DNA of 64,000 nucleotides from Candidatus Pacebacteria bacterium UBA6180. GTDB lineage: Bacteria; Patescibacteriota; Microgenomatia; UBA1400; PJMF01. Shown piece by piece: positions 1 to 64,000 of the stretch. The position numbers and the translations under genes were made by a program. The stretch is taken from positions 25,384 to 89,383 of the forward strand of contig DITQ01000006.1 in the NCBI GenBank assembly GCA_002422165.1. Direction: 5' to 3'. The notes under the pieces were generated by a model. That model was not told the origin of the DNA and did no database searches. It worked only from the letters and a program-made list of their open reading frames with translations. Numbering within the stretch: the first letter of the stretch is position 1; each line of letters begins with the position of its first letter.

Positions 1-392
1 TAGTTCAGTACCAAGAAGCCTGGTCTGTTTTTTTGCACAGCCCAATTTTTGGGATTGGCGACGGGATGTTTATTCCTACCTCTTTCCAGCTTTTTCCAAA
101 GGGCGTGATGACTTATTTCCCAGAAAACGTGCACAACGGCTTTTTCCTGCTGCTTGTGGAGCGCGGAACAGTTGGTCTAATCTTTAGTTTGAGTTTCATT
201 TATTTGCTACTTAGGACAGCCGCTAAAAGTCAATTATCAAGAGCTAATCAAACAATGATATACTCTGGATTAGCCGCTTCTCTCTGCATGATGATTTTTC
301 ATCCGGAGAGAAATTTTATGAGTTTGCTTGTGATCATCAGCATAGTCTTGCTTCATTATGAAAAATACCATTCAGTCAAAAATAATATCTAG
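1..392 (+). CDS. C-terminal fragment of an O-antigen ligase / Wzy_C-domain membrane protein; frame is open to the window start
   Basis: Frame 3 is open from position 3. Motif NVHNGFFLLLVERG followed by a hydrophobic helix resembles the conserved loop of O-antigen ligase/polymerase (Wzy_C) proteins. The listed ORF starts at a TTG, so the true start is upstream of the window. Confidence 0.4.
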   Translation, partial: VQYQEAWSVFLHSPIFGIGDGMFIPTSFQLFPKGVMTYFPENVHNGFFLLLVERGTVGLIFSLSFIYLLLRTAAKSQLSRANQTMIYSGLAASLCMMIFHPERNFMSLLVIISIVLLHYEKYHSVKNNI

Positions 393-1227
393 AATTAAGA
401 AACTCTCCTCTCTTGATATTTTGGGTGTGTTTGCCATTTTTTTCGTGACTGTCAGCGTCTATTTTTTCCTAGGACGACGAACGGAATATCTAGATATTAC
501 TATTCGTTTGTTCAATCATGACGCGCCCGAATACGTATTGGACAGTAATCAGCCAAAACACTGGTACATAGAGCATATCGTGCCTGGCAAAGTTCAAAAA
601 AGTGGCCTGGGCGAAAAGTTGGTAGAGATCATTGATGTTTACAGCTATCCTAACGGTTATGTTTACAACGATGTCTACGTGACCTTGCGACTCAAAACTG
701 CTCAAAACAAAATCACCAAACAGTACATCTATGAAGGTAGTCCGTTATTGATTCACGACGTGCGCTCTTTTCGCATTGCTGATGTTATCCTGCATGGAGA
801 GATTATCGACATCGATCGTGAGAAGGTGGAACTGCAGAAACTAAAGGTAATTTTTGAATTAATTCCTAAAAACTCTAATTTTTCTAACAACAGTCAAGCG
901 ATTTTCAAAGGCATTGAAAACAATTTAGCTGACTTGATTGAAAAAGACCTGACAATCAATGACAGCAAAGGAACAACACTTGTCAAAGTGGTTAAAGTTG
1001 ATAAAAAAATGGGTGAAGTTATTTTAGCCAATCAAAACGGTTTACAAAAAATTCCAAATCCAGATATGACTCAAGTTTTCCTTGAAACAGAAATAGCTGC
1101 AGAAAAAATCAACAATTTTTATTTTTATCGCAAAGAAGAATCTTTAATTGTCGATCAAAGCATTTACTTAACTTTTGACATGTTCACGGTGGTTGGTAAA
1201 ATCATTAAAATTGAAGAACAATTCTGA
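358..1227 (+). CDS. hypothetical membrane-anchored protein (N-terminal TM helix), glycan-locus associated
   Basis: 289-aa ORF with a hydrophobic segment ILGVFAIFFVTVSVYFFL near the N-terminus. No catalytic motif recognised. Confidence 0.35.
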   Translation: MKNTIQSKIISRIKKLSSLDILGVFAIFFVTVSVYFFLGRRTEYLDITIRLFNHDAPEYVLDSNQPKHWYIEHIVPGKVQKSGLGEKLVEIIDVYSYPNGYVYNDVYVTLRLKTAQNKITKQYIYEGSPLLIHDVRSFRIADVILHGEIIDIDREKVELQKLKVIFELIPKNSNFSNNSQAIFKGIENNLADLIEKDLTINDSKGTTLVKVVKVDKKMGEVILANQNGLQKIPNPDMTQVFLETEIAAEKINNFYFYRKEESLIVDQSIYLTFDMFTVVGKIIKIEEQF

Positions 1228-1237
1228 TAAAACAGAG

Positions 1238-2098
1238 ATGAAAATTCCCAAGATCTCCATCGTCACTCCCTCTTATAATCAGGGCAAATTCATTGAACAA
1301 ACCATCCAATCGGTTCTATCGCAAAATTACACTAATCTTGAATGCGTAATTATCGACGGCGGTTCTAGTGATCAGAGTCTCAAAATCATTGGTAAATATC
1401 AAAAAAAACTCAAACACTTTGAAAGCAAAAAGGACCGCGGCCAGTCGCACGCTATCAACAAGGGTTTTGCCAAAACAAATGGTGAAATCATGGCTTGGAT
1501 TAACAGTGATGACATACTTAAACCAGGAACTTTGCGACTTGTCGCTAGCATTTTCGCCAATTTTCCAGAAATCGAGTGGATTAGCAGCCTGCCATCCACT
1601 ATTACTGCTGATGGACAACAAGTTTATCTGGCCCAACCACCACTCTACTCGCGATCTATGATTCGCCGTGGCCTCTACACTCGCAAAATGCTTGGTTTTA
1701 TCATGCAAGAAGGCACTTTTTGGCGACGATCGCTATGGGAAAAAGCAGGCGGTAAGCTAGAAGAAGTACCCTACACTATGGACATGAAACTCTGGCAAAA
1801 GTTTGCTAAACATACATCGCTTTACTTAGTCGAGTCATGTCTGGCTAGTTACCGCCTCAACCCAGAACGTAAAAATAATGACAGTCACCAAAACTACTAT
1901 CTTGAGATGGGCGATACTTGGCCGCCGATAATTTCTCATCTGCTTAAGTTTACTTGGAGACAAGTTGCTAAACTCGCGCATCACCTGCGCCTAGTCCCCA
2001 AAATTTATTTCGATCAAAACACTTTGAAGTGGAAATTTCGCCGCAACTTATTTGAGGTAGAATCGTTCGAGCTGCTTGGCGACACTCAACCAGGATAA
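1238..2098 (+). CDS. glycosyltransferase family 2
   Basis: N-terminus KISIVTPSYNQGKFIEQTIQSVLSQNYTNLECVIIDGGSSD plus the DxD region WINSDD is the typical GT2 (GT-A) signature. Start placed at the ATG at 1238 (MKIPKISIV) rather than the ORF-track start. Confidence 0.8.
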   Translation: MKIPKISIVTPSYNQGKFIEQTIQSVLSQNYTNLECVIIDGGSSDQSLKIIGKYQKKLKHFESKKDRGQSHAINKGFAKTNGEIMAWINSDDILKPGTLRLVASIFANFPEIEWISSLPSTITADGQQVYLAQPPLYSRSMIRRGLYTRKMLGFIMQEGTFWRRSLWEKAGGKLEEVPYTMDMKLWQKFAKHTSLYLVESCLASYRLNPERKNNDSHQNYYLEMGDTWPPIISHLLKFTWRQVAKLAHHLRLVPKIYFDQNTLKWKFRRNLFEVESFELLGDTQPG

Positions 2099-3214
2099 TT
2101 TTTCCGCTAGTTGGCGAGCGTTTTTGCCCAACTCATCAATTTTCTTTTGATCATTAAGCAGTTCAGAAATACCAGCAGCAAATTCTTCTGGATTCTCAGA
2201 AAATAATTGACCAACTTTTTCTTTTTTTAGAATTTTGGCCACTTCGCCAGTTGGGTTAGAAACAATTGGTCGACCAGCTGCCAAATAGTCTCCTAGCTTG
2301 TTAGGAAATTTGCCCAAGTTAATCTCCTTGTTGGCGAAGGGTAAAAACATTAGGTCACAAGCGGCTAAATATTGACTTAAAGCTTCTCTCTTCACTACGC
2401 CAAAGCGCAAAACTGCCTGACTAGCCAATTTATTTTGGCGAATTATTTCTTCAAAAACAGGCAAAGTCGGCCCAAGCAGCATTAGATTTACATCTGCCCT
2501 AAGTTTACGAAGCTCCATAAATGTCTTGGCCAGCAATTCCTCATCGTAAGTGCCCACATATAGGTAAGCCAAAATTTTGCTTTTGATCGGCAAGTTTAAC
2601 TTTTTTCTGGCCTGCGTTAGAGAGTCAGGCTTGATGTCGTCAATGTTGGCGCCAACTCCCAGAAACAAAGTCTGCTTGCTTTTACCCCTAATTATTTTGG
2701 CTTTGCGGAGCAAGTCGTCGCTGATAGGTGTCACCACATCAGGCAATTTGATAAATAATTTTTCCATGTAATGGTCGAGGTTTTTGGTCAAAAAACTAAA
2801 ATAGCCGTAACGCCGATCGGCAATGCCGCCCTTGCCCCACAGATCAGCCCAGTCAAGAAACCACTTGGTATATGGAAAACATATTTTTCGAACCATAGCG
2901 GGAATGGTAGCGCTTGGACGATGGTTGAAACTGTGAATTACTTGGCATTTGGAGAAAAGAATTACCAGGCAGCGAAAAAAAATGTCAAAAGGATCATAAC
3001 CACCTTTGCGAAAACGGTAAGGCAAAAGCCCAATTGATTCCACCACCACCACGCCATTTTCAACCGAAAAACGCGGCCAAATTGACAGTTTTCTGGCGCT
3101 CGTCCACAAGGTGACGCGGTGACCTAGCTTGACCAAACCTTCAGCCAGAGAAAGCGAGCGCAAATAGCTGCCGCCAATTTCCTTGGCTTCGTAAGTGGAA
3201 AAAATTATGTTCAT
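2048..3214 (-). CDS. glycosyltransferase family 4 (GT-B, group 1)
   Basis: C-terminal EX7E-like region ending FPNKLGDYLAAGRPIVSNPTGEV, typical of GT4 retaining transferases. 388 aa. Confidence 0.75.
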   Translation of the reverse strand: MNIIFSTYEAKEIGGSYLRSLSLAEGLVKLGHRVTLWTSARKLSIWPRFSVENGVVVVESIGLLPYRFRKGGYDPFDIFFRCLVILFSKCQVIHSFNHRPSATIPAMVRKICFPYTKWFLDWADLWGKGGIADRRYGYFSFLTKNLDHYMEKLFIKLPDVVTPISDDLLRKAKIIRGKSKQTLFLGVGANIDDIKPDSLTQARKKLNLPIKSKILAYLYVGTYDEELLAKTFMELRKLRADVNLMLLGPTLPVFEEIIRQNKLASQAVLRFGVVKREALSQYLAACDLMFLPFANKEINLGKFPNKLGDYLAAGRPIVSNPTGEVAKILKKEKVGQLFSENPEEFAAGISELLNDQKKIDELGKNARQLAEKLSWLSVAKQLERFYLK

Positions 3215-3966
3215 AGTTTAATTTTTTTTATGAAAGTCAATAGTTTAGTCCCTAGCATTTTAACCAAATATTTTGGAATAATGATTAGGTAGCGCCGCCA
3301 CAGGCGGCGCGGCTCCACAAGTAAACGCCACAACCATTCTAAGCCAATTCTCTGCATCAAAATTGGAGCTTGCTTTACTTTTCCAGTCATAAAAGAAAAT
3401 GCTGCTCCTACACAAAAAATTTTAGTTTCTGTCGAATTTTCTTTGAGCCAGGCAGCTAGCTCTAGTTGCTTGGGAGAACCAATGCCAAGCCAAATAAACT
3501 TTGACTTAGCTTGGATCACGGCCCGCAAACATTTTTTCTCTAGAACCGCAATTTTAGGCAAACAAAAATATTTTGCGTGCAATTTTGGATATTTATGAGC
3601 TACAACTCTTTGCATTTTTTCAAAAGTTTCTTGGTCTGCGCAAACAAAACAGTGGGACTGTTTACTTTTAGTTTTGTTAAAAATACTTAAAACAGACAAC
3701 ATTAAATCTGGACCATAAACACGATCGAAGCTTTTCAAATATCTAAGGTTAAAGAAACGGGTTAACCACATGCTATCGCTGGTACAAAAGTCAACAGAAT
3801 CATAAAAATCATTGTTCTGTAACAATGCCAAATCATTTAAAGAACAAGGTAAAATAATTTGCGAAGATTTGTTTTTTTCAATTGGTTTGCAAAAAAAATC
3901 AACCAACTCGCTTTTTTTACCTAAAATAAACAGTTTTTTTTCTAGATTTACTTGCATATTTCTCAT
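3211..3966 (-). CDS. WecB/TagA/CpsF family glycosyltransferase (GT26)
   Basis: Motifs FIWLGIGSPKQLELAAWL and GAAFSFMTGKVKQAPILMQRIGLEWLWRLLVEPRRLWRRY match the GT26 (TagA/WecG) C-terminal signature. Confidence 0.75.
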   Translation of the reverse strand: MRNMQVNLEKKLFILGKKSELVDFFCKPIEKNKSSQIILPCSLNDLALLQNNDFYDSVDFCTSDSMWLTRFFNLRYLKSFDRVYGPDLMLSVLSIFNKTKSKQSHCFVCADQETFEKMQRVVAHKYPKLHAKYFCLPKIAVLEKKCLRAVIQAKSKFIWLGIGSPKQLELAAWLKENSTETKIFCVGAAFSFMTGKVKQAPILMQRIGLEWLWRLLVEPRRLWRRYLIIIPKYLVKMLGTKLLTFIKKIKL

Positions 3967-3999
3967 GCTATTATGTCATTAATTCTAGAAATTAATTTG

Positions 4000-6597
4000 A
4001 TGAAAAAACTTATAGCCTCAATCATTCTAGCAACCGTCCTTATCCTTATTGTAGTAAGTGCAACTGTCTGGAAAAACAATGCCACGAATCAAAAAAACTG
4101 GCAATTTTTAATCAAAGATCAAATTGGAGCACAGTCAATTCTTAACGTCGGGCGCAACTTAACTTTCGATAAAAATTCAATTTTTTTTAGCGATGGTAAA
4201 GGTCTGATTCATTCGCTAAATAAACACAGTGGACAAATAAATTGGTTGCGACAAATAGAAGACCACTCTCCATTTTCAATAACTCAAGATGACAATTTTA
4301 TTTATGTTTCCAGTTTTGACAGTTCAATATATAAAATTGACAAAGAAAATGGTTATATAAAATGGAAGTTCAATATTCCAGATTTTTTTTGGCCAGATAC
4401 CGAAGTCATTTTTGATGAGAACGATGAAAGTATCTTTTTCGCTGATAGGGGTGGCAATCTTTACGCCATAAACAAAGAGAGTGGGAAAGAAGCGTGGAAA
4501 AAAGAATTCGAAAAAATAGACAATACAAAAGTTTTTGTAGAAGACTCCATTCATTTTGGGTTCTTGAGCCAAAACGAAGACCATTTAATAGCAGATCACT
4601 TTCCAAGTAAAACAATTTATACCATAAATAAAAAAACTGGCGACATAAATTCTCAAAAACAATCTGATTTAAAAATAAATTTCGAGCCAAAGAAAAATTT
4701 TCTCATATTTGACAATTACGAGTTAAAAATAAAAAATAACGTCATCAGTCAACCACTGCTAGAATTAATTGATAAAAACCAAAATTTAGTTTGGAGTTAT
4801 CAAACAGAACACAGGGTAAATACAGGTGAAATATATCAAGACGAAAATAGAATTTATTATCTGAGTGCACACAACACCATCTTGGAATCAGTTAATATTA
4901 GTCGCAAAAATCCAAACGCAAAAGCATTTTCAAAAATAAATTTCAAATTAAATGAAAATTTTGCCGCTCACTACCCGTATCAAAACTCTAACCCTCAAGT
5001 AGATGCTGCTTTTAAACCAAAAAGCTGGATGTTGAAAGTTGGAGAGAAAATTAATTATTTTAAATTTGTATCTAAAAACTTTTTCAGTCTTTTTTCATTC
5101 GCATATAGCTTCGAAGAAAAAAATGACTTTTTAGAAATAGCCATTCACCATCAAGATAATTTTTATAAAAATAAGTTTACAGAAGTTAAAGTAGCAGCCG
5201 AGTTTGAGAATAAAGAAAATGGAAAAAAAATTAAAGTAAATGGATTTTATGAAGACAAAAATACCTGGAAAATCAGAGCTAAATTAGGAAAAGGGACCTG
5301 GAAATATCAGGTAAAAATTCAAACCCCCTTTTGGAAAAAAAAGGTTAAAGGATTTGTAACTCCAAACAAAACCGAACAGACAAGTATTCAAATCAAAGAA
5401 AATGGATTCGCTCTTGGAGATTCATTATTTTTTCCAATTGGAATACAAGATGTTATTAAAGACTCAAATAAAGATGGAAGTCCTTTTAACGACATGGGCT
5501 ATGCAAAACAAACCACTCCATCAAGCAAAGCGGAAGAATACGAATATACCGATCTTGACAAATATTTAGAGATATACAGAAATGAGGCGAACATGAATAT
5601 TTTTCGATATGGACCAGACAACTGGGCTCCGTACATCTGGAGAGATTTGTCAAACCATAAAAACTTCGCCATGGAAACAAAGGGAAGCTTAAAAGGAGAT
5701 TTTATTTTAGAATCTGCTAGAGAGAAAAATTACAAAATAATGATGAGTATTTTTGCTTTTTATCCCCCGTACACCTCCAAAGAAGCTATTTCTAAAAAAG
5801 AAAATCAAAAAGTTTTAACTCAATACTTAGATTATGTAATCGCTCGCTACAGCGCCCAGGTTGACATTTGGGAGCTCACAAACGAAGCTTTACCTAGCTT
5901 GGAATGGCAAAATTTTATCAGCAACTATCTATTTAAAAATGACCCATACCAACATCCAATAACCACCAATTTAGAAGAAACTAGACTTGAAAACTCGGAT
6001 CTCCTCTCAATTCACCATTATCCAAAAACTCCAGAAAACAACCGGGAATTAGTTGAGCAAATTGAGAAAATAAATTTAGAACATAATTGGTCTAAAGCAA
6101 AAATTATCAGTGAGTTTGGTTTTGCCAATGAAAACTATTTTGCTGGCTCAGCAGACCTGCTAAGAAAAACAGCTTGGATTTTGACAATGCAAAAAATTGG
6201 TCTAGTAACTTGGAACACCGGCCATGGCTATTTCGAAAGCGAAACAAATGGAAACATCTATGTTGGGCCAGAAGAGCGAACATACTTAAAAAACCTAACC
6301 GATTTTCTTCCAAAGTTATCAGCAACAGCAGTAAGTGAACAAAAAATTGATGAGGAAAACAATGTAATGATGTATGGGTTGAAAGATGACTCTTATGAAA
6401 TTTTTTATCTAATCAAACTAGATGTTCTAAATGAACCAAAAGAGTTCCTGCTGAATGCAAAATTTGATGGAAAAATTCAATTTGTAGATCCAAGAAGTGG
6501 AAAAGTTTTAGAAGACGATCTAATTTATAAAGATCAAAAAGCAATTTCTTTGCCTACTTTCGCAGATGATATTGCCATAAAAGTTGTTTTTAATTAA
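4000..6597 (+). CDS. large exported/membrane-anchored protein: N-terminal TM, PQQ-like beta-propeller repeats, C-terminal glycoside-hydrolase-like (GH5-type TIM barrel) domain
   Basis: N-terminal helix KLIASIILATVLILIVVSATVW. Repeats of the type GNLYAINKESGKEAWKK and IYKIDKENGYIKWKF (BamB/PQQ-like). The C-terminal half has WELTNEA (NEP-like acid/base motif) and ISEFGFA (candidate nucleophile Glu). Start moved to the ATG at 4000. Confidence 0.45.
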   Translation: MKKLIASIILATVLILIVVSATVWKNNATNQKNWQFLIKDQIGAQSILNVGRNLTFDKNSIFFSDGKGLIHSLNKHSGQINWLRQIEDHSPFSITQDDNFIYVSSFDSSIYKIDKENGYIKWKFNIPDFFWPDTEVIFDENDESIFFADRGGNLYAINKESGKEAWKKEFEKIDNTKVFVEDSIHFGFLSQNEDHLIADHFPSKTIYTINKKTGDINSQKQSDLKINFEPKKNFLIFDNYELKIKNNVISQPLLELIDKNQNLVWSYQTEHRVNTGEIYQDENRIYYLSAHNTILESVNISRKNPNAKAFSKINFKLNENFAAHYPYQNSNPQVDAAFKPKSWMLKVGEKINYFKFVSKNFFSLFSFAYSFEEKNDFLEIAIHHQDNFYKNKFTEVKVAAEFENKENGKKIKVNGFYEDKNTWKIRAKLGKGTWKYQVKIQTPFWKKKVKGFVTPNKTEQTSIQIKENGFALGDSLFFPIGIQDVIKDSNKDGSPFNDMGYAKQTTPSSKAEEYEYTDLDKYLEIYRNEANMNIFRYGPDNWAPYIWRDLSNHKNFAMETKGSLKGDFILESAREKNYKIMMSIFAFYPPYTSKEAISKKENQKVLTQYLDYVIARYSAQVDIWELTNEALPSLEWQNFISNYLFKNDPYQHPITTNLEETRLENSDLLSIHHYPKTPENNRELVEQIEKINLEHNWSKAKIISEFGFANENYFAGSADLLRKTAWILTMQKIGLVTWNTGHGYFESETNGNIYVGPEERTYLKNLTDFLPKLSATAVSEQKIDEENNVMMYGLKDDSYEIFYLIKLDVLNEPKEFLLNAKFDGKIQFVDPRSGKVLEDDLIYKDQKAISLPTFADDIAIKVVFN

Positions 6598-6602
6598 AAC
6601 CT

Positions 6603-7292
6603 ATGTTTGGCATCAAAACTGCTATTCTTAACCACCTGCGCTATAAAAAGCCTAATAAAATCAGTAACGACTGGCAAATTTGGCAGCTCATGAAACACTT
6701 CCAAGCTGACGAACTCGGTCATCAAGCCAGCACCGAACAAGCTGACTTGGGTTATGGCTGGCTTCATTATGGTTTGATTCGCCAACAAAAACCCCAAAAA
6801 CTACTCTGCATTGGCTCACGCTACGGTTTCATTCCAGCAGTGATGGCGCAAGCTTGCAAAGATGGCGGTAAAGGGCAGGTTGACTTTGTCGACGCTGGCT
6901 ATGGCGATGGAGATGAAAATCACTGGACTGGAAAAGCCTATTGGAAAACTAAGCGAGGTCAAAATTGTTTTAAAAAGTTTGGCCTAGGTCAACATATCCA
7001 AATTTTTGTTAATACTACCGCTGCATTTGCTAAAAAACATAAAAGTAACAAGTATGATTATATTTATGTTGATGGAAACCATTCTTATGAAGGAGTCAAG
7101 TTTGACTTCAAAACTTTCTGGCCTAAACTAAAAAAAGGTGGGCTGCTGCTTTTCCACGATGTTTCAGTCAAAGGCAAGTTGCCAGAAGGTGAGTATGGGG
7201 TGCACCAATTGTTTAATGAAGTTAGTCAAAAAATGCCTCACTTAATAATTAACCACACACATTCAGGGCTTGGCATTCTGCAGAAAAAATAA
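6603..7292 (+). CDS. class I SAM-dependent methyltransferase (TylF/MycF or CmcI-like O-methyltransferase fold)
   Basis: LLCIGSRYGFIPAVMAQAC (glycine-rich SAM loop) and YDYIYVDGNHSYEGVKFDFKTFWPKLKKGGLLLFHDV, typical of Methyltransf_24/TylF-like enzymes in sugar-modification clusters. Confidence 0.55.
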   Translation: MFGIKTAILNHLRYKKPNKISNDWQIWQLMKHFQADELGHQASTEQADLGYGWLHYGLIRQQKPQKLLCIGSRYGFIPAVMAQACKDGGKGQVDFVDAGYGDGDENHWTGKAYWKTKRGQNCFKKFGLGQHIQIFVNTTAAFAKKHKSNKYDYIYVDGNHSYEGVKFDFKTFWPKLKKGGLLLFHDVSVKGKLPEGEYGVHQLFNEVSQKMPHLIINHTHSGLGILQKK

Positions 7293-8540
7293 ATGCTTGG
7301 AATTAAAACAAAAATTATTGGCAAACTGCAAAAAACTCTGGCCATTCAGGAGTGGTCTGTAAAAAAAATAAACTATTGGCAAAAAATACTACTGTTAGAA
7401 ACAGTTAAATGGCAACTCAAAAACGAAGCCAAGCAAATTGGTCTTCAAAACCCAATCGCATCCAAAACAAACTCTATTGTAAAAATAGTACGACAAAAAA
7501 CTGCAGCGTACATGCCCAATAATCTGGGGAACTGGTCAATTAAACAGCCATATTCTCTAACTACTAAAGTAGAATCCAAACTTATTAACTATTTCATTCA
7601 AAAATTCCAAGCAAATACAAAACAAATAGCGGGTCATTTTGGATCTGGTTCCACAGAAGGGAATATTTACGCCACCTGGATTGGGCGCAAATATTTACAA
7701 AAAAAACTTAAAACAAATGACTGCTCGCATATAGTCCTGCTCAAAAATAACTTGTCTCATTACTCTCTGGCAAAAGCAGCTGACGTAGTAGGCGTTGACG
7801 TCGCTGAAACAAACATCAGTATTCCTGAATTGAAAACTGATACAAATTTGTTAATGAAGCAATTGACAATCCTCTATCAGCAGGGAAAAAGAGGGTTTTT
7901 GATTCCACTAACCTTGGGTTACACCACAAGCGGCACAGACGACGATTTTATGCTCATATCTAAATTGATGAAAAAGTTCGAGCAAGAAATGAAAGGTGCT
8001 TTTACTTTTATATGGCTAGACGCTGCTTTTTCTGGGATTAGCAAAATATATACCGAGAAAAATTTCGAGCCTTTCAAGCAAAAAAATATTCAGCTCATTA
8101 CAAGCGATTTTCATAAATTGTTGGCTGTGCCTTATCCTGCAAGCCTTATTTTGTATCGCAAAGAGCTTCTCCAGCTTATTGCAAAAGATATACCTTATAT
8201 AGATCAAATGGACACTACTCTATTGGGGTCAAGACCTGGAAATAGCGTTTTGGAAACTTTTTTTGGTCTTATGTTAATTGGGGAGAAAAATATAACAGCA
8301 AACATTAAGAAGTCAATAAATTTAAAGAACGATTTTTTGAGTAAATTTAAAACTTCAAATAATTTTCAAGTCATAAACAATCACAACAGTCTTCAGGCTT
8401 GTTTGATATCAAACAACACTAAAATGGCTGAAAAAATAGCAAAAGAAAATAATTTGAACTACATCAATTACAAGCTAAAAATCAAGAACAAATATAAAAC
8501 AATTCACTTATTTAAACTCTATTTTTTACCTAAATTTTAG
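7293..8540 (+). CDS. PLP-dependent decarboxylase-like enzyme (group II, fold-type I)
   Basis: GSGSTEGNIYATWIG (compare SGGTE(A/S)N of group II decarboxylases), SHYSLAKAA, and ITSDFHKLLAVPYPASLILYR (S-x-HK with candidate PLP lysine). 415 aa. Confidence 0.45.
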   Translation: MLGIKTKIIGKLQKTLAIQEWSVKKINYWQKILLLETVKWQLKNEAKQIGLQNPIASKTNSIVKIVRQKTAAYMPNNLGNWSIKQPYSLTTKVESKLINYFIQKFQANTKQIAGHFGSGSTEGNIYATWIGRKYLQKKLKTNDCSHIVLLKNNLSHYSLAKAADVVGVDVAETNISIPELKTDTNLLMKQLTILYQQGKRGFLIPLTLGYTTSGTDDDFMLISKLMKKFEQEMKGAFTFIWLDAAFSGISKIYTEKNFEPFKQKNIQLITSDFHKLLAVPYPASLILYRKELLQLIAKDIPYIDQMDTTLLGSRPGNSVLETFFGLMLIGEKNITANIKKSINLKNDFLSKFKTSNNFQVINNHNSLQACLISNNTKMAEKIAKENNLNYINYKLKIKNKYKTIHLFKLYFLPKF

Positions 8541-8640
8541 AAGTACAATCTGAGACTATGGTTCATCCAAAAACAGATCGTTATAAAACAGCCAATAATC
8601 ACTCCTTTTGCAGGCGAGGATCGTGTTATAATTTCGGATC

Positions 8641-9894
8641 ATGAGCGGAGGAAAAAAAATCAAAAAAGCGGCTGTTTTAGTTGATGTCAAAACAAAACGC
8701 TACCTGGAGGAAAGCCAATCATTCACAACGATCCATAAATTAGCAAAACAACTTCACGGCAAGAGAATAGCACATATCAGTGTGTCAAGTCGCAGAGGCG
8801 GTGTGGCGCAAATTATTAAAAACTTAATTAAATTTCTCAAGGTAGTTGGTGTCAAAGTTGATTGGTACACTCTCCCAGAATCGAGACATTTTTTTAATGT
8901 TTCAAGAAATTTCAGAGATGTTTTGCAAGGAAAAAGAAAAAAAGTTTTTAAAGACGATGTGGATTTCTATCAGAAGTATCAGGAAAAACTAGCTAGCCAA
9001 ATTAAAATAAAAAACTATTCGCTCATTATCTTGCACGATTATCAAACACTATTTATGACCAATAAATTAGGTGAAAACTCCAAGCTTATTTGGCAATTTC
9101 ATCTAGACGCAGACTGGGACAACATTGATCAAACAATAAAGGAAAAAATAAAATTACAACTAAGACACTGCGATCGCTACATTTTTTCGGCAAAGGACTA
9201 CATTCCTAATTTTATAAACAGCGATCACTGCAAAATAATTCCGCCAGCTATTAATCCAGTTGAGAAAAAGAACATCTCACTTAGCCAAAGCGTAATTAAC
9301 AAAAAATTAAAGCGTCTTGGGATTGATCCAAAGAAACCAATTTTAGTGCAGGTAGATCGCTTCAATCCTTACAAAGACCAGTTGGGATTTTTGAAAGCAT
9401 ATCATATTGCCAAAATAAAACATCCTGATCTCCAAATTGTTTTTGTCTCACACAAAACAAATACTGTTGATGTTGAATTTGAAAATATTTATCAAAAACT
9501 TAAAAAGCTGTCACGAGGCGACAGCAATGTTTTCTTTTTTATTTCAAAAGAGAATAACGACGATATGGTGCGGTTATTTCAATCATGTGCCACTGTAGTA
9601 GTACAGAAAGCAACCAAGCAGGGTTTCGGCCTAGCAGTAACAGAAGCCATGTGGAAATCAAAGGCAGTCATTATTGCCCCAACTGTCGGAGCGCTGCTGC
9701 AAGTCAAAAATGGAAAATCTGGATTTGTAGCTAATAATTCTAAAGAATGTGCTGAGTTTATTTGCCAATTAGTAGAAAATCAACAGCTTAGATCAGCTAT
9801 TGAACACACATCCAAAGAAGTAGTGCAAAAAAAGTTTTTATTTCCAAGACTGGTAAAAGACTACTTGCTAATAATGAATGAAGCGCTACATTGA
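8641..9894 (+). CDS. glycosyltransferase family 4 (GT-B)
   Basis: C-terminal GFGLAVTEAMWKSKAVIIAPTVGALLQVKNGKSGFV is an EX7E-type nucleotide-sugar binding region. The N-terminal Rossmann half is HISVSSRRGGVAQIIKNL. Confidence 0.6.
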   Translation: MSGGKKIKKAAVLVDVKTKRYLEESQSFTTIHKLAKQLHGKRIAHISVSSRRGGVAQIIKNLIKFLKVVGVKVDWYTLPESRHFFNVSRNFRDVLQGKRKKVFKDDVDFYQKYQEKLASQIKIKNYSLIILHDYQTLFMTNKLGENSKLIWQFHLDADWDNIDQTIKEKIKLQLRHCDRYIFSAKDYIPNFINSDHCKIIPPAINPVEKKNISLSQSVINKKLKRLGIDPKKPILVQVDRFNPYKDQLGFLKAYHIAKIKHPDLQIVFVSHKTNTVDVEFENIYQKLKKLSRGDSNVFFFISKENNDDMVRLFQSCATVVVQKATKQGFGLAVTEAMWKSKAVIIAPTVGALLQVKNGKSGFVANNSKECAEFICQLVENQQLRSAIEHTSKEVVQKKFLFPRLVKDYLLIMNEALH

Positions 9895-9900
9895 AGAGAC

Positions 9901-10368
9901 ATGAAAATACATTATGTTTGCAATGGCAATGTGTTTCGCAGTAGACTCGCGGAGGCATATTCGCTTTCGCTTAATAATGGACATATTTATTCTTCAAGTG
10001 GTCTACGTGCAGCAACAAACGAGAATGGACCGATTGGATGGTATGCTGCTCGCATAGCGAAAAAGCGAAATTTATCTAGACTGCTCTCTCCTAGTTGGAC
10101 TACAACAACCTTGGATTTAATGAAACAACAAGATATTGTTGTTTTTTTATCAAAAAATGTTTTCAGTGATGCAGCTAATGTTTTCATTTTGGATCAACTT
10201 ACTTATGAGGTGTGGGACATACCAGACCTACCTGATTTTGGTTTTACCGATGATAATATTAGCGAGACGGAAGAAATGCGCAGCATTCTCACGTCGGAAA
10301 AAATATTCAATAAACTTACGAAACAAATTGATAGTTTTGTGTTAAATTTAAATGATGAAAATACTTAG
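9901..10368 (+). CDS. low-molecular-weight phosphatase family protein (LMW-PTP / ArsC-like, Wzb-like)
   Basis: N-terminal P-loop IHYVCNGNVFRSRLAEAY gives the CX5R(S) motif at residues 7-14. Size 155 aa. Confidence 0.6.
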   Translation: MKIHYVCNGNVFRSRLAEAYSLSLNNGHIYSSSGLRAATNENGPIGWYAARIAKKRNLSRLLSPSWTTTTLDLMKQQDIVVFLSKNVFSDAANVFILDQLTYEVWDIPDLPDFGFTDDNISETEEMRSILTSEKIFNKLTKQIDSFVLNLNDENT

Positions 10369-11830
10369 CATCGTTGCTGAGGTCATGCCTTTTTCAAGTG
10401 TTGGGGGTATGGCCAGAGGAACAAAATATTTAGCAGACGAATTGGTTGGTTTGAAAAATGAAGTAACAATATTCACTCCACTTCATAAGGATTCTGTTGA
10501 TTACTGTTCTAGGAACAACCATCGGCTTACAACCATATTTTCAAGCAGCTTGCCAAATAACTTTCGCTCATTCCAGGAATATGGGGACAAGCATTTCTCC
10601 ATACTGAAAATTAACAAAAAAGATCTAATCAGCAATTTTACTTTTTTCGATTACCCAGAGTTTTTTCGCCAACGAGCTAACGTTTATAATTACCATGATG
10701 ACGGACTACGTTTCTGGACATTCTCGGTTGGTTGTCTTGAATGGTTACTGGCACAAAAAAAAAGCAAGCAGTGGTTACCTGAATTAATTCATTGTCATGA
10801 TTGGCACACTTGTTTTTTGATAGAACAAATTAAAAAAAATTCTCGATATAAAGAATTAGCAAACATTCCAGTTTTACTGACCATACACAACTTTCGTTAT
10901 CAGGATAGCTCTGGGACAGCATTTCTTCGCCAGCTAACACCATTAGATTTACCGCTTGAAAAACTAAACCGTGCGGAGATCGAAAAACAAAATGCGCTTA
11001 GCATTGGCATTAAATATGCGGATTGCATCAATACGGTAAGTAAAACACATGCTCTAGAAGTCCAAGAGCCAGAATTTGGTTACAATTTAGCAAAAGAACT
11101 TAAAAATAAAAATGTTGTTGGCATTTTAAATGGACTAAACTATGAAGATTTTGACCCTAAAAAAGATTCTAAAATCTTTTTTAACTATGATGAAAAAAAT
11201 CTAATTGAAGGAAAAAAGAAAAATAAGCATTATTTACAAAAGCTTTTTGGATTGCCACAAAAGGGAGCTATGCTTTTTTGTTTTGTGGGAAGAGTCTCTG
11301 CTCAAAAAGGCATTGACTCGCTAACTGCCAGCTTGAAAAGGCTACTAAATAAACACAGGAATGTTCAATTCATATCTCTAGGCATTGGTGATGATTACTT
11401 TTGCGAGATGCTTTGGAAATTAGAAAAAGCATATCCAAAACAAGTTAAGGTTTTACTAAAACACGACGTTGATCTGCCAAGACAAATTTTTGCTGGAAGC
11501 GATTTGTGTCTTATACCCAGCAACTGGGAGCCTGGAGGAATTGTTGCCGTTGAGTCACAGCGATATGGATGCATTCCCCTAGTAAGGCGTGTCGGTGGGC
11601 TCAAAGACATAGTCAGCCAGTTCAGTGATAGCAATAGTACTGGCAACGGATTTGTATATCAAAAACAAACCATATCATCGCTACAGAGCAAAATAAAGCA
11701 AGCAATCACAATGTTTAATTCATCACCAATAAAATGGCTCTCTATCACCAGCAATGCCTTTAATTATAAAAGAGAATGGAGTGAAGTTGCTCACGACTAC
11801 AACCAGCTTTTTTTAAAAATGACAAGATGA
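10352..11830 (+). CDS. glycogen/starch-synthase-like glycosyltransferase (GT5-like, GT-B)
   Basis: N-terminus MKILSIVAEVMPFSSVGGMARGTKYLADEL parallels the GlgA start (MKIL..SE..PF.KTGGLADV). C-terminal GGIVAVESQRYGCIPLVRRVGGLKDIV parallels GlgA G.TQ..ALRYGT.P.VR.TGGL.DTV. Confidence 0.65.
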   Translation: MMKILSIVAEVMPFSSVGGMARGTKYLADELVGLKNEVTIFTPLHKDSVDYCSRNNHRLTTIFSSSLPNNFRSFQEYGDKHFSILKINKKDLISNFTFFDYPEFFRQRANVYNYHDDGLRFWTFSVGCLEWLLAQKKSKQWLPELIHCHDWHTCFLIEQIKKNSRYKELANIPVLLTIHNFRYQDSSGTAFLRQLTPLDLPLEKLNRAEIEKQNALSIGIKYADCINTVSKTHALEVQEPEFGYNLAKELKNKNVVGILNGLNYEDFDPKKDSKIFFNYDEKNLIEGKKKNKHYLQKLFGLPQKGAMLFCFVGRVSAQKGIDSLTASLKRLLNKHRNVQFISLGIGDDYFCEMLWKLEKAYPKQVKVLLKHDVDLPRQIFAGSDLCLIPSNWEPGGIVAVESQRYGCIPLVRRVGGLKDIVSQFSDSNSTGNGFVYQKQTISSLQSKIKQAITMFNSSPIKWLSITSNAFNYKREWSEVAHDYNQLFLKMTR

Positions 11831-12774
11831 TGCAAGAAAAAAATAGCAAGCAAAAGAAATTACTTCCTTTTCTCAAAGATAAATCCACTATCGAGAGAGA
11901 GTTATTTAAAAACCGACTCAATGAAAAGAAATTATTATCTTCTATCGAAAGCGCCTTAAGCCAAAAAAAGGGATCGCCATTTGTCATTCCAAAGCGCGGT
12001 CAGCCAGTCATTGCCCTAATGTCTGGAGGCATCGATACAACTGTGGTGATTGGCATGCTGATTGAGTTTTTTGGCTTGAGAGTTTACCCATTAATCATAG
12101 ACAGACAGCTACCGCATTCAAGAAAAATAAAAGCTGTTTGCAAAGACTTGAGCGACTATTTCAAAAATAAATACCCGACACACTTTCACCAACCTTTTAC
12201 CATTTCTCAAAAAATGCCTCACCAAAAATTTTCTTTACTTTATAGATTTGAAAATACTATTCTTTTTGACCAACAACGCGAAGGAATACCCCTACAACCA
12301 GCACTATATGCTTACCTCGCAGTTCAGTATGGCAAATACCTGCGTGCCACTCAAAATGTATATCCCCAGACTATTTTTGGAGGCTGGTTGCCAGAAAACT
12401 CAGAGTGGTATCGATATGAATCACTTTCCTCGCTTCGGTCTACGATGTTGCAAATAGCCACCATGGAACATGACTTTTCATGGCAATTCACCTCACTAGC
12501 AATTGAAAAAGAGCTGGGTTTATATTTATCAAAAGCACAGCTTGTTGCCATCGGGCATACACTTGGGATCCCACTAGAAAAAACGTGGACCTGCTACAAG
12601 GGAAAGCGTCACCAGTGCGGAACCTGTCCTCCATGCTGGACGCGGCAGCAAGCCTTCAAATTAGCGGGAGTAGTTGATGAGACAATTTATAAAGAAGGCT
12701 TTAATTTGAAAAATAAATTTAATGATGGCAGAGAATTTTTAAGAGATGTCAAAAGAAATTTCATTAAAAAATAA
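11827..12774 (+). CDS. QueC/ExsB-like PP-loop ATP pyrophosphatase with C-terminal Cys cluster
   Basis: PP-loop VIALMSGGIDTTVVIGML (SGGxDS/T) and C-terminal CYKGKRHQCGTCPPCWTRQQAF, a Zn-ribbon-like CxxC...CxxC as in QueC. Confidence 0.55.
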   Translation: MMQEKNSKQKKLLPFLKDKSTIERELFKNRLNEKKLLSSIESALSQKKGSPFVIPKRGQPVIALMSGGIDTTVVIGMLIEFFGLRVYPLIIDRQLPHSRKIKAVCKDLSDYFKNKYPTHFHQPFTISQKMPHQKFSLLYRFENTILFDQQREGIPLQPALYAYLAVQYGKYLRATQNVYPQTIFGGWLPENSEWYRYESLSSLRSTMLQIATMEHDFSWQFTSLAIEKELGLYLSKAQLVAIGHTLGIPLEKTWTCYKGKRHQCGTCPPCWTRQQAFKLAGVVDETIYKEGFNLKNKFNDGREFLRDVKRNFIKK

Positions 12775-13606
12775 AGCCGTTAAGTTTTATGACAATATTA
12801 AACTTAATTTAGGCATTAAGAAGTTTTTTAAGTACATTGCAAAATTGTTACTCAAAATACACTATTTTTTACTCGCACTATTGTATTATTACCCAAAATA
12901 TAAGGTTGAAAATTATGTTGGTAGAAAAATATCTCCTAAACTTAAAGTTCTAGAAGGACCCTTTAAGAAGTTGGCTTATCCATATTTTCCACTACCAGAG
13001 CAGCACTTTTCCACTATTTTACCTAAAATTAGTGGCGCATACGAAAAAGAGCTTTTTCCAGTCATCAAACAAATAAATAAACAAAAATATAGTGTTTTTA
13101 TAAATATTGGTTCTGATGAGGGCTATTATGCAGTCGGACTTGGCAAGCTAAATCCACAGGCAAAAGTCTACGCTATTGATATAAATAAAAAAGCTCTTTC
13201 TTTTTCAGTAGAGATGGCAAAAAATAATGATGTTAAAAATTACTTTAGCGTCGAATCTTCATCTCCATTTGCCATAGACAGGCTAATTGAAAATAAAACA
13301 TGCATCATTTGTGATTGCGAAGGATATGAAAAAACACTCCTAAACCCCAAAAAAATAGGTGGCCTAATCAATTCAGACATATTGGTGGAAGTTCATGGCA
13401 AAGCTATTGGCGATATACTACAAAAAAGATTTAGCCCAACGCATAATATCAAAAAAATTACACAAACCAACAAAATGATTGCCAAAGTCCCAATAAAATT
13501 TCTGTTTTTAAATTATTTTCACACCATAGATGAGATGAGATCTGAAGAATGCTTCTGGTTTTTTTTGAAAAGCCACTCCCACAACCCTAAAGGATCGGGT
13601 GCTTGA
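12746..13606 (+). CDS. FkbM-family methyltransferase-like protein
   Basis: SVFINIGSDEGYYAVGLG (compare DIGANIGYYS) and ICDCEGYEKTLL (compare IKIDVEGAEYEVL) match the FkbM family. Confidence 0.45.
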   Translation: MSKEISLKNKAVKFYDNIKLNLGIKKFFKYIAKLLLKIHYFLLALLYYYPKYKVENYVGRKISPKLKVLEGPFKKLAYPYFPLPEQHFSTILPKISGAYEKELFPVIKQINKQKYSVFINIGSDEGYYAVGLGKLNPQAKVYAIDINKKALSFSVEMAKNNDVKNYFSVESSSPFAIDRLIENKTCIICDCEGYEKTLLNPKKIGGLINSDILVEVHGKAIGDILQKRFSPTHNIKKITQTNKMIAKVPIKFLFLNYFHTIDEMRSEECFWFFLKSHSHNPKGSGA

Positions 13607-13613
13607 GATTAGG

Positions 13614-14342
13614 TTAAGTATTATTGCTACTTAAATTTTCTAGCTCAATTAGCTTGTTGCAATTCTTTTTGAGAAAATCTCTCCACTGACTCACCATTAA
13701 TACAGTCGTTTCATTCTCAATCATGTCTTGAATGGTTTTTTCAGATTTTTTCCTAAATTTTTCATCTCCCATGTTCATTACTTCATCTAATAACAAAATA
13801 TCTGGCTCAGCATGAACAGCCACACTAAAACCTAATCTTAACTTCATTCCACTAGAGTATGTATACAATGGCGCAGTAATAAAATCGCCAATACCAGCAA
13901 AATCTACAATTTGAGCAAATTTGGCCTTTGTCTCCTCTCTAGACATGCCAATCACCAAGCCATTGAGAAAAATATTTTCCTGACCGGTCAAGTCTGGATG
14001 GAAACCAGCCTCAAGATCTATTAGAGAAATAATCCTGCCCTTTGTCTTGACTTTACCAGTGGTCGGTGCACTAATGCCGGCAATGATTTTGAGCAAAGTG
14101 GTCTTACCAGCACCATTTGGTCCATGAAAACCCACCTTTTCACCTTTTCGAATCTGTAAATTGACGTCTTGCAGTGCCCAGTATTCCTCCCTCGGCTGAA
14201 AACGCAAGACACGACCAACGTCCTCTGCCAAAGTCGGCTTCTCATGGTGGACGATGTACTTTTTGCCCACACCCTTGAGGTTGATTACCACCTCACCAAG
14301 GTTTTTACTTTTGCGTATAATTTCTTCTTTTAAAGTTGTCAT
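13614..14342 (-). CDS. ABC transporter ATP-binding protein, polysaccharide/teichoic-acid export type (Wzt/TagH-like)
   Basis: Walker A GFHGPNGAGKTTLLKII, ABC signature YSSGMKLRLGF, Walker B ILLLDEV. 242 aa with no C-terminal carbohydrate-binding extension. Confidence 0.85.
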   Translation of the reverse strand: MTTLKEEIIRKSKNLGEVVINLKGVGKKYIVHHEKPTLAEDVGRVLRFQPREEYWALQDVNLQIRKGEKVGFHGPNGAGKTTLLKIIAGISAPTTGKVKTKGRIISLIDLEAGFHPDLTGQENIFLNGLVIGMSREETKAKFAQIVDFAGIGDFITAPLYTYSSGMKLRLGFSVAVHAEPDILLLDEVMNMGDEKFRKKSEKTIQDMIENETTVLMVSQWRDFLKKNCNKLIELENLSSNNT

Positions 14343-14380
14343 TTTTTATAATTTACCTTTTTATTTAACCCTGATGAAAA

Positions 14381-14536
14381 ACATTACAATTAATGTTCTG
14401 ACCATTGGAGGTGCTGGGCAAAGAACTAGAAAAATAAATAAAGCAAATCGACAGCACCTCCATTGAGAGAAACAAAGATTGCCTCATTAATAAGCATTTG
14501 TTTTTAGTTGAACGTGTCAGAACACTAATTGTAATG
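14381..14536. repeat. nested inverted-repeat element (about 156 bp) in the wzm-wzt intergenic spacer; MITE-like or structured RNA
   Basis: Outer 22-bp arms acattacaattaatgttctgac (14381-14402) and gtcagaacactaattgtaatgt (14515-14536) with 1 mismatch. Inner perfect 11-bp arms tggaggtgctg (14406-14416) and cagcacctcca (14452-14462). Confidence 0.5.
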
Positions 14537-14540
14537 TTTC

Positions 14541-15383
14541 TCATAACCAATCATCAAAATTTTTACTTTCCCTTCCAAAAACCCACCAACCCAGATAAAA
14601 CAGATAAAAGATCACTAGTAAGCCGACCCAACTAAATTCAAGCAAAGTAATCGGCAGTCCCATCAGCGCATAATGAAACAACTCAACAATAAAAGTCATC
14701 GGATTGAGATAAAAAACTGGCCAAAGCAAATCAGGCAAGAGATTGAGTGCATAAATCACTGGTGTGGCATAAAACCACAGCATCACTGCTAACTGCACTA
14801 TAAAGTTAACATCTCTAAAACGAACGTTGAGTGAAGAAGTGAAAAGTGATAGGCCAACTGTAAAAATCAAAAGAAGTAAAATCGCCGGCAAAAGCCACAA
14901 CATCCTTCCCAAATAGCTAAAAAGCGCCAGCATTCCGTACCCTTCCACGAATAGCTTGTCCGCCACCAGCGCCCCCACTAACAAAACCAAAGCGATTAAA
15001 AAATGAAATAAATTAGACAAAATAATCGACAAAACAATTGCCTCACGAGGAAATTTGGCTTTTTTAACCAAGTTGCGCTCATAAAAAAAGGCTGGTGTGC
15101 ATTTGGTCAAACTTTGGGCAAAAAAATTCCAGGGTAGAAGCCCTGCGAACAAAAATAGAAAATAATTATCTACTCGCACCGGCACAAAAAACTGAAAAAC
15201 AAAACCCATCACCATCATCTGTAATAAAGGGTTGATGACAATCCACAAAAACCCCAAGGTCGCATGTTTATACCGCGCCTTAATCTCCTTCTTCGTCATC
15301 ACCAGCAAAAAATCTAGCCAATGACTCTGCTTCTTAGTCAAGTGTAAAAGATTCTTCATCAGGTCACCAACATACCACACCAA
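14541..15383 (-). CDS. ABC-2 type transporter permease (Wzm/TagG-like)
   Basis: 280-aa polytopic membrane protein with about 6 hydrophobic helices, immediately upstream on the same strand of the Wzt-like ATPase. Confidence 0.7.
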   Translation of the reverse strand: MVWYVGDLMKNLLHLTKKQSHWLDFLLVMTKKEIKARYKHATLGFLWIVINPLLQMMVMGFVFQFFVPVRVDNYFLFLFAGLLPWNFFAQSLTKCTPAFFYERNLVKKAKFPREAIVLSIILSNLFHFLIALVLLVGALVADKLFVEGYGMLALFSYLGRMLWLLPAILLLLIFTVGLSLFTSSLNVRFRDVNFIVQLAVMLWFYATPVIYALNLLPDLLWPVFYLNPMTFIVELFHYALMGLPITLLEFSWVGLLVIFYLFYLGWWVFGRESKNFDDWL

Positions 15384-15451
15384 TTACCTATTGCAAAGAC
15401 ATGCAGAATTAAGTTATTCTTAAAAAGCGCGTTAATTATTGTATACGTCCA

Positions 15452-16837
15452 ATGACAAGCCCTCGAGATTTTTTACCATCTAAATATAAAAGTCAAATGG
15501 GCGACTTGCCAAAATCTGGCAAGCCTCCTGTAGACCCAAATGGATCCACTTCTCCCACTCTTGATGCTTCGGCTACTCTTGACGCTTCCACATCCCTTTC
15601 CCCAGACACAACCTCTGTTAAAGAACCAGAAAACTCGCCTTGGGCTGATTTGACAAAGGTTGACAGCTCACCTAGCTATCCAAGCCTAACCAATCCAGAC
15701 TTAAAATCAAATTCGGTTGATGAAGTCAAACCAAACGCTACGGCTGAAACAATGGCAAAGGATGAAACAAGCAACGACCAACCAAAAAATAAACCGCGCT
15801 TGAACAATCTGGCTGGAGTTTTGATCATTTTCTTTTTGGCTACTGGTTTAGTTGCCAGCTATTTCTTAATGCAAGAAAGTCAAGACACGAGACAGCAAGC
15901 AAGCTCAGGAGTTGGAGCGAGCTGTTATGTTGGCTCACAACCTAGTCCCCCATTCGATAAAAAGAGCTGTAACTGTAATGGCACCAATGTCTGGTTTGAT
16001 AACACAGGCTACTGTGGAGATAAAGCAGCATCTGGAGAAACCACAAGCACTCCAGGAACCGCCCATGATGCCACCTATGGACTTTGTGCTGTTTATTACA
16101 AGTATGGTTGCACCAACACCGGATCGCCCAACGATCCTCCTGGCAGCACTAATTACGCTGGTTGCTGGACTTGTACTAGCTCTGGCTGCTCTATAAAATC
16201 TGGCCCAGGTTACGAGCATTGCGCCGCTAACTGTCAAGTTTGGAAATGGAAGTGCGATCGCATCGATAATCTTTCCGGAGGTTGTCAGGATGGAACTCCC
16301 AGCGTTAGCTCTTCCCAATCCTTTAGTGCAAATTGTGGTGCTGAACAAATAGATGTGACTTGCGGTGGACAATCAAGAGATTTTCGAAGCAGGATCAATG
16401 ATCAGCCCTGCACCACTACCACCACGCCTCCTCCAACTACCACCACGCCTCCTCCAACTACCACCACGCCTCCTCCAACTGTTACACCAACTCCAACTCC
16501 CACTCCTACGCCTCCGCCTGTTTTGGTTTGTGCTGACATCGAGATGCTTGATGCAACTGGCAACACCATGACTGAAGATGATGACAAAGACTTAAGAGAT
16601 GGAGATCAGGTTCGCTTCCGAGCCAACCACTCAGGAAGTGCCACTGGCAAGATTACTTATGAATTTAGAATCTTAGCGCCAAATACTTCTACTTGGACAA
16701 ATCTGACCAATGCTGATGCTAGTGTATCTGCGCCAAATGTATCTGCCATATATACCATCGTAAGCTCTGGAGAGCATGTCGCTCAAGCCAGGGTTTGTCT
16801 AGACGGTCAATGTCAATCCTGGGAAACAATTAACTAA
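15452..16837 (+). CDS. Cys-rich surface protein: N-terminal membrane anchor and (TTTTPPP)3 plus (TP)n linker
   Basis: S/T/D-rich N-terminal region, helix LAGVLIIFFLATGLVASYFLM, a Cys-rich module, TTTTPPPTTTTPPPTTTTPPPTVTPTPTPTPTPPP, then another Cys-containing domain. Confidence 0.5.
   Translation: MTSPRDFLPSKYKSQMGDLPKSGKPPVDPNGSTSPTLDASATLDASTSLSPDTTSVKEPENSPWADLTKVDSSPSYPSLTNPDLKSNSVDEVKPNATAETMAKDETSNDQPKNKPRLNNLAGVLIIFFLATGLVASYFLMQESQDTRQQASSGVGASCYVGSQPSPPFDKKSCNCNGTNVWFDNTGYCGDKAASGETTSTPGTAHDATYGLCAVYYKYGCTNTGSPNDPPGSTNYAGCWTCTSSGCSIKSGPGYEHCAANCQVWKWKCDRIDNLSGGCQDGTPSVSSSQSFSANCGAEQIDVTCGGQSRDFRSRINDQPCTTTTTPPPTTTTPPPTTTTPPPTVTPTPTPTPTPPPVLVCADIEMLDATGNTMTEDDDKDLRDGDQVRFRANHSGSATGKITYEFRILAPNTSTWTNLTNADASVSAPNVSAIYTIVSSGEHVAQARVCLDGQCQSWETIN
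16405..16467. repeat. perfect 21-bp tandem repeat x3 (actaccaccacgcctcctcca) encoding TTTTPPP
   Basis: Three identical consecutive 21-bp units inside the CDS 15452..16837, followed by a degenerate (acn ccn) TP stretch. Confidence 0.8.
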
Positions 16838-16839
16838 TC

Positions 16840-17841
16840 ATGCTAACTAACCAAGAACCTAAACCAACCAGTTACCTCAAAGCCAGTCAAGGCGATGAGG
16901 TTAAGGTGACCAAGAAGCAAAACTTCAAGGCTGTGGCCATGCTGCTTGGATTCCTAGTCTTCATCATTGGAGCAATTGGCGTCTTCATGATCAGCCAGAA
17001 TCAAGACACTACTCCTGTAGCCCCAACTGCGCCTCAATCACAACCAGCAGCCTTTATCGAGAAAGCTCAAACCTGTACTTTAGTCTTTGACGTCACCGAG
17101 CCAGACAAACTTGCCTGTGGCGAAGTTGGCTGTGAAAGCGACAGTGACTGTGGCGACGAGCTAATTTGCACCACCGCCGATGATGACAAGAAATACTGCT
17201 CCAAAACTGACCACCGAATAGTTGACAGTTGCAAAAAAGATCCTAATGCAGTGAACTGCTGCAGCATCCCTGTAGAAGAACCTCTCGTCTGTGGCGAAGT
17301 TGGCTGTGTTTCCACCGACGATTGTAGTGAAGGATTAGTTTGTATTACCGCCGATGACGACAAGAAATACTGCGCTGATCAAAGATATTTGAGCGCTTGT
17401 ATTGCTGAACCCAATGAGGACAGTTGTTGTAGTGCTCCTCCCACCACTATTACTCCAACTGACGAACCTACAGTAACTCCAACTGATGAGCCCACGGTCA
17501 CTCCAACTGGTACGGTAACTGTTACTAAAACTGTTACTCCTACCACAACTGTGACTAACACTGTAACTCCAAGTGTCACCACTGTTATCACCACCGTTGG
17601 TTGTAACGATGTCTGTCAGGCCAATGCTGACTGCGCCAACATCAGTCACATTTGTTATCAGGGTCAGTGTCGTCTTGACGTCAATCCCACCGATGCTCAA
17701 TGCAGACTGCCAAGCGGTGAGACAACCATTGTTCGTCCAGTCCATGTGCCTACTCAAAGTGGCCCAGCAGACTGGCTCAACTACCTCAAAGCTGGACTAG
17801 GTGTCCTAGGCATTGGCGCCCTACTCCTCCTGCTTTTGTAA
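16840..17841 (+). CDS. paralogous Cys-rich surface protein: N-terminal anchor, two ~35-aa Cys-rich repeats, T/P linker, C-terminal hydrophobic tail
   Basis: Helix AVAMLLGFLVFIIGAIGVFMI. Repeats LACGEVGCESDSDCGDELICTTADDDKKYCS and LVCGEVGCVSTDDCSEGLVCITADDDKKYCA (nt 17112-17198 and 17289-17373). PTDEPTVTPTDEPTVTPTGTVTVT linker. Ends GLGVLGIGALLLLLL. Confidence 0.5.
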   Translation: MLTNQEPKPTSYLKASQGDEVKVTKKQNFKAVAMLLGFLVFIIGAIGVFMISQNQDTTPVAPTAPQSQPAAFIEKAQTCTLVFDVTEPDKLACGEVGCESDSDCGDELICTTADDDKKYCSKTDHRIVDSCKKDPNAVNCCSIPVEEPLVCGEVGCVSTDDCSEGLVCITADDDKKYCADQRYLSACIAEPNEDSCCSAPPTTITPTDEPTVTPTDEPTVTPTGTVTVTKTVTPTTTVTNTVTPSVTTVITTVGCNDVCQANADCANISHICYQGQCRLDVNPTDAQCRLPSGETTIVRPVHVPTQSGPADWLNYLKAGLGVLGIGALLLLLL

Positions 17842-17889
17842 AGAATTTCAGAGAAAAGTCTGCTAAAATTGCGACGGCAAGATGAAAAC

Positions 17890-17963
17890 GCGTGTGTAGC
17901 TCAATTGGTTAGAGCTCCAAGCTTATACCTTGGCGGTTCTAGGTTCGAGTCCTAGCACACGCA
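17890..17963 (+). tRNA. tRNA, anticodon UAU (tRNA-Ile reading AUA) by manual folding
   Basis: 7-bp acceptor stem gcgtgtg/cacacgc, D-arm tagctcaattggttagagc, anticodon stem ccaag/cttgg with loop cttatac (U33, anticodon tat at 17924-17926, A37), T-arm ctagg-ttcgagt-cctag, discriminator A. No encoded CCA. Confidence 0.7.
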
Positions 17964-18007
17964 CGTGGCTAGTCCCCGGAGAGGACAGGTGCTAAAATAA
18001 TAAAGTT

Positions 18008-18406
18008 ATGCTTGTTCGTCTCCTCAAAATTATTGCCATTCTCATCCTGCTTTTTTTCTCTTATCAATTTGCTCGTGCACAGGGTGTTCTTAAAGGGGTC
18101 TGGTTTGAGCAGATAGATGGACAAATCGAAGAATTCAGACACAAAATTACCGGACAAGAATCCTCAAGTATAGACAGAGATCTCGAAAAATTAGGCGAAG
18201 ACGGTCTCAGGCAAGTCAATGTCTTGGCTGACAAGGCCAAAGAGGCCGGCAGTGTCGCCCAAGAATTCGTCCAGGAAGTGGTCAAAATCGACGAAAACAA
18301 GGATCAAAACCTCTCTGAAAAAGCCTTTGAGTATGGCCGCTACATCTACTGCCAGGAAGTGGTTAAACAATACGAAACTTCTTCGAAGGAAAGTGGCACT
18401 TTCTAG
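18008..18406 (+). CDS. small secreted hypothetical protein
   Basis: Signal-peptide-like start MLVRLLKIIAILILLFFSYQFARAQG, then a charged 100-aa region. Confidence 0.35.
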   Translation: MLVRLLKIIAILILLFFSYQFARAQGVLKGVWFEQIDGQIEEFRHKITGQESSSIDRDLEKLGEDGLRQVNVLADKAKEAGSVAQEFVQEVVKIDENKDQNLSEKAFEYGRYIYCQEVVKQYETSSKESGTF

Positions 18407-18422
18407 TTGTCGATTAACTCCC

Positions 18423-19421
18423 TTAAAACAAGTGCTCCTCCAAATAGGCTGGCTGCTCACCAACCCCAGAGGAAATGATTTTCTTCACACTGGATAAAAC
18501 TTCCAAAACTTCCCTGACCTGCATTTCATACTGCGGCAGGGTCAACACGTGAACATTGAATCCCGTGTTAATGGTGAAATAAGCCGGTACGCCCTCGCGC
18601 CGCAACTGGCGCACTGCTTGCATCACCTCGACTGTGCCTGGGTAAAAAAGCAAAATGGTCGGCGAACTAGTAAGCAAAATGCTGTGAAATTCGAGTGCTT
18701 CTGCTTCAGCAAGTTCACCTAAGGCTACAAAGTCTTTGCTTAATATGCTGTTTTTCGCCTGCACTAGCTTGGTCTTCATTCGCTCCTGGCGAGCTGCAAA
18801 AAACGGACTGCTCTGCGCTAAATCGTGCCCCTCTGTCGAACTCATGATTTTTTTGTCCTCGCTGACAATCGCCACCAAATCTCTGATGGGCAGTTGATCG
18901 ACATCCGCAAAACTCTCTGAGTAAGAACTCTCAGAAGAGTCGCCATCCAACCACTCGACGAAGCCACCACAAACACACCTACAAGCTGTACCAGAACCTT
19001 GGCGAGCCAAGATTGATAGTTCTTTTTGACTTAGTTCTAGGCCCAAAGCCTTGGTAGCGGCTATTGTTAAGGCTGCAAAGCCCGAGCCAGAGCTGGATAG
19101 ACCAGTACTTTTGGGAAAATTGTTTTGAGAAACCACGCGAGCAAAGAGGTTTTTTGCAGACAAACCCTGCTCTCTGGCCAGAGCGCGCACGCGATCGAGC
19201 TGCTTGACCACCCGACCAGCTTCACCTTCTTCCACCATTCCGTCGATCGTTATCTGATCTTTATCCAGAGTCTCTAAAAATTCAACCGTGGTAGTGCTGT
19301 GTAGCGAATCCAAAACCATGGACAGACTGCCGTTGGCGGGCAAGCGCAAAACCTTGTCTTTTTTGCCCCAGTATTTGACGAGGGCGATATCGCTGTTGGC
19401 TCGAACGGTTGTTTTAGTCAT
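18423..19421 (-). CDS. mvaD: diphosphomevalonate decarboxylase (MVD)
   Basis: N-terminal IALVKYWGKKD and the GHMP-like P-loop GLSSSGSGFAALTIA are hallmarks of mevalonate diphosphate decarboxylase. Confidence 0.85.
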   Translation of the reverse strand: MTKTTVRANSDIALVKYWGKKDKVLRLPANGSLSMVLDSLHSTTTVEFLETLDKDQITIDGMVEEGEAGRVVKQLDRVRALAREQGLSAKNLFARVVSQNNFPKSTGLSSSGSGFAALTIAATKALGLELSQKELSILARQGSGTACRCVCGGFVEWLDGDSSESSYSESFADVDQLPIRDLVAIVSEDKKIMSSTEGHDLAQSSPFFAARQERMKTKLVQAKNSILSKDFVALGELAEAEALEFHSILLTSSPTILLFYPGTVEVMQAVRQLRREGVPAYFTINTGFNVHVLTLPQYEMQVREVLEVLSSVKKIISSGVGEQPAYLEEHLF

Positions 19422-19423
19422 AT

Positions 19424-20410
19424 TTAATTTTCCAACCTCACTCCTTCAGCATTAGTTTTTACCTCAATAATTTTACCACTAACTGAAGCGATCGCCTGCG
19501 CTACAGCAGCGCTCTGAGCTGGTTTAGCCACAGCCAGCATACAATCTCCCCCTCCTGCGCCAGACAGCTTGGCACCTAGAGCTCCGGCCGCCAAACTGGC
19601 CACAATTAAATTCTCTAATTCGCTGCTACTAACCTGCAGCTGACGCAGTAAATTTTGGTTTGCTGTCATTAACTCGCCCACTTTCGCAAAATCGCTTGCC
19701 GTCAAAGCCGACCTGGCCTGCTCAACCAAATTGCTAATTTGCTCAAAAATGCTGGCGATTTGCTGCTGATTTTCAGAGTAGGCCGCTTGCACCTTACGAA
19801 TTAAAGTGGCTGTATCAGCCTTAATGCCAGTATAGCCAACAACTAACGGCAGCTCATCGATTGCCAAAGGCAACACCGAGGGCTGCTTTGCTGGAGCCTT
19901 TGGAGTGACGTAATACAATGTCCCGCCCCAAATTGCCGCAGCGATGTCGAATCCGGAAGCCACGCCTTGAACGCTCAAAACTACCTGATAACAAAGATCA
20001 AACAATTCTTCGTTGTCTAGTCGTACCCCGTAAAACTCGCCCAACGCTTTGGCCAAAGCCACCGTGCTAGCGCTGCTGGAACCCAAGCCGTAAGAGCTGG
20101 TAAACTCGTTTTTGCTCAAAACTTTGACTCCATGCTCTTGGGGATGGCGCTGCAAGAAAAAACTCAAGCAAGTTTCCAAAAAACTAGCTGCTTTGAGCAA
20201 GTTGCCTTGTCCAAGCTCTTGTCGACTTTTGTGATAATCAAACAAAGCTAAATCCGGCGCTTCGAGACTAAAAAAGTGTTCATCGTTTTCCTCCACCGTC
20301 ACGCTCAGGCGCAGATCCACTGCCGTCACGAGACAAGGATGACCAAAAACCACACTGTGTTCGCCAAAAAGCATTAGTTTTCCCGGGGCAGAGGCTTTGA
20401 CTTTATGCAT
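19424..20410 (-). CDS. mvaK2: phosphomevalonate kinase (GHMP kinase, ERG8-type)
   Basis: APGKLMLFGEHSVVFG, GHMP motif GLGSSSASTVALAKAL, C-terminal GAKLSGAGGGDCMLAV (compare SGAGGGDC of bacterial PMK). Start trimmed to MHKVK to give an 8-nt overlap with the upstream gene. Confidence 0.65.
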   Translation of the reverse strand: MHKVKASAPGKLMLFGEHSVVFGHPCLVTAVDLRLSVTVEENDEHFFSLEAPDLALFDYHKSRQELGQGNLLKAASFLETCLSFFLQRHPQEHGVKVLSKNEFTSSYGLGSSSASTVALAKALGEFYGVRLDNEELFDLCYQVVLSVQGVASGFDIAAAIWGGTLYYVTPKAPAKQPSVLPLAIDELPLVVGYTGIKADTATLIRKVQAAYSENQQQIASIFEQISNLVEQARSALTASDFAKVGELMTANQNLLRQLQVSSSELENLIVASLAAGALGAKLSGAGGGDCMLAVAKPAQSAAVAQAIASVSGKIIEVKTNAEGVRLEN

Positions 20411-21296
20411 TTTGTCCTCCTTTTGACTCACCGAGGCTTGCTCCAAAAAAATCTAAACCCTGCACCTGCAATTGATTCGATAAAAAATGTGAATCGCTGT
20501 GCGTGGCCAGAATATAGCCCGAGCCGGCCGCGACACCGCCAGCACCAGTAATTTTGCAGTGGGCACCTATTGCCTGCAACTTGACAATGATTTTTTTGGC
20601 TGCCTCACCAACCACGCCCAACTCCTCCAGCAAAGCTTGATTTTGGTCAAACAACTGCGGCTGCCAGCGACCTTTTTGCAAATCCTCATGCATCTTGAGG
20701 CTAAGCTCAGCAATTTTGGCAATAGTTGCTGGAGCTTTAGGATTATTTTTGACCAAAGTGACCATTTCTCCAGTTGATTCGCTAGCTGCTCCAGAATTAA
20801 TTAGGAAAAACTTTTGCTCGGTCAAAATTGCTGCTTGCAAAGGAGTGCTCTCTCCACCCTGAAAAGCCAAGAGTCCGCCATAAACCACGATCGCGGGGTC
20901 AGCGCCGCTTGAGCTACCATGGATGAAATTTTCGGCTTCAAGCACCAGCTGATAAAGCTCTGCTTTGGTCAGTTCTCGACCAAAAAAGTTCATTACTGCC
21001 TGGAGCAAGGCAGCCGCCAAAGCCGCCGAAGAGCCTAGTCCCGATTTGACGGGCAGAGTTGAATCAATTTTGATAGCTACAGCCAGATCTTTTCGGCCCA
21101 GCACTCGCGCTGCCAACTGCAAAAGGTGCTGCAAATAAGCGTCGCTTCGCTGCTCCAGCGATAATTCACCTGCGCTCACGCTAGCGCGCACCCCTAAGTC
21201 CAAACTCGCTAATAAAGCCAAGTGACCAAAAACCACGCTGTGTTCACCAGTCAGGATAACTTTGCCTGAAAAAAAGGCCGTGCTCGTCTTAGACAT
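20403..21296 (-). CDS. mvaK1: mevalonate kinase (GHMP kinase)
   Basis: FSGKVILTGEHSVVFG and SGLGSSAALAAALLQAV. 297 aa. The MK versus PMK assignment of the two GHMP genes is by length and C-terminal motif only. Confidence 0.6.
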   Translation of the reverse strand: MSKTSTAFFSGKVILTGEHSVVFGHLALLASLDLGVRASVSAGELSLEQRSDAYLQHLLQLAARVLGRKDLAVAIKIDSTLPVKSGLGSSAALAAALLQAVMNFFGRELTKAELYQLVLEAENFIHGSSSGADPAIVVYGGLLAFQGGESTPLQAAILTEQKFFLINSGAASESTGEMVTLVKNNPKAPATIAKIAELSLKMHEDLQKGRWQPQLFDQNQALLEELGVVGEAAKKIIVKLQAIGAHCKITGAGGVAAGSGYILATHSDSHFLSNQLQVQGLDFFGASLGESKGGQNA

Positions 21297-21576
21297 GGGC
21301 TGCTTTCAGCCCATAAGCAATCACTTCTTCTGGCGCTTCTTTTTTAATCTTGCGCAAGACCAATTTAACTTGGTCGCCAATCTCAAAACTTTCACCGGCC
21401 ACGCCCATCAGGGAAATTTTTTCTTCTCCAAGATCAACAAGTAAATAAGCGTAAGGCAAAAAAGCAACCTGATCGCTGGCCGCCACTTCCATCAATGAGG
21501 CCGAGATAACTGTGCCCTCTTTGCCGAGATATTTTGACCAATTTTTGTTGTTGCGCCAACTTTCAGTTGTCTTCAT
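21289..21576 (-). CDS. DUF35-like OB-fold protein (putative scaffold of the thiolase/HMG-CoA synthase complex)
   Basis: 95-aa ORF between thiolase and MK. YLGKEGTVISASLMEVA...YAYLLVDLGEEKISLMGVAGESFEIGDQVKLV resembles the OB-fold half of DUF35 proteins. No Zn-ribbon cysteines are present. Confidence 0.45.
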   Translation of the reverse strand: MKTTESWRNNKNWSKYLGKEGTVISASLMEVAASDQVAFLPYAYLLVDLGEEKISLMGVAGESFEIGDQVKLVLRKIKKEAPEEVIAYGLKAAHV

Positions 21577-21594
21577 ATTCTTTTTTGTTTATTA

Positions 21595-22710
21595 TTAAAT
21601 TCCAAGCACATTGACTACCGCCGTCGCTCCGCTGCCGCCGACGTTGTGGGTTAGGCCGCGCTCGATTTGGCCGGCTTCAATCATCGCGCTTAAAAAAGAG
21701 ACTTGCTTGACGCCAGTGGCGCCGACCGGGTGTCCGCAAGCTTTGAGACCACCGGAAGGATTGATGATCACTTGCCCGCCGTAAGTTGCCTGGCCAGCGG
21801 CGATGGCACTTGCTGCCTCGCCTTTGGCAAAAAAGCCCAAATCCTCAGTCGCTAAAATCTCGGCAATGCTAAAACAATCGTGCACTTCGGCCGCTTGAAT
21901 ATCTTTTTGTCTCAATTTGGCCATTTTTAGCGCCTTAGAAGCTGCAATTCTTGTGGCAGCTAACTCGCCTAGGTCCTGACGGTCTTGGAGAGCTAAGGTA
22001 TCCTGAGCGTGACCAAAACCAAGCAATTTGGTTTTTCTCGAGGAGGGCTTACTGCTGAGAATCACCGCCGCCACCCCATCAGTGATGGGCGAGCAATCAA
22101 GCAAGCGCAGAGGGTCAGCTACCATGACGGAGCTGCCAACCTGATCGAGAGTAAATTCTTTGTGAAACTGAGCAGCAGGGTTAGTCATGGCGTGATGGTG
22201 GTTTTTGACTACCACGCTAGAAAGCTGCTCGCGAGTCGTCCCATAGCGCTTGATGTGATAATTAGCCAAAACCGCGTACAGGGCTGGAAAAGTTGAGCCA
22301 TATTCTTTGTCGCGACTAGCCGCAGTAGCCAAAATGGTGCTGGTTTCGCTGCTGCTGACGTCAGTCATTTTTTCCACACCCAGAACCAAAACTGTCTGGT
22401 AAAGTCCACTACGGATGGCCTGTTCTGCTGCGATTACTGCCAGGCCGCCAGAGGCACAGGCTCCCTCCACCCGCATCGCTGGTGGAAAATGTGCAAACTG
22501 CTCGCTGACTAGAGCTCCGAGATGACGTTGTTCGTTGAAGCTCCCACCGGCTTTATTGGCCACAAAAATGGCGTCTATCTCGGCAGGATCAAGTTCGCTG
22601 TCAGCAAGCACGCCAGCCACACCTTCTTTGACCAGATCGGTCAAACTTTGAGTCCATAATTCGCCAAATTTACCTATATATCTACCAATTATTTTTGTCT
22701 CAGTGTGCAT
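21595..22710 (-). CDS. thiolase (acetyl-CoA C-acetyltransferase), short archaeal-type
   Basis: Active-site region VEGACASGGLAVIAAEQAIRSG, C-terminal GHPVGATG and NVGGSGATAVV. 371 aa. Overlaps the HMGCS gene by 11 nt. Confidence 0.85.
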   Translation of the reverse strand: MHTETKIIGRYIGKFGELWTQSLTDLVKEGVAGVLADSELDPAEIDAIFVANKAGGSFNEQRHLGALVSEQFAHFPPAMRVEGACASGGLAVIAAEQAIRSGLYQTVLVLGVEKMTDVSSSETSTILATAASRDKEYGSTFPALYAVLANYHIKRYGTTREQLSSVVVKNHHHAMTNPAAQFHKEFTLDQVGSSVMVADPLRLLDCSPITDGVAAVILSSKPSSRKTKLLGFGHAQDTLALQDRQDLGELAATRIAASKALKMAKLRQKDIQAAEVHDCFSIAEILATEDLGFFAKGEAASAIAAGQATYGGQVIINPSGGLKACGHPVGATGVKQVSFLSAMIEAGQIERGLTHNVGGSGATAVVNVLGI

Positions 22711-23764
22711 TTTGCTCCCTCATTTTGTGGTAAGTCGCTAGATCAATTTCCTGCAGAGCAGCAATTTGCTCGGCCAGGGTGTGAGTGAATTTTTGGCGAA
22801 ACTTAGGCAAAGCAGCTGTCGTTTCAAACAAAAAGGCATCAGCACCAGCACCTGAACCATAGGAGCAAAGCAAAATTTTGGCACCAGCTGGAGCCACATC
22901 AAGCACAGCAGTCAAAGCCAGTAGAGAGGCGGCGGCATAGGTGTTACCAATTTTTTTGACGACTAGACTGGGAGCGAGCTGCTCACGACTAAAACCAAGT
23001 TGTTTGGCGATGGCTTGAGGAAATTTGCCGTTAGGAGTGTGAAAAATGCAGAAATCTAACTCGCTGGGCGCAAGCTTGGTCTGCTCGAGCAAGCGGCGAG
23101 TCGCCATAGTGACGTGCTTGAAATAGGCTGGCTCACCAGTGAAGCGACCGAAGTGTTCTGGATAGGATTGCCCGGGCTTGCGCCAAAAATCTGGCGTGTC
23201 GGTCGCCACCGAGGTGGTAGCGAGCAAATTAGCTAAAGTTGGCTGCGAAGCGCTGTCCGCAGCGAGGATGAAGGCGGCGGCGCCAGCCGCCGCAGTGTAT
23301 TCCAGAGCGTCTCCAGGACGGGCTTGGGCGGTATCCGCGCCGATCGCCAGCGTAGCGTGAGCCATCTCTGAATTGACGTAAGCCGCAGAAATCTGCAAAG
23401 CCTGCGAGCCAGCTTTGCAAGCGAACTGCAAATCAGCCATGCTTAGGAAGTCACTCAATCCCAAGGCTTCCTTGACCACTGCCCCAGAAGGTTTGACTGC
23501 GTAAGGGTGGCTTTCGCTGCCGATGAAAAGTGTTTCGATCTCTGTTGTTTGACCACCTGCGCTTCGAAAGCGTTCTAATGCTTGATAAGCAGCAGCAGTG
23601 GACAGGGTAACTGTGTCCTCGTCAATTGCGGGGATAGTTTTGGAAGAAACACCTAAAGCTTTGGCCATGCTTCCGTCTTTACCCTGGCTAACCGCGATTG
23701 TCGAAGTGCTGACTTTTTTATCTGGAATAGCGGCGCCATAGGCAACGATGCCAACTTGTTTCAT
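22700..23764 (-). CDS. hydroxymethylglutaryl-CoA synthase (short, archaeal-type)
   Basis: MKQVGIVAYGAAIP start, GSESHPYAVKP, FACKAGSQAL (catalytic Cys context). 354 aa, the size of the archaeal-type HMGCS that pairs with thiolase and DUF35. Confidence 0.8.
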   Translation of the reverse strand: MKQVGIVAYGAAIPDKKVSTSTIAVSQGKDGSMAKALGVSSKTIPAIDEDTVTLSTAAAYQALERFRSAGGQTTEIETLFIGSESHPYAVKPSGAVVKEALGLSDFLSMADLQFACKAGSQALQISAAYVNSEMAHATLAIGADTAQARPGDALEYTAAAGAAAFILAADSASQPTLANLLATTSVATDTPDFWRKPGQSYPEHFGRFTGEPAYFKHVTMATRRLLEQTKLAPSELDFCIFHTPNGKFPQAIAKQLGFSREQLAPSLVVKKIGNTYAAASLLALTAVLDVAPAGAKILLCSYGSGAGADAFLFETTAALPKFRQKFTHTLAEQIAALQEIDLATYHKMREQNAH

Positions 23765-23766
23765 AA

Positions 23767-25026
23767 TTATTTTCTTTTTCTCGCTAACTTTTGGTGAGCT
23801 GCTGCCAGAGAGTGACTGCTAAGCGCTGCCAAGCCAGAGATTTCTGCTGCCAGGACTCCGGTAGCCAAAATTGCTGCCAGTTTACTCGGGTTTGGATCAT
23901 CGTCATTTTGTAAAATTAAACTGCGCACTTCTTTTTGAGCAGGCAAAGCCGTCCCTCCGCCCACACTGCCCAGAGGCAAATCGGATAAATGCACTGCGAA
24001 ATATAAGCCGGTACTGCCATCTGCCATTAAAGCTTCTTCGACGATGGTGTTACCTTGACTAGCTTCGACGATGTGAGCGCTGTCCTGGCCAGTAGCCAGA
24101 TAAAAAGCAGCTGTCACGTTAGCAAATTGCATGTTGTGATCACTCGAACCAGCTAGCGTCGAGCCTAGTTGATTTTTACTGTGGTGAGTGGCAAGCAGTT
24201 TTTTGGAGCTGGTTTTGAGAACTTCCTCCAAAATTTCTTCGCTAAGCAAGACTTCCGCCTGAGCGCTGTAGCCGCGACCAAGTATTTGATTGATGTGAGA
24301 AGCTTTTTTGTCTGTGCAGACGTTGCTACTGAGACTCAGCATCTGGATGCCTGGGTAGGTGTTCAAAAAATCCTCCCACAACTTCTGCAAAGCGATGGTG
24401 ACCATGTTCATCCCCATCGCCAAATCGGTGTCAAAACTTAAACGAACAAACACTTGTCGCCCACGCACGAAGCTCTGTAAAGCTAGAAATTTGAGATGAG
24501 AACTTCCATCTTCAGTGACTTGACGAATTTTTGTCCTTGTTTCAGCCAGATCTAGGAATTCTGCAAAGGCAAAGGCCTGCTTGCCATCAGCAAAAGCAAA
24601 GCTGGGCGCGCGAGTCATGCCGGCATTTTTGACGAAAAGTTGCGCCCCACCAGCTTGATTAATAGCCTTGAGACCGCGACTAACACTAGCCACGAGTGCT
24701 CCCTCGCTGGTAGCGAGCGGCACGAAAGAATTCTCTCTCTGGCCGTATTGCTCGAATTCCACAGGCCCAGCTAAGCCGAGCGGCAAACTGATGGCCCCAA
24801 CCATGTTTTCACAGTTGTGCGCATTGGCCGCTGCTAAATCAGCATCGACCGCAAAAAGATGCGGAGTTGGTGCAGCTTTCCAGCTTGAAGCCAATTGTTT
24901 TTGGCGATCCCTGATCAGCTGCAGATCATCTGCGTTAGTATTGTTGTTTTTGAAAAACGACATTGCATGATAATTAGTCGCAAAAAGGAACAAAATCATG
25001 CAAAAGAAAGTTTTAGGCTCTTTCAA
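23767..25026 (-). CDS. HMG-CoA reductase, class I
   Basis: DLAMGMNMVT (class I DAMGMNM motif), SLSSNVCTDKKAS, GSVGGGT. The N-terminal 40 aa are hydrophobic, so the true start may be a later Met. Confidence 0.85.
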   Translation of the reverse strand: MKEPKTFFCMILFLFATNYHAMSFFKNNNTNADDLQLIRDRQKQLASSWKAAPTPHLFAVDADLAAANAHNCENMVGAISLPLGLAGPVEFEQYGQRENSFVPLATSEGALVASVSRGLKAINQAGGAQLFVKNAGMTRAPSFAFADGKQAFAFAEFLDLAETRTKIRQVTEDGSSHLKFLALQSFVRGRQVFVRLSFDTDLAMGMNMVTIALQKLWEDFLNTYPGIQMLSLSSNVCTDKKASHINQILGRGYSAQAEVLLSEEILEEVLKTSSKKLLATHHSKNQLGSTLAGSSDHNMQFANVTAAFYLATGQDSAHIVEASQGNTIVEEALMADGSTGLYFAVHLSDLPLGSVGGGTALPAQKEVRSLILQNDDDPNPSKLAAILATGVLAAEISGLAALSSHSLAAAHQKLARKRK

Positions 25027-25049
25027 AATAACTTTTTTTAGAGGAAAAT

Positions 25050-25913
25050 GTGAATTATATGGATAATTTAAATAATGAAATCACACAAAATAATAATTTG
25101 CCAGAAAAAAAAGCAGTTAAGCCAAAAGTCGTACTTCTTATTGTTTCACTTATAATTTTAGAATTGTGCTCGTTAATTCTAGCTGCAACCTATGGCTATA
25201 GGCAGGGGCTAAGAAGTGAGGTAGGGAAAAATCCAGCATCAGATACTACTCAAATAAACATGAAAGCTGATTTAATCAAGCCAACTTCTGTGCCAGGACT
25301 AGTTTATCCGCTATCAACAAAGCCAGAAGACACAACTTACGATTACAGTGAAAATTTAAAAATAAATCTAAGCAGCATAGAAGAATTAAAAACTGGCTAT
25401 CCAAGCTCCAAAGAGAACTTGGGCTACGAGGTTTTTCTTTTTGCTGATCTGACCGAAGATTCTTTTAGTGGCCAAATGCTAACACAAAATGTAAATTTTT
25501 TATTCAAAAATTATCCTCAAATGAGAGTTTGGTATTTACACACTGTCCTTCCCTACAGAGAGAATCCCAACCTAAAAGGAGCAATCGGAGTCTTAAAATG
25601 CCTCAATGATCAAGACTCAGTTTGGAAAAACATGGACGATTTGGTAAAAGAAAAAGGTCGGCATAATTATATTTATCAACTTGAAAATCAAGAAACGTAC
25701 ACCAGGTGCATTACAGAAATTAACCAAAATGATCAATATTTTCAAGAAAAAATTATAAACAGCCAAGAACTAATGGCTAAATACGGGATATCTGGCATAC
25801 CATCTATCATTGTCGTATCAGAAAATAATCCATCTATAGGAAATAGAATTATTGGTGCTTTACCAAGAGATGAATTTGTTCAGCGAATTGAAGAGATCAT
25901 CAGGGAAAATTAA
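25050..25913 (+). CDS. membrane-anchored thioredoxin-fold (DsbA-like) protein lacking the CxxC motif
   Basis: Helix LLIVSLIILELCSLILAA. C-terminal YGISGIPSIIVVSEN resembles the DsbA cis-Pro loop region, but the CxxC position is occupied by FADLTEDSFSG. Confidence 0.3.
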   Translation: MNYMDNLNNEITQNNNLPEKKAVKPKVVLLIVSLIILELCSLILAATYGYRQGLRSEVGKNPASDTTQINMKADLIKPTSVPGLVYPLSTKPEDTTYDYSENLKINLSSIEELKTGYPSSKENLGYEVFLFADLTEDSFSGQMLTQNVNFLFKNYPQMRVWYLHTVLPYRENPNLKGAIGVLKCLNDQDSVWKNMDDLVKEKGRHNYIYQLENQETYTRCITEINQNDQYFQEKIINSQELMAKYGISGIPSIIVVSENNPSIGNRIIGALPRDEFVQRIEEIIREN

Positions 25914-26987
25914 ATGTTTGAAATGCTAAAAAAACTCCAAGCAACCAAAAACATCACCGATCCTTTCTTGCTAGAGCTTCTAGATGAGGAATCCCAAAAG
26001 TTTCAAGGTCAAACCCTTAGTCAAGCCGCCTTCGCCAAGCTCAAAAACTTCATCATCAGCGGCAAAAGTGTCCGTTCTGGCCTGTTTTTACTAGTTGCAG
26101 AGAGTTTCAAACGAGAAAACTACCTCAAGAAACGCAGTGATTTGATCCTCGTGGCCGCCGCCCTAGAACTCATTCACTCTGGACTCTTGATTCACGATGA
26201 CATCATCGACCAAGATGAGTTGCGCCGCGGTCAAGATTCGATCTGGCACCAGTACGCCAAGGAGGCTAGGGAGGGAAAAATCAACAATCCTCAAAATTAT
26301 GGCGAGAGCTTGGCTATCTGCCTTGGCAGCCTGACTCAATATTTGGCCCAGCTAGCTCTAGAAAGACTTTCTCTCCTGCCTGCCACGACGCAAAAAGTCA
26401 TCAAGCGAACAATTAACCAAGAAATTATCAAAACTTATTTCGCTGAAATGCTAGATTCCAAAATCACCTTGCAAACAAACGCGCCAACTCCTAGCGAAGT
26501 CGAGGAAATGTACCTATTCAAAACTGCTCGCTACACTTTTTCCCTTCCTTTGCAACTAGCCAGTATCATCAATCAACAATCCACAAAACAAGTAGAAAAA
26601 ATAGTCAAAATTGGCGAAAAACTAGGCTTGATTTTTCAAATCAAAGATGACGAAATCAGCTTGTTTGCCAGCGCTGAAAAATCTGGCAAGAGCTTTGCTT
26701 CAGACATCAGAGAAGGCAAAAAAACCCTTCACTATCTCTATGTACTAGAGTCAGCAAACAGTTTAGAAAAAGAGTTTCTGCAAGAATTTTATGGCCAAAA
26801 AGAAATCGACCAGCAAAAAATCGAGCAAATTCAAAAACTTTTCAAGAAGCATGCCAATGCAAAAATAGAAGCTTTGAGCGAAAAATTAGCCGCAGAGGCT
26901 GCCAGCTTAATTGCTGAAATCAGTTCAGAAAAAACCAGAGAGCTGTTGACGACAACCCTAAACTTCAATCTAACAAGAGAATCTTGA
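25914..26987 (+). CDS. trans-polyprenyl diphosphate synthase (polyprenyl synthetase family)
   Basis: First DDxxD LIHDDIIDQDELRRGQ, second DDxxD FQIKDDEISLF, K/R-rich substrate-binding region. Confidence 0.8.
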   Translation: MFEMLKKLQATKNITDPFLLELLDEESQKFQGQTLSQAAFAKLKNFIISGKSVRSGLFLLVAESFKRENYLKKRSDLILVAAALELIHSGLLIHDDIIDQDELRRGQDSIWHQYAKEAREGKINNPQNYGESLAICLGSLTQYLAQLALERLSLLPATTQKVIKRTINQEIIKTYFAEMLDSKITLQTNAPTPSEVEEMYLFKTARYTFSLPLQLASIINQQSTKQVEKIVKIGEKLGLIFQIKDDEISLFASAEKSGKSFASDIREGKKTLHYLYVLESANSLEKEFLQEFYGQKEIDQQKIEQIQKLFKKHANAKIEALSEKLAAEAASLIAEISSEKTRELLTTTLNFNLTRES

Positions 26988-26997
26988 TCGTAATTTT

Positions 26998-28200
26998 TTA
27001 TGACTGCTCCGATTTATGCTCCTTGATGAGCAGGGTCAATAACACTCCAATCGCCGCTGCGACAAACAAGCTCTTCCAAGCCGCAATGAAGAAATAGAAG
27101 ATTACAGCCACAAACAACCAAAAAACAATCGCTGCTAAGGAATAAATCATCTCGCGATAGACGAAATAGGATAATGCTTCTCGACCTTTACCGCGCATGA
27201 TCCAACTACGGTCAAAAAAGAGCCAGTGATAACTGGCCGTCAACTTATCAAAGGCGTTGACAATGGTAATTGTCCAGATATTGAGCATAAAACCACGCAA
27301 CACCCAAAAAAATGATAAAAAGCCGCCAGACATGAAAAACTGCTTGCGCCCCTTGTCGCGATCGATGTAAGAACCAGCGAAATAACTAATCAAAAGAGCC
27401 AAAAATAAAGATAGACTGTAGAAGTAACCAACGCTGTCGTGACTGCCAAGCAAAATAAACATATAAAGCGTCCACAAATTAATGCTGGCATCATTGAAAT
27501 AGCGCCCTGTAAAACTCACGGCGAGGCGACGAAAAGTTGGCTCAGCCAACCAAGCAGAGAACTCTTTGAAAGAAATATGATCTCTGACTTTGACATTGTC
27601 CAGTTGAAGAGAAAACACTACCCCAAACAAAATAATGAACAAGCCAAGTAAAAACAAAGTTTGATAGCCCAAGGTCACAATAATGATGCCTCCCAGAGCC
27701 GGAGCAATCATCGCTAGCAAAGTCAACAAGAAGTTGATGATGCCCAGATTAGAGCCAATTTTATTTTCACTGCTGTGTTTGCTCAGTGAATAATGATAGG
27801 TGTTCCAAAACAAATTGATTTGCAAGCCGTTGATGACCGCTGCTGTCAACACTAGATAGGGATTTTCTATCGAAAAAAATAAAGCTAGAGCGTACAAACA
27901 ATAAAACAAATGGCCAAGCAGAAAACCGTAGCGCACACCGTGTTTGGTGAGAATGCGACTGGTAGGAATAGCCAAGAAGAAACAAACCACATAAGTTAAC
28001 AGATAAACCATGGCAACATTGAAGATGCCTTCCTGCAAACCAGAAAGTTCGAAGCGACTCATAAATGGAAAGCGCAAGTTGAAAAAATATAGTGGCAAGA
28101 AAAAAATCATCAACTGGTTAGCCAGATCACGCACCAAACGAATCGCATATAAATATTTGAGATTTTTGGTACGCTGAAAAGTAAAGCTAAAAATCGACAT
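26998..28200 (-). CDS. polytopic membrane transporter (MFS-like)
   Basis: 400 aa with about 11-12 hydrophobic helices. No ATPase motifs. Confidence 0.4.
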   Translation of the reverse strand: MSIFSFTFQRTKNLKYLYAIRLVRDLANQLMIFFLPLYFFNLRFPFMSRFELSGLQEGIFNVAMVYLLTYVVCFFLAIPTSRILTKHGVRYGFLLGHLFYCLYALALFFSIENPYLVLTAAVINGLQINLFWNTYHYSLSKHSSENKIGSNLGIINFLLTLLAMIAPALGGIIIVTLGYQTLFLLGLFIILFGVVFSLQLDNVKVRDHISFKEFSAWLAEPTFRRLAVSFTGRYFNDASINLWTLYMFILLGSHDSVGYFYSLSLFLALLISYFAGSYIDRDKGRKQFFMSGGFLSFFWVLRGFMLNIWTITIVNAFDKLTASYHWLFFDRSWIMRGKGREALSYFVYREMIYSLAAIVFWLFVAVIFYFFIAAWKSLFVAAAIGVLLTLLIKEHKSEQS

Positions 28201-28220
28201 AAAATTAAAAAAATCTCTCG

Positions 28221-28775
28221 CTAATCAAACAATGAAGCGGCCACTTCTTCGATTGCTTGCTTGAGCAATTGCTGTTCATCTGACTGCAATTTCATCAAAA
28301 CGTAGTCGCTGGCCGGCACCTTACGCTCCCCACCCCGACTATCTACACCCAAGCGCAAATGCCAAAAGTTTTTGTGGCCCAACTGCTCATAAATCGAAGT
28401 TAGGCCATTGTGTTGTTTGGGGCCTTTGCCTTTGTGCAGAGCATATTTGCCTAAGCTTAAATCCAAATCATCGTGAGCCACAATTAGGTGATTGCCCTCA
28501 TCTTCCTCGAAAAACTGGCTGTAATAGTAAGCAAGAAACTTCTGCAAGCTCTCGCCCGAGCGATTCATGAAGGCCATCGGCTTGAACAGGCAGATATCCT
28601 CGGCTAAACCTTTCTGGACAATTTCGCCTTTGACGAAGTCTGCTTGGAACTTCTTGTCAAACCGAAGCTCCATGGAAAACTTTTCTGCCAAATGGTCAAT
28701 GAAGCTGAAGCCAGCATTGTGTCTAGTGTGCTGATATTCTGCGCCAGGATTGCCAAGACCAACGATAATTTTCAT
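28221..28775 (-). CDS. pth: peptidyl-tRNA hydrolase
   Basis: MKIIVGLGNPGAEYQHTRHNAGF is the canonical Pth N-terminus. 184 aa. Confidence 0.9.
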   Translation of the reverse strand: MKIIVGLGNPGAEYQHTRHNAGFSFIDHLAEKFSMELRFDKKFQADFVKGEIVQKGLAEDICLFKPMAFMNRSGESLQKFLAYYYSQFFEEDEGNHLIVAHDDLDLSLGKYALHKGKGPKQHNGLTSIYEQLGHKNFWHLRLGVDSRGGERKVPASDYVLMKLQSDEQQLLKQAIEEVAASLFD

Positions 28776-28799
28776 ATTTTGCTTCCTTCAGTTTATAAT

Positions 28800-29927
28800 A
28801 TGCTCACCATGAAAACCATCGGTATCTTCACTAGCGGCTACGGCCATGAAAGTATTGCAGAGGCGATTGCGGAAGACATCAGGCACTTCGCAAAAAATAA
28901 ATACAAGATAAAAACCTTTAAGCAAGAGCTCATTTTAGATTTTGCTTATAGTTCGCTTTATCGCCTCAACCCCAGCGCCCTGGGACCACCTTTTCGAGTG
29001 GTCTCAAATTTATTGAAAACCGATAAAAAACTTAAAAAGATAGTAGAATCTCTGTTTTTGGCCAACAACGAACGTCAGATCAAGACTTTTGTCAAAAAAC
29101 ACAAAATCAATTTAGCCACCAGCACTTACTTTGTTTACAACCCCGCTCTAGAGAAAATCCAAGCCAAATTTAAAATTCCCTTGATCAATGTTTTTACTGA
29201 TCCAAAAACTATTCACCCGCTCGCTGTTCCTGAATTGGCTCAGAGCAATCTGGTTTTTGATGACAAGTCTGAGGTCAATTCTTCGGCTCATCCTCTCAAG
29301 CCAGCTGGCTGGTTCGTCCGCGAACGCTTCGAGGAAGATTACGACCAGCAGGATGTCCGCCGGCAGCTACAAATCGCCAATCGCCTAACCATCCTGATCG
29401 TCTCCGGCTCGGAAGGCGCCAACGCCGTCCTCAAAATCCTGCCTAGCATCATCAATTGCACCAAACCAGTCAACTTCATCATCGCTTGCGGCAACAATAA
29501 ATTCCTGTACAACAACATCCTCGGCATCAAGCAAAGTCTCGAGAAACTCAGCTCTTCGCAAGCAGTCTTGCAGCCGCTTGGTTTCACCAAAGAATTGCAC
29601 CGCTACATGCAGGCCGCTGACTTGGTGATCGGTAAAGCTGGCCCCAACACTCTCTTCGAGAGCGTGGCGACTCTCACCCCATTTTTTGCTATTACTCACA
29701 TTCACGGTCAAGAAGACGGCAACCTCGAGATTATCAAAGATTATCAGCTTGGCTTCGTCGAAGAAAATGCGAGCAAAGCCAATCGGAAACTCACTGCGAT
29801 CCTCAAGAAGCCAGAACAACTCGCCAAATTTCAACCGCACTTGCTGAAGCTGAAAAAATACAATCAGGGCGCAGGTAAAATTTTACTTGAGGAAATTGAG
29901 CGCTTGCTGGCACCTTCCGCAAAATAA
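28800..29927 (+). CDS. GT28-type glycosyltransferase (MGDG synthase / MurG / UgtP-like diacylglycerol glycosyltransferase)
   Basis: N-terminus MKTIGIFTSGYGHESIAEAIAEDI (the G-rich loop of MGDG-synthase N-domain proteins). C-terminal half has the GT-B fold. The ORF-track start at 28644 overlaps pth on the other strand, so the start is moved to 28800. Confidence 0.5.
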   Translation: MLTMKTIGIFTSGYGHESIAEAIAEDIRHFAKNKYKIKTFKQELILDFAYSSLYRLNPSALGPPFRVVSNLLKTDKKLKKIVESLFLANNERQIKTFVKKHKINLATSTYFVYNPALEKIQAKFKIPLINVFTDPKTIHPLAVPELAQSNLVFDDKSEVNSSAHPLKPAGWFVRERFEEDYDQQDVRRQLQIANRLTILIVSGSEGANAVLKILPSIINCTKPVNFIIACGNNKFLYNNILGIKQSLEKLSSSQAVLQPLGFTKELHRYMQAADLVIGKAGPNTLFESVATLTPFFAITHIHGQEDGNLEIIKDYQLGFVEENASKANRKLTAILKKPEQLAKFQPHLLKLKKYNQGAGKILLEEIERLLAPSAK

Positions 29928-29935
29928 GTAAGCAA

Positions 29936-31789
29936 CTAAGCAGCGATGTGAATTGCCGCCAACTCCTCCATCGTCGTGGCGTTATCGAGTTTTTTGTCAG
30001 TGCGAATTTTGACTAGGCGCGGGAAGCGCAAAGCCACTCCGGCGGTGTGAATAGGCGATTTGCTAATTTCGTCCGCGGCCACCTCGAGAATAATTTCGGG
30101 CGTGAGCCACACATCGGGGAATAAATTTTTGTGGACTTCGTAGAGCAGGGGTTTGCTGCCCTGGGGCGCACCGCACTGGTCGGCCAAGGTTTTGATCTGG
30201 CGAAACTGCTCGTCGGTGAAGCCGGTGCCAATTTTGGACAGGCTTTTGACTGTCAAATTGCCCTCACCGTCGCGATCAACCACTCCGACCAACAGCGCGC
30301 CGATGCCAAAAGCCTGGCGCTTGCCTTTGCCGAAGTAATAACCCATCATCACGCAGTCGATGGTATCGGTCAGCTTGCCTTGACTGCCCTCCTCTTCCTT
30401 GATTTTGACCCAGCGCCAAGATTTGCGACCAGCGACATACGCTGAGTCTGGCTGCTTCATCACTGCCCCCTCCAGCCCCATCGCCAGCTGCTCTTCGTGA
30501 AATTTCTTGAGTTTGCCTGGCTCATCAATCAATAAGTATTCGGTGTCGCGCAGAAAATCAGCCGGCTTAATAACTTCCGTCAGTTTAGTTTTGCGCTCTG
30601 ACAGCGGCTCATTCAGTAAAACTTGACCGTCCAGCCATAAGAGATCAAAGGCAAAAAAGCAAATCGGCACTTCCGCAGCCTTGGCCGAGACGTCGTGCTT
30701 GCGCTTGCGCTTGATGGTGGTCTGGAAAGGCAAAAACCCGCCCGTCTGGCGATCGATGCCCACCGCCTCAGTGTCGAGAATACAATCCTTGGCTTGCAGC
30801 TGCTTGGCGAGGCCCGCTAGCTCGGGAAACATGTGAGTGACGTCGTCCAAATTTCTGGTAAAAGCCTTGTAGGTCAAGCCGTTGTCGGCGAACCCATCGC
30901 GCTTGAAGTGCAGCTGTACCCGCAGACCGTCGTACTTGGGTTCAGCGATGACCGGACCCATTTTGTCGATAATTTCAGCCGCGCTGTTGAGGCGTTGACA
31001 GAGGACCGGCAAGATCGGCACGCCCAACTCGGCGTGGTAAGTTTCCAGCAGTTCTTGGCTACTCTTTTGGCGATGAGTGACGAGGTAGGCCAGGGCCAGC
31101 TTGCCCAAGTCAGCTTTCTTGAAAAAAGCTCTCTCCAGATTGGTGCTGTCGACTTTACTCTGGTTTTTGACAAAAGACAAAGCGTCGAGAATGGTCATGG
31201 TCGAAAAGCCAAGACGCATCTTGGACAAAACGATGCGGCTGATGTACTTGGCCGACAAGGGATCGAGCTGCTGCAATAAATCTGCTAACAAAGCGACTTT
31301 TTGCTCCTGCGAACCCGCGCCCGAGGAGGTGGCAAGTGCGTGCAAGCTGTCATAAACTTGCTGGATCGATAGTTCGGCGGTGGGACGCGGTAGGTTCAAC
31401 ACAGTCAGCTTGCTCTCAAACAGCTGGCCAATGTCGCCCAATTGCTTGTAGGCTAGCTGCAAATCCGTCAACACCCGAGCGTCATCACTAAAACTCTCGT
31501 CAACGCTAGCAAAAAGGTTTTGGTCTACGCTGGCGGGCTGCTTGGCCTGGCCCTGCGCCACTCTGGCTAGGGTGCGCAGCAGCATTTTCTCTGACATCTG
31601 AAACTCTAGCGACTGGTAGGACGGCACCAGACTGCCCTGCATCAAGTAAGTCGCTAGGACCAACTCTTGCTCGACACTTGGACTCTGCAGCAAATCAACA
31701 TACAAATCAGCCAACAAGGCCATCATCTCCAGGCGCGCACTGGCTCCCTCGATTTTTTGTAGGTGGAGAGAAAAGTCACGGAAAAGCAT
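29936..31789 (-). CDS. lig: ATP-dependent DNA ligase (archaeal/eukaryotic Lig-like with N-terminal DNA-binding domain)
   Basis: Adenylation motif I AEPKYDGLRVQLH (KxDG), motif IV-like EGAVMK, motif VI WVKIK. 617 aa. Confidence 0.85.
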   Translation of the reverse strand: MLFRDFSLHLQKIEGASARLEMMALLADLYVDLLQSPSVEQELVLATYLMQGSLVPSYQSLEFQMSEKMLLRTLARVAQGQAKQPASVDQNLFASVDESFSDDARVLTDLQLAYKQLGDIGQLFESKLTVLNLPRPTAELSIQQVYDSLHALATSSGAGSQEQKVALLADLLQQLDPLSAKYISRIVLSKMRLGFSTMTILDALSFVKNQSKVDSTNLERAFFKKADLGKLALAYLVTHRQKSSQELLETYHAELGVPILPVLCQRLNSAAEIIDKMGPVIAEPKYDGLRVQLHFKRDGFADNGLTYKAFTRNLDDVTHMFPELAGLAKQLQAKDCILDTEAVGIDRQTGGFLPFQTTIKRKRKHDVSAKAAEVPICFFAFDLLWLDGQVLLNEPLSERKTKLTEVIKPADFLRDTEYLLIDEPGKLKKFHEEQLAMGLEGAVMKQPDSAYVAGRKSWRWVKIKEEEGSQGKLTDTIDCVMMGYYFGKGKRQAFGIGALLVGVVDRDGEGNLTVKSLSKIGTGFTDEQFRQIKTLADQCGAPQGSKPLLYEVHKNLFPDVWLTPEIILEVAADEISKSPIHTAGVALRFPRLVKIRTDKKLDNATTMEELAAIHIAA

Positions 31790-31928
31790 GGTGTTGTTAT
31801 TCTAGCAGCTAATTAACTTCTTGGGGAAGTTTGCTAAAAATTTGCTTTACAATTATAAAGTGCTATTATGAATATTGAATGAATTTATCAATTACATTTT
31901 GCCAATTTTCTCATCTTTGAGATTTTCA

Positions 31929-31952
31929 GTCCCGCTTCAGGCGGGATTTTTT
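31929..31952 (+). terminator. stem-loop plus T-tract in the 5' leader of the downstream secreted-protein gene (intrinsic terminator/attenuator-like)
   Basis: gtcccgc-ttcag-gcgggat followed by tttttt. No CDS lies upstream on this strand. Confidence 0.4.
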
Positions 31953-31985
31953 ATAAGCAAAACACAAAAAAAAGGAGTTGAAAGA

Positions 31986-33227
31986 ATGAAAAAGATAATA
32001 AATTTACTATTTAGTGCCATTGCACTTTTGGTATTTGCAACACCTGCGTTTGCAGAGTTCAATTCGGTTACTCCTAGTACCAATGACATCAATAAAACAA
32101 AAGGGTGGGCTCATGTAAATCAAGTCAGCCAAGGGGTTGGAACTACCGATCTTAAGTTTGTCAACACAAGAGCTTTTTTTAGCTGCTTTGAATACAGGGT
32201 CGACAACGAATCAAATACTGTTGATGGGGCAAATCCAAACACATTAGTAACTGATGGGCGATGGACTCAGGTTTGTCTTAATAATTCCGCACAAACTAAA
32301 ACCATACCAGCAAATGAATATGTTGACGTGCGCATGGTTTATGGAGCCGAATCAGATGAACGTTTTGACTGGACGAGGTTTGATGTATTACCTGCTCCGT
32401 TTGTAAGAAGTGCAGAAATAACCTCTCCCACAATAAACCAAGTCGTCCAAGGACTCGTCAATTTCAATGCAACTCTTAATGACAAAGATGGAGACGATTC
32501 CGTTCAGTGGGCTGTTCGCAAAGGAACTTGTGCTGCCGGAACTAACACGGTACTTGGCAATGTTGACGGCTTCAATAGCCCATCCACCTGGGATCATTTC
32601 AGTTTCCATGCATCGGCCGACACTTCATCCTGGGTTCCTGGAGGTTATTGCTTTATCTTTAACCCTTCAGAAAGTGCAGGCGACACTGCAATTAGAGAAA
32701 CAAGAGAATTCGTGGTAGCTGATACTAAAGCTCCATTGGTAACGATTAACACTCCCAGCGAAGGTGAAACCTTATCAGGTGTTGTCCATATATTTGGAAC
32801 AATTGTTGAAGATCTAGCGATGGGTAATTACAATATTGCTATTTATCCTGGAGGTGCTGATTTTATGGATTTTAGTAAAAGGATAGAGCAATCAAATGTA
32901 AATCCCGCCACTATATTTAACAACCAAAAAATATTCGAGTGGGACACAGCCTCGGGTTTATATCCTGATGGTGAATATTTGATTAGATTTGCAGCTAGAG
33001 ATGCAGCTGGGAACAGAGATCTGACATTAGATCCATATCTTGGCGGCGATGATTCTCAGCATGTAATTAAAGTCATGGTAAAGAATAATCCAGATGTAGT
33101 TGCCTTGCCTACAGATAAAAATCAATGCAAAGATGGTGGCTGGAAGTCCTTTAGCAGCCTCGGTTTTAAAAACCAAGGTGCTTGTGTCAGCTACGTCCAA
33201 AGCAACGATAAAGCAGGTAAAAGATAA
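31986..33227 (+). CDS. secreted hypothetical protein (signal peptide; beta-rich, possibly Ig-like domains)
   Basis: RBS aaggag 8 nt upstream of the ATG at 31986. Signal peptide MKKIINLLFSAIALLVFATPAFA. 413 aa. Confidence 0.4.
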   Translation: MKKIINLLFSAIALLVFATPAFAEFNSVTPSTNDINKTKGWAHVNQVSQGVGTTDLKFVNTRAFFSCFEYRVDNESNTVDGANPNTLVTDGRWTQVCLNNSAQTKTIPANEYVDVRMVYGAESDERFDWTRFDVLPAPFVRSAEITSPTINQVVQGLVNFNATLNDKDGDDSVQWAVRKGTCAAGTNTVLGNVDGFNSPSTWDHFSFHASADTSSWVPGGYCFIFNPSESAGDTAIRETREFVVADTKAPLVTINTPSEGETLSGVVHIFGTIVEDLAMGNYNIAIYPGGADFMDFSKRIEQSNVNPATIFNNQKIFEWDTASGLYPDGEYLIRFAARDAAGNRDLTLDPYLGGDDSQHVIKVMVKNNPDVVALPTDKNQCKDGGWKSFSSLGFKNQGACVSYVQSNDKAGKR

Positions 33228-33256
33228 AAATAACTTAAGTAAAGTTTAAATTTTAC

Positions 33257-33296
33257 AACCCGTTGAGAAATCAGCGGGTTGTTTTTATTCTTTTTC
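33257..33296. terminator. rho-independent terminator (probably bidirectional) between convergent genes
   Basis: aacccgttgagaaatcagcgggtt hairpin followed by gtttttattcttttt. Confidence 0.5.
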
Positions 33297-33304
33297 TTTA
33301 ATCA

Positions 33305-33784
33305 TCAGGCACTCTTGGGCAAATATCTAAGCAACAGTTCTAAATAATCATCTTGCGTTTTTTGTGAAATTAAATCAGTGTCTAGAAGAGCGAGTTTATC
33401 AGCTGTTTTGGCAATTTGTTCGCATGGACTGAAATAAAATCCTTCCCTACTTGCCACAAAATACCAAGCATCGCTCCAGCGTTCATAAGTTGCCTGAGCC
33501 ATGTTCTGTAGCAGAGCAAAATCAAGTTTGGACTGCAGTTTAACTTCGACAAAATTGATGCGGTTGGCTGAATCAGTAATTATAAAATCAGGTGAATGTC
33601 TAATATTCTCAAGCACAGCCTGATTCTCTTTTACCTCCCTAATCTCCTCGCGCGTAAATTCACTGGCAATATATTCATAACCAAAGTGAGTCACCTTGTA
33701 ACCTTCACTGCGAAACATCATTTCGAAGATAATTTCTGCAATTCTGCCCTTGATTAACTTCTCGGTAAAAACTAAATTTGACAT
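33305..33784 (-). CDS. small hypothetical protein with PD-(D/E)xK-like nuclease motif
   Basis: SPDFIITDSANRINFVEVKLQ gives D...(D)...E-V-K spacing as in restriction-endonuclease-fold proteins. 159 aa. Confidence 0.3.
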   Translation of the reverse strand: MSNLVFTEKLIKGRIAEIIFEMMFRSEGYKVTHFGYEYIASEFTREEIREVKENQAVLENIRHSPDFIITDSANRINFVEVKLQSKLDFALLQNMAQATYERWSDAWYFVASREGFYFSPCEQIAKTADKLALLDTDLISQKTQDDYLELLLRYLPKSA

Positions 33785-33864
33785 AGAAAAAGTATAGCAC
33801 TAACAAAAAACTCAAGTTTAATTATTTTTTGCGGGAAAACAACTTGCTAGAAATAGAAAAATAA

Positions 33865-34956
33865 CTACTTCACCAAACTGTAACTCACGCCCTTGGTCAC
33901 GCCGTGCTTGGTCACTACGCCTTTGCCGATCAAGTCTTTCAAATCGCGCAGAATGGTGTCGACGGAGACGTTGGGCAGCGCCGACTGAGCGTCGTCGGAG
34001 GTGATTTGGCCTTGGTTTTGCAAGATTTCGAGCAAGATGATCTGCCGCTCGGAGAGAGCCACTTGCTGGCCGAGCTCGCGCTGAATCTTGAGGTCTTGGG
34101 AGAGTTTGAGGACTTTTTGTTTGACTTTGTCGATTTCCAGAGCCAAGCCGTAGGCGAAATACTCCAGCCAATAGGTGAGGTCTTTCTGGTCATTTTGCTG
34201 CACCGAGAGCAGCGCTTGGTAATAAGCCTCCACGTCGCTGTCGAAGTATTCTTCCAGCGAGAAAAAGCGCTTGAAATCATAATCGGCTTCGTACAGCACC
34301 AAAGTCGCCAAAGCCCGCGCTACCCGACCATTGCCCTCGACGAAGGGGTGGATGAAAACCAACTGGTAGTGGGTGATGGCGGCCCGAAAAACCGGGTGCA
34401 GCTCGGCGGCGGCTGGGCTAGCTAACCAGGCAAAAAAATCTTCGAGCAGGAAGGGAATTTCGACCGAAACTGGTGGGCGAAAAACCACTTGCCCATCGGC
34501 GGCACCACGCACCATCACTTGTTTGTTGCGAAAAGCGCCGATTTCTTCTTCGTCTAGCAACTTCTGCATGGTCAAGCGATGTAGAGTCAGCAAAGTATCA
34601 AGAGTGAGCTTGGAGCGATCCTTGCGCAAAGGCGACTGATCAATCCAAGCAATGACATTGCGGTAGTTGATCACTTCCTGGATGTCGCGATCGCGAGCGA
34701 CGATGCCGGTTTGGTCGACGACCAGCTGAGGACTATGCGCCTCGCGCAACTGAATAACTTTACCGGCCTGCTCGGCGCTCAGCTCGTTACCCTCGATGTG
34801 AGTGCCGAAATGGACGCTGCGAGTCATGGCTTCGTCGCGAAATTTAGCTTCCCAGGAAGGGACTAGGGCGGCGTGATCGATTAGAGCTTTGGCGGATTCA
34901 ACGGAAGAAATGTAGGTGAGCAAGTGATTGGTGATCGCAAACTTGGGCTGATACAT
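33865..34956 (-). CDS. Fic family protein (AMPylase-type) with N-terminal inhibitory IEGN motif and C-terminal winged-helix
   Basis: Canonical Fic motif HPFVEGNGRVARALATLVL (HPFx[DE]GNGRxxR). N-terminal THIEGN resembles the intramolecular inhibitory [ST]xxxE[GN] helix of class II Fic. Confidence 0.85.
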   Translation of the reverse strand: MYQPKFAITNHLLTYISSVESAKALIDHAALVPSWEAKFRDEAMTRSVHFGTHIEGNELSAEQAGKVIQLREAHSPQLVVDQTGIVARDRDIQEVINYRNVIAWIDQSPLRKDRSKLTLDTLLTLHRLTMQKLLDEEEIGAFRNKQVMVRGAADGQVVFRPPVSVEIPFLLEDFFAWLASPAAAELHPVFRAAITHYQLVFIHPFVEGNGRVARALATLVLYEADYDFKRFFSLEEYFDSDVEAYYQALLSVQQNDQKDLTYWLEYFAYGLALEIDKVKQKVLKLSQDLKIQRELGQQVALSERQIILLEILQNQGQITSDDAQSALPNVSVDTILRDLKDLIGKGVVTKHGVTKGVSYSLVK

Positions 34957-35073
34957 TTAGATTGATTTTAAACTAGTTTCATGAGTTTGGGAAGAGATTC
35001 CTTGCAAAATTTACAGGAATTGGCGAAATAGTGTCAATTAATTTTTTCAAATGAGTTAAAATCAAATCTAGCC

Positions 35074-35904
35074 ATGACTAAAGCCCCAAATAAACAGCTC
35101 CAACTAGCCCTCCAGCAACTCTATGTCCCAGAGCCCACCTCGCACAAAGGTCAAAATGGCAAGCTGCTGATCATCGGCGGCAGCGAACTTTTTCACGCCG
35201 CCAGCAAGTGGAGTCTCGACGTAGCCAGCAAAATAGTCGACATGGTTTTTTATTCGTCTGTGCCAAGCAACAATCGCTTGTTGGCAGAAGCCAAAGGCAA
35301 TTTTTGGAACGGCATCGTCGTCAAGCGTCCTGATTTGGACAGCTACATCAGAGAAGCCGACGTCGTGCTCATCGGCCCCGGCATGGACCGCTCTCTCTAC
35401 ACCAGGCTGCTGGTCAATCGCCTGTTGCGGCGCTATCAGGCGAAAAAATGGGTGATCGACGCAGGTGCTCTGCAAATGATCAACCCTAAATTACTTGGGT
35501 CAGCACACATCATCACTCCTCATCATCAAGAAATGGCGCTTTTGCAAGGTAAAAATTCAAGCTTTAACGAAAACAATTATCAGGCAAAGTGTTATTGCTT
35601 GCTCAAGGGGCCAGTCGACAAGATTTTTTCACCTAAGCAAGCCGAATCTATCGAAGTCGCTGGTGGCAACGCTGGCATGACCAAGGGGGGCACGGGCGAT
35701 GTCCTGGCTGGCTTGCTGGCTGCTCTCTACTGCAAAAACGACGCGCTCCAGAGCTGCCTAATTGCCAGCCACATCAACAAAAAAGCGGGCGAAGAACTCT
35801 ACAAACGACAAGGTCATTATTTCAACAGCTCCGACCTGGTCGAAACAATACCACTAGTCCTCTGGGAAGAGTTGGACAAAGCTAAGCGTCAAACTAAAGC
35901 TTAA
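35074..35904 (+). CDS. nnrD: ADP-dependent NAD(P)H-hydrate dehydratase (YjeF C-terminal domain)
   Basis: HKGQNGKLLIIGGS, GPGMDRS, GGNAGMTKGGTGDVLAGLLAAL are the carbohydrate-kinase-fold motifs of Nnr/YjeF-C. Confidence 0.8.
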   Translation: MTKAPNKQLQLALQQLYVPEPTSHKGQNGKLLIIGGSELFHAASKWSLDVASKIVDMVFYSSVPSNNRLLAEAKGNFWNGIVVKRPDLDSYIREADVVLIGPGMDRSLYTRLLVNRLLRRYQAKKWVIDAGALQMINPKLLGSAHIITPHHQEMALLQGKNSSFNENNYQAKCYCLLKGPVDKIFSPKQAESIEVAGGNAGMTKGGTGDVLAGLLAALYCKNDALQSCLIASHINKKAGEELYKRQGHYFNSSDLVETIPLVLWEELDKAKRQTKA

Positions 35905-36976
35905 TAACCTTGAGCATGGGAATTTTCGTTTGCAAACTCCGCAACACGTCAACGTCGGCGGTGCTTAAAATACTCTGGTAATTTTCAAGCAAGCTAAGCA
36001 CCATCGCCTGACTGTGTTCATCTAGCTCAGACAGCACGTCATCAAGCAGCAAAACTGGCTGATAGCCAATCTTGTCAGTCAAAAACTGCAGCTCTGCCAT
36101 CTTCAGCCACAAAACCCCGAGGCGCTGCTGACCTCTGGAGCCATAAGCTAGCAAGCTGAGGTCGTGAATGCCTTTTGCCTCCTCTAAGAAATTGAGGGAG
36201 AAATCATCCTTGTGCGGACCAATCAGGCTGTGACCAAGCATAATTTCTTTGGCCAGGTACTCCTGCTGACGAGCGGCGGAAATGACCGATGGCTCGTAGG
36301 CGATGTTGAGTTCGAAAGGAAAAACCACTTCGCGAATGAAGTCGATGAAATTGGCTCGCTGCTGTTGCAAGATTTCGCCGTTTTTGAGCAAATTAGTGTT
36401 CCAAAAACTTAAGACCTCTACTGTCTCCTGACCCTCACTCACCTTTTGCAGCAAGCGGTTGCGGCGCTTGAGAGTTTGCTGATAACGGCTAAGGGCCAGA
36501 TCATAATCGCTTGACACCATGCAGAGAGCACTATCGAGAAAATCGCGCCGTCGCCCCGGGGAGCCTTCGACCAAGCGCAAATCTTCCGGCCGAAAAACCA
36601 CCGCCTTGAAAAAAGCCAAAAAATCCTTCTTGCGCCGCCTGACGTCGTTCATGGCAAACAAGCGATATTGGGTACGCTTGCCAGCCACCTCGCCTCGAGT
36701 CAACATCACCTCCAGTTTCAGCTCTTCTTCACTAGAATCACCCACTCCCTCCAGATCGATTAGACCTTGCACTCGTCCTAGATCGGTTTCCAAGCGCAAC
36801 ATTTCTTCAATTTTGCCGGCCCGGAAACTAGTCGCACTGGCCAGCAGATAAATCGCCTCGATGATCGAGGTTTTGCCAACACCATTGTCGCCAAAAATCA
36901 AGTTAGTTTGCGCAAAAGTGAAGCTTTGCAAGCTAAAGTTGCGAAAATTTTGCAAAGCGAGAGATTTGATTTTCAT
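35894..36976 (-). CDS. recF: DNA replication and repair protein RecF
   Basis: MKIKSLALQNFRNFSLQSFTFAQTNLIFGDNGVGKTSIIEAIYLLA (Walker A), C-terminal signature LLLDDVLSELD. Confidence 0.9.
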   Translation of the reverse strand: MKIKSLALQNFRNFSLQSFTFAQTNLIFGDNGVGKTSIIEAIYLLASATSFRAGKIEEMLRLETDLGRVQGLIDLEGVGDSSEEELKLEVMLTRGEVAGKRTQYRLFAMNDVRRRKKDFLAFFKAVVFRPEDLRLVEGSPGRRRDFLDSALCMVSSDYDLALSRYQQTLKRRNRLLQKVSEGQETVEVLSFWNTNLLKNGEILQQQRANFIDFIREVVFPFELNIAYEPSVISAARQQEYLAKEIMLGHSLIGPHKDDFSLNFLEEAKGIHDLSLLAYGSRGQQRLGVLWLKMAELQFLTDKIGYQPVLLLDDVLSELDEHSQAMVLSLLENYQSILSTADVDVLRSLQTKIPMLKVIKL

Positions 36977-36982
36977 GAGAGT

Positions 36983-37303
36983 CTATTTAAACACACGGTA
37001 GAAGCGCAACCACAAATAGCAGAGCGCCAGCTGCCAATATAGACAGAAAAAAAGGCAAAACTGGTAAAGAAAGGCAAAAAAAATACTGCTCACATAGTAG
37101 TTGGCCAGCAAATTAATTTTTAAAGAGGTTAGCAAAAGCAGGCCAAAAAGACTGGGATAAAAAACAAAGGGCAATAAAATTTTGTTTTTGACCAAAAGCT
37201 GCATGCTGCGATAAGGATGAAGCAACAACCCCAAGAACATCTGTCCGCTCGAATAAAAAAAGGACTCAAGAAAGACGAGGGTTTGATTTTGACGATAAGA
37301 CAT
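36983..37303 (-). CDS. small hydrophobic membrane protein, hypothetical
   Basis: 106 aa, 3 predicted helices, packed between recF and the sigma/anti-sigma pair. Confidence 0.3.
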   Translation of the reverse strand: MSYRQNQTLVFLESFFYSSGQMFLGLLLHPYRSMQLLVKNKILLPFVFYPSLFGLLLLTSLKINLLANYYVSSIFFAFLYQFCLFFCLYWQLALCYLWLRFYRVFK

Positions 37304-37498
37304 CTAATTGAGGCTAAATTTTAATAAATTCCAAGCAACTGTCGAAGCGAGAGCAAGCGTTGCGATTGTCTGCCACAGATAAGTGGCCACAAAACTGGCC
37401 AAGCCGCTCAATTTCTCAGGCACCAAGCGTTCTTGACCGAGAACACTTTGTTCTTTGGCCACGCCTTTGAGCAAAGTGAGGAAATTATCTTCTCGCAT
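37304..37498 (-). CDS. putative anti-sigma factor / small membrane protein downstream of ECF sigma
   Basis: 64-aa product MREDNFLTLLKG...LSGLASFVATYLWQTIATLALASTVAW with one TM. Overlaps the 3' end of the sigma-factor gene by 14 nt. Assignment by position only. Confidence 0.25.
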   Translation of the reverse strand: MREDNFLTLLKGVAKEQSVLGQERLVPEKLSGLASFVATYLWQTIATLALASTVAWNLLKFSLN

Positions 37499-38057
37499 CG
37501 TTTTGTTCCAGTTGCAACCATAAAGTTTTAAATTCCTGGCGAGCACGAAACAAATCCGACTCAACAGCCTTAACGCTGTTGCCTAGTTCTAAAGCGATTT
37601 CTTTGACTTTTTTGCAATCAACATATTTTTTGAGCAGCAGCTCGCGATTTTTAGCCACCATTCTCTTCAACACCAGGCTAACCGCTTCTGCACTAGACGC
37701 CGCATCCTTGTAGTTCTGTTCGAGAAAAAGATCGCTAAGAGGGATGGTCTGAATAAATTTTTTGGCGTAACGCTTGCGGTAATAATCAGCGATTTCGTGA
37801 CGCATGACGCTTTGCATCCAGGTCAAAAGTGAAGACTTACCCTGAAAAAGATTGAGGGTTTGTAGGCAACTAACAAAAGTTTCCTGCACAATCTCGCCAG
37901 CAACCTGCGCCGAAGGCACCTTTAGAGCAGCTAACTGCCTAAGCTTGCTGCGATATTTCTTAAACCAGTATTCGACAGCCAGAGCATCGCCCTTCTTCAA
38001 AGCGGCTACCAGGATAGCTTCATTATCAAAACCAACAAAACGATTAAGCCTGTGCAT
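37485..38057 (-). CDS. RNA polymerase sigma factor, ECF (sigma-70 region 2 and 4) family
   Basis: Region 2 AALKKGDALAVEYWFKKYRSKLRQLA...IVQETFVSCL. Region 4 LLLKKYVDCKKVKEIALELGNSVKAVESDLFRARQEFK. Start trimmed to MHRLNRF. Confidence 0.75.
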   Translation of the reverse strand: MHRLNRFVGFDNEAILVAALKKGDALAVEYWFKKYRSKLRQLAALKVPSAQVAGEIVQETFVSCLQTLNLFQGKSSLLTWMQSVMRHEIADYYRKRYAKKFIQTIPLSDLFLEQNYKDAASSAEAVSLVLKRMVAKNRELLLKKYVDCKKVKEIALELGNSVKAVESDLFRARQEFKTLWLQLEQNDARR

Positions 38058-38181
38058 TTCAATCTCTATTCTACACCATTTGCACCAACTACTTTTGACC
38101 GAGCTTCGCGAGGGAATGTCCGAAGTGGAGACGAAGGACGTGCCTTGCAAAAAAATGTGGTCCGAAATACAATCAAGCTGC

Positions 38182-38592
38182 ATGTTGAAAAATCAACTTT
38201 TTTTCTTGTTTGCTCTCATCTGGTTTGGACTCTCGCTACTTGCTCCTCATCAAGCACTAGCACAAAGCGTGCAGTTTCAAGACACCCAGGATGTGGTTGT
38301 CACTCTTGATGACAAGCTCGTGCTTAAGGATGGCTCGCTGGTCAAAGATGTCTTCAACAGCACCGATGATATCGTCAACCTCTTGGTTGGAGTTTTGTTT
38401 ATCGGCGCAGGTTTTGTGCTCTTCATCATGATGATTGGCGCTGGTTTTGCCATGATCAGTGGTGGTGGCAGCGACAAAGAAAAAGCCAAAACCACTCTCA
38501 CTTCTGCTCTAATTGGCTTCGTCATTATGTTTGCCGCCTACTGGATTATGCAAATTATCCAACTCCTGACGGGAGTAGACATGTTCTTTTAA
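38182..38592 (+). CDS. T4SS-pilin-like small protein, paralog 1 (signal peptide + two-helix hairpin)
   Basis: Signal peptide MLKNQLFFLFALIWFGLSLLAPHQALA-QS. Core LVGVLFIGAGFVLFIMMIGAGFAMISGGGSDKEKAKTTLTSALIGFVIMFAAYWIM. Shares the W.T.GGD..K.E.A+N motif with the next five genes. Confidence 0.6.
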   Translation: MLKNQLFFLFALIWFGLSLLAPHQALAQSVQFQDTQDVVVTLDDKLVLKDGSLVKDVFNSTDDIVNLLVGVLFIGAGFVLFIMMIGAGFAMISGGGSDKEKAKTTLTSALIGFVIMFAAYWIMQIIQLLTGVDMFF

Positions 38593-38614
38593 AATAGTCT
38601 ATAATACACAAGTC

Positions 38615-39034
38615 ATGAAAAAGATCATCTTTAGCACCTTGTTAAGCCTGACACTGATCTTTTTTGCCAGTCAAAGCGTCTTGGCGCAGTCAGTCTTTGG
38701 CCCCATCGAAGCACCTCAGGGCGTATCACAGTTAAATGATGACGCTGGAGGCATCGGCCTACTGCTATTCATCTCCAACATGATCAAAATGCTTTCAATC
38801 GTAGCCGGCATCTGGGTAATGTTCAACTTCGTTATTGCCGGCTTTACCTACATTACTTCAGCAGGCGACAGCGGCGCTTACAGCAAGATTGGAGAGAAGC
38901 TCTCTTTCAGTGTTACCGGTTTATTGCTAATCGTAGCGGCCTACACCATCACTGGCGTAATTAGTCTGCTCATTTTTGGCGACGCCACCTACATTCTCAA
39001 TCCAGACATACCAACTGCAATCCCAGTACCCTAA
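38615..39034 (+). CDS. T4SS-pilin-like small protein, paralog 2
   Basis: Signal peptide MKKIIFSTLLSLTLIFFASQSVLA-QS. Core IVAGIWVMFNFVIAGFTYITSAGDSGAYSKIGEKLSFSVTGLLLIVAAY. Confidence 0.6.
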   Translation: MKKIIFSTLLSLTLIFFASQSVLAQSVFGPIEAPQGVSQLNDDAGGIGLLLFISNMIKMLSIVAGIWVMFNFVIAGFTYITSAGDSGAYSKIGEKLSFSVTGLLLIVAAYTITGVISLLIFGDATYILNPDIPTAIPVP

Positions 39035-39035
39035 T

Positions 39036-39398
39036 ATGGCAAACATCGGCTCCATCGAACCCATCAGCGAAGCAAGAGCTCCAGAGATCGTTAACTCTAC
39101 TGGCGAAGGCTTTCTTGCTTCCCTGGAACTCTACATCGGCGACATTATTGGCGCCTTAACCGCCCTAGCAGCCTTGTTTTTTATCGTGTACTCCTTCTTA
39201 GCCGCTTTCGAGTGGGCTACGGCTGGTGGTGACAGCGGTAAAGTCGAAAAAGCTAAAAACAGATTTATCTGGGGCACACTAGGCCTGGTCTTGATCGTTG
39301 CCAGCTACTCGATCGTTGGTCTAATTGGCAGTTTAGTTGGCATTAGCATTCTAGATCCTGCAGAACTAATTAATAACATTGTTCCTGGAGGACCATAA
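39036..39398 (+). CDS. T4SS-pilin-like small protein, paralog 3 (no N-terminal signal peptide)
   Basis: MANIGSIEP... core LAALFFIVYSFLAAFEWATAGGDSGKVEKAKNRFIWGTLGLVLIVASY. Confidence 0.55.
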   Translation: MANIGSIEPISEARAPEIVNSTGEGFLASLELYIGDIIGALTALAALFFIVYSFLAAFEWATAGGDSGKVEKAKNRFIWGTLGLVLIVASYSIVGLIGSLVGISILDPAELINNIVPGGP

Positions 39399-39890
39399 AT
39401 GACGCTTAAAAACCTCAAAACCCTATTGCTGATCAGCCTTTTCAGTTTGGGTTTGTTTTTGTTAATTGCTCCAGAATCTCAGGCAGCAATTGTCAATCCA
39501 GTGATTGGCGAGCTCGGCACCAACGAAGGCGCTGCTGACGGCAGCAAATTCATCAACTACACCGTTTACCTATGGCGCACCAGCATCAATCTGGGTGCTC
39601 TGGCGGTCATCGCTTTCTTTATCTGGGGAGCCTTCGAATGGCTGACGGCGGGCGGAGACAGCAAAAAAACCGAAACTGCTCGCAGCCGTATTACCAATGC
39701 CATTGTCGGCCTGGTAATTATGGTTGCTTCTTTCACCATCTTGAGTTTTGTCAGCAAGGTTTTCTTTGGCGAAAACTTCGATCTGTTGCGTTTAACTTTC
39801 CCGACTAGAACCGAGGTTCCAGCAGCGGCTCCAGCAGCTCCAAGATGGCAAGATATTCCAGAAGGTTGGAACCCTCTTCAAAATCCATAA
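39399..39890 (+). CDS. T4SS-pilin-like small protein, paralog 4
   Basis: Signal peptide MTLKNLKTLLLISLFSLGLFLLIAPESQA-AI. Core LAVIAFFIWGAFEWLTAGGDSKKTETARSRITNAIVGLVIMVASF. Pro/Ala-rich C-terminus. Confidence 0.6.
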   Translation: MTLKNLKTLLLISLFSLGLFLLIAPESQAAIVNPVIGELGTNEGAADGSKFINYTVYLWRTSINLGALAVIAFFIWGAFEWLTAGGDSKKTETARSRITNAIVGLVIMVASFTILSFVSKVFFGENFDLLRLTFPTRTEVPAAAPAAPRWQDIPEGWNPLQNP

Positions 39891-39895
39891 TTATT

Positions 39896-40237
39896 ATGAC
39901 CAAACAACTCGCTCAACTCACCCTAGACATCGCCAGCGAAGCTCAAAACGTGGGCCTGCAAGGCGCAGAATTTCACGAGAGCAGCGACGGCGGTTTTGGC
40001 GTCTTATTTGGAAGCTTGATGCGCGCGGCAATGGTAATTGCCGCCATCCTCGTTTTAGTCTTTTTGATCTGGGGAGCGATCGAGTGGATCACTTCAGCTG
40101 GCGACAAAGGCAAGGTGGAAAGCGCCCGCAATAAAATCAGCAACGCCGTGGTCGGCATGGTTATATTGGCCGCCGTCACAGCAATTTTTCTAGTCATACA
40201 AGGATGGCTGGGGCTAAACGTTTTGACATTTGGGTAA
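39896..40237 (+). CDS. T4SS-pilin-like small protein, paralog 5 (no signal peptide)
   Basis: MTKQLAQLTLD... core VIAAILVLVFLIWGAIEWITSAGDKGKVESARNKISNAVVGMVILAAV. Confidence 0.55.
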   Translation: MTKQLAQLTLDIASEAQNVGLQGAEFHESSDGGFGVLFGSLMRAAMVIAAILVLVFLIWGAIEWITSAGDKGKVESARNKISNAVVGMVILAAVTAIFLVIQGWLGLNVLTFG

Positions 40238-40284
40238 AAGTTAACTAAAATTATTAGACAGTTAAAAATTATAAGGAGTTAATT

Positions 40285-40689
40285 ATGAAATCAATCAAAA
40301 AGATCGCTCTTGCTAGTTCAAGTGCTGTTGCTGGCTTATTAGCCTACGCCCCAATGGCCATGGCACAACCAGTCATCAATACCATCGAAGCAGGCACCGG
40401 CTATGCCAATAATTTCGGCACCATGTTTAATAGCCTTCTTAACGTAGTTATGCTGGTTGCAGCTCTGCTAGTTTTCGCCTACATGATCTGGGGAGGCGTT
40501 GAATGGATCACCTCTGGAGGCGATAAAGGCAAGGCTGAAAGTGCTCGCAATAAATTAACCGCCGCCATCATTGGCCTGGTCATTGTGGCCGCCTCTTACG
40601 CAATCGTCACGCTGGTCGTCCAATTCCTGGGCTTTAGCAGTTTCGATAACGTTTTCCAAGACATTGGCACCATCAACGACCCTCGATAA
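40285..40689 (+). CDS. T4SS-pilin-like small protein, paralog 6
   Basis: RBS aaggag. Signal peptide MKSIKKIALASSSAVAGLLAYAPMAMA-QP. Core LVAALLVFAYMIWGGVEWITSGGDKGKAESARNKLTAAIIGLVIVAASY. Confidence 0.6.
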   Translation: MKSIKKIALASSSAVAGLLAYAPMAMAQPVINTIEAGTGYANNFGTMFNSLLNVVMLVAALLVFAYMIWGGVEWITSGGDKGKAESARNKLTAAIIGLVIVAASYAIVTLVVQFLGFSSFDNVFQDIGTINDPR

Positions 40690-40714
40690 AGCCAATCATT
40701 TTATACGAATTATC

Positions 40715-40742
40715 AAAGCCCGCTTAAAAAAGCGGGCTTTTT
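40715..40742 (+). terminator. rho-independent terminator after pilin paralog 6
   Basis: aaagcccgctt-aaaaa-aagcgggcttt followed by tttt. Confidence 0.7.
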
Positions 40743-40839
40743 GCGACAAAAAGTCTGGACAGACTTCTTTTGAAATGTGCTAAAATTTATACTTAATTAA
40801 TCAATTATTTATTTCAGAAGAAGTCTTATTTAAAAACCA

Positions 40840-41208
40840 ATGCAACTCGTCCAACAAGCCTACGCTCAAACCCAAAGCTGGGAAGCGATTAATGAGAACT
40901 GCGTCAATTCTGGAGTAGCCACCATTCAAGGCTTGGGCTGCGCTCTAGCCAATGTACTTTCCGTCGCTTTAACCATGCTCGGCATTGCCGCCTTCATCAT
41001 GATTATCATCGCCGCCTTCAACATGATGATTATGGGTGGCAACAGCCAAGCAACAGAAAAATCAAGAAACACCATCACCTATGCTGTGGTGGCCATTGTT
41101 CTCGCTCTCTCGGCCTTCATTATCATCAATTTAATCTCAGATTTCACCGGCATCGAAGCGATTAAAAATTTCTTCATTCCAGGGTCAGGCAAAGATTGGG
41201 GAGGATAA
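40840..41208 (+). CDS. divergent T4SS-pilin-like small protein, paralog 7
   Basis: Two long hydrophobic helices separated by MMIMGGNSQATEKSRNTIT (a degenerate version of the GGD..K.E.ARN loop). Has its own promoter region after the terminator. Confidence 0.45.
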   Translation: MQLVQQAYAQTQSWEAINENCVNSGVATIQGLGCALANVLSVALTMLGIAAFIMIIIAAFNMMIMGGNSQATEKSRNTITYAVVAIVLALSAFIIINLISDFTGIEAIKNFFIPGSGKDWGG

Positions 41209-41265
41209 GCCATTCCAGAAAGCATGACTCAGGTTGATCGTTTTAGAGGCGCCAATTAATCAATT

Positions 41266-41943
41266 TTATTTACCAAACCTTCGCTGTCTCAAAACATACT
41301 CAGCCAGCGCTTTTTCGAACTCAGCTTCATCAAAATCTGGCATCAAGACATCAGTAAAATATAGTTCGGTATAAACAGTCTGCCAGGTCAAGAAGCCAGA
41401 GAGGCGCTGCTCTCCGCCAGGACGGATTAGCAGGTCTGGATCTGGCAAATCAATTTTCTGCTTGGTGTCCATAAATTGCTCGAAGTTTTCCTCGCCTTGT
41501 TGCACTGCCCTCCTGATCTCGTCTCGACCGCCGTAGTTGAGAGCGAAGGTCACTGTCAATTTTTGGTTGTTCACTGTTTCTTTGATCCAAAAATCCACCC
41601 CGTCCTGGATATCTTTTGGAAAACGACTCATGTCGCCAATAACAGCCACTCGCACTTGCTTTTCGTGCAGTCTTTTGGCGCTGGTCTGAAAAGTTTCGCG
41701 AAAAAGATCCATTATTCCAGAAATTTCTTCTGGAGGACGCTGCCAATTTTCAGTACTGAAGGCCCACAAGGTCAAATATTTAATATTCTTGGCAATGGCA
41801 AAATCTGCCAAGCGCTCGATCATTTCCTCAGCAACCTTGCGGTGGCCTCTAATGATGGCCAACCCGTTTTTTCTAGCCCAACGACGATTGCCGTCCATGA
41901 TAATAGCAACGTGAGCAGGAACTAATGAATTTATTTTTTGCAT
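41266..41943 (-). CDS. uppS: undecaprenyl diphosphate synthase (cis-prenyltransferase)
   Basis: HVAIIMDGNRRWARKNGL...GH N-terminal signature and C-terminal RFGK. Confidence 0.9.
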   Translation of the reverse strand: MQKINSLVPAHVAIIMDGNRRWARKNGLAIIRGHRKVAEEMIERLADFAIAKNIKYLTLWAFSTENWQRPPEEISGIMDLFRETFQTSAKRLHEKQVRVAVIGDMSRFPKDIQDGVDFWIKETVNNQKLTVTFALNYGGRDEIRRAVQQGEENFEQFMDTKQKIDLPDPDLLIRPGGEQRLSGFLTWQTVYTELYFTDVLMPDFDEAEFEKALAEYVLRQRRFGK

Positions 41944-42509
41944 ACTTGTTCGATCTTTCTAATTAAGTCTGACTCATCTAAAAACAAATTTAACCAAGGA
42001 GTTATTTGTCTGTCCCCCAGTTGCTTGGCTTTGACATCTGTCCAACTTAGCCAAACATAATTCTCTACTTCGTCTGGGTTTAGATCAATTTTTAATTTAA
42101 CAAAGGCTTTGTCGTCCAAAACAGTCACAAAAAAATGATCGAACTCGTTTTCGGCAAAACCATTTTCGCATGCCACCTGATAATCCAAAACAGCCACCTC
42201 TTCAAGCAGCCAGTTTTCTTGCCAATCGACGCCCAGCTCTTCCTTCGCTCGACGCTTTACGCAAGCGACGTGAGTTTCTTCGGGGATTAAATTGGCGCAA
42301 AGAGTGTTGGCCCATTGCCCAGCACCAACAATCTTTTTACCACTTCGCTGCTGAAGCAAGAGCTTGAGAGAACCATCACTTGAGCGATGAAACAAAAACC
42401 AAGACACAGCCTGGTGTTTTTGACCTGAGCCGCGATGTGCAGAGATGAGATCGACGTGTCCAATCACCTCGTCTCTTTCGTTAACTAAATTTACTTGACG
42501 CATAAGCAA
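41931..42509 (-). CDS. idi: isopentenyl-diphosphate delta-isomerase, type 1 (Nudix fold)
   Basis: HQAVSWFLFHRSSDGSLKLLLQQRSGKKIVGAGQWANTLCANL parallels E. coli Idi [37 protein letters not shown]. Includes the catalytic Cys context. Confidence 0.75.
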   Translation of the reverse strand: MLMRQVNLVNERDEVIGHVDLISAHRGSGQKHQAVSWFLFHRSSDGSLKLLLQQRSGKKIVGAGQWANTLCANLIPEETHVACVKRRAKEELGVDWQENWLLEEVAVLDYQVACENGFAENEFDHFFVTVLDDKAFVKLKIDLNPDEVENYVWLSWTDVKAKQLGDRQITPWLNLFLDESDLIRKIEQVCKK

Positions 42510-42628
42510 ACGCTATTATACTATGATTTTTCTGCAATGTTCGCCCTGCATCTTTCACGACCAAAGGGTCCGAAATTCGCGTTGCATCTTTCGTACCAGC
42601 TGTTTTTTTACAACGCAATTAACATGCA

Positions 42629-42657
42629 TTGTAAAAAAACAGGGTCCGAAATATAAT
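42629..42657 (+). promoter_or_regulatory. sigma-70-like promoter candidate for valS (TTGTAA-17-TATAAT)
   Basis: ttgtaa at 42629-42634, 17-nt spacer, tataat at 42652-42657. This would give a very short leader before the ATG at 42674. The region also carries the direct repeat agggtccgaaat twice (42566/42642) and a 14-bp inverted repeat ctgtttttttacaa/ttgtaaaaaaacag. Confidence 0.3.
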
Positions 42658-42673
42658 CACCAGAGACCAAAGC

Positions 42674-44923
42674 ATGCTAGACAAACAATATCAAGCCAAC
42701 CTCCATGAAGAACGGATTTATGAACTGTGGTTAAAAAACGACTGCTTCAACCCAGACAGCCAGATCAATCAACAGCTGCACCCAAAAAAAAGCGGTAAAG
42801 CCGAGAGCTTTGCTGTCATTATGCCCCCGCCCAATGCCAACGATCCGCTTCATGTCGGCCACGCCATGTTTGTCACTCTCGAGGACGTCATGGTGCGCTT
42901 CGCTCGCATGCAAGGCAAAGACACTGTTTGGATTCCTGGCACCGATCATGCCGGCATCGAGACGCAGTTCGTCTTCGAGAAAAAACTCAAAAAAGAAGGT
43001 CAAAGTCGCTTCAATTTCGATCGCGAGGCTCTTTTCCAGATGATCTGGGACTACGTAGCTGAGAATTCCGCCACAGCCATCGAGCAAATCAAAAAACTCG
43101 GCGCCAGCGCTGATTGGAGTCGGTTCAAGTTTACTCTCGACCCCGACATCGTCGATGCTGTTCTTGATACTTTTATCCAGATGAATCAAGACAAGCTGGT
43201 TTATCGCGCCAATCGCCTGGTTAATTTTTGTCCCAAGTGTGGCACTGCTTTTAGCAACCTAGAGGTGAGTCATAAAGAACAGGCTAGCCCACTCTACTAC
43301 ATCAAGTACGGCCCCTTCGTCTTGGCGACCACTCGTCCAGAGACCAAGTTTGGTGACACCGGCCTAGCCGTCCACCCAGGTGATCAGCGCTACCAGCAGT
43401 ATGTCGGTCAGGAAATTGAGGTTGAGGGTCTAAGTGGCAAATTCAAGCTCAAAGTGATTGCCGACGACTTCGTCGATCCAGAGTTTGGGACCGGTGTGGT
43501 TAAAATCACCCCCTATCATGATTTCAATGACTTCGCTGCCTGGCAAAGACATCAAGACGAGCTCCCACCTCCCATTCAGGTGGTGGATTTTACGGGTCGT
43601 CTAACTGAGGCCGCTGGCAAATACGCTGGCCTCAAGGTTGCTGCTGCTCGTGAGCAAGTCGTCGCCGATCTGGAAAAACAAGGCCTGCTGGTTAAAACCG
43701 ACCTCAACTACGAAAACAACCTTAGCGTTTGTTACCGCTGCAGCAGCCCTATTGAGCCCTTGCCTCTCCCCCAATTTTATATCAAGGTTAAAAACCTAAC
43801 CGAAGCGGTGCTTAAAAAACTAGACGCTGGCGAAATCAAAGTTCACGGCGCAGGGCACGATAAAATCCTTAGACACTGGCTAGAGAAGCTAGAAGACTGG
43901 AACATTAGTCGCCAAATTACCTGGGGCATTCGCTTGCCCATTTGGTATTCGGCTGCCGAAAATCCAGATGCACAGATTACTTTTATCGACCAAGACAAAC
44001 AGCAGCTTTCTGGCCAGCTTAGTGAACTACTCAAAAATCACTCTCTGACAGAAATCAAACGGGGCTTACAAAACATTAGTCCCAGCATCACTGCCAAATA
44101 CGCCGTGAGCAAAACCAGTCCTGGCGAAAACTACCTGCAAGACACCGACACCTTTGACACTTGGTTTTCCTCGAGCCAGTGGCCTTTTGTCACATTGCTT
44201 AAAAACAAGCCAGGCGACTTTGAGCGCTTCTACCCCACTCAAGTAATGGAAACCGCTTATGACATCCTGATGTTTTGGGTGATGCGAATGCTGATGATGG
44301 GTGTTTATAAAACTGGCCAAACGCCCTTCAAAACTGTTTACCTGCACGGGCTCATTAGAGACGCCAAAGGCCAGAAGATGAGCAAAAGCAAGGGAAATGT
44401 AGTCAATCCGATGGAAATCAGTCAAAAACACGGTGCTGACGCGCTCAGGATGGCCCTGGTGATTCGCTCCAGCGCAGGTTTGGACAAATCCTTAAGCGAG
44501 GGCGACTTCAAAGCTGCTCGAAACCTCAGCAATAAACTCTGGAACGCCAGCCGCTTCATTTTGCTTTCCAGAGAGGAAAACGACAACAGATCAAACAAAG
44601 TCGGTCAAAACGACCGCGAGTTCGAAAAAAGAATCAAGAGCGTGGTGGCAGAAATCACCAAAAATATAGAAGCTCTACAACTGGGCGTCGCCAGCGACCG
44701 CCTCTACGACGAGTTTTGGCACTGGTTTTGTGATGAATGTATAGAAGAAAACAAGAAAGGCCTGATCGGTCAAGATTTATTACTAGAAGGCCTCAAGGTT
44801 TTTCTTAAGCTTTTCCACCCCTTCATGCCTTTTGTGACCGAAGCCATCTGGCAAGAGCTCGTTAAAGAGGGTCTAAGCGACGAAAAAATCCTTGCCAGCA
44901 GCCCCTGGCCGGTGTTAGACTAG
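42674..44923 (+). CDS. valS: valine--tRNA ligase (short form lacking the C-terminal coiled-coil)
   Basis: HIGH region PPPNANDPLHVGHA, LWIPGTDHAGIETQ, KMSKSKGN. 749 aa. Confidence 0.8.
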   Translation: MLDKQYQANLHEERIYELWLKNDCFNPDSQINQQLHPKKSGKAESFAVIMPPPNANDPLHVGHAMFVTLEDVMVRFARMQGKDTVWIPGTDHAGIETQFVFEKKLKKEGQSRFNFDREALFQMIWDYVAENSATAIEQIKKLGASADWSRFKFTLDPDIVDAVLDTFIQMNQDKLVYRANRLVNFCPKCGTAFSNLEVSHKEQASPLYYIKYGPFVLATTRPETKFGDTGLAVHPGDQRYQQYVGQEIEVEGLSGKFKLKVIADDFVDPEFGTGVVKITPYHDFNDFAAWQRHQDELPPPIQVVDFTGRLTEAAGKYAGLKVAAAREQVVADLEKQGLLVKTDLNYENNLSVCYRCSSPIEPLPLPQFYIKVKNLTEAVLKKLDAGEIKVHGAGHDKILRHWLEKLEDWNISRQITWGIRLPIWYSAAENPDAQITFIDQDKQQLSGQLSELLKNHSLTEIKRGLQNISPSITAKYAVSKTSPGENYLQDTDTFDTWFSSSQWPFVTLLKNKPGDFERFYPTQVMETAYDILMFWVMRMLMMGVYKTGQTPFKTVYLHGLIRDAKGQKMSKSKGNVVNPMEISQKHGADALRMALVIRSSAGLDKSLSEGDFKAARNLSNKLWNASRFILLSREENDNRSNKVGQNDREFEKRIKSVVAEITKNIEALQLGVASDRLYDEFWHWFCDECIEENKKGLIGQDLLLEGLKVFLKLFHPFMPFVTEAIWQELVKEGLSDEKILASSPWPVLD

Positions 44924-44927
44924 CTCG

Positions 44928-45353
44928 GTGTCAAAATTGCTTTTTTACCCCAGACTCGCCTGGTTGTGCTTCAAACTAACCTTAAACCTGCTGTTTCTAA
45001 GCGTCGAACTCATTCTCGCCGATGTAAACAAAAAATCTTTACAAGGCATAGTTCTCTTCGCTTTGCTTGCGGCCAGCCTTGTCAGCAACCTCTATCTGTG
45101 GCGGCTCAAAAACACTCCAATTGAAACCGCTGCTGAAACCCCAAGCATTTTTTCAACCGAAAACAACGCTGGGCCAACTAAAAAATGGACTCTAAGTCCA
45201 GAACAAGTTGGTGAACAGATGGCGTTTTATCAAAGCTTAGAAGCAAAAGGGGTGCAGAACAAAGCTGTTTTTCTCAACTTGAGCAACATAAGCCTCGCTC
45301 TTGGCGAGAGTGAACAAAGCGAAACATATTTAATGAAAGCATTAAGACTTTAG
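44928..45353 (+). CDS. hypothetical membrane protein
   Basis: 141 aa, two N-terminal hydrophobic helices. Confidence 0.3.
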   Translation: MSKLLFYPRLAWLCFKLTLNLLFLSVELILADVNKKSLQGIVLFALLAASLVSNLYLWRLKNTPIETAAETPSIFSTENNAGPTKKWTLSPEQVGEQMAFYQSLEAKGVQNKAVFLNLSNISLALGESEQSETYLMKALRL

Positions 45354-46015
45354 GCCTCTGACTTCTCTTCTGCCTCAGGCTCTTCTTTCTTGTCTCCTGC
45401 CAATTCTGGCTCCACCAGCTCTCCGGCCACCTCTTCTTCAACCTCCTCCTCGGCTTTTTCTTGGGCCAAAGCTATAACAACCTGCTCGGCAACTTCGTCT
45501 TCAGCCAACACCAAAGCAACCCTGTCACGATCAAAAGCCAAAGAATCCAGGGTGATTTGGTCGCCAATGGCAGCCAATTTGCCCTGATCAACTTCAAATT
45601 TCTCTGGCAAATCTGTTGGCAGCGCCTCAACTTCAATGCTGTCTTTGACCAAAACCAAAACAGCGTTGTCAACGTCAAATTCTCCCACCAACTCAATTGA
45701 AATGTGCGCGCGAATTTTTTCGCTTAGGTTAACTTTTCTAAAAACCACGTGAAGGATATTCTTGCCAAAAACGTCATATTGGACGTCGTCAATTAGGACT
45801 GGAAATTCTCCCTTCTCACCCTCAATTTCTAGGTAAATGATGGCGTTTTCTCCTAGTTTTTTGTAAAGCTTGGCAAAAGCTGAGGCCTCAAACTGCAGGG
45901 CAATTGAATTTTTGCCTGCTTGATACATGTTGGCCAACAACATTCCGGCACGACGCAGCATGGCCGGCTTTCGATCGTCTTGTCTCTTACTAGCACTGAA
46001 TTTTATTTTTTCCAT
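45350..46015 (-). CDS. rplY: 50S ribosomal protein L25 / general stress protein Ctc form (acidic C-terminal extension)
   Basis: MEKIKFSASKRQ...RKPAMLRRAGMLLANMY...LQFEASAF matches the L25 N-domain. Glu-rich tail. Start trimmed to MEKIKF. Confidence 0.75.
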   Translation of the reverse strand: MEKIKFSASKRQDDRKPAMLRRAGMLLANMYQAGKNSIALQFEASAFAKLYKKLGENAIIYLEIEGEKGEFPVLIDDVQYDVFGKNILHVVFRKVNLSEKIRAHISIELVGEFDVDNAVLVLVKDSIEVEALPTDLPEKFEVDQGKLAAIGDQITLDSLAFDRDRVALVLAEDEVAEQVVIALAQEKAEEEVEEEVAGELVEPELAGDKKEEPEAEEKSEA

Positions 46016-46149
46016 AGGCGGCATATTTTAACACAGGATAAATGCGTTGAATAGCGGCTCCAAGATAAAGATAACAAAAGGGATCAAAATAAAAATCAAA
46101 AGTTTACAAACTTGCAGCCAAAAAGGCCGGTCAAGGCAAATAAAACGCC

Positions 46150-49101
46150 TTACTTGTCTTTAATGTCACGTGAAAAATCAATAGCAAAAAGGAAATGGTC
46201 TAAATTGTCATTATTAAAAATTAAAGTTTTGTTTTGATAGGTGCCGCTAGGAGCAACTAGCTGAGGGTGCAGATCTTCATCAAAAACAATTCGATAAACT
46301 GTTTTTTTATCAAGAATGCCCGCCTGTTTCTGATCAAAGAAAACATAGGAAAAATCAGCCTGAGCAGAGTTGGGCACCGTGTAAACAATAAGCAAGTCAG
46401 CGCTCTGCTGGTTTGGAACGTTAATTGTTAAGCTTAGCTGAGAGCGATCATCTCTTCTGTTTAGAACCATGTTTTCTTCTCCAAGCCTTTGACCATTTAG
46501 CTCAACCTTTTCTAAATCGGCGTCCGGGTGGAAATAAAACCGCAAAAAGCCCCGGTACTCTCCAAGAGGCCAAAGATTGCTTGTACTTGAGTTCTCAAAA
46601 ACTATTTTGCGTCGATGACGAATAAAATCAGCGGTAATCCCGATGTCGTGGCTGATTTCTCTGCTAATCATCGCGCTTACTTTGTTCGTTGAAACATTAG
46701 CTTCTAGTTGAAAAAATGAATCTGTTAGACAGCTTTCTTGTTTAAATTCCACAGGACAAGCCGCTTCAATTTTCTGGCCGCCCCAGGAGTTAATTTCTAT
46801 ACTTTGAGCAAGAGCTTGATTTGTGGAATAAAACAACAACTCTCGCTGATTTAAAGAATTTCGCAAAACATTCATTGTGTCAAAAAACTGCCCTTCACTT
46901 AGGCTCACTATTTTCTCCAGCACTTTTCTAGCAAGTTGCCAACTAGTGCGCAGTTCGCCTCGAATTTCATGGTCAGACAAAGCTTTATTGCGCAAGATTT
47001 CTAAATAATTGCCCTGGTTAATTTTTAATTCCTCTTGTACGTCTACTCCACCCCATGAGGCCAAGAGTTCTGACATTGTCTTAGAGTTAAGAGCCACAAA
47101 AAAGCCAATTCTTTGACCCAGGGATTGCTCAAAAAACCAAGCTATGTCTAAGCTGGCCAGAGCGAAATCTCCCTCCCAGTTGGCGTCGTGCAAATAAAAA
47201 ACCTCCTCCGACAAAACTCTCTTGATTTCTTCTGGTGCCGCCCTACTTCCATAAACTCGATCTCCTAGCTCGTCAATTGAATAAACTTGCTTGTCGATCA
47301 GAAAACCCTTTTCAAAACTCAGGATAATCGCTTCTGTTAAAAAACCACCAGAAGCACGAAGCTCGTTGCTGTCTTGCACCAGAATCAGAACGTTCGTTCT
47401 CCCCTGCTCCAGCAAAGCGACGGAAAAAGCCTCTAAAAACCTTTTTGCCTGCAAAGAATCTTTCAACTCGGCCTTATTCTCCTCCAGCTTAAAATTCCAA
47501 AACTGCTGCTCTTCCCCTTCATACAAATCTAGGTTTAAATCTGCCAGGTAAGCTCCAAGCTCTCTCTGAGCTGCAATTTTATTGTCCAGTGATGACAGCG
47601 CATCTTCCCAGGCTGCAGACAGATCGAATCCTCCTTCTAGAGTTTTTTTATAAAGCTGATAGCTGTTGAGGCGATAATTTCTGGAGGCCGGCACTAAATT
47701 TGAAAGAGCTGTCTTTAGCTGTACGAGGTCGGCAGCGCCGGTCAAGCTCTCTTCCAATAAATACTTCCTGTATTGCTGGTGTTGAAAATAAAAAACAGAA
47801 TAAAGAATTGATTCATCAATCTTTTCAATTGATTCTCCGTTGTTTTTAACCGCCAAGAAAAGCTGTTTTTGCAAGAGCTTTTGGCTATAAGAAAACAACA
47901 GTGCCAAGAAAAGGACAGTAAAGCCAAGAATAGAAACTGTTAGGCCAATGCCAAACAACCACCTCCTTTTTTTAGTTTTTTTAATAATCTTCTCGCCCTG
48001 TTCAATATTTTTTTCTTGACGAACTTGTTTCTCTAGGTTGCGATGAGAAGAAAACAATTCTTCAATTTTTCCGGTCAACTCCTCGCCTCCAAACTCTTCC
48101 TGAGGCTCGCTGAGGGGCTTCTTTCGGGGATTTTTAAACAAACTAAACAAGTTGTAGCTGAAAGGTTTTTTAAAGTCCTTTTGAGCCTCTTTTTGCAGTT
48201 TTTTTTGGTTTTCTTTCACGCTTTCTACAGTAGCAGCCCTTATAGCTTCGAGGGATGCTTTTGAGCCCTGCGCGGATCTCTGGAGATGGGGAATAAGCCT
48301 GATTTTTTGATCAACCAACGCTTCAATTTTTGATCCGCTGTTTTTAACTAGAGTAAACTCATTTAAAAAATCAGCCTTTTTTACTTCACTAAAAATTTGA
48401 AAGGTTTTTAGTTTTTTCTGGAAATATTGTTCGTAGAGACCAGCGGTCTTCTTTAGCAAAGCAGTCGACAAAACAGCCCTGCCTCTTAATAAAAACCTAT
48501 CTGGAATATGAGGCTTTATTAAACGCAGCTTAATCGTCCCGAAGAAACTAGCCTCATCCTGAAAATAAAACTTTTTTTGTGGGTCAATTAAGCCGTTTTG
48601 TTGAAGCGCTGAAAAAAAGAATAGAAGGGGATAGGTGATTTTTTCTTGAGTTAAAAGCAAATCTTGCGCCAAAAAAACCTGAGACTGAGGAAATTTCTTC
48701 AAAAAACCAGCCAAAAAATTGGTTTGTTTGGATAAGAAATCATTGTATTCTCGATCTAATTCTTCAACCGTCTCGATGAAGCTACAGACTTCTGAAAGCA
48801 AAATCGTAGGAACAACTTGACTTTGTTTCTCGTTAATTTTATCAACCAAAGAAAAAACTTCCAGATAAAAGTCTGGCAAAATCCGACCAAAACCGCACAA
48901 CAAGACAATCTTGTAAATCTGCCTGTTTTGTTTCAAAAAGTCCCGAGCCTGATCAAAAAAAGACTCGTCGAGGAATATGGTTCTGGTTTCCAGAGAGCTT
49001 GTCTGCAAAAAATCCTCAATCAGCCTGCTCAGCTGAAGCCTTGGCTCGCTTAAAATTAAAACCAGTGGTTGATCTGCTTCCAACCGAGAAAGAGTTTTCA
49101 T
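46150..49101 (-). CDS. large hypothetical membrane protein (983 aa; central TM, big C-terminal extracytoplasmic domain)
   Basis: Lys/Glu-rich coiled-coil-like N-terminal third, TM RRWLFGIGLTVSILGFTVLFLALLF, C-terminal 550-aa domain containing RASGGFLTEAIILSF. Family not recognised. Confidence 0.4.
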   Translation of the reverse strand: MKTLSRLEADQPLVLILSEPRLQLSRLIEDFLQTSSLETRTIFLDESFFDQARDFLKQNRQIYKIVLLCGFGRILPDFYLEVFSLVDKINEKQSQVVPTILLSEVCSFIETVEELDREYNDFLSKQTNFLAGFLKKFPQSQVFLAQDLLLTQEKITYPLLFFFSALQQNGLIDPQKKFYFQDEASFFGTIKLRLIKPHIPDRFLLRGRAVLSTALLKKTAGLYEQYFQKKLKTFQIFSEVKKADFLNEFTLVKNSGSKIEALVDQKIRLIPHLQRSAQGSKASLEAIRAATVESVKENQKKLQKEAQKDFKKPFSYNLFSLFKNPRKKPLSEPQEEFGGEELTGKIEELFSSHRNLEKQVRQEKNIEQGEKIIKKTKKRRWLFGIGLTVSILGFTVLFLALLFSYSQKLLQKQLFLAVKNNGESIEKIDESILYSVFYFQHQQYRKYLLEESLTGAADLVQLKTALSNLVPASRNYRLNSYQLYKKTLEGGFDLSAAWEDALSSLDNKIAAQRELGAYLADLNLDLYEGEEQQFWNFKLEENKAELKDSLQAKRFLEAFSVALLEQGRTNVLILVQDSNELRASGGFLTEAIILSFEKGFLIDKQVYSIDELGDRVYGSRAAPEEIKRVLSEEVFYLHDANWEGDFALASLDIAWFFEQSLGQRIGFFVALNSKTMSELLASWGGVDVQEELKINQGNYLEILRNKALSDHEIRGELRTSWQLARKVLEKIVSLSEGQFFDTMNVLRNSLNQRELLFYSTNQALAQSIEINSWGGQKIEAACPVEFKQESCLTDSFFQLEANVSTNKVSAMISREISHDIGITADFIRHRRKIVFENSSTSNLWPLGEYRGFLRFYFHPDADLEKVELNGQRLGEENMVLNRRDDRSQLSLTINVPNQQSADLLIVYTVPNSAQADFSYVFFDQKQAGILDKKTVYRIVFDEDLHPQLVAPSGTYQNKTLIFNNDNLDHFLFAIDFSRDIKDK

Positions 49102-49113
49102 CTAGGAAACATT

Positions 49114-49545
49114 TTAAACTAAAGCGTCATCCATTGCTTGATTGGCTAAAGCATCCGCCCGTTTGTTTTCTTCTCTGGGAACATACTTAATCTGCCAAGA
49201 GCAGTGGGGGAGAGCGTCCAACGCTTGCCAGTTTTGTTTGGCTAGATCCAACAGGCGAGCTTCCTTAATCTTCCAGCGCTTATTCATTTGTTCTACAACC
49301 AGCTTAGAGTCGAGGAGAAAAATTAAATCAAATTCCCGACCTTGCTTGGGCAAATAATTCTTCAAAAACTCAAGAGATGCTTGCAGTGCCAAGTATTCAG
49401 CTTCATTATTGGTCTTATGACCCAAAAAGTGAGATGTTTTGGAAATTTCCCGACCTTGCTCATCGCAGACATAAATCCCTGCTCCAGCTGGTCCGGGGTT
49501 GCCTCTCGCCCCACCGTCAGTATAAATCGATATTTTTTTCCGCAT
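49114..49545 (-). CDS. rnhA: ribonuclease HI
   Basis: ISIYTDGGARGNPGPAGAGIYV and TNNEAEYLALQASLEF carry the catalytic D/E residues of RNase H. Confidence 0.85.
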   Translation of the reverse strand: MRKKISIYTDGGARGNPGPAGAGIYVCDEQGREISKTSHFLGHKTNNEAEYLALQASLEFLKNYLPKQGREFDLIFLLDSKLVVEQMNKRWKIKEARLLDLAKQNWQALDALPHCSWQIKYVPREENKRADALANQAMDDALV

Positions 49546-49580
49546 ATTTACCGCTTTATTAACGCAAGCTCAAGAGGGGG

Positions 49581-50036
49581 TTATTTTTTTAACCGGATTA
49601 ATAAAACCCGCTCATCATCGCGATCCTCAGAAACACTCTCCACTTCATTTAAGTCGTCTTGCTCGATAAGCATACTGTGCACCAGATATCGCTCATAGGA
49701 ATTAAGACCTCTCAACTCTTCCGTCTCTCCGGTTTCGACAACGCGACGAGCTAAATCTAAAGCCTCTTCCTTAAGCTTATTCTCGGTTGCTCCTCTATAA
49801 TCATTAATGTCCAACATAATTCGTTTGTCTTTATAATCCTCCTTAAAAGACAGCTTTGTTAAAAGCTCAATTGCCTCTAGTGTTTCACCATAATTACCTA
49901 TCAAAAGTGCTGCGTCGTCAGATGGGACTGAAATCATTACCCTGAGGCGTTCATTGGTTTCCTGCAAAACAATCTCAAATTCATCATCAACTCCGAGATG
50001 TTTGATTAGTTTTTCCAAATATTCTTGAATTTTCAT
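49581..50036 (-). CDS. jag: Jag/KhpB-like RNA-binding protein (KH + R3H domains)
   Basis: R3H region LNSYERYLVHSMLIEQDDL. Position immediately downstream of yidC, as in the conserved rnpA-yidD-yidC-jag cluster. Confidence 0.7.
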   Translation of the reverse strand: MKIQEYLEKLIKHLGVDDEFEIVLQETNERLRVMISVPSDDAALLIGNYGETLEAIELLTKLSFKEDYKDKRIMLDINDYRGATENKLKEEALDLARRVVETGETEELRGLNSYERYLVHSMLIEQDDLNEVESVSEDRDDERVLLIRLKK

Positions 50037-50038
50037 GT

Positions 50039-50995
50039 TTACCTCCTGTTCTTGTTTTTTCTTTTTGACTTGGTGGCTCGCTTATTTTTAGGCTTTATGG
50101 GACTCGTGTTCCCTCCCAACCCTTGTAGTGCTCCAGCTAAAGACTCGCTTTCGCTTTGTTTTGTAAAAAAAGATTTCTTTTTAAGATGAATTTTTTTAGG
50201 AATAAGAGTTAACGTTTTATTGGTATTTTCAGTCAAGAACTTCCCCTTTAGAGGGCCGTAGGCGGCAACATATCTGTTCCAATAAGTTGTTAGTCCGCCC
50301 CAACCAGAAGCAAAATACTGAGTAATCATAGTAACAATTGTTCCAACCACCCAGTACAGAGCAAGCCCTGAGGGAAGTTTCATGGCTATTACGGCAGTCA
50401 TGATGGGCATCAGAAAAACCATCTGCTGCTGCATGGTGACAGCCATCTCAGCAATATCTTCCTCTTTACGATTGGCCTCTTGGACAGATTTAGACTTAGA
50501 GTCATTAGGAACGATGTCTCTGGTTTGAGTAGCAGGCAAAATCATTAAAGACAGTAAAAACTGAGTGATTCCTGCAATTATTGGCAAAACGTAAGTTTGA
50601 TCAAACTGACTTAAGTTAACCCAGAGGAAATGAAGGTTGAGCGTACCTCCATCTTCGTTAAAAAGAGCGATAATGCTCTGATAGAGAACAATTAAAATAA
50701 AAAGCTGCAGAAGTTGAGGTAGACAGCCGGCTAAAGGATTTATGTTATAACTCTTATAGAGAGCCGCTTGAGCCAACGCTAGTGCCTGTTTGTCTTTACC
50801 ATGTTTAAGTTTTAATTTTTTAATCTCTGGCTGGAGCTCTTGAATTTTTTTACTTGACTTAATGCTGGGCAGTGTTAATGGTAAAAGCACCAGGCGGATT
50901 AGAATTGTAAAAACAATAATTGTAACCCCCAGGTTGCCAAAGATGGAGTAAAGAAAAATTAAAATCGCTTGAAAGAAATTGGTGAATAAGTCCAT
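50039..50995 (-). CDS. yidC: membrane protein insertase YidC (short Gram-positive-type)
   Basis: MDLFTNFFQAILIFLYSIFGNLGVTIIVFTILIRL and GCLPQLLQLFILIVLYQ (compare GCLPMLIQMPIF). Start trimmed from the ORF track to avoid a 125-nt overlap with yidD. Confidence 0.85.
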   Translation of the reverse strand: MDLFTNFFQAILIFLYSIFGNLGVTIIVFTILIRLVLLPLTLPSIKSSKKIQELQPEIKKLKLKHGKDKQALALAQAALYKSYNINPLAGCLPQLLQLFILIVLYQSIIALFNEDGGTLNLHFLWVNLSQFDQTYVLPIIAGITQFLLSLMILPATQTRDIVPNDSKSKSVQEANRKEEDIAEMAVTMQQQMVFLMPIMTAVIAMKLPSGLALYWVVGTIVTMITQYFASGWGGLTTYWNRYVAAYGPLKGKFLTENTNKTLTLIPKKIHLKKKSFFTKQSESESLAGALQGLGGNTSPIKPKNKRATKSKRKNKNRR

Positions 50996-51002
50996 AGTGT
51001 GT

Positions 51003-51200
51003 TTATTTGCAATGCAAGACCCTCCATAAACCTCGCAACAACCCGACAATTGTACCATTTTTTTTGATTTGCAAGGCGGTATATTCGCTGCAACTAGGAT
51101 TTTGATGACAGGCCGGACTATAACCAAACAAAGAAAACAACAAGTGGTGCTTAAAGCTATTTAAAAACTGATAAAAATTACCTGGAGATTTCATTTTCAA
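51003..51200 (-). CDS. yidD: membrane protein insertion efficiency factor YidD
   Basis: LFGYSPACHQNPSCSEYTALQIKKNGTIVGLLRGLWRVLHC matches the YidD C...C.Y...G...G......R..RC pattern. Confidence 0.7.
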   Translation of the reverse strand: MKMKSPGNFYQFLNSFKHHLLFSLFGYSPACHQNPSCSEYTALQIKKNGTIVGLLRGLWRVLHCK

Positions 51201-51546
51201 TTTTTTGCAACAAACGATTAAAGTCTTTTTCCAAATTAATAACCTCAGTGCCTGTATTAAAATCTCTCTTTAAAACAATCACTAAATCAATTTTTTTCTC
51301 AAGCGAAAATGCTTTACTTAAGATTGCTTTCTCCAAAAAAGAGTAGAGAAGACGACGATAAAAATTTCTTTTACTGGCTTTTTTAAAAATAGTTTTCGGA
51401 ACCAAGCAGCTGGCGAGCAATTGTTGATCGTTGGGACGAAAATAGGCTAACAAAGAGTTAGAACTAGCAAATTTCGAACTCTCTCTACTAAAAATTGCTG
51501 AATTTTTCTCCAGAGCGAGATTAAGGCGGTTTTTTTTGGCTATCAT
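51178..51546 (-). CDS. rnpA: ribonuclease P protein component
   Basis: Basic 122-aa protein with KKNRLNL...FSRE...KRNFYRRLL, located between rpmH and yidD. Confidence 0.75.
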   Translation of the reverse strand: MIAKKNRLNLALEKNSAIFSRESSKFASSNSLLAYFRPNDQQLLASCLVPKTIFKKASKRNFYRRLLYSFLEKAILSKAFSLEKKIDLVIVLKRDFNTGTEVINLEKDFNRLLQKIENEISR

Positions 51547-51563
51547 TTAAATTATGACGAGTT

Positions 51564-51710
51564 TTACCAGTGCTTGGCCACCGCTAGCTTCTTGCGGTTT
51601 TTAGCACGACGTCTTTTGATAACAACTTGACCGGTAATGGTTTTCATTCTCTGTAAAAAACCGTGCATTCTCATGCGTTTTTTCTTCTTAGGATTCCATG
51701 TTCTTTTCAT
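51564..51710 (-). CDS. rpmH: 50S ribosomal protein L34 (below the ORF-track length cutoff)
   Basis: Manual translation of the reverse strand gives [48 protein letters not shown] (48 aa). Canonical position upstream of rnpA. Confidence 0.9.
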
Positions 51711-51737
51711 AGACTAGGGATTATAACACGCCAAACC

Positions 51738-52847
51738 TCAACTGTTAACTCTAAAAGGCATAGCTATATGGAAGTAGTCCTTGGTTTTTTTATCTCTAAA
51801 CATGGCTGGTTTCAGACTCTCGTTCATCGAAAACTCCAAAAGCTCTGGTTTGGTGGCGACGATAAAATCGACCAAATAATTAACATTAAAAGCAATCTCT
51901 CCGGTTTCCTTGGTTTTATTATCAATATCTATTTCACTAGAGTACTCTCCAAGAGAAGCAGACTGAGAATTAATCAACATTTTATCCTGCTCAACCCTAA
52001 ACTTAACAATATTTGAAGCATCTCTAGAAAAAATGGATGCTCTTTTAAGCTCGGTTAAAAATTCTTCACTATCAAATTCGATTTTAACCGTGAAACTTGG
52101 TGGGATAATTTTTTCATAAGGAGGAAAATCACCCTCAATCAAACGAACATACATCTCCACGTGAGCAAATTTAAAAAGAAGTTGCTTTAATTCATCCGAA
52201 ACAAAAATATCAATCAGCTCTGCCTCAGCTTGCTTAGCTATTCTATTTAGCTCCCCAAGAGCCTTGGCAGGAATCAAAACCGTTCTTTCTTGCTCTAAAA
52301 CAATATCTTTAAACAAAAGACTGCTGAGACGAAAGCCGTCTGTAGAAACAACCTCCAGACCATCTTTCTTAAAATTAAATAAAATCGAAGTTAAAACCGG
52401 TCTCGTCTGATCGGAGCTAGCACAAAAAGATACCAGGCTCTGAATTTTCTCCAAACTAGAAAGACTGATTGTCAAAGAATCTTCTTTTAGTACTGGAAAT
52501 TCTGGAAACTCATCGCTCCTCTGACAAGTCAGCTTACTAAGCGTTTTGCCCTGACTGACAACTAGAGAGTTTTCTTGTAGCTCTATATCTATTTTGCCAG
52601 CCATCAGCGAATTAATAAGGTTTCTAAACAATTCTCCATTTATAATCAGCTCTCCTTCTACTTCAACCTCTGCCATTAATTCTGTTTTGACACCCAAATA
52701 AAGATCTGTGGCTGACAGAACGACCTTGTTGTCTTTAGCTTTAATAAGTATAGAAGACAAAACAGCTATTTGAGGTTTGCTGGGAATAACCTTTTGCAAA
52801 TGATTGAGTGAGTTTTTTAAGTTTTCCGATAGAATTCTGAGTTTCAT
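51738..52847 (-). CDS. dnaN: DNA polymerase III subunit beta
   Basis: MKLRILSENLKNSLNHLQKVIPSK...LSSILIKAKDNKVVLSATDLYLGV. 369 aa. Immediately downstream of dnaA. Confidence 0.9.
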   Translation of the reverse strand: MKLRILSENLKNSLNHLQKVIPSKPQIAVLSSILIKAKDNKVVLSATDLYLGVKTELMAEVEVEGELIINGELFRNLINSLMAGKIDIELQENSLVVSQGKTLSKLTCQRSDEFPEFPVLKEDSLTISLSSLEKIQSLVSFCASSDQTRPVLTSILFNFKKDGLEVVSTDGFRLSSLLFKDIVLEQERTVLIPAKALGELNRIAKQAEAELIDIFVSDELKQLLFKFAHVEMYVRLIEGDFPPYEKIIPPSFTVKIEFDSEEFLTELKRASIFSRDASNIVKFRVEQDKMLINSQSASLGEYSSEIDIDNKTKETGEIAFNVNYLVDFIVATKPELLEFSMNESLKPAMFRDKKTKDYFHIAMPFRVNS

Positions 52848-53154
52848 ATATTTCTTTAATTAATTATATCTTTTTAGTAGTTGTAGTAGTAGGGGTTGTG
52901 TAAAAGTTGACATTTTGTTTATTCTAATCTTAAACGTAGTCAGTGTTTGTTGTTTATAAAAGGCGGTTTTTTGTTGATTATTTTGTTAATTATTGTTAAT
53001 TGTCGTTCATAAAATTAAAACCTTTTGAACAGTCCTATAATGTTTTTACGCTATTGTTAACAAGGTTTTAACTCTTTATTCACAGGTTTTTCCACATTTG
53101 TGAAAAAACACCCCGCTGAAGGACTACAATGGGCAAAAATAACCCAAGCATCAA
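52848..53154. promoter_or_regulatory. dnaA-dnaN intergenic oriC candidate: AT-rich unwinding region plus DnaA-box cluster
   Basis: DnaA-box-like 9-mers ttattcaca (53076-84), ttttccaca (53088-96) and inverted tgtgaaaaa (53099-107). Upstream AT-rich stretch with repeated ttgttaattattgttaattgt (about 52900-53030). Confidence 0.55.
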
Positions 53155-54648
53155 TTAATTTGAAATAGCCATTAAAGACATTTTCATCGCTGAAACATCT
53201 TGTTGGATATTATAGTCTAAAATAATTTCCTGCTCTATTTTTTTAACAGCATGAATAACGCTACTATGGTCTCTTCCGGAGAACCACTGACCAATTTCCT
53301 CGAGAGGGATTTGCAACTCATTGCGCAATAAAAACATAGCTACATGGCGAGCTCTAACAAGATCCTTGCTTCTTCTTTTACCGCGAACGGCGCTCTGCTT
53401 GATTCGATAATGGTTAGCTACTGTTTTGATAATGTCTTGAGGTTTGGCGCGGATAATCTTCTGTTGGTTTTGGCGCATTTCGCCCTGGAGAATTTTATCA
53501 ATCAGTGTCGAATCTAGACTTAAGCCCTGAAGTTCGACTCCAGACCTGATTTTTTTAATGATACCCTCGATTCTCCTGGCACTGTCAACTTGAGAAGCAA
53601 TTTTCTGTGCCAACTCGATAGGAATGTTTAGCTTACTTGCCTGAGCTTTGAGTAGGAAAATGGCGGTGCGCAGTTCGAAGGTGGGCTGCTGAATATCAAT
53701 CATTAGGCCGGCTTCAAAACGAGAGCGAAGACGGTCTTCTAGGAGGCTAATTTCTTGAGGGGGGCGATCAGAAGTGAGGATAATTTGAGAATTGATAGAG
53801 GTTAGAGCATTGAAGGTGTGAAAAAATTCTTCTTGAACCGAAGTTTTGCCAGCAATAAACTGAATGTCGTCGAGCAGTAGGAGTTTGGTTTTGCGGTATT
53901 TGTTTTTGAGCTGTAGGGTGTTGTGGCTTTTAATAGCCCTAACTATTTCATTTGTAAATTGTTCTCCAGAGGCATAGATTATTTCTGTTTCTGGGTTGCT
54001 GCTTAGGATGTGGTTGGCGACGGCGTGAATTAAGTGAGTCTTGCCAACCCCAACCCCACCATAGAGAAAAAGGGGGTTGTAGCTGGTGCCAGGATTGTTG
54101 GCAACGGCTGTTGCTGCTGCATGAGCCATTTCGTTGCTCGAGGACACGGCAAAACTTTTAAAGGTGTAGTCTTCACGCAAGCCAATTTGCTGAATCCTGG
54201 TTTTGAGGCGATCTACAGTATTACTATTAATGTTAGCTTTAGAAAACAACTCTTCTACAGTAGGAGAGCTGGAGGTTCCAGATTCTGGAAAGCTTTTATT
54301 GTCAGAAAGAGCTCTCTTGAGCTCGCCATAATTTTGATGATTACTGCGAATACTTCCTTGATTTAAGTCGGAGACGACAAACTCTATTTCTAAAGGCTTG
54401 TTGATGTATTTTTCAAGAGAAGTTTTAATTTGTCCATACAAATTAACCTTGAGGTTGGTGACGTGAAAGGCGGTCATGCAGTTGATGGTGGCAACAGCTT
54501 TTTGATCGTCGACAACTCTAATGGCACTAAGCGGACTAGGGGCGATCCAGGTATTAAAAAAAGCAGGGCTCAAGCTAGATTCTAAGTCAGACTTGGCCAT
54601 TTGCCAGATCTGTTTAATGGTTTCAGAGTCGTAGACTTGTTCCGACAT
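53155..54648 (-). CDS. dnaA: chromosomal replication initiator protein DnaA
   Basis: Walker A LFLYGGVGVGKTHLIHAV, sensor motifs, C-terminal DnaA-box-binding helix-turn-helix RARHVAMFLLRNEL...SGRDHSSVIHAVKKIE. Confidence 0.95.
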   Translation of the reverse strand: MSEQVYDSETIKQIWQMAKSDLESSLSPAFFNTWIAPSPLSAIRVVDDQKAVATINCMTAFHVTNLKVNLYGQIKTSLEKYINKPLEIEFVVSDLNQGSIRSNHQNYGELKRALSDNKSFPESGTSSSPTVEELFSKANINSNTVDRLKTRIQQIGLREDYTFKSFAVSSSNEMAHAAATAVANNPGTSYNPLFLYGGVGVGKTHLIHAVANHILSSNPETEIIYASGEQFTNEIVRAIKSHNTLQLKNKYRKTKLLLLDDIQFIAGKTSVQEEFFHTFNALTSINSQIILTSDRPPQEISLLEDRLRSRFEAGLMIDIQQPTFELRTAIFLLKAQASKLNIPIELAQKIASQVDSARRIEGIIKKIRSGVELQGLSLDSTLIDKILQGEMRQNQQKIIRAKPQDIIKTVANHYRIKQSAVRGKRRSKDLVRARHVAMFLLRNELQIPLEEIGQWFSGRDHSSVIHAVKKIEQEIILDYNIQQDVSAMKMSLMAISN

Positions 54649-54747
54649 ACGTTTGTTCCAATCTCTAGGGCAGTAAAAATAAAAAAATCAAAAGAATAGA
54701 ATTAGCACTCTTATACACAAAGTTTTCCACAATTGGCAAGGGGCAAT
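54649..54747. promoter_or_regulatory. dnaA upstream region with two DnaA boxes
   Basis: ttatacaca (54711-19) and ttttccaca (54723-31), both within 1 mismatch of TTATCCACA. Confidence 0.45.
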
Positions 54748-56919
54748 TTACTTTGGAGGCTTATAGTCGTTAATGCTGTAAACCCCATGCTTATCTGGTG
54801 TAAGTTTTTCGTTTTCAGTCTCGTCTCCAAAAACTGTTTTTACCTTTTGAGCTAAAAAGCCATCCTTTTTAATGGCTTCTTCAGCCTTCTGATCGGCGTC
54901 TTTGAGAGGGTCTTGCTCAACCTTTATGTCGGGGGCTTTCCAGGCGAGGTTGTTTTCTGAATCAGCGTTGACACTCGCGGTATTTTTAAACTCTTGATTG
55001 TTGTCAAGTCGTTGTTTTCGAAGTTGGCGTGCTTTTTTGTAGTTTTCAAAGCTGTCGCCGCGAGGACTCGAGGCGGCGCTAAGCGATTTTTTGATTTCCT
55101 TATCGTCTTTTTTGCGCAACATTTCTTCCGGGTTGGTGGTGATAACTTGATGTTCTTCGTCTGAAGCAATCACTCTCAGTGCCACGTGGTTTTGTCCAGC
55201 AAAAAAGATGCCTTCTCCCACATCAGAAGAAACAAGCAACTGTCGCTCACCCTCGGACAAATAGAAGGTTTGGGTTAAAATGGGGATGGAAGCGGTAGAC
55301 TGCTTCATCAGGAATTGAATAGAGGCGTTGGAAACAATGGCTTTGCCGTAATCGTTATGTAAGAAATCTTCCACGTCCTGAGTGATAGTGGTAATTCCAA
55401 GATAGTATTTGCGCGACCGTTTAACCATGGAGTAGACAAAAGCAGCGCTGTCTGGATGCATCATAAAATACCAAGCCTCATCAATAATGAGAATACGGCG
55501 CCTAAGGTTCTTTTTAACTCTTGTCCAGATAAAATCAAGGATAACATACATGGCGATAGGTCGCAGCGACTCCTCCATTTCTTTGACCGAAAAAACCGTG
55601 AACGGAGACTTGATGTCTATGTTGGATGCCTGGTCAAAAATTCCACGATAAGAACCAGTGATAAATTTTTCTAAACGTGCAGCGATGTCGTCGGCATATT
55701 CTTGCTCCATACCAATGAGCGCCTTATAGAGGTCTTCCATGAGTGGGGGAGTGTTTTTTTGAGTGGCTGGGTCGGGAGTGATGCCTTTGGCTTTGTAGGC
55801 GGCAATAATGGAACGATCGAGCAAAGCCTCTTGTTGTGGGGTCATTTCGCCCAGCATGACCTTAAGCAGGCCGTGAACGGAGAGAATTTTTTGACCCAAC
55901 TCATTTTCACCCTCTTCGTAAAGGTTGGACAGATCGAAAGGGTTTATTTTCGCTTTGGAGCCAAAAGTAAAATTGATGTATTCTCCGCCAACCATTTTGC
56001 ACAGTTCCTCATACTCATGTTCTGGGTCGAGAACGATCACCTCAGCATCAAACATTAGTTGACGCAAAATTTCGAGCTTAACGGTGTAGGATTTACCAGC
56101 ACCAGACTTGGCGAATATAACCATGTTGGCGTTTTCCATTTTGAAGCGATCGAAAATAACCAGCGAATCGTTGTGTTCGTTGATCCCATAAACTATGCCT
56201 GTTTCCATGGTTAGCTCAGAAGATGTGAACGGAAAGGTGGTGGCCAAAGAAGTGGTATCCATGTTTCTGGTGACAGAAAGCTTGTCGACGCCCATGGGGA
56301 GAGTGGTTTTAAAGCCTTCGTCCATTTGTAGGGCGGATTTTTTGGAAACGATCATTAGGGCGCCGAGAGTGCTTTGAATGCTTTTAGTGATTTTGTCGAG
56401 CATTTCTTTGCTGTCGGCACGAACGGTAACATAAAGACCGAATTGGAAAAAGCGCTCTGAGCCAGCGGCCAATTGTTCGCGCATGGCTCTGGCATCACTC
56501 AGTTTGATTTCAGTATTAATGTTGCTGATTTTTCCTGAGCGAATGTCTGAAGTAATTTCTGCCTCCATCTCAGTGATTTTGCGCTTAAGGTTGTCAAGAA
56601 TATCTCCGGTGTCAGAGGGAAAAATAAACATTGAAATATTGGCTTGATGAGGGTAATTGATTAGTGGTGATAGCCAGTTGGCGGGAACGGCGCGAGGGTA
56701 GCCAGCAATAAACAGCGTTCTGGTGTAGGTGGAGTTGATTTTTTGGTAAGTGAAATCCACCTCTATTGCCTCTGGAGCAATAATGTCTTGGATGGTTACT
56801 AGGCCGCGCGAAAACTCGCTTAATTTTTCCTGAGTGTATTGATCGGCGTCAATTTTTTGTTGAGTTGCCGGATCGCTAGTGGTCTTTTTACCAAATAGAT
56901 TAAACATCTTTTGCATCAT
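54748..56919 (-). CDS. virB4: VirB4/TraE-family type IV secretion ATPase (Gram-positive-type architecture)
   Basis: N-region TRTLFIAGYPRAVPANWLSPLINYP...ISMFIFP, Walker A VIFAKSGAGKSYTVK, Walker B/DEAW motif ILIIDEAWYFM, C-terminal acidic extension. Confidence 0.8.
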   Translation of the reverse strand: MMQKMFNLFGKKTTSDPATQQKIDADQYTQEKLSEFSRGLVTIQDIIAPEAIEVDFTYQKINSTYTRTLFIAGYPRAVPANWLSPLINYPHQANISMFIFPSDTGDILDNLKRKITEMEAEITSDIRSGKISNINTEIKLSDARAMREQLAAGSERFFQFGLYVTVRADSKEMLDKITKSIQSTLGALMIVSKKSALQMDEGFKTTLPMGVDKLSVTRNMDTTSLATTFPFTSSELTMETGIVYGINEHNDSLVIFDRFKMENANMVIFAKSGAGKSYTVKLEILRQLMFDAEVIVLDPEHEYEELCKMVGGEYINFTFGSKAKINPFDLSNLYEEGENELGQKILSVHGLLKVMLGEMTPQQEALLDRSIIAAYKAKGITPDPATQKNTPPLMEDLYKALIGMEQEYADDIAARLEKFITGSYRGIFDQASNIDIKSPFTVFSVKEMEESLRPIAMYVILDFIWTRVKKNLRRRILIIDEAWYFMMHPDSAAFVYSMVKRSRKYYLGITTITQDVEDFLHNDYGKAIVSNASIQFLMKQSTASIPILTQTFYLSEGERQLLVSSDVGEGIFFAGQNHVALRVIASDEEHQVITTNPEEMLRKKDDKEIKKSLSAASSPRGDSFENYKKARQLRKQRLDNNQEFKNTASVNADSENNLAWKAPDIKVEQDPLKDADQKAEEAIKKDGFLAQKVKTVFGDETENEKLTPDKHGVYSINDYKPPK

Positions 56920-58348
56920 CCTGAATTTTTAATGGGGCCGCTTCCTCAGCAAAATTTACAGAAGGTTCTTGTGGGCTGCTGGGGGCGGCCTGACCTGCTC
57001 CAGCAGCTAAAAAAGAATTGTCTATGATTGGTGCAGTTTCAACAGTGGGAGTGTTAGGATTCACAGGAGCTTCTTGAGGAGCTGACGCAGCAGCAGCAGG
57101 TTGACTGGAAAGGGGAGTGTCTGGTTCGCTTGGGGCGCTGTCTGGTTGTAAGACTGGGCCGCCTATGAAGCTGTCCTTTTCAGCAAAAGACTGATTGGCG
57201 GGATTGGCTCCAGCGAGCAAGGTCGGATCGAGACTGAGGTTTAGATCGGGATTTGGGTCGGCTGTCACCGGCTCTGCAGGCGTGTTCTCTGCCGCGACTT
57301 CTGTCACGGGAGATTCTGCGCCTGGAAATCCTGCTGGTGGTGGAAACATCTGTGTTGGCGCCGATTCAAGCGTGGGCGACTGCGAAGACTCGGTGGCCTG
57401 AGGCTGTTCTTGAACAAACTGAACGTCTGTGAGCGTGGGCTGCTCTTGAATCGTGGGCTCGACGGGAGAACCGACGGGGCTGGTGGGGTCTTCTGCAGTG
57501 CTAAGTGTGTCGACAGGAGCGGCGGCTTGAGAAGTCTCGGAAGGAGCCATCTGACTCTGATTATCAACGAGCTGGCCTGGTTCGTCAGCAACCTGAGTCT
57601 GTCCTCCAGATGCTTGGTTTGCCGCTGCTTGATTTTGCATAATGTTGTTTAGTTGCATAAATTTTCCTCCAAAACTTGCCCGCACAAGTGGGGTAGTGTA
57701 GTTTTCGCTGCTACTAATTTCTTGTCCCTCAGCAGCCTCAGGGTTGTAATTGATATAGAAGTTTTGAATAATTTCTTGGGTAGTGAGCTGTCTGGCAAAA
57801 AGCCCAAGTCGATTAAATTGTGAGACCAGGTGGTCGCGACGAGGCTCGAGAACGTTAATGGCTTTTTCGAGCAAAATACTTTTTTCAATAAGTTCGACAT
57901 TAAAAGCTCCTTGGCCGGGTAAAACACTCGATGGAGTGATGAGCCCCATTTCGCTTGGGCTGGCAGAAGCGATGATAAAAAAGCGCTTTTGTAGGACGTT
58001 TCTTTCTTTGATCAGCCCCTCTACAAAGCTGCGGTATTTTTTAATCAGGGTTGCCCTGCGCTCTGAGCTTGCTTTGGCGATTTGTTCGTCAAGAAGCCTT
58101 AAATATTTGGTGGCGTCTTTAGTTTGTGATTGAATATTAATCTGAATGGGGTAGTTGAGAGAGTTGAGCACGCTGCCGTAGGTAAAAATAACCGCATCCT
58201 GTTCTTGTTCGGCCAGCAAGCTAAAATTCATGGTTCCTACCTGAAGAATGATGGCAGCAGAACCATCTTTAAGCAGGACCATGTCGTTGACAATGTCATA
58301 AACATCAAGAAATTCTTGAGTGGTAGAACTAATCACTTTGTCGCTCAT
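56900..58348 (-). CDS. VirB4 N-terminal (CagE/TrbE/VirB-type) domain-like protein with ~280-aa Pro/Ala/Ser/Gln-rich disordered tail
   Basis: First about 200 aa FLDVYDIVNDMVLLKDGSAAIILQVGTMNFSLL...IFTYGSVLNSLNYPIQINIQ resemble the VirB4 N-domain (compare DHIVLLEDGSIMSIARIDGVAFELEE in Agrobacterium VirB4). Overlaps the virB4 ATPase ORF by 20 nt in a different frame. Confidence 0.4.
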   Translation of the reverse strand: MSDKVISSTTQEFLDVYDIVNDMVLLKDGSAAIILQVGTMNFSLLAEQEQDAVIFTYGSVLNSLNYPIQINIQSQTKDATKYLRLLDEQIAKASSERRATLIKKYRSFVEGLIKERNVLQKRFFIIASASPSEMGLITPSSVLPGQGAFNVELIEKSILLEKAINVLEPRRDHLVSQFNRLGLFARQLTTQEIIQNFYINYNPEAAEGQEISSSENYTTPLVRASFGGKFMQLNNIMQNQAAANQASGGQTQVADEPGQLVDNQSQMAPSETSQAAAPVDTLSTAEDPTSPVGSPVEPTIQEQPTLTDVQFVQEQPQATESSQSPTLESAPTQMFPPPAGFPGAESPVTEVAAENTPAEPVTADPNPDLNLSLDPTLLAGANPANQSFAEKDSFIGGPVLQPDSAPSEPDTPLSSQPAAAASAPQEAPVNPNTPTVETAPIIDNSFLAAGAGQAAPSSPQEPSVNFAEEAAPLKIQDDAKDV

Positions 58349-58380
58349 TTTTTTTGATCCAAGCTACAGTTTACTAAAAA

Positions 58381-59232
58381 TCAGAGGTTGATTACAAGGG
58401 GCTGGAGGATTTGCCCGCTTAGCTCAAGCTCGGAGGCGGGAAAGATGACTCCGTCCTTTTCCGCAACAATCTGGTAAAAACCATCCTCCAGAGGATTGCC
58501 AAGCACGAAGTTGCCATTAGCATCACTTTTGCCAACTCGCAAGCTTTGTCCACCACGGTCTTTAGCCTCAACTAGAACATTGGCAACAGCAATGCCGTTT
58601 TGATCGACGGTTGTTCCAAAAATTTGGTTTGGCAAGTGCTCCTCAGTGATAGTTTCTCGCGGAGCCTGGAGACTGCGCACCCTGGTTTTAAGATCCGGCT
58701 TGGTTGGTTTTTGAGCTTCAATCTTAATATCTGTGTCGACAACATTTACTTCGTCGAAAGTTTCCAAAAGAGCATTGATTTTCTGATTTTCCTCTAGATC
58801 AAAATCGTCAGTCGCTTCTGCGGAAGGAATGCTTTTTAAGTATTCAAAAATGCGCTGCTTTCGCGCGGGATTAAGATTGACGTTGGGGGCAAAGTAATCG
58901 CTTTGGTTGCTGGTTACCCGATAATTGAAAAAGTCAGGAATGCGACTGCTTTTTTTCCAAAAAAACTTTGTGGGCTTGTATATTTTATTGAAAAAAGTCT
59001 TAATCCAGTGGTCGAGAGGACGCTCCTCAATAGGGACGAAGGCAACCATTGCTCCAAGTCCCACGGTGAAAAAAATTAGAGGCCACTTGACGATGCCGAT
59101 GAGATTGGTTTTAAAAATTACAAAACCAAGCACCACTGCCACTGCCATTTCAGCAAACTGCTTGAGCGTCATCTGGCCAATGAGATGAAACTTGTAGTTG
59201 GTAATATCCTGTGGAATTGGGTGTTGTTTCAT
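58381..59232 (-). CDS. PrgI/VirB3-like two-TM protein with extended C-terminal beta-sandwich (carboxypeptidase-regulatory-like) domain
   Basis: N-terminus PIPQDITNYKFHLIGQMTLKQFAEMAVAVVLGFVIF...WPLIFFTVGLGAMVAFVP fits the PrgI-family pattern (P.D.T.Y.EK.FFGLT.RQ). C-terminus GTTVDQNGIAVANVLVEAKD...GNFVLG. Confidence 0.45.
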   Translation of the reverse strand: MKQHPIPQDITNYKFHLIGQMTLKQFAEMAVAVVLGFVIFKTNLIGIVKWPLIFFTVGLGAMVAFVPIEERPLDHWIKTFFNKIYKPTKFFWKKSSRIPDFFNYRVTSNQSDYFAPNVNLNPARKQRIFEYLKSIPSAEATDDFDLEENQKINALLETFDEVNVVDTDIKIEAQKPTKPDLKTRVRSLQAPRETITEEHLPNQIFGTTVDQNGIAVANVLVEAKDRGGQSLRVGKSDANGNFVLGNPLEDGFYQIVAEKDGVIFPASELELSGQILQPLVINL

Positions 59233-59321
59233 GCTGTAAGTTTATTTTAGCAGATTTTCAACTCACATTCCCTGCGGCTGTAGCGCTGATAGAAACAGCA
59301 AGAAAAATTTTAGAGGGCAAT

Positions 59322-60344
59322 TTATTTTTCTTTAGAGACTGCCACGGCTGGAGTAATAAGTGAAGCCTGAATATTAAGGCCAGCAGAATTGGTTAGTTTG
59401 CCGCTAAAGCGATAAAAGGGGTAAGCAAGCTTCAGCTTGTCGTCGTACCTGTATTCAATCTCTGCTGAGTAAAGATTGGCTTCGTTAATCCAGTTTAAAT
59501 CGATTATTTCAACAATCTGGCTTTCTGCGCTTATGACGGAAACAATGCCATTTTTAATATTGTTTATTGCTTGATTGATGTTGAGCGGGGGAAGTTTTAA
59601 AGAAGGCTCAAATTTGTGAAAAAAGTTTTTAAAAACCACTCTTTCCAAGTCATATTTATTGTTTATTTTGCAAATAAACGGGTACTCTGATTCGTTGGTA
59701 TAGAAAACTGGAAATCCATCTAATTCATAAGTAAGAGGTATTTGTAAAATGTGAGCTTCGTTTTCAACAGTAATTTCTTGTTCTTCCTCGTTGTTTAGAA
59801 ATTCTATAGATTTCTCCTGAGGAATTAACGCCAGACCTGCGCTGTATTTTGTGTAAAAATTTAAACATGTTTGTATGGCCTCTGGCTTGAGAATGAATAG
59901 GTCGTTTTTTTCAAGATCTGACACTTCGACATAGGTGTAGTTGTTTTCGTAAGTGCTTTTGGCCAGCTGAGCGTTGTTTCCAAGCCAATAATTGAGAACG
60001 CTTTGATGAGGAATCATGTCTTTTTCATTAATGATTTGATTGGCGATTATCTCAGCAGTTGTCGATTTGTCGCTTGCAGCATAAATCTTAAAAAATTCTG
60101 GCAAAACAGGGCTTACTCCAGAAAAACTTATTTTTTTAAAAGTGCTTTGAGTTTGGTCGTAGTTGGCCGTGAAAGAATCATTTTGGAAAACAATCTTTTC
60201 CTCTTCAGGCGTAATGAGGGTTAAAATTGAAGAAATAATTAGAGCTAAGCTGGTAAAAATGAGCAGGTATTGCCAAAAGCTCAGTCTAAGCCTGAATGTT
60301 CTTTGGGTTTTGATGGTTTTTGTTTGCATATTTATTCGTAACAA
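59322..60344 (-). CDS. bitopic membrane protein in T4SS module (possible VirB8-like component)
   Basis: Single N-terminal TM WQYLLIFTSLALIISSILTLI followed by a 290-aa extracytoplasmic domain. Assignment by topology and position only. Confidence 0.3.
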   Translation of the reverse strand: MLRINMQTKTIKTQRTFRLRLSFWQYLLIFTSLALIISSILTLITPEEEKIVFQNDSFTANYDQTQSTFKKISFSGVSPVLPEFFKIYAASDKSTTAEIIANQIINEKDMIPHQSVLNYWLGNNAQLAKSTYENNYTYVEVSDLEKNDLFILKPEAIQTCLNFYTKYSAGLALIPQEKSIEFLNNEEEQEITVENEAHILQIPLTYELDGFPVFYTNESEYPFICKINNKYDLERVVFKNFFHKFEPSLKLPPLNINQAINNIKNGIVSVISAESQIVEIIDLNWINEANLYSAEIEYRYDDKLKLAYPFYRFSGKLTNSAGLNIQASLITPAVAVSKEK

Positions 60345-63300
60345 GTGGTGACACCGCTACCCTCAACGGGAGGATGTCTCCCATTATTGTCCTCTGGCAC
60401 CACGGTTTCAATAATGGATGGGCCTGGGTGGTTGAGTAGGGAAAACACTCCGCCGTGAGCCGCTCCATAATGTAGGTGGTTTCCAGAAGAAAACCCCCTG
60501 TTTCCGCTCAGGCCAATTAAATAGCCAGCTTCAACCTGAATACAGCTGCCAGGACTACTTATGCTTGGATTTGGGTCCTGAAAGTGGGCAAAGATTAGTT
60601 TCTGTTGGCCTCCATCACCATTAAAAGTCAGCGTGAAATAGCAGCCAAAACCGCTGTTAGAACAATTGACATGACAAAGCTGCCCATCATAGGGGGTAAA
60701 AACTGGGTTGCCATATAGTGCTGGTCCAAGACTTGTGCCTATATCATAGGCATCGTGGTAATAGGGGTTCTTCGGGTTTGGTCCATGGGAAAAATTGCCA
60801 TCGTATGGCAGTTGTGAGACGGTGCCTGTCATCGGCCAACAACCAGCATCCCCGCTACACTCCCCCAAACACACTCTGGCTGTAGTAATAACGTTGTCCG
60901 CGCCTTGCTGAAAAGCATTCTGGTAATAGAAATTAACTTCAATGGCATTGCTGATGGCGGTGTGGTTGTAATCGCTGCTTAAGCCATCCAGAGTATAGGT
61001 AAAGGTTAAGCTGTTGCCAGCCAAAATGACGATTTCTCCTCCGGTTGCTGCTGGAGACACTTGGGCTGATGGGAGATCACCTTCTGTTGGCAGCGGAGTG
61101 GGAGAGGCGCTAAGAGGCGGACTACTGGCTCCGCCCTGCTCATCAATAATCTTGCGAAAATATTCAAACTCTAGGTTTCTCTGACTTGGAATGATGGGCG
61201 GAGCGCGGCCTGCTTTTTCCCAGCCAGACCTGCTTTGTTTAAAAGTGGTCTCGTCACTAATGTTGATGATTTGCAAATCGAAATCTTCTTTTGGAGCGAT
61301 GGTGATCGTGTACTCAATTGACAGTGGAAAGCTTGGCTTGTCGCATTTTGACCCATCGTTTTCTGCAAGCAAGCAGCCTTTTGTGATTTTGGCGGTTTTT
61401 TTGACCTCTGCGTATTTGGAGGTTTTTTCAACCGTGTTGATAATTTCAGATTCGCTGAGGGGAAAATTGGTCAGAAAAGCTGAGTTGAGATTGGCACGAT
61501 AAAAATAACCAAGAAGGAAGATGGTTCCTGAAGCAATAACGACCGTCTGTCCCGCAATAACCATGGCAGGCGTAGCAATTTGGCTAACCAAGCTTTGAGC
61601 GGGAGGGATAGTTTGGGCTGCAGGAATGGCTGTGCTGTTGGGCGCAAATTGGTTAAAAGCTTCGTGACCGCTAAGGCTGAGGTTTTCAGCAGCACCCCCT
61701 CGACTAGAAAGTTCTTTGTTGAGGGAGGAGATTTCTCTCGCTCCGCCCAAGCCCTTGTAGATCATTGCTCCGGCAGCAAGTGCCGCCATAAGCGCTGCAA
61801 TTAGCGGTCCAAGAGTGGCCATTAGAAGAGCGAAAAGAATATAGGGCCAGTATTTTTTGATAAATTCAATGATTTGGCTGAGAACTTCATTTTCAAGAAA
61901 ACGCAGTGTGCCCGTAGCGTCAGCAGCCTTGGCCGCTTCCCAAGAAGCAAAAGCTGCTTCTGAGGCCCCGGCTGTGGCGGCGCCAGCGGTGGCGCGAATA
62001 CCCCACTTCAAGGCTTCTCTGGTAAAGCGGTTGTCAACCAAATCATCTCCACTCATTCCGCCAGGAATCTGAGTGAAAGCCTGCTGAAGCAAGCCGTCTC
62101 CCTGAGTGGCGTATGTTGGGTCGAGATAACGATTTTGACTAGGCGCAAAGGCCCTTTCGCCCAGAACTTGATTTCCCCAGATCAAAAATTCGTCAAGAGG
62201 ACTGATTTGGGGGACGATTTGTTGAGAGAAAACTTCAATGCTGTATTCAGCAGTCACGTAGCCAGGCATGTAAAACTCGAAGTAAGTTTTGAGGACAGCC
62301 TGTTGTTCTGGAGCTTCCATTTTGGCCAGTTCTGTTTCCAGCTGTTTTCCAATTAGGTCTTGTTCTTGTTTGAGAAAGCCAGCCAATTCGGGATTGTTTT
62401 TGACAGCGTCTGAGGTGGGATCGGCCAAGGCCTGTGCGACAGTTTTGCTACCAAAGTTTTTGTTTAGCTGGCGCATGTAAAGCTGTTTTGAGGTAAGAGG
62501 CTTGCCGTGCTTTGCTGCCAGATTAATTGCCTCTTCTGGCGTGAGTTTTTCTTGAGCGAATTCGGCACGAATCTCTTTGGCCCAGATGGCGCGTTTGCGC
62601 TTCCAGTAGAAGACAATGATGTTGGCCAAAGCCTCTCTGTTGTCTTTAATTTGCTTGGGAGTTAAATCAGTGCCAAAAAAGTTTTTAAGCCTTTGCCAAT
62701 CAATTTTTTGTGGGTCAGCGATTAAATATTCTGGAGGCAAGCCTTGCTGGATGTAGACGTCCGTCAAAGATTTGACGTTTTGTAGAATGCGCTCTCTAAT
62801 TTCTGGGTGTAGGTTCTGGATTGTTTCATCGAGGTGCTGGCTTAGCATCTTGTCCAGCTGCTCTTCGCTGCCGGCGACGCCCAGCTGGCTTTCGACAAGC
62901 CTGGCGAAATCAGCGTCATTTCTGCCTCGCTCGAAGACCTCCTCAGCACTCCTGGTGTCGACGACGTTGATTTGATTTTTTGTGCGCCCACCGAGCTGTT
63001 CGCCCTTGAGTTCTTGCCGCTGGTTTTTATCCAGCTCTTGCTTGAAGGCGACCGCGTCCTTGTCCTCGACCAGTTGACTGACGGCTCTATTGAGCAGTCC
63101 CATGCCGCGAATGTCGATCAGTAGGCCAAGGGCGCTTTTGTTGGCGAAGTTGACCCGCGCTGAAGTGTCCTGAACAAATCGGTCTAGACTGAATTCACCA
63201 CTTAGTATCAGAGTCTCGACTTGCGCGAAGGCGCGGTCCATGAGTTGTTGGCGGATGTCAAGCGGCAACTGATCAAAGGTCACTCGCGTGCCTGGCGACA

Positions 63301-64000
63301 AGCCCATTTGGGTTAGTGAGGCGTCGTTGAAGTAGCGACTCAAGGCCTGATTGATGGTGATGATCGAGAGCGACTGCAGGTAAAGCTTGGCTTGCGGGTC
63401 AAGCTCGGAGAGTTTGAGGGGTTGTCCGGCGGCTTGAGGTTGTTGGGGCGGCTGCTGCTGATCTGGCCGCCGCCGACTTTCGTCAGGCTGCTGCTGGGGA
63501 GGAGGGGTGTCTCCATCGCGACCAGCACTTGTGTCTTGGGCGGTTCTATCTGCTCCGAACGGAAAAGGCAAGATTCCTCCTCCTCTTCCGCCGGAAGTAG
63601 GCTGAGAGGTTTTTTCTGTTTCTTCGACCTCTGCTTCGGCAAATTCTTCTTCCAGCTCAAGAATATCAACCACCTCATCAATGCGCCTAATAATGTGCTG
63701 GCGCATGTTGAAGTCCTCCATCCGCAGAAGATCTTTTATTTCAATCTCATCTTTGCTGCTTGGGGTGACTTGAAAAATTTCAAACAAACTTTTGAGGCGA
63801 TTAAGCTGATTGATTTGTTCGAGAGTTAAGCCGAACTGGTTTGGCACTGGTCGGTAAGTTTGCTCGACAAAGTGCACAAGATCACACATGAACAAATATG
63901 GCTCAGAGTTAAAATCTGGAATTTTACCATTTTGATCTGGAACAGAGGCAGCAATGTCTGCAGAAGTGCTGAGATCAAACTCTTCAGCTGCAAAGCCAGC
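60332..64000 (-). CDS. giant T4SS-associated membrane protein with C-terminal M23 (LytM-type) peptidase domain; 5' end beyond window
   Basis: C-terminal YYHDAYDIGTSLGPALYGNPVFTPYDG (HxxxD) and GLSGNRGFSSGNHLHYG (HxH) give M23 metallopeptidase motifs. Central helices YWPYILFALLMATLGPLIAALMAALAAGAMIY and AMVIAGQTVVIASGTIFLLGYFY. P/Q-rich segment PPPQQQPDESRRRPDQQQPPQQPQ. The ORF-track start at 63895 is a TTG, and the frame stays open to position 64000. Confidence 0.6.
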   Translation of the reverse strand, partial: AGFAAEEFDLSTSADIAASVPDQNGKIPDFNSEPYLFMCDLVHFVEQTYRPVPNQFGLTLEQINQLNRLKSLFEIFQVTPSSKDEIEIKDLLRMEDFNMRQHIIRRIDEVVDILELEEEFAEAEVEETEKTSQPTSGGRGGGILPFPFGADRTAQDTSAGRDGDTPPPQQQPDESRRRPDQQQPPQQPQAAGQPLKLSELDPQAKLYLQSLSIITINQALSRYFNDASLTQMGLSPGTRVTFDQLPLDIRQQLMDRAFAQVETLILSGEFSLDRFVQDTSARVNFANKSALGLLIDIRGMGLLNRAVSQLVEDKDAVAFKQELDKNQRQELKGEQLGGRTKNQINVVDTRSAEEVFERGRNDADFARLVESQLGVAGSEEQLDKMLSQHLDETIQNLHPEIRERILQNVKSLTDVYIQQGLPPEYLIADPQKIDWQRLKNFFGTDLTPKQIKDNREALANIIVFYWKRKRAIWAKEIRAEFAQEKLTPEEAINLAAKHGKPLTSKQLYMRQLNKNFGSKTVAQALADPTSDAVKNNPELAGFLKQEQDLIGKQLETELAKMEAPEQQAVLKTYFEFYMPGYVTAEYSIEVFSQQIVPQISPLDEFLIWGNQVLGERAFAPSQNRYLDPTYATQGDGLLQQAFTQIPGGMSGDDLVDNRFTREALKWGIRATAGAATAGASEAAFASWEAAKAADATGTLRFLENEVLSQIIEFIKKYWPYILFALLMATLGPLIAALMAALAAGAMIYKGLGGAREISSLNKELSSRGGAAENLSLSGHEAFNQFAPNSTAIPAAQTIPPAQSLVSQIATPAMVIAGQTVVIASGTIFLLGYFYRANLNSAFLTNFPLSESEIINTVEKTSKYAEVKKTAKITKGCLLAENDGSKCDKPSFPLSIEYTITIAPKEDFDLQIINISDETTFKQSRSGWEKAGRAPPIIPSQRNLEFEYFRKIIDEQGGASSPPLSASPTPLPTEGDLPSAQVSPAATGGEIVILAGNSLTFTYTLDGLSSDYNHTAISNAIEVNFYYQNAFQQGADNVITTARVCLGECSGDAGCWPMTGTVSQLPYDGNFSHGPNPKNPYYHDAYDIGTSLGPALYGNPVFTPYDGQLCHVNCSNSGFGCYFTLTFNGDGGQQKLIFAHFQDPNPSISSPGSCIQVEAGYLIGLSGNRGFSSGNHLHYGAAHGGVFSLLNHPGPSIIETVVPEDNNGRHPPVEGSGVTTCYE

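What the first reader, a model, noticed from the sequence alone, without database searches (positions are those of the whole stretch)
56900..58348. VirB4 appears split: the N-terminal CagE/TrbE/VirB-type domain is a separate ORF fused to a ~280-aa low-complexity tail
The 723-aa ATPase ORF aligns with VirB4 from roughly the GYPR...W(L)xPL region onward. The classical VirB4 N-domain pattern (..VLLKDGS....L....NF.L, compare DHIVLLEDGS of Agrobacterium VirB4) instead occurs at the start of the upstream 482-aa ORF. That ORF then continues into a long Pro/Ala/Ser/Gln/Thr-rich disordered region and overlaps the ATPase ORF by 20 nt in another frame. This is either a genuine two-gene architecture with a novel disordered appendage (possibly surface-exposed or periplasm-spanning), a programmed frameshift, or a pseudogenising frameshift.
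Basis: inference. Interest (0 to 1): 0.55.

Follow-up and report, generated by a model that had tools for sequence, protein, structure and literature searches.

The report
Split VirB4: TrsD-like gene with tail
The secretion-system motor VirB4 really is encoded here as two adjacent genes, but this split (a "TrsD" gene in front of virB4) is already known and common in these ultra-small bacteria; only the long, floppy, acidic tail on the first piece has not been described.

Summary
On the minus strand, a 482-aa ORF (56900-58348) precedes a 723-aa VirB4 ATPase ORF (54748-56919) in another frame. By homology the ATPase more likely starts at ATG 56907, giving 719 aa and an 8-nt overlap.

Residues 1-226 of the upstream ORF match the first ~200 residues of full-length VirB4, and the ATPase ORF matches the rest. 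The evidence is colinear model coordinates, tiling onto an 810-aa Firmicute VirB4, natural fused relatives of 783-897 aa, and Foldseek hits to R388 TrwK.

The split is a genuine, conserved two-gene arrangement. All 76 related Patescibacteria loci keep two genes, in all three relative frames, with gaps from -1 to ~400 nt. That rules out a programmed frameshift, a pseudogene or an assembly error.

It is already catalogued as TrsD/TraD (NCBIfam NF041427) and TraC-like (Pfam PF26593). It is published as the most abundant T4SS component of Patescibacteria, next to virB4 near dnaA (PMC12102498).

The tail is 250 aa, not 280. It is A/P/Q/S/T/E-rich, has net charge -31 and no membrane segment, so it is probably cytoplasmic. 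It evolves fast but carries conserved short motifs. I found no description of the tail. Interest is low to moderate.

The parts
57671..58348 (-). TrsD/TraC-like domain (residues 1-226 of the 482-aa ORF). It is the counterpart of the first ~200 residues of full-length VirB4.
   Evidence: NCBIfam VirB4_plasma positions 102-297 of 894 and TrsD positions 21-142 of 201. 48 of 50 family members hit TrsD and 44 of 50 hit VirB4_plasma. Precomputed Pfam label PF26593 TraC-like. hhalign to Brevibacillus TraC-family VirB4 residues 19-140, probability 93.4%. 46% identity to residues 1-204 of the fused P0201. AF2 model: Foldseek top 13 hits are all TrwK/VirB4.
57674..57748 (-). Conserved segment just after the fold (residues 201-225, YNPEAAEGQEISSSENYTTPLVRAS). 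AF2 gives it low confidence.
   Evidence: Invariant or near-invariant columns N202, P203, E204, E207, G208, Q209, Y217, T218, V222 and A224. pLDDT below 50 from residue 204. Not conserved in fused relatives.
56903..57652 (-). 250-aa acidic, A/P/Q/S/T/E-rich, probably disordered tail (residues 233-482).
   Evidence: Composition, net charge -31, no hydrophobic segment, only open frame. No tandem repeats. Does not align at nucleotide level to relatives whose flanks are 70-80% identical. Tails of 12-478 aa in 76 relatives.
57215..57247 (-). Conserved island DLNLSLDPTLL inside the tail (residues 368-378).
   Evidence: MAFFT alignment of 17 tails from the window's clade; consensus l.Ld..L.
56921..56956 (-). 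Conserved near-C-terminal motif NFAEEAAPLKIQ (residues 465-476; clade consensus DF[AST]E[ED]I.PLQ).
   Evidence: More distant relatives carry related motifs: PFVVEEL near the end and [LM]PP[LIV][PA]E[IL] at the end.
56900..56919 (-). Gene junction. The TrsD-like stop TAA is at 56900-56902. Candidate VirB4 starts are ATG 56919, 56916 and 56907; 56907 is favoured.
   Evidence: Sequence. Relatives' N-termini. 719-aa gene call. AGGA lies 11 nt upstream of ATG 56907.
54748..56907 (-). VirB4 ATPase lacking the first ~170-200 residues of canonical VirB4. N-terminal NLFGKK motif at 56884-56901. Core is residues 47-607. Walker A GAGKS at 56089-56103. A ~116-aa charged C-terminal extension lies at 54751-55098.
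   Evidence: CD1110 family positions 170-734 of 752, 392.5 bits against a cut-off of 325; TIGR00929 positions 236-726 of 792. PDB 4ag5 E 6e-49. 62% identity to P0201 residues 213-774. Brevibacillus VirB4 residues 205-798.
58381..59232 (-). PrgI/VirB3-like membrane protein immediately upstream, the likely partner of the N-terminal VirB4 piece.
   Evidence: PF12666 PrgI, residues 5-89, 29.1 bits against a cut-off of 27. Same gene order in relatives.
60332..63895 (-). Large protein of the same cluster with a weak C-terminal M23 peptidase match (context; possible cell-wall hydrolase role).
   Evidence: PF01551, residues 1060-1148, 24.9 bits, below the cut-off of 28.7. An M23 protein also sits next to VirB4 in L084 and in Brevibacillus pBbsI.

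Best explanation
This is the chromosomal, origin-proximal type IV secretion cluster of a Patescibacteria (Pacebacteria/Microgenomatia-type) genome. The gene order is PrgI(VirB3-like), TrsD-like, VirB4, dnaA.

VirB4 is encoded in two pieces. The 482-aa ORF supplies, in trans, the first ~200 residues of the VirB4 N-terminal domain. The 719/723-aa ORF supplies the rest of that domain plus the ATPase.

Shown here: the two ORFs tile a complete VirB4, the split is conserved, and fused versions exist in relatives.

Inferred from the R388 structure (PMC9259494): VirB3 wraps around the VirB4 N-terminal domain, and that domain mediates VirB4 dimer contacts. By analogy, the TrsD-like piece docks non-covalently on VirB4 and links the ATPase hexamer to PrgI at the membrane. 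The overlapping stop and start suggest co-translation of the two genes (inferred).

The 250-aa tail sits exactly where the covalent link would be. Fused relatives have a 10-113-aa Pro-rich linker at that position. I read the tail as an expanded, fast-evolving cytoplasmic interdomain linker left on the N-terminal fragment. It keeps a few short conserved peptide motifs that probably tether it to VirB4 or another partner. This last step is inference only.
For: Colinearity:
- In NCBIfam VirB4_plasma, the 482-aa ORF covers positions 102-297 and the ATPase ORF covers 282-893 of 894.
- On Brevibacillus pBbsI TraC-family VirB4 (810 aa), the N-domain profile matches residues 19-140 (hhalign probability 93.4%, E 2.4e-7). 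The ATPase ORF matches residues 205-798 (E 1e-45).

Natural fusions:
- P0201 (787 aa) is 46% identical to the N-domain over residues 1-204 and 62% identical to the ATPase ORF over residues 213-774.
- It is seen on 3 contigs from independent samples, next to PrgI and dnaN/dnaA.
- About 45 further fused clusters of 783-897 aa exist, beside split relatives at 76-88% identity.

Structure:
- The N-domain model's top 13 PDB hits are all TrwK/VirB4 (best E 2.4e-3, probability 1.00; unrelated hits start at E 0.1).
- The fused P0201 model (pLDDT 78) matches full-length TrwK at TM 0.72-0.73 over ~838 columns.

Conservation of the split:
- 76 of 76 loci keep two genes.
- The family has 1,549 50%-identity clusters, nearly all 200-600 aa.

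Literature: TrsD is remotely homologous to the VirB4 N-terminus, is the most abundant T4SS component in Patescibacteria, is mostly adjacent to virB4, and is essential in Ca. S. epibionticum; the T4SS lies near dnaA (PMC12102498).

Tail:
- 93% of tails of 50 aa or more are net negative.
- The C-terminal tip x[LIVM][PA]E[ILV] occurs in 81 of 229 tails, against 0.18 expected from shuffling.
- The tip is kept through abundant synonymous codon changes.
- Conserved islands exist in the window's clade.
Against: - No direct evidence that the two proteins bind each other or PrgI. No complex could be modelled with the tools available.
- The N-domain model has only moderate confidence (pLDDT 67), and its Foldseek E-values are weak (about 1e-3).
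- The score against the curated TrsD model (23-26 bits) is far below its 200-bit cut-off.
- The window's own tail lacks the terminal [LM]PP[LIV][PA]E[IL] tip seen in most relatives, and its internal motif is degenerate (FAEEAAPLK against FAEEITPLQ).
- Family members with no tail at all (205-235 aa) exist, so the tail is not needed for the basic function.
- Disorder is inferred from composition only.
Confidence: 0.85

Rival explanations
1. A programmed ribosomal frameshift (+1 at GTT TAA, or -1 upstream) joins the two ORFs into one full-length VirB4 with a long internal linker.
For: The two ORFs overlap in different frames. Fused proteins exist in relatives. In 11 relatives the stop is followed directly by an in-frame ATG.
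Against: - There is no X XXY YYZ heptamer in the overlap (sequence).
- The shift needed is +1, at GUU-UAA. From general knowledge, re-pairing of tRNA-Val on UUU is poor.
- Among 76 relatives the relative frame is 0, 1 or 2 in 35, 20 and 21 loci, and gaps run from -1 to ~400 nt, so no recoding signal is conserved.
- Within the window's own clade all three frames occur.
- 53 of 76 stops are TAA.
- VirB4 has its own conserved N-terminal Met..LPFGKKK motif and a Shine-Dalgarno-like AGGA.
Confidence: 0.02
2. The split is a pseudogenising frameshift, or an assembly or sequencing error, in a gene that was originally single.
For: The window comes from a metagenome-type sequence. The low-complexity tail is a place where indels could arise.
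Against: - The split is present in 76 of 76 related loci from many studies.
- The 482-aa protein and 15.1 kb of surrounding DNA are identical in an independent Logan assembly.
- Both products are under strong purifying selection. The N-domain is 55-87% identical across loci, and the VirB4 segment EFSRGLVTIQDIIAPEAIEVDF is almost invariant.
- The tail frame is the only one of six without stops.
Confidence: 0.02
3. The 482-aa ORF belongs to an unrelated family that merely neighbours VirB4, and the VirB4-like pattern at its start is chance.
For: The local Pfam scan gave no hit. PDB sequence searches gave none. The alignment to Agrobacterium VirB4 is not significant.
Against: - Colinear, non-overlapping coverage of one VirB4 model.
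- tblastn and hhalign matches to the N-terminus of a fused Firmicute VirB4.
- Natural fusions in relatives.
- Fold matches only to TrwK/VirB4.
- 48 of 50 family members hit TrsD and 44 of 50 hit VirB4_plasma, with no families outside the VirB4/TrsD group.
Confidence: 0.03
4. The split is real, but the tail is a functionless, neutrally drifting remnant of the interdomain linker. It has no binding role, and its conserved islands are phylogenetic inertia.
For: - Tail length varies from 0 to 488 aa, and tail-less members exist.
- The tail is unalignable at nucleotide level between close relatives.
- Fused relatives have Pro-rich linkers of 10-113 aa at the same place.
- The window's copy has lost the terminal tip.
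Against: - The terminal tip is found about 450 times more often than in shuffled tails (81 against 0.18).
- The tip is kept through synonymous changes.
- Islands DLNLxLDPxL and DFxEEIxPLQ persist where everything around them has diverged.
- 93% of tails keep a negative net charge.
- The open frame is maintained over up to 478 codons.
Confidence: 0.3

Closest known systems
TrsD/TraD of Gram-positive conjugative plasmids (pGO1 type; NCBIfam NF041427) followed by the TrsE/TraE VirB4-like ATPase
   Same: A small protein homologous to the VirB4 N-terminus is encoded directly upstream of a VirB4-type ATPase that lacks that segment. An example read here is Peribacillus pSHB26: trsD 219 aa plus a DUF87 ATPase of 656 aa. 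48 of 50 family members match the TrsD model.
   Different: The match is remote (23-26 bits against a 200-bit cut-off). The locus is chromosomal, next to dnaA, with no relaxase seen in the window. The protein carries a 250-aa acidic low-complexity tail that the ~200-aa plasmid TrsD proteins lack.
TrsD homologues of the Patescibacteria T4SS (Quinonero-Coronel et al. 2025, PMC12102498); Pfam PF26593 TraC-like
   Same: This is the same thing. That paper reports 2,272 TrsD homologues in 2,221 assemblies, mostly adjacent to virB4, with the cluster near dnaA/dnaN/rnpA and the gene essential in Ca. S. epibionticum ML1. The window's exact protein carries the precomputed PF26593 label.
   Different: The paper does not mention disordered tails, their motifs, or fused versus split states (searched). 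It states that no function is assigned to TrsD.
Full-length VirB4: TrwK of R388 (PDB 7O41, 8RTD), Agrobacterium VirB4, Brevibacillus pBbsI TraC-family protein
   Same: The two window ORFs together cover the whole fold. The fused relative P0201 superposes on TrwK at TM 0.72-0.73. The window ORFs match Brevibacillus VirB4 residues 19-140 and 205-798.
   Different: Here the chain is broken after about 200 residues, inside the N-terminal domain (TrwK residues 15-400; PMC9259494), and the break carries a ~280-aa linker-like insertion split between the two genes.
Fused TrsD-VirB4 proteins of Amesbacteria/Microgenomates (P0201, P0266-P0288 and others)
   Same: Orthologous locus (PrgI, VirB4, M23 peptidase, near dnaN/dnaA). 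62% identity in the ATPase part.
   Different: A single 783-897-aa chain with a 10-113-aa linker. It lacks the long tail, and in P0201 it also lacks the first ~46 residues of the split VirB4.
Bacterial SSB C-terminal tail (disordered Pro/Gln/Gly-rich linker plus a conserved acidic-hydrophobic tip). This is an analogy from general knowledge, not a homology claim.
   Same: A variable-length, low-complexity linker ending in a short conserved acidic-hydrophobic peptide at or near the C-terminus.
   Different: No sequence relation and no known partner. The window's own protein has the motif 6 residues before the end rather than at the end.

Membership tests
TrsD/TraD family (NCBIfam NF041427) | Score at or above the curated cut-off of the family model (200 bits) | tested here: not met
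   23.3 bits (E 4.6e-5) for the whole ORF and 25.7 bits for the domain alone. 48 of 50 relatives match at E <= 1e-3, best 5.6e-9. This makes it a remote relative, not a member by NCBI's threshold.
TrsD/TraD family (NCBIfam NF041427) | Encoded directly upstream of a VirB4-type ATPase that lacks the matching N-terminal segment | tested here: met
   Overlapping genes. The ATPase ORF starts at position 170 of 752 in CD1110 and 236 of 792 in TIGR00929. The same layout occurs in Peribacillus pSHB26 and in 76 related loci.
Pfam PF26593 TraC-like | Match to the family model | tested here: met
   A precomputed hit without a 'weak' mark on the identical protein and on 119 of the 120 best homologues. The local Pfam copy does not hold this model, so it could not be re-run.
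VirB4 N-terminal segment (homology of the 482-aa ORF's domain) | Colinear with, and not overlapping, the ATPase ORF on a full-length VirB4 | tested here: met
   VirB4_plasma positions 102-297 and 282-893. Brevibacillus VirB4 residues 19-140 and 205-798. P0201 residues 1-204 and 213-774.
VirB4 N-terminal segment (homology of the 482-aa ORF's domain) | Same fold as the N-terminus of a solved VirB4 | tested here: inconclusive
   Foldseek's top 13 hits are all TrwK (probability 0.87-1.00), but E is only 2e-3 to 8e-2, TM (query-normalised) is 0.33-0.38, the model pLDDT is 67, and the aligned TrwK residues are not reported. Indirect support: fused P0201 matches TrwK over its full length at TM 0.72-0.73.
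   No hit in the 482-aa ORF even at E <= 10. The hit is in the ATPase ORF, residues 140-208 (22.3 bits against a cut-off of 21).
VirB4 ATPase (NCBIfam NF045971, CD1110 family), for the 723-aa ORF | Score above the curated cut-off, and a Walker A motif | tested here: met
   392.5 bits against a cut-off of 325. GAGKS at residues 273-277. PDB 4ag5 VirB4 E 6.4e-49.
Programmed ribosomal frameshift site | A slippery sequence in the overlap, with frame relation and signal conserved in orthologues | tested here: not met
   No X XXY YYZ heptamer. Frames 0/1/2 occur 35/20/21 times and gaps run from -1 to ~400 nt.
Tethered C-terminal peptide on a disordered linker (SSB-like design; functional analogy only) | A conserved terminal peptide that binds a defined partner | not testable with these tools
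   Conservation of the tip and the islands is shown. Partner binding needs complex modelling or experiments.

The most novel reading that the evidence does not exclude
The acidic disordered tail is not a leftover. It is a functional tether whose conserved short motifs dock on VirB4, PrgI or a substrate. Those motifs are DLNLxLDPxL, DFxEEIxPLQ and, in most relatives, a C-terminal [LM]PP[LIV][PA]E[IL] tip. Docking would hold the two halves of a split motor together, or recruit cargo to the essential Patescibacteria T4SS. Repeated fission and fusion of VirB4 within Microgenomatia would then mark an evolvable regulatory joint in the machine.
Probability: 0.3. Interest if true: 0.45.

Novelty: new member of a known kind. 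Interest (0 to 1): 0.25.

Why it matters

This analysis shows that TrsD plus the downstream ATPase tile a complete VirB4, and that close relatives carry the same protein fused. That gives TrsD a concrete structural role: the first half of the VirB4 N-terminal domain, the part VirB3 wraps in R388. The role can be tested directly.

For annotation, such ORF pairs should not be flagged as frameshifted pseudogenes.

The variable acidic tail and its conserved peptide motifs are a small, apparently undescribed addition. They could point to how the two halves are held together. The basic architecture, however, is already known.

Tried and rejected
- Local Pfam scans of the 482-aa ORF, its domain and three homologues gave nothing relevant. 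The local library lacks PF26593.
- PDB sequence searches found nothing useful: the single domain gave no hit, and the family profile hit only low-complexity matches to capsid proteins.
- Tandem Repeats Finder found no repeat in the tail.
- Guglielmini et al. 2014 is cited for the TrsD-VirB4 homology, but its main text does not contain 'TrsD'. The 2025 nomenclature review does not mention TrsD. A whole-word literature search for TrsD returned almost only unrelated acronyms.
- I considered that the conserved C-terminal tip reflects the Shine-Dalgarno sequence of virB4. I rejected this because the distance to the start varies from 0 to over 300 nt and the codons vary synonymously.
- I considered stop-codon readthrough for the 11 loci with an abutting in-frame ATG. 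I rejected it because 10 use TAA and one uses TAG.
- I could not model a TrsD-VirB4-PrgI complex, because the structure tool takes single chains only.

Full report
**What is in the sequence**

On the minus strand the window holds this gene run:
- a large protein with a weak M23-peptidase match (60332-63895)
- a 340-aa unknown (59322-60344)
- a PrgI/VirB3-like protein (58381-59232)
- the 482-aa ORF (56900-58348)
- a 723-aa VirB4-type ATPase ORF (54748-56919)
- dnaA, dnaN, rnpA, yidC and jag

The two ORFs of the finding overlap by 20 nt in different frames. Close relatives' VirB4 proteins begin MFNLFGKK or MLNLFGKKK. An independent gene call gives 719 aa. AGGA lies 11 nt before ATG 56907. The real start is therefore probably 56907, with an 8-nt overlap (ATGTTTAA). 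A Logan assembly of SRR5323109 is 100% identical to window 48900-64000, junction included.

**Is the upstream ORF the missing head of VirB4?**

Yes. Five lines of evidence agree.

1. Model coordinates. Against the NCBIfam model VirB4_plasma (894 positions), the 482-aa ORF covers positions 102-297 and the ATPase ORF covers 282-893. The ATPase ORF enters other full-length VirB4 models late: CD1110 at position 170 of 752, TIGR00929 at 236 of 792, and TraC-F at 242 of 800.
2. Family-wide matches. Of 50 family members scanned, 48 match TrsD/TraD, 44 match VirB4_plasma and 8 match the CD1110 VirB4 model. No families outside the VirB4/TrsD group match.
3. Tiling on a fused Firmicute VirB4. On the 810-aa 'TraC family protein' of Brevibacillus pBbsI, the N-domain profile aligns to residues 19-140 (hhalign probability 93.4%, E 2.4e-7). 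The ATPase ORF aligns to residues 205-798 (E 1e-45).
4. Natural fusions in Patescibacteria. P0201 (787 aa) matches the N-domain over residues 1-204 at 46% identity. It matches the ATPase ORF over residues 213-774 at 62% identity. It lies between PrgI and an M23 peptidase, near dnaN/dnaA, on contigs from independent samples. About 45 further clusters of 783-897 aa are fused in the same way, beside split relatives whose ATPase part is 76-88% identical to P0201.
5. Structure.
   - The AF2 model of the N-domain (pLDDT 67) has TrwK/VirB4 of R388 as its 13 best PDB matches. The best has E 2.4e-3 and probability 1.00; unrelated folds start at E 0.1.
   - The AF2 model of fused P0201 (pLDDT 78) matches full-length TrwK at TM 0.72-0.73 over ~838 columns.

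- The Pfam CagE_TrbE_VirB domain (PF03135) is in the ATPase ORF (residues 140-208 match profile positions 125-196), not in the 482-aa ORF. The split-off piece is the segment N-terminal to that domain. It is labelled PF26593 'TraC-like' in precomputed annotations. My local Pfam copy lacks that model.
- The resemblance to Agrobacterium VirB4 (HLSDHIVLLEDGS, residues 21-82) is indeed the best hhalign stretch. At 2% probability it is not evidence by itself.
- The tail is 250 aa, not ~280.

**Two genes, a frameshift, or damage?**

I fetched 80 related genome loci; 76 of the loci in hand hold both genes.
- In all 76 the TrsD-like ORF ends at a stop before or at the VirB4 start.
- The relative frame is 0, 1 or 2 in 35, 20 and 21 loci.
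- The distance from stop to start runs from -1 to about 400 nt.
- The stops are TAA 53, TAG 21 and TGA 2.
- All three frames occur even within the window's own clade.
- The overlap holds no X XXY YYZ heptamer.
- Both proteins are well conserved. The N-domain is 55-87% identical, and the VirB4 segment EFSRGLVTIQDIIAPEAIEVDF is almost invariant.

A programmed frameshift, a pseudogene and an assembly artefact are therefore all rejected. This is a stable two-gene arrangement.

**Comparison with what is known**

The arrangement is already described.
- NCBIfam has a 'TrsD/TraD family conjugative transfer protein' model. Annotated plasmids show trsD (219 aa) directly before a 656-aa DUF87/VirB4 ATPase (Peribacillus pSHB26).
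- Quinonero-Coronel et al. 2025 (PMC12102498) report TrsD as the most abundant T4SS component of Patescibacteria. They describe it as remotely homologous to the N-terminal portion of VirB4, mostly adjacent to virB4, and essential in Ca. S. epibionticum ML1. They also report that the cluster often sits near dnaA, dnaN and rnpA, exactly as here.
- By NCBI's own threshold the window protein is only a remote relative (23-26 bits against a cut-off of 200).
- The family found here is large: 1,549 clusters at 50% identity with E <= 1e-3.

**How it most likely works**

In the R388 structure the VirB4 N-terminal domain spans residues 15-400. VirB3 wraps around it, and it forms the whole interface between the central and outer VirB4 subunits (PMC9259494). 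The TrsD-like piece corresponds to roughly the first half of that domain.

I infer that it binds the ATPase ORF's product non-covalently and links the ATPase to the PrgI/VirB3-like protein encoded just upstream. The overlapping stop and start fit coupled translation. None of these contacts could be tested here.

**The tail**

Properties of residues 233-482:
- composition A 15.6, P 14.8, Q 9.6, S 9.6, T 7.6 and E 7.6 %
- 34 acidic and 3 basic residues
- no Arg, Cys, His, Trp or Tyr
- no hydrophobic stretch (maximum 19-residue Kyte-Doolittle value 0.57)
- no tandem repeats
- the only one of six frames without stops

With no signal peptide or membrane segment, and attached to a cytoplasmic domain, a periplasmic or surface location is unlikely.

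Across 76 loci the tails are 12-478 aa (median 172). In 256 family proteins, 93% of tails of 50 aa or more are net negative. Tail-less members of 205-235 aa also exist.

Between the window and relatives whose flanks are 70-80% identical in DNA, the tail does not align at all. Short motifs persist all the same:
- Most relatives end in [LM]PP[LIV][PA]E[IL] or PxPVEL. This tip is found in 81 of 229 tails, against 0.18 expected from shuffled tails.
- The tip is kept through many synonymous codons.
- More distant members carry PFVVEEL near the end.
- In the window's clade two islands are conserved: DLNLxLDPxL (window 57215-57247) and DF[AST]E[ED]I.PLQ (window NFAEEAAPLKIQ, 56921-56956).

Fused relatives have a Pro-rich linker of 10-113 aa at the same position. 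In some, that linker contains LPAFLQKK-like motifs resembling the conserved N-terminal LPF[GFL]KKK of split VirB4.

My reading is that the tail is the expanded interdomain linker, left on the N-terminal fragment by the gene fission. It keeps short docking peptides. A purely neutral remnant remains a fair rival (about 0.3).

**Verdict**

The split is an ordinary, published feature of Patescibacteria and pGO1-type T4SSs.

What I did not find described:
- the explicit tiling of the two ORFs onto a complete VirB4
- the coexistence of fused and split forms in close relatives
- the acidic tail with its conserved peptides

Interest is low to moderate.

Noticed in passing
window 17890-17964 (+): The only tRNA in the window is tRNA-Ile with anticodon TAT (UAU). 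From general knowledge, this is an uncommon way for bacteria to read AUA, since most use a lysidine-modified CAU tRNA.
   Followed up: no
window 54751-55098 (-), VirB4 residues 608-723: The VirB4 ORF has a ~116-aa charged (K/E/D/N-rich) C-terminal extension beyond the part that aligns to fused P0201 and to Brevibacillus VirB4. Amesbacteria VirB4-only proteins are just 580-640 aa.
   Followed up: partly
window 56884-56901 (-); VirB4 N-termini in L001-L083: Split VirB4 proteins start with a conserved M..L..LPF[GFL]KKK peptide (window: MFNLFGKK). A variable polar linker follows, then the nearly invariant EFSRGLVTIQDIIAPEAIEVDF. The hydrophobic-plus-polylysine head looks like a membrane or partner-binding motif.
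   Followed up: partly
window 58381-59232 (-): The PrgI/VirB3-like protein carries a C-terminal CarboxypepD_reg-like beta-sandwich (residues 203-261, 29.1 bits, below the cut-off of 32.3). That is an unusual addition for a VirB3-type protein.
   Followed up: no
proteins P0303, P0304, P0307, P0313, P0314, P0355, P0357, P0366, P0382: Several Patescibacteria VirB4 homologues of 1158-1215 aa contain an intein with a homing endonuclease (PF14528 and PF14890).
   Followed up: no
P0201 and P0266-P0288 against P0289-P0384; L084, L085: Fused (783-897 aa) and split VirB4 forms coexist among Amesbacteria/Microgenomates whose ATPase parts are 76-88% identical to P0201. This implies recent or repeated gene fission or fusion.
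   Followed up: partly
loci L005, L008-L011 and many others: Many public genome records carrying this Patescibacteria T4SS/dnaA locus are titled 'uncultured Pseudomonadales', 'candidate division TM6' or 'Methylococcaceae'. These look like mislabelled MAG titles.
   Followed up: no
window 57674-57748 (-), residues 201-225 of the 482-aa ORF: The segment YNPEAAEGQEISSSENYTTPLVRAS is among the most conserved parts of split-form TrsD-like proteins. AF2 nevertheless predicts it with low confidence, and it is not conserved in fused relatives. It is a candidate in-trans docking segment.
   Followed up: partly
window 60332-63895 (-) and beyond the window end: The large cluster protein has a Pro/Gln-rich low-complexity N-terminal region and a weak C-terminal M23 peptidase match. 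The gene call on the identical Logan contig is 1283 aa, so the gene probably starts beyond base 64000.
   Followed up: no
window 1-64000: G+C content varies strongly along the window. It is 0.32-0.37 at 4-14 kb, against 0.48-0.51 at 16-24 kb and at 30-36 kb. Within the 482-aa ORF the tail is 0.54 against 0.43 for the domain, while GC3 is the same in both (0.43-0.44).
   Followed up: no

What the first reader, a model, noticed from the sequence alone, without database searches (positions are those of the whole stretch)
60332..64000. Giant membrane protein (over 1200 aa) ending in an M23 peptidase: a candidate cell-wall-breaching component replacing VirB1
The C-terminal 130 aa carry both M23 (LytM/lysostaphin-type) zinc-ligand motifs (HxxxD and HxH within ...SGNHLHYG). 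Upstream are two clusters of hydrophobic helices and a Pro/Gln-rich low-complexity segment. The reading frame remains open to the window edge. Gram-positive T4SSs normally use lytic transglycosylase/CHAP hydrolases such as PrgK, TcpG or CwlT. An M23 endopeptidase fused to a huge membrane scaffold at the head of a T4SS operon is unusual. It may double as the VirB6-like channel or adhesin component.
Basis: partly seen in the sequence, partly recalled or inferred. Interest (0 to 1): 0.55.

Follow-up and report, generated by a model that had tools for sequence, protein, structure and literature searches.

The report
Giant membrane-anchored M23 peptidase of Patescibacteria T4SS
This is a real 1283-residue membrane protein ending in a cell-wall-cutting (M23) domain that always sits beside the type IV secretion genes next to dnaA in a group of ultrasmall Patescibacteria, so it is most likely that machine's wall-breaching subunit, an uncharacterised variant of a known kind rather than a new kind of system.

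Summary
The minus-strand frame 60332-64000 is open to the window edge. An identical public contig puts the ATG 183 nt further on, giving 1283 aa.

The last ~130 aa are an M23 domain by sequence (Pfam E 2.5e-5, just under threshold; PDB 9gy1 E 2.6e-5) and by predicted fold (lysostaphin, LytM, Csd, EnpA). All catalytic residues are present.

The organism is a Pacebacteria-type Patescibacterium, not a classical Gram-positive. The gene order giant, bitopic ORF, VirB3/PrgI, TrsD, VirB4, then DnaA is conserved in 13 close genome loci. It also holds in 6 of 6 distant loci (about 20% identity) as far as their contigs reach.

All 37 distant full-length relatives tested carry M23. Three others appear to carry a CHAP-like domain instead (scores below the Pfam threshold) on the same scaffold.

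The N-terminal ~780 aa are all-helical, with no significant PDB or viral fold match. There is one strong transmembrane helix and one marginal hydrophobic segment, so a VirB6 role is not supported. A separate polytopic protein lies upstream. A tape-measure reading is rejected.

The Patescibacteria T4SS near dnaA is published, as is an essential giant peptidase in the Saccharibacteria locus. PrgK already carries a LytM domain.

Verdict: new variant of a known kind, moderate interest.

The parts
60332..64000 (-). Giant ORF, in-window part: residues 62-1283 of a 1283-aa protein plus the TAA stop at 60332-60334. The ATG lies 183 nt beyond the window edge.
63599..64000 (-). N-terminal helical region, residues 62-195 in the window (1-195 in full). 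Moderately conserved, with no signal peptide at the true N-terminus.
63419..63598 (-). Pro/Gln/Gly-rich low-complexity linker, residues 196-255. It is the least conserved block (0.28) and AF2 predicts it disordered.
61859..63418 (-). [not shown]
61748..61849 (-). TM1, residues 779-812 (WPYILFALLMATLGPLIAALMAALAAGAMIY...). Insertion energy is below 0 in all 33 relatives. AF2 models one long helix. It is preceded by a conserved KK-x-W.
61568..61747 (-). Variable Gly/Gln/Ala-rich loop, residues 813-872, predicted disordered.
61496..61567 (-). Second hydrophobic segment, residues 873-896 (AMVIAGQTVVIASGTIFLLGYFY). It is marginal (+1.8 kcal/mol here, above +3 in most relatives) but its AGQAV motif is conserved across the superfamily.
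61127..61495 (-). Conserved LNSAFLTxFP motif plus beta domain 1, residues 897-1019, with the invariant pair C937/C947. Together with TM1, the loop and segment 2 just upstream, this is the stretch (profile positions ~500-750) that distant superfamily members match most consistently.
61037..61126 (-). Pro/Ser/Thr-rich linker, residues 1020-1049, predicted disordered.
60827..61036 (-). Beta domain 2 plus the Cys motif C-L-G-x-C-S-G-x-A-G-C-W-P, residues 1050-1119. C1115 is invariant across the superfamily.
60434..60826 (-). Peptidase M23 domain, residues 1120-1250, with H1133, H1143, D1144, D1147, H1200, H1236 and H1238.
60335..60433 (-). Conserved C-terminal tail, residues 1251-1283, ending ...VTTCYE. 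C1281 is invariant across the superfamily and is inferred to form a disulfide with C1115.
59322..60329 (-). Bitopic 335-aa ORF. Its ATG lies 2 nt after the giant's stop. It has a single N-terminal TM (residues 22-40) conserved in all loci and no family match. It is a VirB8-like candidate by position and topology only.
58381..59232 (-). VirB3/PrgI-like protein, 283 aa, with a C-terminal CarboxypepD_reg-like beta domain.
56900..58348 (-). TrsD/TraC-like protein (VirB4 N-domain-like), 482 aa, with a long low-complexity C-terminal half.
54748..56919 (-). VirB4-like ATPase, CD1110 family: 392.5 bits against a cutoff of 325.
53155..54648 (-). dnaA (context). It marks the origin-proximal position typical of the Patescibacteria T4SS.
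   Evidence: PMC12102498

Best explanation
The gene encodes the membrane-anchored peptidoglycan endopeptidase subunit of the chromosomal, MPF-FATA-type T4SS of a Pacebacteria-like Patescibacterium. It is a functional analogue of VirB1, PrgK, TraG or CwlT, built differently.

Proposed mechanism:
- The ~780-aa all-helical N-terminal region stays in the cytoplasm.
- TM1 (779-812) acts as a signal anchor.
- The rest of the protein is outside the membrane: a flexible loop, a conserved marginally hydrophobic segment, two beta domains on Pro/Ser/Thr linkers, and a disulfide-stabilised M23 domain.
- The Zn-dependent M23 domain cuts peptide cross-links locally, so that the T4SS channel and VirB2-type pilus can cross the wall.
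- The cytoplasmic region docks on, or is controlled by, the VirB3/TrsD/VirB4 module encoded immediately downstream.

Shown here: the gene, its conservation, the complete catalytic residue set, the M23 fold, TM1, the Cys-rich C-terminal part, the fixed synteny, and an apparent (sub-threshold) M23-to-CHAP head swap.

Inferred: the N-in/C-out topology, the enzymatic activity and substrate, coupling to the ATPases, and whether the wall attacked is its own or the host's.
For: 1. M23 identity. Pfam E 2.5e-5. PDB 9gy1 E 2.6e-5 with motifs aligned. The family profile hits only M23 chains in the PDB. Foldseek matches lysostaphin, LytM, Csd and EnpA at probability 1.0.

2. Catalytic residues under selection. 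H1133, D1144, D1147, H1200, H1236 and H1238 are invariant in 33 relatives. They are invariant or at least 90% conserved in 37 distant relatives. All 37 of those match Pfam M23, best E 5.4e-20.

3. T4SS linkage. VirB4 scores 392.5 bits against the CD1110-family cutoff of 325. PrgI and TrsD/TraC-like proteins lie directly downstream. The next ORF starts 2 nt after the giant's stop. The same order is found in 13 genome loci and in 6 of 6 distant loci as far as their contigs reach. One of these, L016, has no VirB4 adjacent, so the linkage is to the T4SS genes rather than to the origin.

4. Apparent head swapping. P0066, P0069 and P0081 keep the scaffold but match CHAP instead of M23 (E 1e-3 to 2e-5, 20-25 bits, below the Pfam cutoff of 26). 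P0081 sits upstream of PrgI and TrsD. CHAP is the classical monoderm VirB1 module (PMC12857230).

5. Architecture. One TM has favourable insertion energy in all relatives. The C-terminal part has 10-12 Cys, against 0.33 per protein in the N-terminal 778 aa and 0.56% in sampled genes of this genome. This matches the intracellular domain / TM / extracellular hydrolase layout of monoderm VirB1 homologues (PMC12857230).

6. No other hydrolase. No SLT, lysozyme or CHAP protein was detected in the cluster. The literature notes that VirB1 is mostly missing near virB4 in Patescibacteria and that other hydrolases may substitute (PMC12102498).
Against: - No experiment exists for this family. Activity, substrate and topology are inferred.
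- This protein's Pfam M23 score is below the gathering threshold.
- In this clade the ancestral HxxxD (H1133...D1144) is split by a 6-7 residue insertion. Only 6 of 33 members have the second His (H1143), so the zinc site may be atypical.
- If the marginal second hydrophobic segment is a true TM helix, a cytoplasmic N-terminus would place M23 in the cytoplasm. That would contradict the model.
- The LytM domain of PrgK is regulatory rather than catalytic (PMC12857230), so an M23 fold alone does not prove hydrolysis.
- The N-terminal ~780 aa have no detectable relative of known function. The proposed coupling to VirB4/TrsD is pure inference.
- The giant evolves much faster than VirB4 (40-46% against 83-86% identity in the close loci; 24% against 81% in L017). 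That pattern would also fit a host-facing role.
Confidence: 0.6

Rival explanations
1. Host-directed drill. The same protein is anchored at the T4SS, but its long linkers carry the M23 domain to the peptidoglycan of the host or prey cell. It opens that wall at the epibiont-host contact so the T4SS or pilus can deliver or take up material. In the extreme version, the protein is itself exported through the T4SS, like phage ejection proteins.
For: - It is the fastest-evolving gene of the cassette (24-46% identity against 81-86% for VirB4), as expected for a host-facing protein.
- Two disordered linkers could give reach.
- M23 matches include phage ejection and tape-measure proteins: 9k2v cyanophage A4 pre-ejectosome, 9m7n Gp16 and PHROG tape-measure families.
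- The T4SS is essential for epibiotic growth in S. epibionticum and its role is unknown (PMC10633639, PMC11665869).
Against: - All phage similarities are confined to the M23 domain.
- The N-terminal model has no viral match: best E 0.69, TM 0.08.
- Nothing identifies the host or its wall chemistry.
- A membrane anchor argues against release.
Confidence: 0.2
2. Non-catalytic scaffold or regulator. The M23 domain binds peptidoglycan or regulates another hydrolase, as in EnvC, NlpD or the LytM domain of PrgK. The protein mainly serves as a structural stalk of the T4SS.
For: - The PrgK LytM domain is regulatory (PMC12857230).
- This clade has an insertion inside the ancestral HxxxD motif, and the His at position 1143 is variable.
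- The Pfam score is below threshold.
- The most conserved parts are the helical block 251-350 and the beta domains, not M23.
Against: - All other catalytic residues are invariant over 33 close and 37 distant relatives. Degenerate LytM factors usually lose them (general knowledge of the family).
- No partner hydrolase is detectable in the cluster.
- Replacement by a CHAP-like module in distant relatives suggests the head has an enzymatic job, although those CHAP scores are below the Pfam threshold.
Confidence: 0.1
3. A housekeeping cell-wall or division hydrolase controlled from the cytoplasm, analogous to FtsEX-EnvC, PcsB or RipC, that merely neighbours the T4SS genes near the origin.
For: - Its long helical region plus peptidase head resembles coiled-coil hydrolase regulators.
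- A Patescibacteria operon pairing M23 or papain-like peptidases on one membrane-anchored coiled-coil scaffold with an ABC system has been described (PMC12419801).
- The gene sits near the origin among housekeeping genes.
Against: - Linkage is to PrgI and TrsD rather than to dnaA. It persists in L016, where tRNA-synthetase and ribosomal-protein genes follow instead of dnaA.
- No FtsE/FtsX or ABC genes were seen in the cassette.
- The family is rare: 67 representatives among 1.84 billion. That fits a lineage-specific accessory component rather than a core division factor.
Confidence: 0.07
4. The protein is the VirB6-like channel subunit, or doubles as it.
For: It is large, membrane-embedded, and encoded in the T4SS cluster. 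Extended VirB6 proteins with big hydrophilic domains exist (PMC12857230).
Against: - It has only one strong TM helix plus one marginal segment, whereas VirB6 proteins have five or more.
- It has no VirB6, TrbL or PrgH hit.
- A separate polytopic protein with at least 5 hydrophobic helices is conserved upstream. That protein has a faint hit to an ICE transmembrane protein family.
Confidence: 0.03
5. A phage tape-measure or ejection protein inside a prophage.
For: PHROG tape-measure families and phage M23 proteins match the C-terminal domain.
Against: - The matches cover only residues ~1136-1246.
- The neighbours are VirB3, TrsD, VirB4, DnaA, DnaN, RnpA and YidC, not phage genes.
- The same chromosomal position recurs in 13 or more genomes.
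- The N-terminal fold has no viral match.
Confidence: 0.01

Closest known systems
Monoderm VirB1-like T4SS hydrolases: PrgK (pCF10), TraG (pIP501), CwlT (ICEBs1), Orf14 (Tn916)
   Same: All are encoded within an MPF-FATA-type T4SS cluster. All have a membrane anchor with extracellular wall-hydrolase module(s). PrgK also has an intracellular N-terminal domain and a LytM (M23-fold) module (PMC12857230).
   Different: - This protein has no glycosidase (SLT or muramidase) and no CHAP domain. Its single hydrolase head is an M23 with a full catalytic set.
- Its presumed intracellular region is about 780 aa with no known fold relative.
- It has two extra beta domains and a conserved marginally hydrophobic segment.
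- No sequence similarity was detected outside M23.
SEML1_0007 of the essential T4SS locus of Southlakia epibionticum (Saccharibacteria)
   Same: It is a giant protein (1113 aa) encoded next to virB4, trsD and prgI in a Patescibacteria T4SS locus. It has a C-terminal peptidoglycan metallopeptidase fold and is essential in Tn-seq. Its reported Foldseek neighbours include a CPR protein named 'Peptidase M23 domain-containing protein' at TM 0.61 (PMC10633639).
   Different: - Its head is a Hedgehog/DD-peptidase (M15-like) fold, not M23.
- It lies downstream, not upstream, of virB4.
- It is followed by a lysozyme/glucosaminidase/cysteine-peptidase protein that is absent here.
LytM, lysostaphin, ShyA, Csd and EnpA (peptidase family M23)
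   Same: They share the fold and catalytic residues (HxxxD, H, HxH) and are zinc endopeptidases acting on peptidoglycan cross-links.
   Different: - Here the domain is the C-terminal 10% of a 1283-aa membrane protein.
- This clade has a 6-7 residue insertion between the ancestral His and Asp.
- Extra invariant cysteines are present (C1115, C1174, C1181, C1281).
FtsEX-EnvC, PcsB and RipC systems (ATPase-controlled coiled-coil hydrolase modules)
   Same: This is a 'works like' analogy only. A long helical region is joined to an M23 or CHAP head and encoded beside an ATPase that could gate it across the membrane. M23 and papain-like heads are known to interchange on one scaffold in Patescibacteria (PMC12419801).
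   Different: The adjacent ATPases are VirB4 and a TrsD-like protein, not an ABC transporter. Here the helical region is on the opposite side of the TM from the head. No homology was detected.
Phage tape-measure and ejection proteins with M23 heads (for example cyanophage A4 pre-ejectosome 9k2v, S. aureus phage tape-measure proteins)
   Same: They are very long, largely helical proteins with hydrophobic segments and a terminal M23 that breaches a cell wall.
   Different: There is no similarity outside M23. The context here is chromosomal T4SS, not a prophage.

Membership tests
Peptidase family M23 (Pfam PF01551 / MEROPS M23) | HxxxD zinc-ligand motif | tested here: met
   H1143-D-A-Y-D1147 aligns with HNGID of PDB 9gy1. 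Caveat: across the superfamily the conserved pair is H1133...D1144, which is split here by a 6-7 residue insertion, and H1143 is present in only 6 of 33 close relatives.
Peptidase family M23 (Pfam PF01551 / MEROPS M23) | HxH motif plus the additional catalytic His | tested here: met
   H1236-L-H1238 and H1200 are invariant in 33 relatives. In 37 distant relatives, H1200 and H1236 are invariant and H1238 is at least 90% conserved.
Peptidase family M23 (Pfam PF01551 / MEROPS M23) | Score at or above the Pfam gathering threshold (28.7 bits) | tested here: not met
   This protein scores 24.8 bits, E 2.5e-5. Many relatives carry a precomputed PF01551 hit. P0089 scores 48.6 bits. All 37 distant members match at E <= 1e-3, best 5.4e-20.
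Peptidase family M23 (Pfam PF01551 / MEROPS M23) | LytM/lysostaphin-type fold | tested here: met
   The AF2 model has pLDDT 80-92 over the domain. Foldseek hits 2hsi, 4lxc, 4qpb, 2b13, 5j1l and 6smk at E 5e-6 to 1e-3, probability 1.0.
Peptidase family M23 (Pfam PF01551 / MEROPS M23) | Zn-dependent peptidoglycan endopeptidase activity | not testable with these tools
   Requires biochemistry.
Monoderm VirB1-like T4SS peptidoglycan hydrolases (PrgK/TraG/CwlT type) | [quoted passage not shown] | tested here: met
   It lies three genes upstream of virB4 on the same strand, in 13 close loci. Six distant loci keep the same order as far as their contigs reach; virB4 itself is seen in two of them and is absent after TrsD in L016.
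Monoderm VirB1-like T4SS peptidoglycan hydrolases (PrgK/TraG/CwlT type) | Membrane anchor with the hydrolase domain(s) outside the cell | tested here: inconclusive
   One strong TM is present, and the Cys-rich, disulfide-type C-terminal part suggests an outside location. The orientation is not proven, and the second hydrophobic segment is ambiguous.
Monoderm VirB1-like T4SS peptidoglycan hydrolases (PrgK/TraG/CwlT type) | Glycan-cleaving domain (SLT, muramidase or glucosaminidase) | tested here: not met
   There is no such Pfam, NCBIfam or PDB hit in the 1283 aa.
Monoderm VirB1-like T4SS peptidoglycan hydrolases (PrgK/TraG/CwlT type) | CHAP or NlpC/P60 peptidase domain | tested here: not met
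   Absent here. Three distant scaffold relatives have a CHAP-like C-terminus at 20-25 bits, below the gathering score of 26.
Monoderm VirB1-like T4SS peptidoglycan hydrolases (PrgK/TraG/CwlT type) | Required for T4SS function | not testable with these tools
   Needs genetics. An analogous giant peptidase is essential in S. epibionticum, but homology to it was not tested.
VirB6 / TrbL / PrgH channel subunits | Polytopic membrane protein with five or more TM helices and a family HMM match | tested here: not met
   It has one strong plus one marginal hydrophobic segment and no VirB6, TrbL or PrgH hit. A separate polytopic candidate lies upstream.
Phage tail tape-measure or ejection proteins | Prophage or tail-gene context and similarity outside the lytic domain | tested here: not met
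   PHROG hits cover only residues 1136-1246. The viral fold search of the N-terminal 769 aa gave best E 0.69. The neighbours are T4SS and replication genes.
Patescibacteria chromosomal T4SS (MPF-FATA-related, described in PMC12102498 and PMC10633639) | VirB4 with TrsD-like and PrgI/VirB3-like genes adjacent, close to dnaA | tested here: met
   VirB4 matches the CD1110 family at 392.5 bits against a cutoff of 325. TrsD/TraC-like and PrgI (29.1 bits against 27) are adjacent, and DnaA is directly downstream.
Patescibacteria chromosomal T4SS (MPF-FATA-related, described in PMC12102498 and PMC10633639) | VirB2-like pilin gene(s) in the locus | tested here: inconclusive
   This region is off-window here. 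In the related complete genome, locus L008 has a T4SS_pilin protein (PF18895, 39.7 bits against 26.6) about 9 kb upstream of the giant.
Patescibacteria chromosomal T4SS (MPF-FATA-related, described in PMC12102498 and PMC10633639) | No relaxase or coupling protein in the cluster | not tested
   None was seen among the cluster genes scanned, but the whole window was not searched for MOB or T4CP families.

The most novel reading that the evidence does not exclude
The giant protein is the working arm of the Patescibacteria T4SS. A novel ~780-aa cytoplasmic domain would transmit the VirB4/TrsD ATPase cycle across the membrane to a tethered M23 head, interchangeable with a CHAP-like head in other lineages. 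That head would cut the host cell's wall at the contact site. Alternatively, the protein could itself be fed through the channel like a phage ejection protein. Either way, it would be the step that lets these ultrasmall epibionts tap their hosts.
Probability: 0.15. Interest if true: 0.8.

Novelty: new variant of a known kind. Interest (0 to 1): 0.45.

Why it matters
The T4SS is essential for epibiotic growth in the one Patescibacterium where it has been tested, and reviewers call its role completely unknown (PMC10633639, PMC11665869). The published survey could not find a VirB1 equivalent near virB4 in most classes (PMC12102498).

This family supplies a concrete candidate for that missing wall-breaching function in the Pacebacteria-like lineages. 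It defines domain boundaries and catalytic residues that can be mutated. It also adds about 900 residues of conserved, structurally unmatched sequence that always travel with VirB3, TrsD and VirB4.

If the apparent M23-to-CHAP head swap is confirmed, it gives a natural experiment for deciding what the head does. Practically, current annotation reduces the protein to 'M23 family metallopeptidase' or 'hypothetical protein' and misses the T4SS link.

Tried and rejected
1. Tape-measure or prophage reading: rejected. PHROG and PDB phage hits are confined to the M23 domain, the N-terminal fold has no viral match, and the context is T4SS plus replication genes.

2. VirB6 role: rejected on TM count, the absence of an HMM hit, and the presence of a separate polytopic neighbour.

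3. Function of the N-terminal ~780 aa: nothing found.
- Pfam, NCBIfam and PHROGs gave no hit.
- PDB searches by sequence and by profile gave only M23 matches.
- BFVD gave a best E of 0.69.
- The afdb50 library was not available.

4. A second word-indexed search with the superfamily alignment A5 added only generic M23 proteins.

5. Searching the supplements of PMC12102498 for the accessions of the related genomes and for Peptidase_M23 found nothing.

6. The promoter and terminator scan across the cassette was at background: 18 against 14.2+/-3.7 and 19 against 14.4+/-3.0.

7. Neighbouring proteins stay unassigned. The bitopic ORF, the polytopic protein, the 943-aa secreted protein and the divergent 1203-aa protein gave no significant Pfam, NCBIfam or PDB match. 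The only hint was a faint 15.7-bit hit of the polytopic protein to an ICE membrane protein family.

8. The FtsEX-type operon with M23 or papain-like heads in PMC12419801 was considered as the same system. It was judged different because no ABC or VanZ genes are present here.

Full report
**1. What is in the sequence**

On the minus strand, 60332-64000 translates into 1222 codons without a stop and ends in TAA at 60332-60334. A public contig (L001, Logan SRR5323109) is identical to the window over 15,620 nt. It extends the frame by 61 codons to an ATG, giving a 1283-aa protein.

A search of 5.8 billion protein clusters returned 33 further hits at 31-59% identity, nearly all full-length (1223-1319 aa), so the ORF is a real, conserved gene. 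NCBI records name close relatives 'M23 family metallopeptidase [Patescibacteria group bacterium]' and 'hypothetical protein ... [Candidatus Pacebacteria bacterium]'.

**2. Anatomy (full-protein numbering)**

| Residues | Feature |
|---|---|
| 1-195 | Helical, moderately conserved, no signal peptide |
| 196-255 | Pro/Gln/Gly-rich low complexity, least conserved block |
| 256-775 | All-alpha core, AF2 pLDDT mostly 70-90, holds the most conserved block of the family (251-350) |
| 779-812 | Long, very hydrophobic helix (TM1) |
| 813-872 | Variable Gly/Gln-rich loop |
| 873-896 | Second, weaker hydrophobic segment |
| 897-1019 | Conserved LNSAFLTxFP motif and a beta domain |
| 1020-1049 | Pro/Ser/Thr-rich linker |
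| 1050-1119 | Second beta domain and a CxxxCxxxxxC motif |
| 1120-1250 | M23 domain |
| 1251-1283 | Conserved tail ending in VTTCYE |

- With a simple Hessa-scale sum, TM1 has favourable insertion energy in all 33 relatives. Segment 2 is +1.8 kcal/mol here and above +3 in most relatives.
- The region after segment 2 holds 10-12 cysteines, several of them invariant. The first 778 residues average 0.33 per protein. Fifteen other genes of this window average 0.56% Cys.
- C937/C947 and C1115/C1281 stay conserved even in relatives at about 20% identity.

**3. The M23 domain is real and looks catalytic**

- Pfam PF01551 scores 24.8 bits (E 2.5e-5), just under the gathering score of 28.7.
- phmmer against the PDB finds the M23 peptidase 9gy1 (E 2.6e-5) with HDAYD, AHF and HLH aligned to its HNGID, GHV and HLH.
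- The family profile hits only M23 chains in the PDB.
- The AF2 model of residues 770-1283 has pLDDT 80-92 over the domain. Foldseek matches 2hsi, lysostaphin, LytM, Csd1/2 and EnpA at probability 1.0.
- H1133, D1144, D1147, H1200, H1236 and H1238 are invariant in the 33 close relatives.

One oddity: in distant relatives the canonical motif reads S-H-x-x-x-D-A-x-D-I, so the ancestral HxxxD is H1133...D1144. In this clade, 6-7 residues are inserted between them. Which His binds zinc here is therefore open. The domain is not the degenerate type that has lost its ligands.

**4. Context**

Downstream on the same strand:
- A 335-aa ORF whose ATG is 2 nt after the giant's stop. It has one N-terminal TM helix conserved in every locus. 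One gene caller truncated it to 260 aa.
- A PrgI/VirB3-like protein.
- A TrsD/TraC-like protein.
- A VirB4 ATPase of the CD1110 family, 392.5 bits against a cutoff of 325.
- Then DnaA, DnaN, RnpA and YidC.

Upstream, off-window:
- A divergently transcribed 1203-aa protein of unknown function.
- A polytopic membrane protein of about 556-582 aa.
- In the related complete genome, also a VirB2-type pilin (PF18895, 39.7 bits) and a 943-aa protein with a hydrophobic N-terminal segment.

This is the chromosomal, origin-proximal, MPF-FATA-related T4SS of Patescibacteria described in 2023-2025 (PMC10633639, PMC12102498, PMC12857230).

**5. The linkage is old**

In 13 species-representative genome loci the order polytopic protein, giant, bitopic ORF, PrgI, TrsD, VirB4, DnaA, DnaN is identical wherever the contig reaches.

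Identity to the window's proteins differs sharply between genes in these loci:

| Protein | Identity across loci |
|---|---|
| VirB4 | 83-86% |
| DnaA | 78-81% |
| PrgI | 63-68% |
| Giant | 40-46% |

A profile of residues 252-1020, which excludes M23, was searched against 1.84 billion representatives. It found only 67 proteins, mostly 1100-1600 aa. Six distant members were looked up. All six have giant followed by a small ORF (N-terminal TM checked in L016 and L017), and then PrgI, TraC-like and VirB4 as far as the contig runs. One of them continues into DnaA. In L017 the giant is 24% identical while VirB4 is 81%.

**6. Head swapping**

All 37 distant full-length members tested carry Pfam M23 and nothing else. 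Three further members (P0066, P0069, P0081) align over the scaffold but end in a CHAP-like domain instead (E 1e-3 to 2e-5, 20-25 bits, below the Pfam cutoff of 26). P0081 sits in the same cassette. Two more have neither head.

Replacing one wall-peptidase module with another on a constant scaffold would argue that the head's job is to cut peptidoglycan, but the CHAP assignment rests on sub-threshold scores. CHAP is the usual module of monoderm VirB1 analogues (PMC12857230).

**7. What the rest is not**

- The N-terminal 769 residues have no Pfam, NCBIfam or PHROG match.
- They have no PDB relative by sequence or profile.
- There is no viral structure match (best E 0.69).
- PHROG tape-measure hits cover only residues 1136-1246.

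**8. Most likely mechanism**

Taken together, the protein has the layout that reviews give for monoderm VirB1 analogues: an intracellular domain, a membrane anchor, and extracellular hydrolase module(s) (PMC12857230). It differs in having a much larger cytoplasmic part of unknown fold and a single, catalytically complete M23 head.

I infer an N-in/C-out topology. The head would locally cleave cross-links so that the channel and pilus can cross the wall. The cytoplasmic part would be positioned or controlled by the VirB3/TrsD/VirB4 module. Confidence is about 0.6.

Open points:
- Whether segment 2 spans the membrane.
- Which His ligates zinc.
- Whether the substrate is the cell's own wall or the host's. 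The gene's fast evolution and long linkers keep the host-directed version alive, at about 0.2.

**9. Comparison with the literature**

- The system itself is known.
- The 2025 survey found VirB1 homologues poorly associated with virB4 outside Paceibacteria and suggested that other hydrolases may substitute. It notes that some VirB1 homologues carry Peptidase_M23 (PMC12102498).
- In S. epibionticum the essential locus contains SEML1_0007. This is a 1113-aa protein with a C-terminal Hedgehog/DD-peptidase fold, and its Foldseek neighbours include a CPR 'Peptidase M23 domain-containing protein' at TM 0.61. I could not test whether that is this family.
- No held paper describes this family, its N-terminal scaffold or the M23/CHAP exchange.

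I therefore rate it a new variant of a known kind, with interest 0.45.

Noticed in passing
window 60743-60787 (residues 1133-1147): The ancestral M23 HxxxD (H1133...D1144 in distant relatives, read as SHxxxDAxDI) is interrupted in this clade by a 6-7 residue insertion. Only 6 of 33 close relatives, including this protein, have a second His (H1143) that recreates HxxxD with D1147. The zinc ligand set is therefore ambiguous.
   Followed up: partly
window 59322-60344: The gene after the giant is mis-called in one public annotation (260 aa). The conserved form is 335 aa, starts at the ATG at 60329 (2 nt after the giant's stop), and has an N-terminal TM helix in every locus. It is a VirB8-like candidate by topology only, with no family or PDB match.
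   Followed up: partly
window 58381-59232: The VirB3/PrgI-like protein carries a C-terminal CarboxypepD_reg-like beta-sandwich (residues 203-261, 29.1 bits against a cutoff of 32.3). The same pairing recurs in distant locus L021. I know of no VirB3 protein with such a domain.
   Followed up: no
window 56900-58348: In the TrsD-like protein only the first ~235 aa are conserved (80-87% identity across loci). The remaining ~250 aa are Pro/Gln/Ser/Ala/Glu-rich low complexity of variable length. On the coordinates used here, the ORF overlaps the VirB4 ORF by about 20 nt.
   Followed up: no
L001 1319-4930 (minus strand; off-window, just beyond position 64000): A divergently transcribed 1203-aa protein with no family match sits upstream of the giant. 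Relatives are detected in about half the close loci (23-29% identity, partial coverage). A large opposite-strand gene (or a pair, e.g. 831 + 350 aa in L008) sits at the same position in four of the six distant loci. It may be another unrecognised component of the locus.
   Followed up: partly
L008 75-833 and 811-3642 (related complete genome CP011212.1): A VirB2-type pilin (PF18895) with an unusual ~170-aa Cys-rich N-terminal extension is followed by a 943-aa protein with a hydrophobic N-terminal segment and no detectable family. Both lie about 6-9 kb upstream of the giant.
   Followed up: partly
L001 5030-5052 (off-window): A perfect TATAAT lies about 8 nt upstream of the giant's ATG, with no obvious Shine-Dalgarno sequence. 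This suggests a leaderless or very short-leader transcript. The generic promoter scan did not flag it.
   Followed up: no
window 16000-24000 and 30000-32000 versus 4000-14000: G+C content varies strongly, from 32-37% at 4-14 kb to 48-51% at 16-24 kb. The GC-rich stretches carry HMG-CoA reductase (23767-25026), a thiolase (21595-22710) and an ATP-dependent DNA ligase (29936-31789). These are archaeal- or eukaryote-flavoured genes and possibly horizontally acquired blocks.
   Followed up: no
L004, L008, L010, L011, L013-L015 (record titles): Public taxonomy labels of close relatives look wrong. Several MAGs are titled 'uncultured Pseudomonadales bacterium'. CP011212.1 is titled 'candidate division TM6', although the identical protein is also deposited under Candidatus Pacebacteria, and DnaA is 78-81% identical across all of them.
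   Followed up: partly
window 46150-49101: A 983-aa DUF4012 protein lies a few genes downstream of the dnaA-yidC block. A 982-aa DUF4012 protein is also present in distant locus L016. It is a conserved large protein of unknown function.
   Followed up: no
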